A stretch of 15,953 bases of DNA from Nitrospirota bacterium (GCA_029858565.1 JAOUEV010000069.1:1-15953), one strand, 5' to 3'. Counted from the stretch's first letter, positions 1-15,953 are shown. Translations and numbers: made by a program. Notes: generated by a model from the letters alone, not told the origin.

Positions 1-125
1 GCAACTTCGCTCTGCGCTTCCTTCCCACACTCGGTCGCCCTCATGCAGTTGCGCTTCGCTTCGTTCGTCGTGATCAACTTACGATGGGACTTGCACCCAT
101 AGGAGTGCGCCCATGCTGGGCGCAC
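1..125 (-). mobile_element. Group II intron, class IIC, 5' end (domain I); runs off the left edge of the window
   Basis: The minus strand from 125 reads GTGCGCCCAGCATGGGCGCACTCCTATGGGTGCAAGTCCC... This has the GUGYG 5' splice consensus and the typical IIC opening sequence. It sits 3 nt (ATG) after the T7 tail of a terminator hairpin, the established IIC target. The RT ORF and domains V/VI are not in the window. Confidence 0.88.
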
Positions 126-128
126 CAT

Positions 129-161
129 AAAAAAAGCCGCGCACCTTTTCAGATGCGCGGC
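129..161 (-). terminator. Rho-independent terminator of the 188-697 gene; intron target site
   Basis: Minus strand GCCGCGCATC-TGAAAA-GGTGCGCGGC-TTTTTTT: a 10-bp stem with one G-U pair, then 7 T, 26 nt after the stop codon. Confidence 0.9.
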
Positions 162-187
162 ACCAGGAGCTGTCCCTGCGGCTCCCT

Positions 188-697
188 TCAGTTGTCCTTG
201 CGAGGCCCCGGGCAGTTCCCGCAGCCTTTTCTCCATCCCGCCCAGAGCGGCACCCCGTTCTCATCCCGCAGTTTCAGAACATCATCGCCCCGCTTGATCT
301 CGCCGGCAATGAACACGTCCTGTCCCCAGCGCTGGGTTTTCACGCCCTTGATCTCCAGCGTGTCACCGGCAGCGATCTTCACCTCTCCCTGCTGCTCGAT
401 GTACCACTTCGGACCGAGATGTACCGAAAGCGTCCCGCTGTCGGTCTTGAGCTTGAGCCCGATGCCCTGTCCCATTCTCCCCTTGCCCGAGATCTGCTCC
501 ACAGCCTCTACCTGCCCCTTCACGGTCTCTGCCTTGGCAGGATCGTACATTCCGCCCGGACCGCCTGCTCCGGGGCCGCTGCCGTCCTCTTTGCACCAGC
601 CGCCGCAGTTCTTCCATCCCTGCCAGGGCTGTGCAAATGCCGCTGTGGCGATCACTAATCCCAGCACGACAATTCCGACTCCCAAAATCCTCTTCAT
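188..697 (-). CDS. Exported protein with an OB-fold-like beta domain (resembles the MamS/MamX C-terminal-type domain), 169 aa
   Basis: AAGGAGG lies 8 nt before ATG 697, so this start is preferred over the track start at 724. The protein has a signal peptide (MKRILGVGIVVLGLVIATAAFA), a Gly-rich linker and the motifs YDP..ETVKG, VHLGPKWY and LRDENGVPLW. The family assignment is from recall. Confidence 0.75.
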   Translation of the reverse strand: MKRILGVGIVVLGLVIATAAFAQPWQGWKNCGGWCKEDGSGPGAGGPGGMYDPAKAETVKGQVEAVEQISGKGRMGQGIGLKLKTDSGTLSVHLGPKWYIEQQGEVKIAAGDTLEIKGVKTQRWGQDVFIAGEIKRGDDVLKLRDENGVPLWAGWRKGCGNCPGPRKDN

Positions 698-818
698 TGA
701 CACATCCTCCTTGACCCTCCGCATGGGTATCCCCTCCCCTGGAGCATGCGGGGTTATTCTGTAATTGTCTATCTGACCCGGGATACAGGGAAAGGTTGCA
801 TGAGAAGGAAACTATTTC

Positions 819-1027
819 AGGATCTGAGGATTAGAGATGAAGAAGGATTACAGGATTACCAAACAAAAGGATTAACAAAAAAAGGATCAAAGGATGCGGT
901 GCCCCCTGATCCTTTAATCCTCATAATCCCGTTTCTCTATAATCCTGTTATTCCTAATCCTGCTTCTCCTAATCCTGCTTCTCCTTATCCTGCTTCTCCT
1001 AATCCTGCTTCTCCTTATCCTGCTTCA
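819..1027. repeat. Inverted array of short repeats: (AGGAT[T/C]A)n arm, spacer, (TAATCCT)n arm
   Basis: AGGAT units at 819, 827, 844, 852, 868, 883 and 891. ATCC(T) units at about 909, 917, 926 and 942, continuing through the 15-bp tandem. Inner perfect pair: AAAGGATCA (881-889) with TGATCCTTT (907-915). Confidence 0.85.
953..1027 (+). repeat. 15-bp tandem repeat CCTWATCCTGCTTCT x5
   Basis: Units start at 953, 968, 983, 998 and 1013, with W = A,A,T,A,T. The last unit ends in TCA, which is the TGA stop of the LysR gene. Confidence 0.95.
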
Positions 1028-1915
1028 TTTTTCTTTCAGCATGAAGTCGAGAAAAGCCTTGCACAAAGGAGATCGGCTTCTCGCTTTCAGGAGAACGACC
1101 GAGAATTGCCGCTCCATCCTGACGCCTTTGAGCCTGACCGTTGCGAGCCTGCCTGCCCGAACATCATCATCAAGCGGGCGGCTGGACAGGATCGATATGC
1201 CAAGGCCGGCCTTGACCGCCTGGCGCACCGCGTCGCTGCTCCCGACAACAGCAACAACATTCAATTCATCGATGGACAGGCCCGCGGCACCAAGGTGCTG
1301 CGCCATGATCCGGAGCGTGCCCGAGCCCTGCTCCCGCAGGATAAAGGGCTCTGCCTTCAGCGCTTCGACCTCAACGGTCCTCTTGTTGGCCCAGGCATGG
1401 CCGGCAGGGACTGCGATCACCAGTTCGTCGTGCAAAAAAGCGTGCGTCGCCAGATAGGGATCGCTGACACGGGCGCCCACAACGCCTATGCAAAGCTCGC
1501 CGTTCATGACCGCCTCGGTGATCTTCGCGGTGTCATCGATGCTCAGGCGGATGGATATTTCGGGATAGAGTTTTTTGAACCTGCCGATCAAGCGGGGAAG
1601 GATATAGGCGCCGGGAATCGTGCTGCCGCCTATGGCCAGCAGGCCGCTCACCTTTCCCGAGAGACCTTCGATCTCCTGACGCGCCCGGTCGCGCTCCTCC
1701 AGCAGTCTTACACCGTGCCGGTACAGCACCTCGCCCGCATCGGTCGGGACGATCCGCCTGCCGAGCCGGTCCAGCAGACGAACGCCCAGCTCCTGCTCCA
1801 GTTGTTTGATATGGCCGCTGACCGTGGGCTGGGAAAGGCGCAGCTGCTCCGCTGTACGCGAAAAGCTTCGCAGCCGGACAAGGGTGCAGAATATCTCTAT
1901 CTTGTGAAGATCCAT
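1025..1915 (-). CDS. LysR-family transcriptional regulator (CysL-like / selenium-metabolism-associated type), 296 aa
   Basis: N-terminal HTH SFSRTAEQLRLSQPTVSGHIKQLEQELGVRLLDR. The substrate domain has GGSTIPGAYILP and REQGSGT, typical of the CysL-like subfamily. Confidence 0.93.
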   Translation of the reverse strand: MDLHKIEIFCTLVRLRSFSRTAEQLRLSQPTVSGHIKQLEQELGVRLLDRLGRRIVPTDAGEVLYRHGVRLLEERDRARQEIEGLSGKVSGLLAIGGSTIPGAYILPRLIGRFKKLYPEISIRLSIDDTAKITEAVMNGELCIGVVGARVSDPYLATHAFLHDELVIAVPAGHAWANKRTVEVEALKAEPFILREQGSGTLRIMAQHLGAAGLSIDELNVVAVVGSSDAVRQAVKAGLGISILSSRPLDDDVRAGRLATVRLKGVRMERQFSVVLLKARSRSPLCKAFLDFMLKEK

Positions 1916-1945
1916 AGGGATAGTGATCGAAGTACAATCTAAACA

Positions 1946-2008
1946 AGGGCTATAGTTGTAAGTAAACTCTTTACTGCTTAGGGCTCTTACTTCTAGCCCT
2001 CTACCCCT
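1946..2008. repeat. Degenerate inverted short-repeat element between pepA and the LysR gene
   Basis: AGGGCTA (1946-1952) pairs with TAGCCCT (1994-2000), with GTAAG/CTTAC and AGTAAA/TTTACT inside. 1970-1980 TTTACTGCTTA is the exact reverse complement of 6684-6694. Confidence 0.55.
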
Positions 2009-3514
2009 TTAGCCCTTTTTTGTCTTCTCCGCCTGTTCCCTCAGGAACTGCGTCAGCAGCCGGGCGCCGATGCCCGTGGCGCCTTTCGGGGTGTAGGGCC
2101 GTTCCCTGTCGGTCCATGCTGTTGCCGCGATGTCCAGGTGGGCCCAGGGATGCTTTTCCACGAATTTCGACAGCAGGCAGGCCGCGGTGATCACGCCGCC
2201 GTCCCTGCCGCCGGCGTTCTTCATGTCCGCGATGTCGCTCTTGATCAGGTCGCAATACCCCTCCCAGAGGGGCAGCTCCCAGACCCGCTCCCCGGTCTTC
2301 TCGCCCGCGTCGCGCAATGCCTGCTTCAGCCCTTCGTCAGTGCCGATCATGCCGCTGGCCTCGGTGCCCAGGGCTATCCTGCACGCTCCGGTCAGCGTGG
2401 CGATGTCCACGATCAGGGAAGGCTTGTACCTGCATGCGTACGCCAGGGCATCGGCCAGGATCAGCCGCCCCTCGGCGTCGGTGTTGATGATCTCGATGGT
2501 CTTGCCGGACATCGTGGTAAGCACATCGCCGGGCTTCAGCGCGCTGCCGCTCGGCATGTTCTCGGTCGCGGGCAGCAGCGCCACGATGTTCAGCGGGAGC
2601 TTCAGGGCCGCGGCGCTCCTGATCGCGCCGAGCACCGCTGCGCCGCCTCCCATGTCATCCTTCATCTTATCCATGTTCTCCGACGGCTTGATCGAGATGC
2701 CGCCGGAATCAAAGGTGATCGTTTTGCCCACCAGCGCGATCCAGGGTTTCCTGCCTCCTCCCCGGTACTCGACGATGATGAACTTGGGCTGCTGGACGCT
2801 GCCCGCCGCCACTCCCAGAAGCGCGCCCATGCCGAGCCTGCGCATCTGGGGACGGTCGAGGACCTTCACGCGCAGACGGAACTTCCTCCCCAGGCCGCGG
2901 GCAATGCCGGCGATCGTCGTGGGCGTCATGTCCGCCGAAGGCGAGCTCACCATGTCACGGGCCATGATCGCCGATGCCGCGATGATCTCGCCTGCTGACA
3001 GGCCTTTTGAGAGCGCTTTCACCTGCGTCGAACGTTCTGTCAGCACCGTGAGCCGTTCAAGCTCCTTCGCGCCGTTGTTCTCCCTGGTCGTCTTGTATCT
3101 CAGGAACCGGTACAGGCCGAGCAGCGCGCCCTCCGCAAGGGCCTCGCCGGCTTCCTCTCCGGTCAGTGCCGTACTGTCCATGGCGATCACGAGGTCCTTT
3201 GCCCCGGCCCCTCGTGCCGCGGACGCAGCCTTTGCGCAGGCCAGGCGCAGCTTGTCCGCGGAAAAATCCGCTGCCGCGCCCAGGCCGACCAGGAGCAGAC
3301 GATCTGCCGCGAGATCGCCCTCGGGGTAGAGCACGGTCACGTTCCCGGCCTTGGGCGTGAAATCCCCGCGGCTCACAAGCTTCTCGATCATGCCGCCCAG
3401 CGCCCGGTCCGCCCGCGACGCAAAGGTCCCGAACTTGCCCTTTTCGAACAGCAGGACCGCAAGTGCGCCTGTTCTTACTTTTTCTATTGTTCCTGTGTTA
3501 ACGGTGATCTTCAT
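2009..3514 (-). CDS. pepA: Cytosol leucyl aminopeptidase (M17), 501 aa
   Basis: Motifs VGKTITFDSGGISIK, MKDDMGG, NTDAEGRLILAD and ATLTGA. Start moved to ATG 3514 (AAGGAAG upstream) because the track start at 3589 runs through a terminator. Confidence 0.96.
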   Translation of the reverse strand: MKITVNTGTIEKVRTGALAVLLFEKGKFGTFASRADRALGGMIEKLVSRGDFTPKAGNVTVLYPEGDLAADRLLLVGLGAAADFSADKLRLACAKAASAARGAGAKDLVIAMDSTALTGEEAGEALAEGALLGLYRFLRYKTTRENNGAKELERLTVLTERSTQVKALSKGLSAGEIIAASAIMARDMVSSPSADMTPTTIAGIARGLGRKFRLRVKVLDRPQMRRLGMGALLGVAAGSVQQPKFIIVEYRGGGRKPWIALVGKTITFDSGGISIKPSENMDKMKDDMGGGAAVLGAIRSAAALKLPLNIVALLPATENMPSGSALKPGDVLTTMSGKTIEIINTDAEGRLILADALAYACRYKPSLIVDIATLTGACRIALGTEASGMIGTDEGLKQALRDAGEKTGERVWELPLWEGYCDLIKSDIADMKNAGGRDGGVITAACLLSKFVEKHPWAHLDIAATAWTDRERPYTPKGATGIGARLLTQFLREQAEKTKKG

Positions 3515-3531
3515 GATTGTCTTCCTTAATG

Positions 3532-3560
3532 AAAAAAGCCAGGCCTCGGCCTGACTTTTC
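3532..3560 (-). terminator. Intrinsic terminator after rlpA (possibly bidirectional)
   Basis: Minus strand GAAAAGTCAGGC-CGAG-GCCTGGCTTTTTT, with A/T runs on both sides. Confidence 0.75.
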
Positions 3561-3585
3561 CTGTGCTGCATTATGGTGGCCGTGC

Positions 3586-4275
3586 TCAATCCTTGCGCAG
3601 GACCAGCGGTTCCAGCCCTTCCAGGATCAATTTCCCGGCGATCCGCTCAGCCTTCTCCTCTGATGCGTAGGACCCGACCCGCACCCGATAGAACCGGCCG
3701 ATGTTCGATTCAAAGGGTATGATAGCGACCGTCTCGAACCGCCTGTTCAGGCGCTCCTTCAGCAAACGGGCGTTCTCCTCTTCAGCAAAGGCGGCGGCAT
3801 GGACCGTAAAGAAAGCGCCCTCCGCAAGGGGATCCACGCTCTCGATCCGCACGGTTGCCGATCCCTGGGCAGCGAAACCGAGTTCCTTCGCAGCTCCATA
3901 GGACAGTTCCATGACGCGGCTCCGCACAAAGGGTCCCCGGTCGTTCACCTTGACATTGACGCTCTTGAAATTCTCGAGGTTCGTGACGCGAACGACCGTC
4001 CCCAGCGGGATCGTGCGATGGGCCGCCGTGAGCCCGTTCATGTCGAAACGCTCGCCGCTCGCCGTCGGTTTCCCCTGCATTTCCCGTCCATACCACGAAG
4101 CCGTGCCGGTCTCCCGGTACAGCTGTGCGCCGGGAACAGTGCCCGAAGCTGCTGTTTGCAGCGACGGCCGGTCATCGGCAAGGAGCGTCTCGCGCAGCAC
4201 CGGCGCCTTTTCAGCACAGGCGGTTATCGCCGCCGCTGCAGCCGCTGCCAGGTACAATGCCGCTCGCCCTTTCAT
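3586..4275 (-). CDS. rlpA: Septal ring lytic transglycosylase RlpA lipoprotein with C-terminal SPOR domain
   Basis: Lipobox-like ITAC. DPBB motifs GTASWYG, TASGERFDMNGLTAAHRTIP and VNDRGPF. SPOR-like C-terminus with YRVRVGSY. Confidence 0.94.
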   Translation of the reverse strand: MKGRAALYLAAAAAAAITACAEKAPVLRETLLADDRPSLQTAASGTVPGAQLYRETGTASWYGREMQGKPTASGERFDMNGLTAAHRTIPLGTVVRVTNLENFKSVNVKVNDRGPFVRSRVMELSYGAAKELGFAAQGSATVRIESVDPLAEGAFFTVHAAAFAEEENARLLKERLNRRFETVAIIPFESNIGRFYRVRVGSYASEEKAERIAGKLILEGLEPLVLRKD

Positions 4276-4301
4276 GGACCTTCGGGGACCTCCTCTGCCT
4301 G

Positions 4302-4511
4302 CTATGCTGATGCTGTTTCGGTCTTCTTCTTGCCGCTGGTCTTATAGGCCTTTGCGGCACGGAGCTTCCGCTGAGCGCGCTTTACGTCCTTCTTTGCCTT
4401 GCGTACAGCAGGATCGGACTTCTTGCCGCCCGCTTTTTCCGAAACGGTCTTCGCCTTCTCTTTCAATTTTCCGATCTTGCCCGCGAGCTCTTCCTGGTTC
4501 ACTTTTACCAC
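4302..4511 (-). CDS. Small Lys-rich basic hypothetical protein, 69 aa
   Basis: Strong SD GAGGAGG before GTG 4511 (MVKVNQEELAGKIGKLKEK...). It has its own sigma70-like promoter and lies 26 nt upstream of rlpA. Confidence 0.75.
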   Translation of the reverse strand: MVKVNQEELAGKIGKLKEKAKTVSEKAGGKKSDPAVRKAKKDVKRAQRKLRAAKAYKTSGKKKTETASA

Positions 4512-4578
4512 GTTCTGCTCCTCCTCATAAGGTTTACCACGTCCGTTGTCTGGCCGGAGACACACCCCGGGCCGCAGA

Positions 4579-4617
4579 ATAATAAAACTTACCCTGCGAT
4601 AAATCAAGGGATTTATC
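4579..4617 (-). promoter_or_regulatory. Sigma70-like promoter with an overlapping palindromic operator
   Basis: Minus strand TTGATT (4607-4602), 17 nt, TATTAT (4584-4579). The perfect inverted repeat GATAAATC-N4-GATTTATC (4598-4617) covers the -35. Confidence 0.6.
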
Positions 4618-4665
4618 CTGTCATATGCTGGATTCCGGCCGGGGACGACCGCCTCGCGCCGCCGG

Positions 4666-5433
4666 TCATGACCGGGGAACTTCGGTCACAATGCCGCTGG
4701 TCACCTGATCATGGATATACTGCTTGATCGCGTCGCGGTCTTCGGCCATGATCCTGATGAATTTGACCGCCATGCCCGGCTCGGAGAAGGCGCGGGAGTC
4801 CTGCCGGCGCGTATAGATGACCGTCGCGTCGGCGTTGATGGTCCGGGCACCGATGACGATCTGCAGGGCCAGTTTCTCGTTCGGAGCGTGGTACTTGAAC
4901 GTTCGGATGTACATGCCCTGGGAGGAAAGATGGGTGGCGCATTCACCCCGGGCGCTGTCAAGCGGGGTTTTATTGATCGTCACCGGCAGCGACGTCTTTA
5001 TGCGCAGGTTCGAACGCGGCGTGGTTTCCATGACCGACTGGACCGCCCGAAAGAGATCTTCGACCGTGACCGGTCTCCGCAGGCAGAGATGACTGCCGAT
5101 CTCGAAATCCTCGTCCTCGCAGGTCTCATCGTCTTTCGGCAGCAGCAGAATGACCGGGATGGAATAGGTATGGGAGTTCCTGCCGAGCACCCGGAGGAAC
5201 TCCAGCCCGGTCATGCCGGGAAGCGCGAGATCGGTCACCACGAGCGCCGGCATGGCCACGGAGATCATATCGAGCGCCTGACGGGCGTTCCGGGCGGTGC
5301 AGACAGGATAGGAGAAGCGATGAAGCAGCATGGCCGTGGTGAAGAGCTCCTGGATATTGCTTTCAATGACCAGGATGTACCGGCTTTTCCGGGAGAAAGG
5401 ACGGGGCGTTTCAACATCATTGAGCACTGACAT
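4666..5433 (-). CDS. Atypical response-regulator receiver domain plus PilZ domain protein, 255 aa
   Basis: REC pattern ILVIE...VVTDLALPGMTGLEFL...IPVILL...RPV. C-terminal PilZ-like RSNLR...HLSSQGMYI...PGMAVKF. SD AAGGAAG upstream. Confidence 0.88.
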   Translation of the reverse strand: MSVLNDVETPRPFSRKSRYILVIESNIQELFTTAMLLHRFSYPVCTARNARQALDMISVAMPALVVTDLALPGMTGLEFLRVLGRNSHTYSIPVILLLPKDDETCEDEDFEIGSHLCLRRPVTVEDLFRAVQSVMETTPRSNLRIKTSLPVTINKTPLDSARGECATHLSSQGMYIRTFKYHAPNEKLALQIVIGARTINADATVIYTRRQDSRAFSEPGMAVKFIRIMAEDRDAIKQYIHDQVTSGIVTEVPRS

Positions 5434-5542
5434 TTCGCTGTCTTCCTTTCGCCGTCAGGCGATTCGTTGTTCCCTGCGCCAAGATAGTACCTTTCCCTGC
5501 CAGAGCATGCCGCCGGGGACCATGCGATTCTGACCGGAAATG

Positions 5543-6139
5543 CTAGGGGCAGCCGCCCTGCTTCTTCATCTCGGCCACATACTCCTCATAGTTGGAAAGC
5601 TCCTCAGCGCGGAACTCCCGCGCCTCAGGATTCCCCTTCTTGAAGGCATTGTAGCTCTTCATTCCTTCGTCAAAGGCATCGCACGCCGCCTGCTGCCGGT
5701 TCAGCATCACATAGGTCTTGGCCAGGCTCAGATAGACGTTCGAAAGCGCTTCATGCTGGTTGTTCTCCGTGAAAATATCCTTTGCCTTGTTGAAATATTC
5801 CGCTGCCTTGGCATACCTGCCCGCGAAGCTCGCGGTACGGTCCAGAAAACCTTCCTTGGTATAATACGTTTCGAACTTTGTCACCGCGTTGGACCGGAAA
5901 AAGAGGCCATATTCACGATAGGCCGCGGCCATGCCCGGGCGGTTGTTGGTCTTCTGGGAGAGCGCAAGGGCGTCACGGATCAGCTTCTCCGCCTGCACCG
6001 GTTCGTCCCTGCTGGCGTAGTGCTCCGATGCCCACTTCAATTTCAGCGCAGGATCGTCCGTGGACCGTCCAAAGAGGGCAGCGCACCCTGCCAGGAGCGA
6101 ACAACAGCAAACCAACAGGATAATTCTGGTCAAGTTCAC
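5543..6139 (-). CDS. Lipoprotein with TPR-like helical repeats, about 198 aa
   Basis: AAGGAGG precedes GTG 6139 (TTG 6133 is an alternative start). Lipobox LLAGC. TPR-like segments AEKLIRDALAL, AAEYFNKAKDIF and VYLSLAKTY. The track start at 6316 is over-extended. Confidence 0.8.
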   Translation of the reverse strand: MNLTRIILLVCCCSLLAGCAALFGRSTDDPALKLKWASEHYASRDEPVQAEKLIRDALALSQKTNNRPGMAAAYREYGLFFRSNAVTKFETYYTKEGFLDRTASFAGRYAKAAEYFNKAKDIFTENNQHEALSNVYLSLAKTYVMLNRQQAACDAFDEGMKSYNAFKKGNPEAREFRAEELSNYEEYVAEMKKQGGCP

Positions 6140-6249
6140 ATGGCCTCCTTGAGCTTGTTTGCATGCAACAGGATCTGAGCGCAAGAACAACCGATGCGCA
6201 GGTTCCGATGGACTGCTGCTGCACAGCCTGGGCACTGTTAATTTAAAAA

Positions 6250-6278
6250 AATCTACTACAACCGGAACGATAAGGCAA
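6250..6278 (-). promoter_or_regulatory. Putative sigma70 promoter of the lipoprotein gene
   Basis: Minus strand TTGCCT, 17 nt, TAGATT, followed by AT-rich sequence. Confidence 0.5.
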
Positions 6279-6324
6279 GGGAATTTCGGGCGAATGCCCG
6301 GAACAGGACAAGGCACAAGTATAA

Positions 6325-6374
6325 GCGGCAGGGGCGTCGCGAACCAAAAGAGCGCGGTCGCGGGCCCCTACCGC
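6325..6374. repeat. GC-rich imperfect hairpin, REP-like (GTAGGGGC...GCCCCTGC)
   Basis: GCGGCAGGGGC (6325-6335) pairs with GCCCCTACCGC (6364-6374), with an inner CGCGA(A)CC/GGTCGCG stem. It lies 11 nt after the stop of the 8-Cys gene. Confidence 0.5.
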
Positions 6375-6385
6375 AGGAAGGAGCG

Positions 6386-6634
6386 TTACTTCTTCTGGGC
6401 TTTCATGAGCCGCTCGAATTTCTCGGCGCCCACGCAGTCCTTGGCATAGGCGCACCATTCGATGCACGACGATCCGAGCGGACGGGCGTTCACCTGGCCG
6501 CAGTTCTTGCAGACAGAATCAGGCTCATCGGTCCAGATCTCCATCTTTTCGCCGCACTTCTGACACCGGATATCCTCCGGCCTGGGCGACCGTATCTCCG
6601 CGCTGCCGGGGCAGCCTTCCTTGAACATGCTCAT
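6386..6634 (-). CDS. Small Cys-rich putative metal-binding protein (8 Cys), 82 aa
   Basis: Pattern CPG...CQKCG...EIWTDE...CKNCG...SCIEWC.YAKDCVG. TATAAT lies 6 nt before the ATG and there is no SD. Confidence 0.85.
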   Translation of the reverse strand: MSMFKEGCPGSAEIRSPRPEDIRCQKCGEKMEIWTDEPDSVCKNCGQVNARPLGSSCIEWCAYAKDCVGAEKFERLMKAQKK

Positions 6635-6683
6635 GGTTTAATTATACCGCGCCTGCGGAAAAGGGGTATGATGCAGGTCATAA

Positions 6684-6760
6684 TAAGCAGTAAAGCGATA
6701 AGCTCTAGAGCGGGCATGTCCTTTTCCGCTTAATGCTTATCACTTATAACTTACTGCTTT
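6684..6760. repeat. Inverted array of 7-nt repeats (TAAGY / RCTTA)
   Basis: Right arm GCTTAAT GCTTATC ACTTATA ACTTACT GCTT (6728-6759), period 7. Left arm AAGCAGTAA AGCGATAAGC...AGCGG pairs with it. It directly abuts the TAG stop at 6761-6763. Confidence 0.8.
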
Positions 6761-9760
6761 CTACAGCTTCACTTCCACGGTCATGACCTTCTCGCCCAGC
6801 AGGAAGCGCTGCCGCTCCACCGTCACCAGCATCACGTCGCCCTTCTTCTTGTAGAACAGCGCCAGTTTGAGGCCCTGCAGATCAGCCACAGGAACCCCGT
6901 CCACAGCGATCAGCGCGTCGCCCGAACGAAGGCCGGCATTCTGCGCAGGACCGTCCTTGGAAAATCCGCTGAATATGAGCCGTTTCTTTTCCTCTTTGAA
7001 CGAGGCCATGAGCTTGGGCGCGGTCAGACCATCGAGCGACTGGGGGAATATCAGGAAATCCGCGATACCCGGACCGAGTTCGCCGTCATTCATGACGATC
7101 GAATAGGGAGCGCCGTTCCTCCGGTGAACCCGCTTGGGGATGCCGGAGCCATGGGCAATATGCCCGCCGCCTGCGATCACCACCATCCGCTTTCCGGGAT
7201 TCTTCCGCAGATAGTTGTCCACTGACTCGGCCATGGTCTCGTCCCACAGCACCTGGGACTGGACAAAGAAATCGAAGTTCTTCTCTTCCCCTCCGGGCAT
7301 GCGGTGCTGGGAGAACACCTCTCGCAGCCGGTCGCGGTACTCCTGGTCGGAAAAATCGGTTTCCCGGGGAAGTTCCTTGCGTTCTTCCTCGGTCAGCGAA
7401 TCCATCCCGCCCTTGGAGACCTTCTCGGTGATCTCGCGCCTGAGGTTCAGGGCAACCAGCGGGATGCGGTTGGACCGGCAGAAGTCCAGGATGGGCTTAT
7501 ACAGGTTATAATCGAATCCCCAGCGTTTGAAATACTCGGACCGGGAGAGGAACTCCTTCTCGTCGATGGACCCGTTGATATAATCGTCCAGCGCGGGCTG
7601 GAACGGCCGCTGGAACATTTCCATGCCCACGGCGATCGTGCGGTCCCTGCTGAAGAGCGCCTGGATAAGATCGACCTGGACAGCATGGTGGCTGAACTGG
7701 TCGTGGTACTCTCCCACATAGACGATACGCTTGTCCGCCACGCCCTCGACAATACTGGAAAAGGTCTTGAGCGCCCGCACATCAAGGACCAGGGGCTCCT
7801 CGCGAACCGTCAGGATGATGCCGCGGTCGGCTGTTGCCGTGCTTTTGGCCCTGTTCCGACCGTTCTCAAAGGAAAGGCTTGAATATTTGCCGTAGTGATA
7901 GATCTTTCCAAAGGCCGCTGCGGTCTCGCTTGCTGACGGGGAGTTCACGACCGCCACAGGCATCCGGAGATCCCAGGGGTTCTTCCTGACCTCGATGCTG
8001 AATCCCGCTGCCGGCAGGTCCAGGGACCCGAAGAGGCGCTCCGCAACAGGATTGTCGCGTCCCAGAATGACCACAGCGCTTTTCCGCAGGTCGCTGTCCT
8101 TGACCGCCCCGGCCTCACGCACCTCGCCGCCTTTTTCAGTTAAGCCCTTGATCGCGGCCTCGTACCTGCTCCGCTCGGAGAGCGGCAGCACCACGAGCGG
8201 ATCCGTTGCTCCCGTGATCGCCGCTATGAGCGGCGGCGTCTCGTCAGGGGTAAGTATCCGGACCAGGTCATAATCCCGGTCAATGACCGCGGTCGAGGGC
8301 TCCTTGTCCAGGGTGAAGGAGATATGCTTTCGGTCGCTGTCAATGACGATCCGCTCCTCTTTGGACCCTCCCCGCAGAAACGCTATCTCCACAGCAAGCT
8401 CCGCAGGAAGCGCGCTGTTCTTTCTCTTCACATCAAAGGCGAGCTCATAAGAGCTTCCGTTCCGCTTCATCGACGGATTCTCCACGCGGATATCGGGAAG
8501 TCCCCTGCCAGCAAGCATCTGGACAAAGAACGGTTTCAGGTCCATTCCTGTCTCCCGCTCGAATGCAGCGCGGATATCGCTCCACGATCCTTCCTGGAAC
8601 TGGCGGTCCCTGATGAAGGCGCGCAGAGCAGCGAAGAATTTTTCGTCGCCTGCCTGCTTCCTGAGCTGGTGGAAGACCAGCGCCGCCTTTCCATAGCCCA
8701 CGGACCGGGACGCAAGGTCCATCCTGCTTTGAAAATCCTTGAGCGGAAAATCATCCGTTTCCCTCACATAGGCCCCGTAGTTCAGGAGCAGCTGCTTCCG
8801 GTGCTCCCACCCCTTTCCTTTCAGCTCATCATACCAGTGGTCCGCGAGGTACGCGGTCAGCCCTTCAGCCCAGTTGCCCTGGCTGCCGTCAACGTATACC
8901 GAGTTCCCGAACCACTGATGAAGGATCTCATGGCCCAGCGAGGTCTCGATGATGAAGGGAAGCCGCACAACATCCTGGCCGAGGAGCGTGAACGTCGGCA
9001 GGGAATAACCCGTGGGCAGAACGTTCTCGACCACCGAGAACCGCTTGAAGGGATAGGGCGTGAGCATCTTCTCGTACAGCGCCAGGTAGTTCTTCGCCTG
9101 TTCCAGATAGGACGCGGCAAGGGCCCGGTCCTCCTTCAGGAAGTAGGTGAACACTTCGATGTTCCCCTGCCGTTCCTTCAGCACCTCGAAACGGTCCGAT
9201 GCGACAAGGGAAAGCGAATCCAGGGGATGGGGAAAATCAAAGGCAAAGACCACCGAACCGCCGGACTGCGTCCGGGACATTGATTCCGACTCGGATACCG
9301 CCTCATACCCGGCAGGCAGGACCGCGGTCAGTTTCCAGAGACCCAACCCCTGGGGACGGGGATGCCACATGCCGGTAAGCGAGACCCCGCGCGCGTTGAT
9401 GATGCTGGACACCACACCGTAGTTCCGGTCGCCGATCGGCCCGCTTTCCGCGAATACGCCCTCATAGGTGATCACCGCGGATCCGTCAGCCGCGGGTGTA
9501 AAGGAGACCGCACCGTCCTCTGTTGCGAGGACCTGGGCGGCATTGTTCACGGTGACGCCTTTGATGACCAGACCGCCGGCCTGGAAAATCTCCCGCACCC
9601 CGGCCCGAACATCGAACCGGACGGTTCCACTGACCAAGGAACGCTCGATCTGCACCGCAACGTCCAGATGGTATTCGCGCCAGGGGGGCCGCCGGCCATC
9701 GTCAGCCTTCACCGCGACCGGAAGCAGTATGAGGAACAGCAGGAACGCCAGTGATTTCAC
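6761..9760 (-). CDS. Exported M1-family metallo-aminopeptidase fused to a ChaN (heme-uptake-like) domain and a C-terminal PDZ domain, 999 aa
   Basis: GTG start with SD AAAGGAG, then a signal peptide. Zinc motif HEILH-x18-E (HEILHQWFGNSVYVDGSQGNWAEGL). ChaN-type IVYVGEYHD...MEMFQ...WDETMA...AGGGH. PDZ-type PAQNAGLRSGDALIAVDG. Confidence 0.9.
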   Translation of the reverse strand: MKSLAFLLFLILLPVAVKADDGRRPPWREYHLDVAVQIERSLVSGTVRFDVRAGVREIFQAGGLVIKGVTVNNAAQVLATEDGAVSFTPAADGSAVITYEGVFAESGPIGDRNYGVVSSIINARGVSLTGMWHPRPQGLGLWKLTAVLPAGYEAVSESESMSRTQSGGSVVFAFDFPHPLDSLSLVASDRFEVLKERQGNIEVFTYFLKEDRALAASYLEQAKNYLALYEKMLTPYPFKRFSVVENVLPTGYSLPTFTLLGQDVVRLPFIIETSLGHEILHQWFGNSVYVDGSQGNWAEGLTAYLADHWYDELKGKGWEHRKQLLLNYGAYVRETDDFPLKDFQSRMDLASRSVGYGKAALVFHQLRKQAGDEKFFAALRAFIRDRQFQEGSWSDIRAAFERETGMDLKPFFVQMLAGRGLPDIRVENPSMKRNGSSYELAFDVKRKNSALPAELAVEIAFLRGGSKEERIVIDSDRKHISFTLDKEPSTAVIDRDYDLVRILTPDETPPLIAAITGATDPLVVLPLSERSRYEAAIKGLTEKGGEVREAGAVKDSDLRKSAVVILGRDNPVAERLFGSLDLPAAGFSIEVRKNPWDLRMPVAVVNSPSASETAAAFGKIYHYGKYSSLSFENGRNRAKSTATADRGIILTVREEPLVLDVRALKTFSSIVEGVADKRIVYVGEYHDQFSHHAVQVDLIQALFSRDRTIAVGMEMFQRPFQPALDDYINGSIDEKEFLSRSEYFKRWGFDYNLYKPILDFCRSNRIPLVALNLRREITEKVSKGGMDSLTEEERKELPRETDFSDQEYRDRLREVFSQHRMPGGEEKNFDFFVQSQVLWDETMAESVDNYLRKNPGKRMVVIAGGGHIAHGSGIPKRVHRRNGAPYSIVMNDGELGPGIADFLIFPQSLDGLTAPKLMASFKEEKKRLIFSGFSKDGPAQNAGLRSGDALIAVDGVPVADLQGLKLALFYKKKGDVMLVTVERQRFLLGEKVMTVEVKL

Positions 9761-9792
9761 GGAGGTCTCCTTTCGAACAACACGCTCCTACG

Positions 9793-9801
9793 ATAGTACC
9801 A
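9793..9801 (-). promoter_or_regulatory. Putative extended -10 promoter (TGgTACTAT) of the M1-ChaN-PDZ gene
   Basis: Minus strand TGGTACTAT about 32 nt upstream of the GTG. The same GGTACTATC 9-mer occurs upstream of the REC-PilZ gene (5483-5491). Confidence 0.4.
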
Positions 9802-9897
9802 GAATTTCACATCCTTAGCCATTGGTTCCCTTTTACGGTCCCTCCCCGGCTATCCGGGAGATCTTGGACTGTTTCTTCAGGGAACAGACAAATTGTC

Positions 9898-9926
9898 TTG
9901 AAATTGGTCGCCAAGGACACTATAAT
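9898..9926 (+). promoter_or_regulatory. Near-consensus sigma70 promoter of the dksA-like gene
   Basis: TTGAAA (9898-9903), 17 nt, TATAAT (9921-9926). Confidence 0.75.
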
Positions 9927-9991
9927 ATGCGGCATTCTGTGGGTAGGTCGGATTCGAGCCGATTGCCCCGCGCCGGGAGGTATCTCAGAAC

Positions 9992-10609
9992 ATGGCGGTT
10001 AAAAAGAAGGCCAAGAAAAAGGCTGCGCCGAAAAGATCGGCAGGCAAGAAGGCAGTGAAGAAAGCAGCAAAGAAGAAGGCCGCTAAGAAGACGGCGACCC
10101 GGACCGTGAAAAAGGCGGTAAAGAAGAAGACCGCGAAAAAAGCAGCGAAGAAAACAGCAAAGAAGACCGCACCCCGCAAATCCTCTGCCGCCGCGGCTCC
10201 CCGTATGTCCGCTGAACTGATGAAGCGGAAGGAGCAGCTCAAGAAGATCCTCCTGAAGAAGCGCGCCGAGGTCGTGGAGCGGCTCGAGGCCCGCATGGGA
10301 CAGAAGCTCGTCCGCGAGACGGGCCAGAAGATCGACTCGGCCATGGACAGCGCCGACCAGTCGGCCCAGGACGTTGACCAGGGCATCGATTACTCCATCA
10401 TCGAGATGAAGTACGAGCAGTACAAGGACATCGCAGATGCGTTCCGGAAGCTGCAGAGCAACGCCTACGGCCTCTGCGAGGAATGCGGCAACGATATCAG
10501 CCTCAAGCGGCTGGAAGTGAACCCCCTGGCGCGGTACTGCATCGAATGCAAGACCCGCAAGGAGGAGCTTGAGAAGATCCAGCGCGAGGAAACGCGATTC
10601 AAGGAATAG
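9992..10609 (+). CDS. dksA: DksA/TraR C4 zinc-finger protein with a Lys/Ala-rich histone-H1-like N-terminal extension, 205 aa
   Basis: SD GGAGG. Coiled-coil tip DSADQS. Zinc finger YGLCEECG...RLEVNPLARYCIECK. The first ~65 residues are KKAAKK-type repeats. The symbol is family-level only. Confidence 0.88.
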   Translation: MAVKKKAKKKAAPKRSAGKKAVKKAAKKKAAKKTATRTVKKAVKKKTAKKAAKKTAKKTAPRKSSAAAAPRMSAELMKRKEQLKKILLKKRAEVVERLEARMGQKLVRETGQKIDSAMDSADQSAQDVDQGIDYSIIEMKYEQYKDIADAFRKLQSNAYGLCEECGNDISLKRLEVNPLARYCIECKTRKEELEKIQREETRFKE

Positions 10610-10615
10610 TTTTTC

Positions 10616-10644
10616 TTGACAACCGGAGAGGCATCCAGTAATTT
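10616..10644 (+). promoter_or_regulatory. Sigma70 promoter of the tRNA gene
   Basis: TTGACA (10616-10621), 17 nt, TAATTT (10639-10644), 25 nt before the tRNA. Confidence 0.65.
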
Positions 10645-10669
10645 ATCCTCCGTCCGATCACCCTACCGT

Positions 10670-10744
10670 GGCGGTGTAGCTCAGCGGTAGAGCAGGGGAA
10701 TCATAATCCCTGTGTCCGGGGTTCAAATCCCTGCACCGCCACCA
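10670..10744 (+). tRNA. tRNA with CAT anticodon, most likely elongator tRNA-Met
   Basis: GGCGGTG-TA-GCTC-AGCGGTA-GAGC-A-GGGGA-ATCATAA-TCCCT-GTGTC-CGGGG-TTCAAAT-CCCTG-CACCGCC-A-CCA. G1-C72 is paired, so it is not an initiator tRNA. CCA is encoded. Confidence 0.95.
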
Positions 10745-10877
10745 TTTTTCCTCTCTTTCACCGTTCCCCTGATCCGAATTCTTCGGTATAATGAACTACC
10801 CGAGACAAGCGACGGGCTGTCATGCCGCGGTCTTTTCCGGCCTCGTCACTGTTCTCCTGTCCTGCTTCATTTTTCTT

Positions 10878-12254
10878 ATGCTGATTGACGCCGTCCGCGA
10901 AACGATCAAGAAGCACTCACTCCTCTCCCCCGGCGACCGCGTGGTCGTGGCGGTATCGGGCGGACCGGACTCGGTTTGTCTGCTGAGCGTTCTCCGGGAG
11001 CTGTCCCGGGAACTGGACCTGACGCTGCAGGTGGCCCATGTGGACCATATGTTCCGGGGCAAGGAGTCCGCGGACGACGCGCGCTTTGTCGCGGACCTGG
11101 CGAATAAGCTCGGCCTTCCCTCGTCCATCGGGCAGTTCGATGTGCCCCGGTACTGCAGGGAACGCGGCTGTTCGTCCCAGGAAGGCGCCCGGAAAGTGCG
11201 CTACGGCTTCCTGCAGCAGGTGGCGCATGATACCGGCGCGTCCCGCATCGCCACGGGACACACGGCAGATGATCAGGCCGAGACCCTGCTGATGCGGCTC
11301 ATCCGCGGCGCCGGCGTCGCCGGGCTGTCGGGCATCCCGCCGGTCCGGGACAACGTGGTACGTCCCCTGATCGAGATCACGCGCACGCAGGTGCTGGATT
11401 ATCTCCGCCAGCAGGACCTCGCCTACCGCGTTGATCCCTCGAACGATCAACCGGTCTATACGCGGAACCGGATCCGCCTGGAGGTGCTGCCGGTCCTTAA
11501 GCGGCTCAATCCGCGGATCGTGGAGACCCTCGCGCTGGAAGCCGCCCTGCTCCGGGACGAGGATGAGGCAGTTGAGGAGCATCTGCGTGCGATCGCCGAG
11601 CACGCCGTGGCCAGGAACGATGATGTCCTCGCCCTCAAGCGCGAGGCCTTCGAATCCCTCCCCGCTGCCTTCCGACGCCGGCTGTTCAGGATCGTCGTGA
11701 ACATGACCGAAGCCGACGCTTCGTCGCTCTCGCTCGGCCAGGTCGACGACGCGCTCGCATTCCTGATGACGGCCCGCACCGGCAGGTCGCTGCACCTGCC
11801 CCGGGGCCTTACGGTCACCCGCGAATATGACCGCTTCGTGTTCAGCACTCACCAGGACCCCGCGGCGTTCGCCCATGACCTCCCGGTCCCCGGCACCCTG
11901 AGGGCACCGGAAATCGGGCGGGAGATAAGCACCGAGGTCGTGCTCCCCGGAGACCCGGGACCGGAACGGTCAAATTATCGGTGGCAGGCCAGTTTCGATT
12001 ATGATAAGATACGTCCGTTTCTGACCATCCGGAGCCGGCGTCCCGGCGACTGGTTCCGTCCGGCGGGCATGGCGGGCAAAAGCAAAAAGCTCCAGGATTT
12101 CTTTGTTGACGAGAAGGTTCCGCTCAGGAAGCGCGGATCCATACCTCTCCTCTGCTCAGGAGAGGACATCCTGTGGGTCGTTGGCCTCCGGACCGATGAA
12201 CGGTTCCTGCCGGGGCCGGAGACGAAGAAGATAGTAATCGTAACAGTACGATAA
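10878..12254 (+). CDS. tilS: tRNA(Ile)-lysidine synthetase, about 458 aa
   Basis: Motifs VAVSGGPDSVCLL, HVDHMFRG, IATGHTADDQAETLLMRLIRG, RPL and YTRNRIR, plus C-terminal KKLQDFFVDEKVP. Start placed at ATG 10878 (MLIDAVRETI) from typical N-terminal length. ATG 10791 overlaps a TATAAT box. Confidence 0.95.
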   Translation: MLIDAVRETIKKHSLLSPGDRVVVAVSGGPDSVCLLSVLRELSRELDLTLQVAHVDHMFRGKESADDARFVADLANKLGLPSSIGQFDVPRYCRERGCSSQEGARKVRYGFLQQVAHDTGASRIATGHTADDQAETLLMRLIRGAGVAGLSGIPPVRDNVVRPLIEITRTQVLDYLRQQDLAYRVDPSNDQPVYTRNRIRLEVLPVLKRLNPRIVETLALEAALLRDEDEAVEEHLRAIAEHAVARNDDVLALKREAFESLPAAFRRRLFRIVVNMTEADASSLSLGQVDDALAFLMTARTGRSLHLPRGLTVTREYDRFVFSTHQDPAAFAHDLPVPGTLRAPEIGREISTEVVLPGDPGPERSNYRWQASFDYDKIRPFLTIRSRRPGDWFRPAGMAGKSKKLQDFFVDEKVPLRKRGSIPLLCSGEDILWVVGLRTDERFLPGPETKKIVIVTVR

Positions 12255-12260
12255 ATTCCG

Positions 12261-12328
12261 TCAGGGGTGAGGGGTCAGGAGTAAGGGGAAACCGCCCTGT
12301 TCATTATCCCCTTACCCTTTACCCCTTA
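12261..12328. repeat. Inverted array of 7-nt repeats (TNAGGGG x4 / CCCCTTA x3)
   Basis: TCAGGGG TGAGGGG TCAGGAG TAAGGGG (12261-12288), a 19-nt spacer, then CCCCTTA CCCTTTA CCCCTTA (12308-12328). It starts 6 nt after the tilS stop and ends 9 nt before the hpt SD. Confidence 0.88.
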
Positions 12329-12349
12329 CGATTCATTGGAGGTTATTAC

Positions 12350-12892
12350 ATGGTAGGTATCGATTTCGGCAAACCGTTGTTCACCCGCGAGGAGATACAG
12401 CGCAAGATCCAGGAGCTGGGCAACCGCATCTCGACCGAATACGCGGACAAGGACCTGCTCGTGGTGGGCGTGCTCAAGGGGGCCATCTTCTTCATGTCCG
12501 ATCTCATGCGGTCGCTCAGGATCTCGGTGCGCATGGACTTCATCCATTGCACCAGTTCCTCCAAAAGCCCCGACGGTCAGCCGGTCCGCATCCTCGCTGA
12601 TATGAAGGAGAACGTGAAGGACCAGCATGTGCTGCTCCTGGAGGACATCATGGACTCAGGCGTGACCATCGATTTCCTGAAGAAACGGCTCGCGGCACAG
12701 AATCCCGCCTCGCTCAAGGTATGCGTACTGCTCGACAAGCCTGACCGGAGAAAGGTCCGGATCGAGGCGGACTACGCCGGTTTCCGCATCCCCAACAAGT
12801 ACGTCGTCGGCTACGGGCTTGATTTCGAGGACCGCTACCGCAACCTGCCCTATATCGCCGTCCTGCCCCACGAGGAGCGGCAGCAGAGCTGA
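12350..12892 (+). CDS. hpt: Hypoxanthine phosphoribosyltransferase
   Basis: SD GGAGG. Motifs GVLKGA, PRPP-binding VLLLEDIMDSGVT, LLDKP and YVVGYGLD..YRNLPYI. It occupies the usual position between tilS and ftsH. Confidence 0.94.
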   Translation: MVGIDFGKPLFTREEIQRKIQELGNRISTEYADKDLLVVGVLKGAIFFMSDLMRSLRISVRMDFIHCTSSSKSPDGQPVRILADMKENVKDQHVLLLEDIMDSGVTIDFLKKRLAAQNPASLKVCVLLDKPDRRKVRIEADYAGFRIPNKYVVGYGLDFEDRYRNLPYIAVLPHEERQQS

Positions 12893-12909
12893 GCCCGGGG
12901 ATAAAGCTG

Positions 12910-12938
12910 TTGTCACTGCACGCTGAATATGCTAATAT
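12910..12938 (+). promoter_or_regulatory. Sigma70 promoter of ftsH with extended -10
   Basis: TTGTCA (12910-12915), 17 nt, TAATAT (12933-12938), preceded by TG at 12930-12931. Confidence 0.6.
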
Positions 12939-13078
12939 GCCGCTCCGGTAAGACGGTTTGCACCATCCGTTTCAGGACCGCCTGACCAGCACAAAATACG
13001 TTCATACTTTCAACATGTTGAAGCAGCTGCCGACCGCTCTTTCCGCGGCGGTTCGTAATGCAAGGAGGTCCATAATCC

Positions 13079-14878
13079 GTGAGTGCCATGTATAAGAATA
13101 TCGCGCTGATCCTGCTGTTCGTGGTAGTGTCGGTGCTCGTGTTCAACCTGTTCAATCCCATCGCTCCTCAGGCCATCCAGATCCCCTTCAGCGATTTCCT
13201 GGACAAGGTCGAGAAGGGTGAAGTCAGCGACGTGACCATCAAGGGCCTGGATGTCAAGGGCACCTACGCGTCGGGCAAGTCGTTCACCACGAACCTTCCC
13301 CATGAGTACCCCGATCTGATCAGCAATCTTCGGGATAAGAAGGTCAAGATCAACGTGGAGCCGCTCAAGGAGTCCGGGTGGTACAACTTCCTGGTGGTAT
13401 GGGCGCCGCTCATCCTGATGGTCTTCTGGTTCCTCTTCATCGTGCGGAACATGCAGATGGGCGGCAACAAGGCAATGTCCTTCGGCAAGAGCCGCGCCAA
13501 GCTCCTGAACGAGAGCGGCAAGAAGATCACCTTCAGCGAAGTGGCCGGAATGGACGAGGCCAAGGTGGAGGTCCAGGAGATCATCGAGATCCTGAAGGAC
13601 CCGCAGAAGTTCCAGAAGCTCGGCGGCAAGATCCCCAAGGGAGTGCTGCTCATGGGACCTCCGGGAACGGGCAAGACCCTCCTGGCGCGGGCCATTGCCG
13701 GCGAGGCGGGCGTCCCCTTTTTCTCCATCAGCGGCTCCGACTTCGTCGAGATGTTCGTGGGCGTGGGCGCTTCCCGCGTGCGGGACCTCTTCGAGCAGGG
13801 CAAGAAGAACGCTCCCTGCATCCTATTCATCGATGAGATCGATGCCGTGGGCCGCCATCGCGGCGCGGGCCTGGGCGGCGGACACGATGAACGCGAGCAG
13901 ACCCTGAACCAGCTCCTCGTGGAAATGGACGGCTTCGAATCGAACGAAGGCGTGATCCTTGTCGCCGCGACCAACCGGCCCGACGTGCTCGATCCCGCGC
14001 TGCTCCGGCCGGGCAGGTTCGACCGCCAGGTCGTCATCCCCCGTCCCGACCTCACCGGCAGGGTCGGCGTCCTGAAGGTGCACACCAAGAAGATCAAGCT
14101 GGCGCCGAACATCGACCTGGAATCGATCGCCCGCGGCACGCCCGGCATGTCCGGCGCGGAGCTGGCGAATCTGGTGAACGAGGCCGCGCTGCTCGCCGGC
14201 CGGGCCAGCAAGTCCCAGGTGGAGAACGAGGATTTCGAGCACGCCAAGGACAAGATCCTCATGGGACTGGAACGCAAGAGCATGATCATCAGCGATGAGG
14301 AAAAGAAGAACACGGCATACCATGAGGCCGGCCACACCATCGTTGCCAAGCTCATCCCCGGGACCGACCCGGTGCACAAAGTGTCCATCATCCCGCGCGG
14401 AATGGCCCTGGGCGTCACGCTGCAGCTGCCCACGGCCGACCGGTACTCATACAACCGCGAGCACCTTTTGAACAACATCGCCATCCTCCTTGGCGGCCGC
14501 GCGGCCGAGGAGATCGCGCTTCAGCACATGACCACCGGCGCAGGCAACGACATCGAGCGCGCCACGGCCCTTGCCCGCAAGATGGTCACCGAATGGGGCA
14601 TGAGCGACCGGCTCGGGCCGCTTGCTTACGGCAAGAAGGAGGAGCAGATATTCCTGGGCCGCGAGATCGCCCAGCACCGGGACTTCAGCGAGCACACGGC
14701 CGTGGAGATCGACGCGGAGGTGAAGCGCATCGTCATGGAAAACTATGACCGCGCCAAGAAGCTGCTCTCCGGCCGGTCGGACACGCTCCATGCACTGACC
14801 AAGGCGCTGCTGGAAAAAGAGACCCTCGATGGTCCCGAGATCGATGCTATCGTCCATGGCCAGAACGCGGCGGTGTGA
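13079..14878 (+). CDS. ftsH: ATP-dependent zinc metalloprotease FtsH
   Basis: Two TM segments, Walker A GPPGTGKT, Walker [32 protein letters not shown] and HEAGH. SD AAGGAGG precedes the GTG. Confidence 0.98.
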
Positions 14879-15953
14879 GCCAAACTATGCCGCCGGTCCT
14901 GAGCATATGCAGCGGCGCGGCGCTGACCGTCACGGTCAGCGGCCTGCCCGATGAGGACGCCGCCCATCTTCAAAAACTGCTCGTCACTTCCGGTCTCCTA
15001 TTCCGCCCCGGCTTCGAATTCCCGAAGCCGGGCGTTGTTTCCATCCATGGATCCATTGACCAGCTCCGGCACTGCTGGGGCAGGCTCGCTTCGCACAAGC
15101 CGCTTCCGGAACGCATCCGCGCCTTGTTCGGCGCCCAGCTTGACAACTATCTGCGCACGGATTATAAGGTAGATATTCGGTCCGCGAAGCTGGACCTGGG
15201 TTCGCGGACGCACATCATGGGCATCCTGAACGTCACGCCGGACTCTTTCTCAGATGGCGGTCGTTACAGCACCGTTGACCGGGCCGTTGCCCATGCGGCT
15301 GACATGAAGCTTTCAGGAGCCGATATCATCGATGTCGGCGGAGAGTCCACGAGACCCGGCGCGGAACCGCTCTCCGAGGACGAGGAACTGGCCCGCATCA
15401 TTCCGGTCATTGAGCGCATTTCCCGTGATAGCGCGGTACCCCTGTCCGTGGACACCTATAAATCGTCGGTCGCGCACAGGGCTCTCAAGGCCGGAGCGTC
15501 CATGGTGAACGATATCAGCGGCCTCCGTTTCTCGCCGGATATGGCGAAGATCGCCGGCGATCATGGCGCCGCGGTCGTGGTCATGCATATCAAGGGCACG
15601 CCCCGGGACATGCAGAGGGATCCGGTCTACGGAGACGTTATCGGTGAGATCACGGAATACCTTGCGGAAAGCATAGAGATCGCTCTCAAGGGCGGGGTCC
15701 GGCGCGACAGGATCATGATCGATCCGGGCATCGGATTCGGCAAGACCCTGGAACACAACCTGACGATCCTCCAACGGCTGGACGAGTTCCGCATCCTCGG
15801 CTGCCCCATCGTCCTGGGAACCTCCCGGAAACGCTTCATCGGGACGGTGCTGGACCTGCCGGAACCGCAGGACCGCGCCGCAGGAACAGCCGCGACCGTT
15901 GCCCTGGGCGTTGCAAAAGGCGCCCAGGTCCTTCGGGTCCACGACGTTGCGCA
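14875..15953 (+). CDS. folP: Dihydropteroate synthase, long form, 3'-truncated by the window edge (absent from the ORF track)
   Basis: Open frame from GTG 14875 (GTGA overlap with the ftsH stop; alternative ATG 14887). Manual translation gives [58 protein letters not shown] and RVHDV. Confidence 0.95.

What the first reader, a model, noticed from the sequence alone, without database searches (positions are those of the whole stretch)
819..12328. Recurrent architecture: four post-stop-codon inverted arrays of short tandem repeats
Seen: four intergenic elements (819-1027, 1946-2008, 6684-6760, 12261-12328). Each has a purine-rich arm of degenerate ~7-8-nt units, a short spacer and a reverse-complement pyrimidine-rich arm. 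Each begins within 0-6 nt of a stop codon (LysR, pepA, M1 fusion, tilS). The units differ (AGGATTA, TAAGYNN, TNAGGGG) and arm copy numbers are unequal, so the architecture is shared more than the sequence. None has a clean terminator U-tail. Established: these resemble cyanobacterial STRR heptamer repeats. Inference: a genome-wide class of slippable 3'-UTR hairpins (mRNA stabilisers, RNase or protein-binding sites), or footprints or landing sites of an unrecognised small mobile system. This is the best candidate for an undescribed system in the window.
Basis: partly seen in the sequence, partly recalled or inferred. Interest (0 to 1): 0.75.

Follow-up and report, generated by a model that had tools for sequence, protein, structure and literature searches.

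The report
Post-stop heptamer-repeat hairpins in Nitrospirota
Four gene junctions in this uncultured Nitrospirota contig carry long hairpins built from a purine-rich array of 7-8-base repeats and its complementary array, a fast-evolving structure that relatives share at the same junctions and that resembles repeats already described in Xanthomonas, cyanobacteria and Geobacter, with a function still unproven.

Summary
All four elements are real. Each lies in an A+T-richer gap directly after a stop codon and folds into a long imperfect hairpin (RNAfold z -4.7, -2.1, -4.0, -2.9). Arm complementarity exceeds what arm composition gives.

The window is from an uncultured Nitrospirota bacterium. In 53 related loci the same architecture recurs, including at the orthologous tilS-hpt junction, but with different repeat units.

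Across 402 intergenic regions:
- strong hairpins are enriched (50/402 vs 17/804 shuffled);
- they are purine-first 26:1;
- the commonest arm period is 7, then 8;
- they start a median of 2 nt after the stop but end 31.5 nt before the next start.

I found no dispersed copies, no Rfam match and no cargo, so a mobile system is not supported.

Best reading: slippage-built inverted repeat arrays that act as 3'-end or intercistronic RNA stem-loops. That function is inferred. G.U versus A.C counts and sense versus antisense stability show no RNA-strand signal.

The kind is already described (Xanthomonas GGGAATC inverted pairs, cyanobacterial STRR, Geobacter heptanucleotide sites). This is a new variant of it. 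The window's own genome could not be scanned.

The parts
819..1027 (-). E1, whole element: inverted arrays around a terminator-like tip, directly after the lysR stop codon (1025-1027)
   Evidence: RNA fold of 810-1035(-): -72.8 kcal/mol, z -4.74. Hairpin score 50 against an arm-shuffled mean of 28.5.
920..1026 (-). E1 5' (sense) purine-rich array: 15-nt unit, 7.1 copies
   Evidence: TRF gives period 15 with 87% matches. The tail holds 13 GGA motifs in 109 nt.
874..915 (-). E1 tip: terminator-like hairpin (915..881, 14 pairs) plus a U7 tract (880..874)
   Evidence: Terminator scan. It is the only stable structure if the transcript ends at the U tract.
819..873 (-). E1 3' (sense) pyrimidine-rich arm with spaced TAATCC repeats; it lies beyond the U tract
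   Evidence: I2, I24. TRF finds arrays at 844-859 and 852-887.
1941..2021 (-). E2: composite hairpin that overlaps the pepA stop codon (2009-2011) and ends about 25 nt before the lysR start (1915)
   Evidence: Arms 1941-1960 and 2002-2021, 80% complementary. TRF finds period 8 at 1994-2018. Fold z -2.10 with 6/200 shuffles as good. This is the weakest of the four.
6682..6757 (-). E3: xxxTAAG-type array, a 12-nt loop and the complementary array, 5 nt or less after the stop codon of the M1-ChaN-PDZ gene (6761-6763)
   Evidence: TRF finds period 15 at 6683-6712. Fold z -3.97 with 0/200 shuffles as good.
12261..12329 (+). E4: TNAGGGG heptamer array, a 17-nt loop and a CCCCTTA-type array, 6 nt after the tilS stop codon (12252-12254) and 20 nt before the hpt start (12350)
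   Evidence: I4, 83% complementary. TRF finds period 7 on both arms. Fold z -2.89.
6325..6374 (-). Comparator: a plain G+C-rich hairpin without repeats, 11 nt after the stop codon of the Zn-ribbon gene
   Evidence: Hairpin score 25. Sequence read.
136..161 (-). Comparator: a canonical intrinsic terminator (11-pair stem plus T7) after ORF 188..724

Best explanation
What they are: lineage-typical post-stop hairpins made of two inverted arrays of 7-8-nt simple-sequence repeats.

Shown:
- Each has a G/A-rich array, a short loop and a complementary C/T-rich array.
- Each starts within a few nucleotides of a stop codon.
- The same architecture occurs at the same and at other gene junctions across related Nitrospirota, with the repeat unit replaced from lineage to lineage.
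- The elements are not copies of one another.

Inferred origin:
- Replication slippage creates and resizes each array in place, so arm copy numbers are unequal. At the two orthologous junctions examined the unit differs between lineages and arm copy number varies, which fits this.

Inferred action:
- In the transcript, the purine-rich array cannot pair with itself.
- When the pyrimidine-rich array emerges, it zips onto the purine array in any of several registers.
- The result is a long, mismatch-tolerant stem-loop right behind the terminating ribosome.
- This stem-loop defines or protects the 3' end of the upstream cistron. At E1 it extends a true terminator. Elsewhere it would act as a pause or leaky terminator, or as a barrier to 3'-to-5' exonucleases, as REP/BIME hairpins do in enterobacteria (recalled, not from a call here).
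For: Hairpins are real:
- Folds give z -2.1 to -4.7.
- 35 of 39 elements beat all 30 within-arm shuffles.

Enrichment (Nitrospirota intergenic regions, hairpin score >=28):
- 50/402 in intergenic regions, against 17/804 shuffled (p 2e-12) and 18/402 coding.

Link between repeats and hairpins:
- 20/28 purine-first hairpins carry a TRF array of period 6-9 or 14-16.
- Only 11/86 mixed and 0/5 pyrimidine-first hairpins do (p 1e-8).

Period:
- The best arm period is 7 in 39/70 arms and 8 in 19/70, against 4 and 4 in shuffled arms.
- Periods 7 and 8 make up 59/120 non-coding arrays against 35/204 coding arrays.

Position:
- Among 32 elements between co-directional genes, the median distance from the stop is 2 nt and to the next start 31.5 nt.
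- 22/32 lie within 12 nt of the stop and 6/32 within 12 nt of the start (p 0.02).
- Divergent gaps hold 2/62 elements and other gaps 37/340 (p 0.06).

Polarity:
- 26 purine-first against 1 pyrimidine-first (score >=24).
- The 5' arm is G-rich in 32/34 independent sequence clusters.
- TRF-only adjacent array pairs: 13 G-then-C against 2 C-then-G.

Orthologous junctions:
- 17/52 tilS-hpt junctions have a hairpin of score >=22. Fourteen are purine-first and none pyrimidine-first, with unrelated units.
- The pepA-lysR junction of the closest syntenic locus, L019, has a CGTGAGA-type element where the window has GGGCTA-type units.
- At the junction after the M1-ChaN-PDZ gene, relatives show arrays, plain hairpins or nothing.

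Other:
- E1 carries a terminator at its tip.
- All four window elements fold better as sense than as antisense RNA.
Against: There is no sign of selection on the sense RNA:
- G.U-type mismatches number 87 against 84 A.C-type.
- Isolated mismatches within helices number 19 against 18.
- Sense RNA is more stable in 14 elements and less stable in 18.

Other points against:
- Only 8/32 elements have at least 50% T in the 10 nt after the 3' arm, and only E1 of the window's four passes a terminator scan.
- There is no G+C-rich core at the tips in general.
- Two thirds of tilS-hpt junctions (35/52) lack a hairpin of score >=22, so the structure is dispensable at that site.

Limits of the analysis:
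- No transcript data exist.
- Counts rest on my own simple gene caller. Its gene map for the window agrees with the Pfam hits, and it was not otherwise validated.
- Only the best hairpin per gap was scored.
- Gaps shorter than 30 nt were dropped, and 70 + 17 gaps longer than 500 nt were skipped.
- Loci are related, although 39 elements collapse to only 34 sequence clusters.
Confidence: 0.5

Rival explanations
1. Non-adaptive by-product. Heptamer repeats and inverted duplications arise through mutation (slippage, template switching). They persist only where they do no harm, which is just after stop codons and away from promoters and ribosome-binding sites. On this reading the hairpin has no role.
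For: - There is no G.U over A.C excess and no sense-strand stability bias.
- Stems are only about 76% Watson-Crick paired (880 of 1159 aligned positions).
- Arms are unequal and units turn over quickly.
- The element is absent from 35/52 tilS-hpt junctions.
- Heptanucleotide repeats are reported as the commonest long repeats in most bacterial genomes and attributed to polymerase slippage (as cited in PMC4679880 and PMC4692102; passages read).
Against: - Neutral decay does not explain the 26:1 purine-first polarity.
- It does not explain why complementarity is kept while units change at the same junction.
- Similar units recur at independent sites more often than letter-shuffled units do: 37 pairs against 16.5 +/- 3.7, maximum 29 in 200 shuffles.
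Confidence: 0.27
2. DNA-level element. The inverted arrays would act as cruciform or G-quadruplex structures, or as binding sites for nucleoid proteins. This was proposed for Xanthomonas GGGAATC repeats (G4) and for Geobacter heptanucleotide sites (IHF/HU).
For: - The element reads the same from both strands, and no RNA-strand signal is seen.
- 5' arms are G-rich in 37/39 elements.
- Units of L028 and L009 are of the same GGGGAATC type as in Xanthomonas (PMC4692102).
- Unit families recur across sites.
Against: - By direct reading, E4 and E2 have only three G-runs per arm. An intramolecular G4 needs four (established knowledge).
- E1 and E3 arrays have no G-run of three or more apart from single sites.
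- The stop-codon proximity is unexplained by nucleoid binding.
- No binding protein is known.
Confidence: 0.13
3. Arrays for a single-strand RNA-binding protein that reads about 7 nt per monomer or a short motif (a cold-shock-type chaperone, CsrA or Hfq). The hairpin would compete with protein binding. E1 in particular would be a 3'-UTR sponge.
For: - The 7-nt period.
- B. subtilis CspB binds one heptamer per monomer (as cited in PMC4679880; passage read).
- The E1 tail between the lysR stop and the U7 tract is unstructured (z -0.8). It holds 13 GGA motifs in 109 nt (shuffle mean 5.8, maximum 12 in 2000), and 23/36 triplets are A-R-N in one frame, followed by a terminator.
- Unit families recur.
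Against: - GGA counts are 0, 2 and 3 in E2-E4.
- No trinucleotide typical of Shine-Dalgarno or GGA motifs is enriched in 5' arms.
- Tandem repetition inflates any motif count.
- The presence of CsrA, Hfq or Csp in this genome could not be checked.
Confidence: 0.07
4. Footprints or landing sites of a small mobile element (MITE- or REP-like).
For: - The elements have inverted symmetry and an intergenic location.
- There is one weak cross-locus similarity at non-orthologous sites: L042 against L003, 69.7% over 122 nt.
Against: - BLAST of E1-E4 against the window plus 80 loci gives only 14-18-nt chance hits (E >= 0.017).
- The four elements share no sequence.
- There are no terminal repeats with target duplications and no cargo.
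- Elements are inherited at orthologous junctions.
- No Rfam family matches.
Confidence: 0.03

Closest known systems
Xanthomonas GGGAATC and Nostoc GGGGA(C/T)T heptameric intergenic repeats (PMC4692102; passages and Discussion read)
   Same: - Tandem heptamers that are mostly intergenic.
- G-rich arrays often occur as 'convergent' inverted pairs able to form stem-loops (70-75 pairs per Xanthomonas genome).
[quoted passage not shown]
- They are rare between divergent genes.
- They occur at the same junction in related species with length and sequence variation.
- Their function is unknown.
- L028 and L009 even use a GGGGAATC-type unit.
   Different: - Here there is no single genome-wide unit. 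The four window elements use four different units, and relatives use many more.
- Most units cannot form G4.
- The host is an uncultured Nitrospirota lineage.
Cyanobacterial STRR short tandemly repeated heptamers
   Same: Tandem heptanucleotide repeats in non-coding DNA.
   Different: - STRR are defined by a few fixed consensus heptamers in heterocystous cyanobacteria (recalled).
- The elements here have site-specific units, a paired inverted layout and a different phylum.
Geobacter metallireducens multicopy heptanucleotide elements (PMC2700814; passages read; PDF supplements not seen)
   Same: Four to five tandem heptanucleotide repeats in intergenic regions. One class (consensus MTYCTGA) is drawn as a strand-switching hairpin, and its complement resembles the TCAGGRG units of E4.
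   Different: The Geobacter sets are BLAST-matched multicopy families with a shared consensus, interpreted as sites for global regulators. No shared consensus exists here.
REP/BIME extragenic palindromes of enterobacteria (recalled)
   Same: Imperfect hairpins after stop codons, including inside operons. Their proposed roles as mRNA 3'-end barriers are the model for the function inferred here.
   Different: REPs are conserved palindromes of about 35 nt present in hundreds of copies and linked to RAYT transposases. These elements share no sequence and are built from tandem repeats.
Intrinsic (Rho-independent) terminators
   Same: They sit after the stop codon, form a hairpin, and have an A-rich-then-T-rich polarity. 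The E1 tip qualifies.
   Different: E2-E4 lack a U tract. Stems are long, A+T-rich, mismatched and repetitive.
TAACTGA direct repeats of Beggiatoaceae, cyanobacteria and Bacteroidetes (PMC4679880; abstract and passages read)
   Same: Intergenic heptamer arrays for which a post-transcriptional role is suspected.
   Different: Those are direct repeats of one unit lying just upstream of start codons. Only one inverted case was reported.

Membership tests
Intergenic heptameric repeats in inverted pairs (Xanthomonas/Nostoc type, PMC4692102) | Tandem unit of 7 nt | tested here: met
   The best arm period is 7 in 39/70 arms and 8 in 19/70. In the window, TRF gives period 7 for E4, period 8 for E2 and the left arm of E1, and period 15 for the right arm of E1 and for E3.
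Intergenic heptameric repeats in inverted pairs (Xanthomonas/Nostoc type, PMC4692102) | Strong bias to non-coding DNA | tested here: met
   0.81 arrays per kb of non-coding DNA against 0.29 per kb of coding DNA. Periods 7 and 8 make up 59/120 non-coding arrays against 35/204 coding arrays.
Intergenic heptameric repeats in inverted pairs (Xanthomonas/Nostoc type, PMC4692102) | G-rich arrays paired in convergent (G-first) orientation | tested here: met
   13 G-then-C pairs against 2 C-then-G pairs. The 5' arm is G-rich in 32/34 clusters.
Intergenic heptameric repeats in inverted pairs (Xanthomonas/Nostoc type, PMC4692102) | Lies closer to one neighbouring ORF than to the other (here tested as stop codon of the upstream gene against start codon of the downstream gene) | tested here: met
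   Median 2 nt from the stop against 31.5 nt to the next start; 23/32 are closer to the stop.
Intergenic heptameric repeats in inverted pairs (Xanthomonas/Nostoc type, PMC4692102) | Under-represented between divergent genes | tested here: inconclusive
   2/62 against 37/340, p = 0.06. The result depends on my gene calls.
Intergenic heptameric repeats in inverted pairs (Xanthomonas/Nostoc type, PMC4692102) | One genome-wide G4-capable consensus unit | tested here: not met
   The window's four elements use four unrelated units, and relatives use dozens. E1 and E3 lack G-runs.
Cyanobacterial STRR | Fixed consensus heptamers of heterocystous cyanobacteria (recalled) | tested here: not met
   The host is Nitrospirota and the units are site-specific. 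The STRR consensus itself was not checked in any call.
REP/BIME/REPIN | A conserved palindrome present in many near-identical copies | tested here: not met
   No copy of E1-E4 occurs elsewhere in the window or in the 80 loci. The window's full genome was not available.
REP/BIME/REPIN | Cognate RAYT transposase in the genome | not testable with these tools
   The genome beyond the 16-kb window was not retrievable. The proteins of the loci were not scanned.
Intrinsic terminator | G+C-rich stem, short loop and a U tract directly after the stem | tested here: inconclusive
   E1 meets this (915..881 plus U7). E2-E4 do not. 8/32 elements in relatives have a T-rich tail.
MITE | Terminal inverted repeats, target-site duplication and multiple copies | tested here: not met
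   No copies were found. The arms are tandem arrays that run up to the stop codon.
CsrB/RsmZ-type GGA sponge RNA (E1 only) | Many GGA motifs, mostly in hairpin loops, ahead of a terminator | tested here: inconclusive
   There are 13 GGA motifs in 109 nt ahead of a terminator, but the tail is unstructured so the motifs are not in loops. No Rfam hit. CsrA could not be checked.

The most novel reading that the evidence does not exclude
The 7-nt register is functional rather than merely mutational. On this reading the arrays are cooperative docking sites for a single-strand-binding chaperone, with one monomer per heptamer, as reported for cold-shock proteins. Protein binding would compete with the register-flexible hairpin. 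Transcript 3'-end formation or downstream translation at dozens of junctions would then be tuned by the level of one protein and retuned over evolutionary time by slippage. The E1 tail, with 13 GGA motifs and A-R-N phasing ahead of a terminator, would be a 3'-UTR-borne sponge of this kind. The roughly two-fold excess of similar units at independent sites and the strict purine-first polarity are what keep this reading open.
Probability: 0.1. Interest if true: 0.8.

Novelty: new variant of a known kind. Interest (0 to 1): 0.45.

Why it matters
Heptamer repeats are reported as the commonest long simple repeats in bacteria, yet no function has been established for them in any of the systems described. 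This Nitrospirota clade offers a clean comparative series. The same gene junction (tilS-hpt) carries the same architecture with many unrelated units, a strict purine-first polarity and tight attachment to the stop codon. That makes two open questions testable:
- whether such hairpins set mRNA 3' ends in lineages where canonical terminators are sparse;
- why 7 nt, and why purine-first.

For annotation, these elements should be recognised as a repeat class and not mistaken for mobile DNA or small-RNA genes.

Tried and rejected
Hypotheses tested and dropped:
1. Three-frame stop trap (a heptamer carrying a stop triplet closes all frames). Stop triplets in 5' arms match composition: 91 observed against 89.4 in mononucleotide shuffles. 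Only 5/39 arms close all three frames.
2. Shine-Dalgarno-like or GGA enrichment in purine arms. Neither is among the over-represented trinucleotides.
3. Selection on the sense RNA seen through wobble pairs or stability. No signal.
4. Repeats growing out of a G+C-rich terminator core. The inner 8 pairs are not richer in G+C or better paired than the outer pairs. It holds for E1 only.
5. A known RNA family. Rfam at gathering threshold finds only the tRNA. At E <= 1 there is only a chance hit of E4 to a microRNA-precursor hairpin model (23 bits against a cut-off of 64).
6. Dispersed or mobile copies. None found.
7. G-quadruplex as a common principle. By reading the sequence, no arm has four G-runs.

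Literature:
- The searches and the look-up found nothing on such elements in Nitrospirota.
- They did not retrieve the REP-translation paper I recalled, so that point is marked as recall.
- 'Not in print for Nitrospirota' therefore rests only.

Technical:
- One search failed on a parameter limit and was rerun.


Full report
**What is in the window.**
- The window is a roughly 60% G+C contig. Its TilS protein is most similar (60-72% identity) to proteins from metagenome-assembled Nitrospirota.
- Pfam and a simple codon-usage gene caller give these genes: ORF 188..724(-), LysR 1025..1915(-), PepA 2009..3589(-), an RlpA-like gene, a small ORF, a receiver-PilZ gene, a TPR gene, a Zn-ribbon gene 6386..6634(-), and an M1-ChaN-PDZ fusion 6761..9760(-). 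On the other strand lie a DksA-like gene, tRNA(CAU), TilS 10791..12254(+), Hpt, FtsH and FolP.
- Each of the four reported elements sits in a dip of G+C content, in a gap between co-directional genes, directly after the upstream stop codon.

**Checking the observation.**
- TRF finds short-period arrays in all four elements. The inverted-repeat search finds the arms.
- Folded as sense RNA, they give z-scores of -4.74, -2.10, -3.97 and -2.89 against dinucleotide shuffles.
- A stricter control shuffles each arm separately and so keeps the purine/pyrimidine segregation. E1, E3 and E4 still score above all 30 shuffles.
- E2 is the weakest. Its arms (1941-1960 and 2002-2021) run into the last pepA codons.
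  - E1 has at its tip a terminator-like hairpin (915..881) followed by U7 on the lysR strand.
  - 'Purine arm first' is not an orientation relative to the gene. An inverted repeat of this type is purine-first when read from either strand.
- The other six gaps of at least 30 nt in the window carry no such arrays. One has a plain G+C-rich post-stop hairpin. A canonical terminator follows ORF 188..724.

**Relatives.**
- One scan of genome contigs with a TilS alignment returned 80 loci with up to 10 kb on each side. Fifty-four are Nitrospirota records (53 distinct MAGs; L023 and L034 are two contigs of one isolate). Twenty-six are from other phyla and served as an outgroup. The window's own genome was not among them.
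- The tilS-to-hpt junction of many Nitrospirota loci shows the same layout with quite different units. Examples are CGGAGAA-type in L002, L009 and L050; CTGAAGG-type in L015, L018, L042 and L044; CGTGAGA/TCACG-type in L041, L043 and L048; and GGGGAATC-type in L028.
- Of 52 such junctions, 17 have a hairpin of score >=22. Fourteen of those are purine-first and none pyrimidine-first. Nine junctions are shorter than 60 nt.
- In L019, the closest syntenic locus, the pepA-lysR junction carries a CGTGAGA-type element where the window has GGGCTA-type units. After the M1-ChaN-PDZ gene, relatives show 11-nt-period arrays (L049, L051), plain hairpins (L019, L048) or nothing (L021).
- Close pairs differ mainly by point changes. 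More distant pairs differ by blocks of units.

**Survey statistics.** I called genes in all loci and scored the best single stem-loop in every gap of 30-500 nt, using a strand-neutral score. The controls were two dinucleotide shuffles and one length-matched coding window per gap.
- Enrichment:
  - In Nitrospirota, scores >=28 occur in 50/402 gaps, 17/804 shuffles and 18/402 coding windows.
- Polarity:
  - Among hairpins scoring >=24, 26 are purine-first and 1 pyrimidine-first. The outgroup gives 8 and 3.
  - Using TRF alone, adjacent non-coding arrays within 130 nt are G-rich then C-rich in 13 cases, the reverse in 2, and same-sense in 1.
- Repeats in the arms:
  - Purine-first hairpins carry a TRF array of period 6-9 or 14-16 in 20/28 cases, against 11/86 for mixed hairpins.
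  - Hairpins with at least one repeat arm occupy 31/402 Nitrospirota gaps and 4/168 outgroup gaps (p 0.013). One Bacillota locus, L061, clearly has them too.
  - Arm periodicity peaks at 7 (39/70 arms) and then 8 (19/70). This set was partly selected with TRF, so the non-circular figure is the 20/28 above.
- Position and independence:
  - For the 32 elements between co-directional genes, the median distance from the stop is 2 nt and to the next start 31.5 nt.
  - Divergent gaps hold 2/62 elements against 37/340 elsewhere (p 0.06).
  - The 39 elements fall into 34 sequence clusters. Thirty-two have a G-rich 5' arm, so relatedness of the loci does not create the polarity.

**What it is not.**
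- E1-E4 have no other copy in the window or in 1.22 Mb of loci. The best cross-locus similarity found between elements at non-orthologous sites is weak. Loops are 9-17 nt.
- No Rfam family matches.
- A mobile element or its footprint is therefore unlikely, although the window's own genome could not be searched.
- Stop triplets and Shine-Dalgarno-like triplets in the purine arms are at composition level.
- No arm has the four G-runs needed for an intramolecular quadruplex (direct reading).

**How it most likely works.**
- Shown: inverted 7-8-nt arrays, real complementarity, attachment to stop codons, purine-first polarity, persistence at junctions with unit turnover, and no dispersal.
- Inferred origin: slippage builds and resizes each array in place.
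- Inferred action, in the transcript:
  - The purine-rich array cannot self-pair.
  - It is captured in any register by the following pyrimidine-rich array.
  - The resulting long stem-loop just behind the stop codon marks or protects the 3' end of the upstream cistron.
- E1 shows this most plainly, because the arrays flank a canonical terminator. If transcription stops at the U7 tract, the lysR 3' tail is an unstructured purine-rich stretch of 109 nt with 13 GGA motifs.
- Against an RNA-level role:
  - Transition mismatches split evenly between G.U and A.C on the sense strand (87 vs 84; isolated within helices, 19 vs 18).
  - Sense and antisense folds are equally stable across relatives (14 vs 18), although all four window elements favour the sense strand.
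  - Only 8/32 elements have a T-rich tail.
- For these reasons I hold the functional part at about one half. The neutral by-product reading stays a serious rival.
- Two observations remain unexplained by either reading: the strict purine-first polarity, and the roughly two-fold excess of similar units at independent sites (37 pairs vs 16.5 +/- 3.7 expected).

**Comparison with what is known.**
- The closest description is that of GGGAATC heptamers in Xanthomonas and GGGGA(C/T)T in Nostoc. These share the following features (PMC4692102; passages and Discussion read):
  - They are intergenic, and in Xanthomonas there are 70-75 convergent inverted pairs per genome.
  - They lie close to a neighbouring ORF (a mean 28 nt to the next 5' neighbouring ORF against 160 nt to the next downstream ORF).
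  - They are rare between divergent genes.
  - They are variable between related species at the same junction.
  - Their function is unresolved.
- Geobacter metallireducens has multicopy heptanucleotide elements, one class drawn as a hairpin (PMC2700814; passages read).
- TAACTGA direct repeats lie upstream of start codons in Beggiatoaceae (PMC4679880; abstract and passages read).
- The present elements meet the defining layout of the Xanthomonas type but not its single G4-capable unit. They fail the sequence-family criteria of STRR, REP and MITEs.
- My searches found no description of such elements in Nitrospirota.

**Verdict.**
- The mobile-system idea is not supported.
- The architecture is a new variant of a known but functionally unexplained kind. 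Interest is moderate.

Noticed in passing
window 10670-10744 (+), upstream of tilS at 10791: A tRNA with anticodon CAU lies about 50 nt upstream of tilS, whose enzyme modifies tRNA-Ile2(CAU). In 20 of 24 Nitrospirota loci scanned, a tRNA(CAU) lies within about 350 nt upstream of tilS. Two loci have it farther away and two have none. The G1:C72 pair argues against an initiator tRNA. Ile2 versus elongator Met was not tested.
   Followed up: partly
window 6635-6680 (-), upstream of the Zn-ribbon gene 6386..6634: A palindrome of the type TATGAYYTGCATCATA, followed by TATAAT about 7 nt before the ATG, appears in the window and in all seven relatives printed (L048 with one substitution and a degenerate TATAAT). 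It is a likely promoter or operator giving a near-leaderless mRNA.
   Followed up: no
window 916-1024 (-), the E1 tail: The tail holds 13 GGA motifs in 109 nt (shuffle mean 5.8), and 23/36 triplets are A-R-N in one frame. It is unstructured if the transcript ends at the U7 tract. It looks like a CsrA or Hfq sponge but was not tested.
   Followed up: partly
Nitrospirota loci, non-coding period-7 arrays: Similar heptamer units (at most 1 mismatch, any rotation or strand) recur at independent sites about twice as often as letter-shuffled units: 37 pairs of 732, against 16.5 +/- 3.7. Families such as AATTGCA, ATTGCGG, GTTCAGA and CTGAAGG appear in several genomes. This is unexplained.
   Followed up: partly
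L061 6110-6139, 9831-9949, 14027-14181: A Bacillota MAG in the outgroup also carries heptamer arrays (AGGAGTT type), and at two of the three sites (9831-9949, 14027-14181) they form inverted pairs; 6110-6139 is a single array. The architecture is therefore not confined to Nitrospirota.
   Followed up: no
L049 about 300-480 and L051 about 1150-1345 (junction after the M1-ChaN-PDZ gene): At the position orthologous to E3, these loci have arrays with a period of about 11 nt (CAGTC plus 6 nt) and their complement. The period is therefore not always 7-8.
   Followed up: no
window 6761-9760 (-): A 999-residue fusion of a peptidase M1 domain, a ChaN/Tiki haem-binding domain and a C-terminal PDZ domain. 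Homologues covering more than 60% of it occur in 16 Nitrospirota loci at the same place.
   Followed up: no
window 10046-10166 (+), inside the DksA-like gene 9992..10609: Coding tandem repeats of 12 and 15 nt give a lysine/alanine/glutamate-rich N-terminal region ahead of the DksA/TraR zinc finger.
   Followed up: no
L042 11840-12020 and L003 7353-7464: A weak similarity (69.7% over 122 nt) links two repeat-bearing hairpins at non-orthologous positions in different genomes. It is the only hint of dispersal seen.
   Followed up: partly
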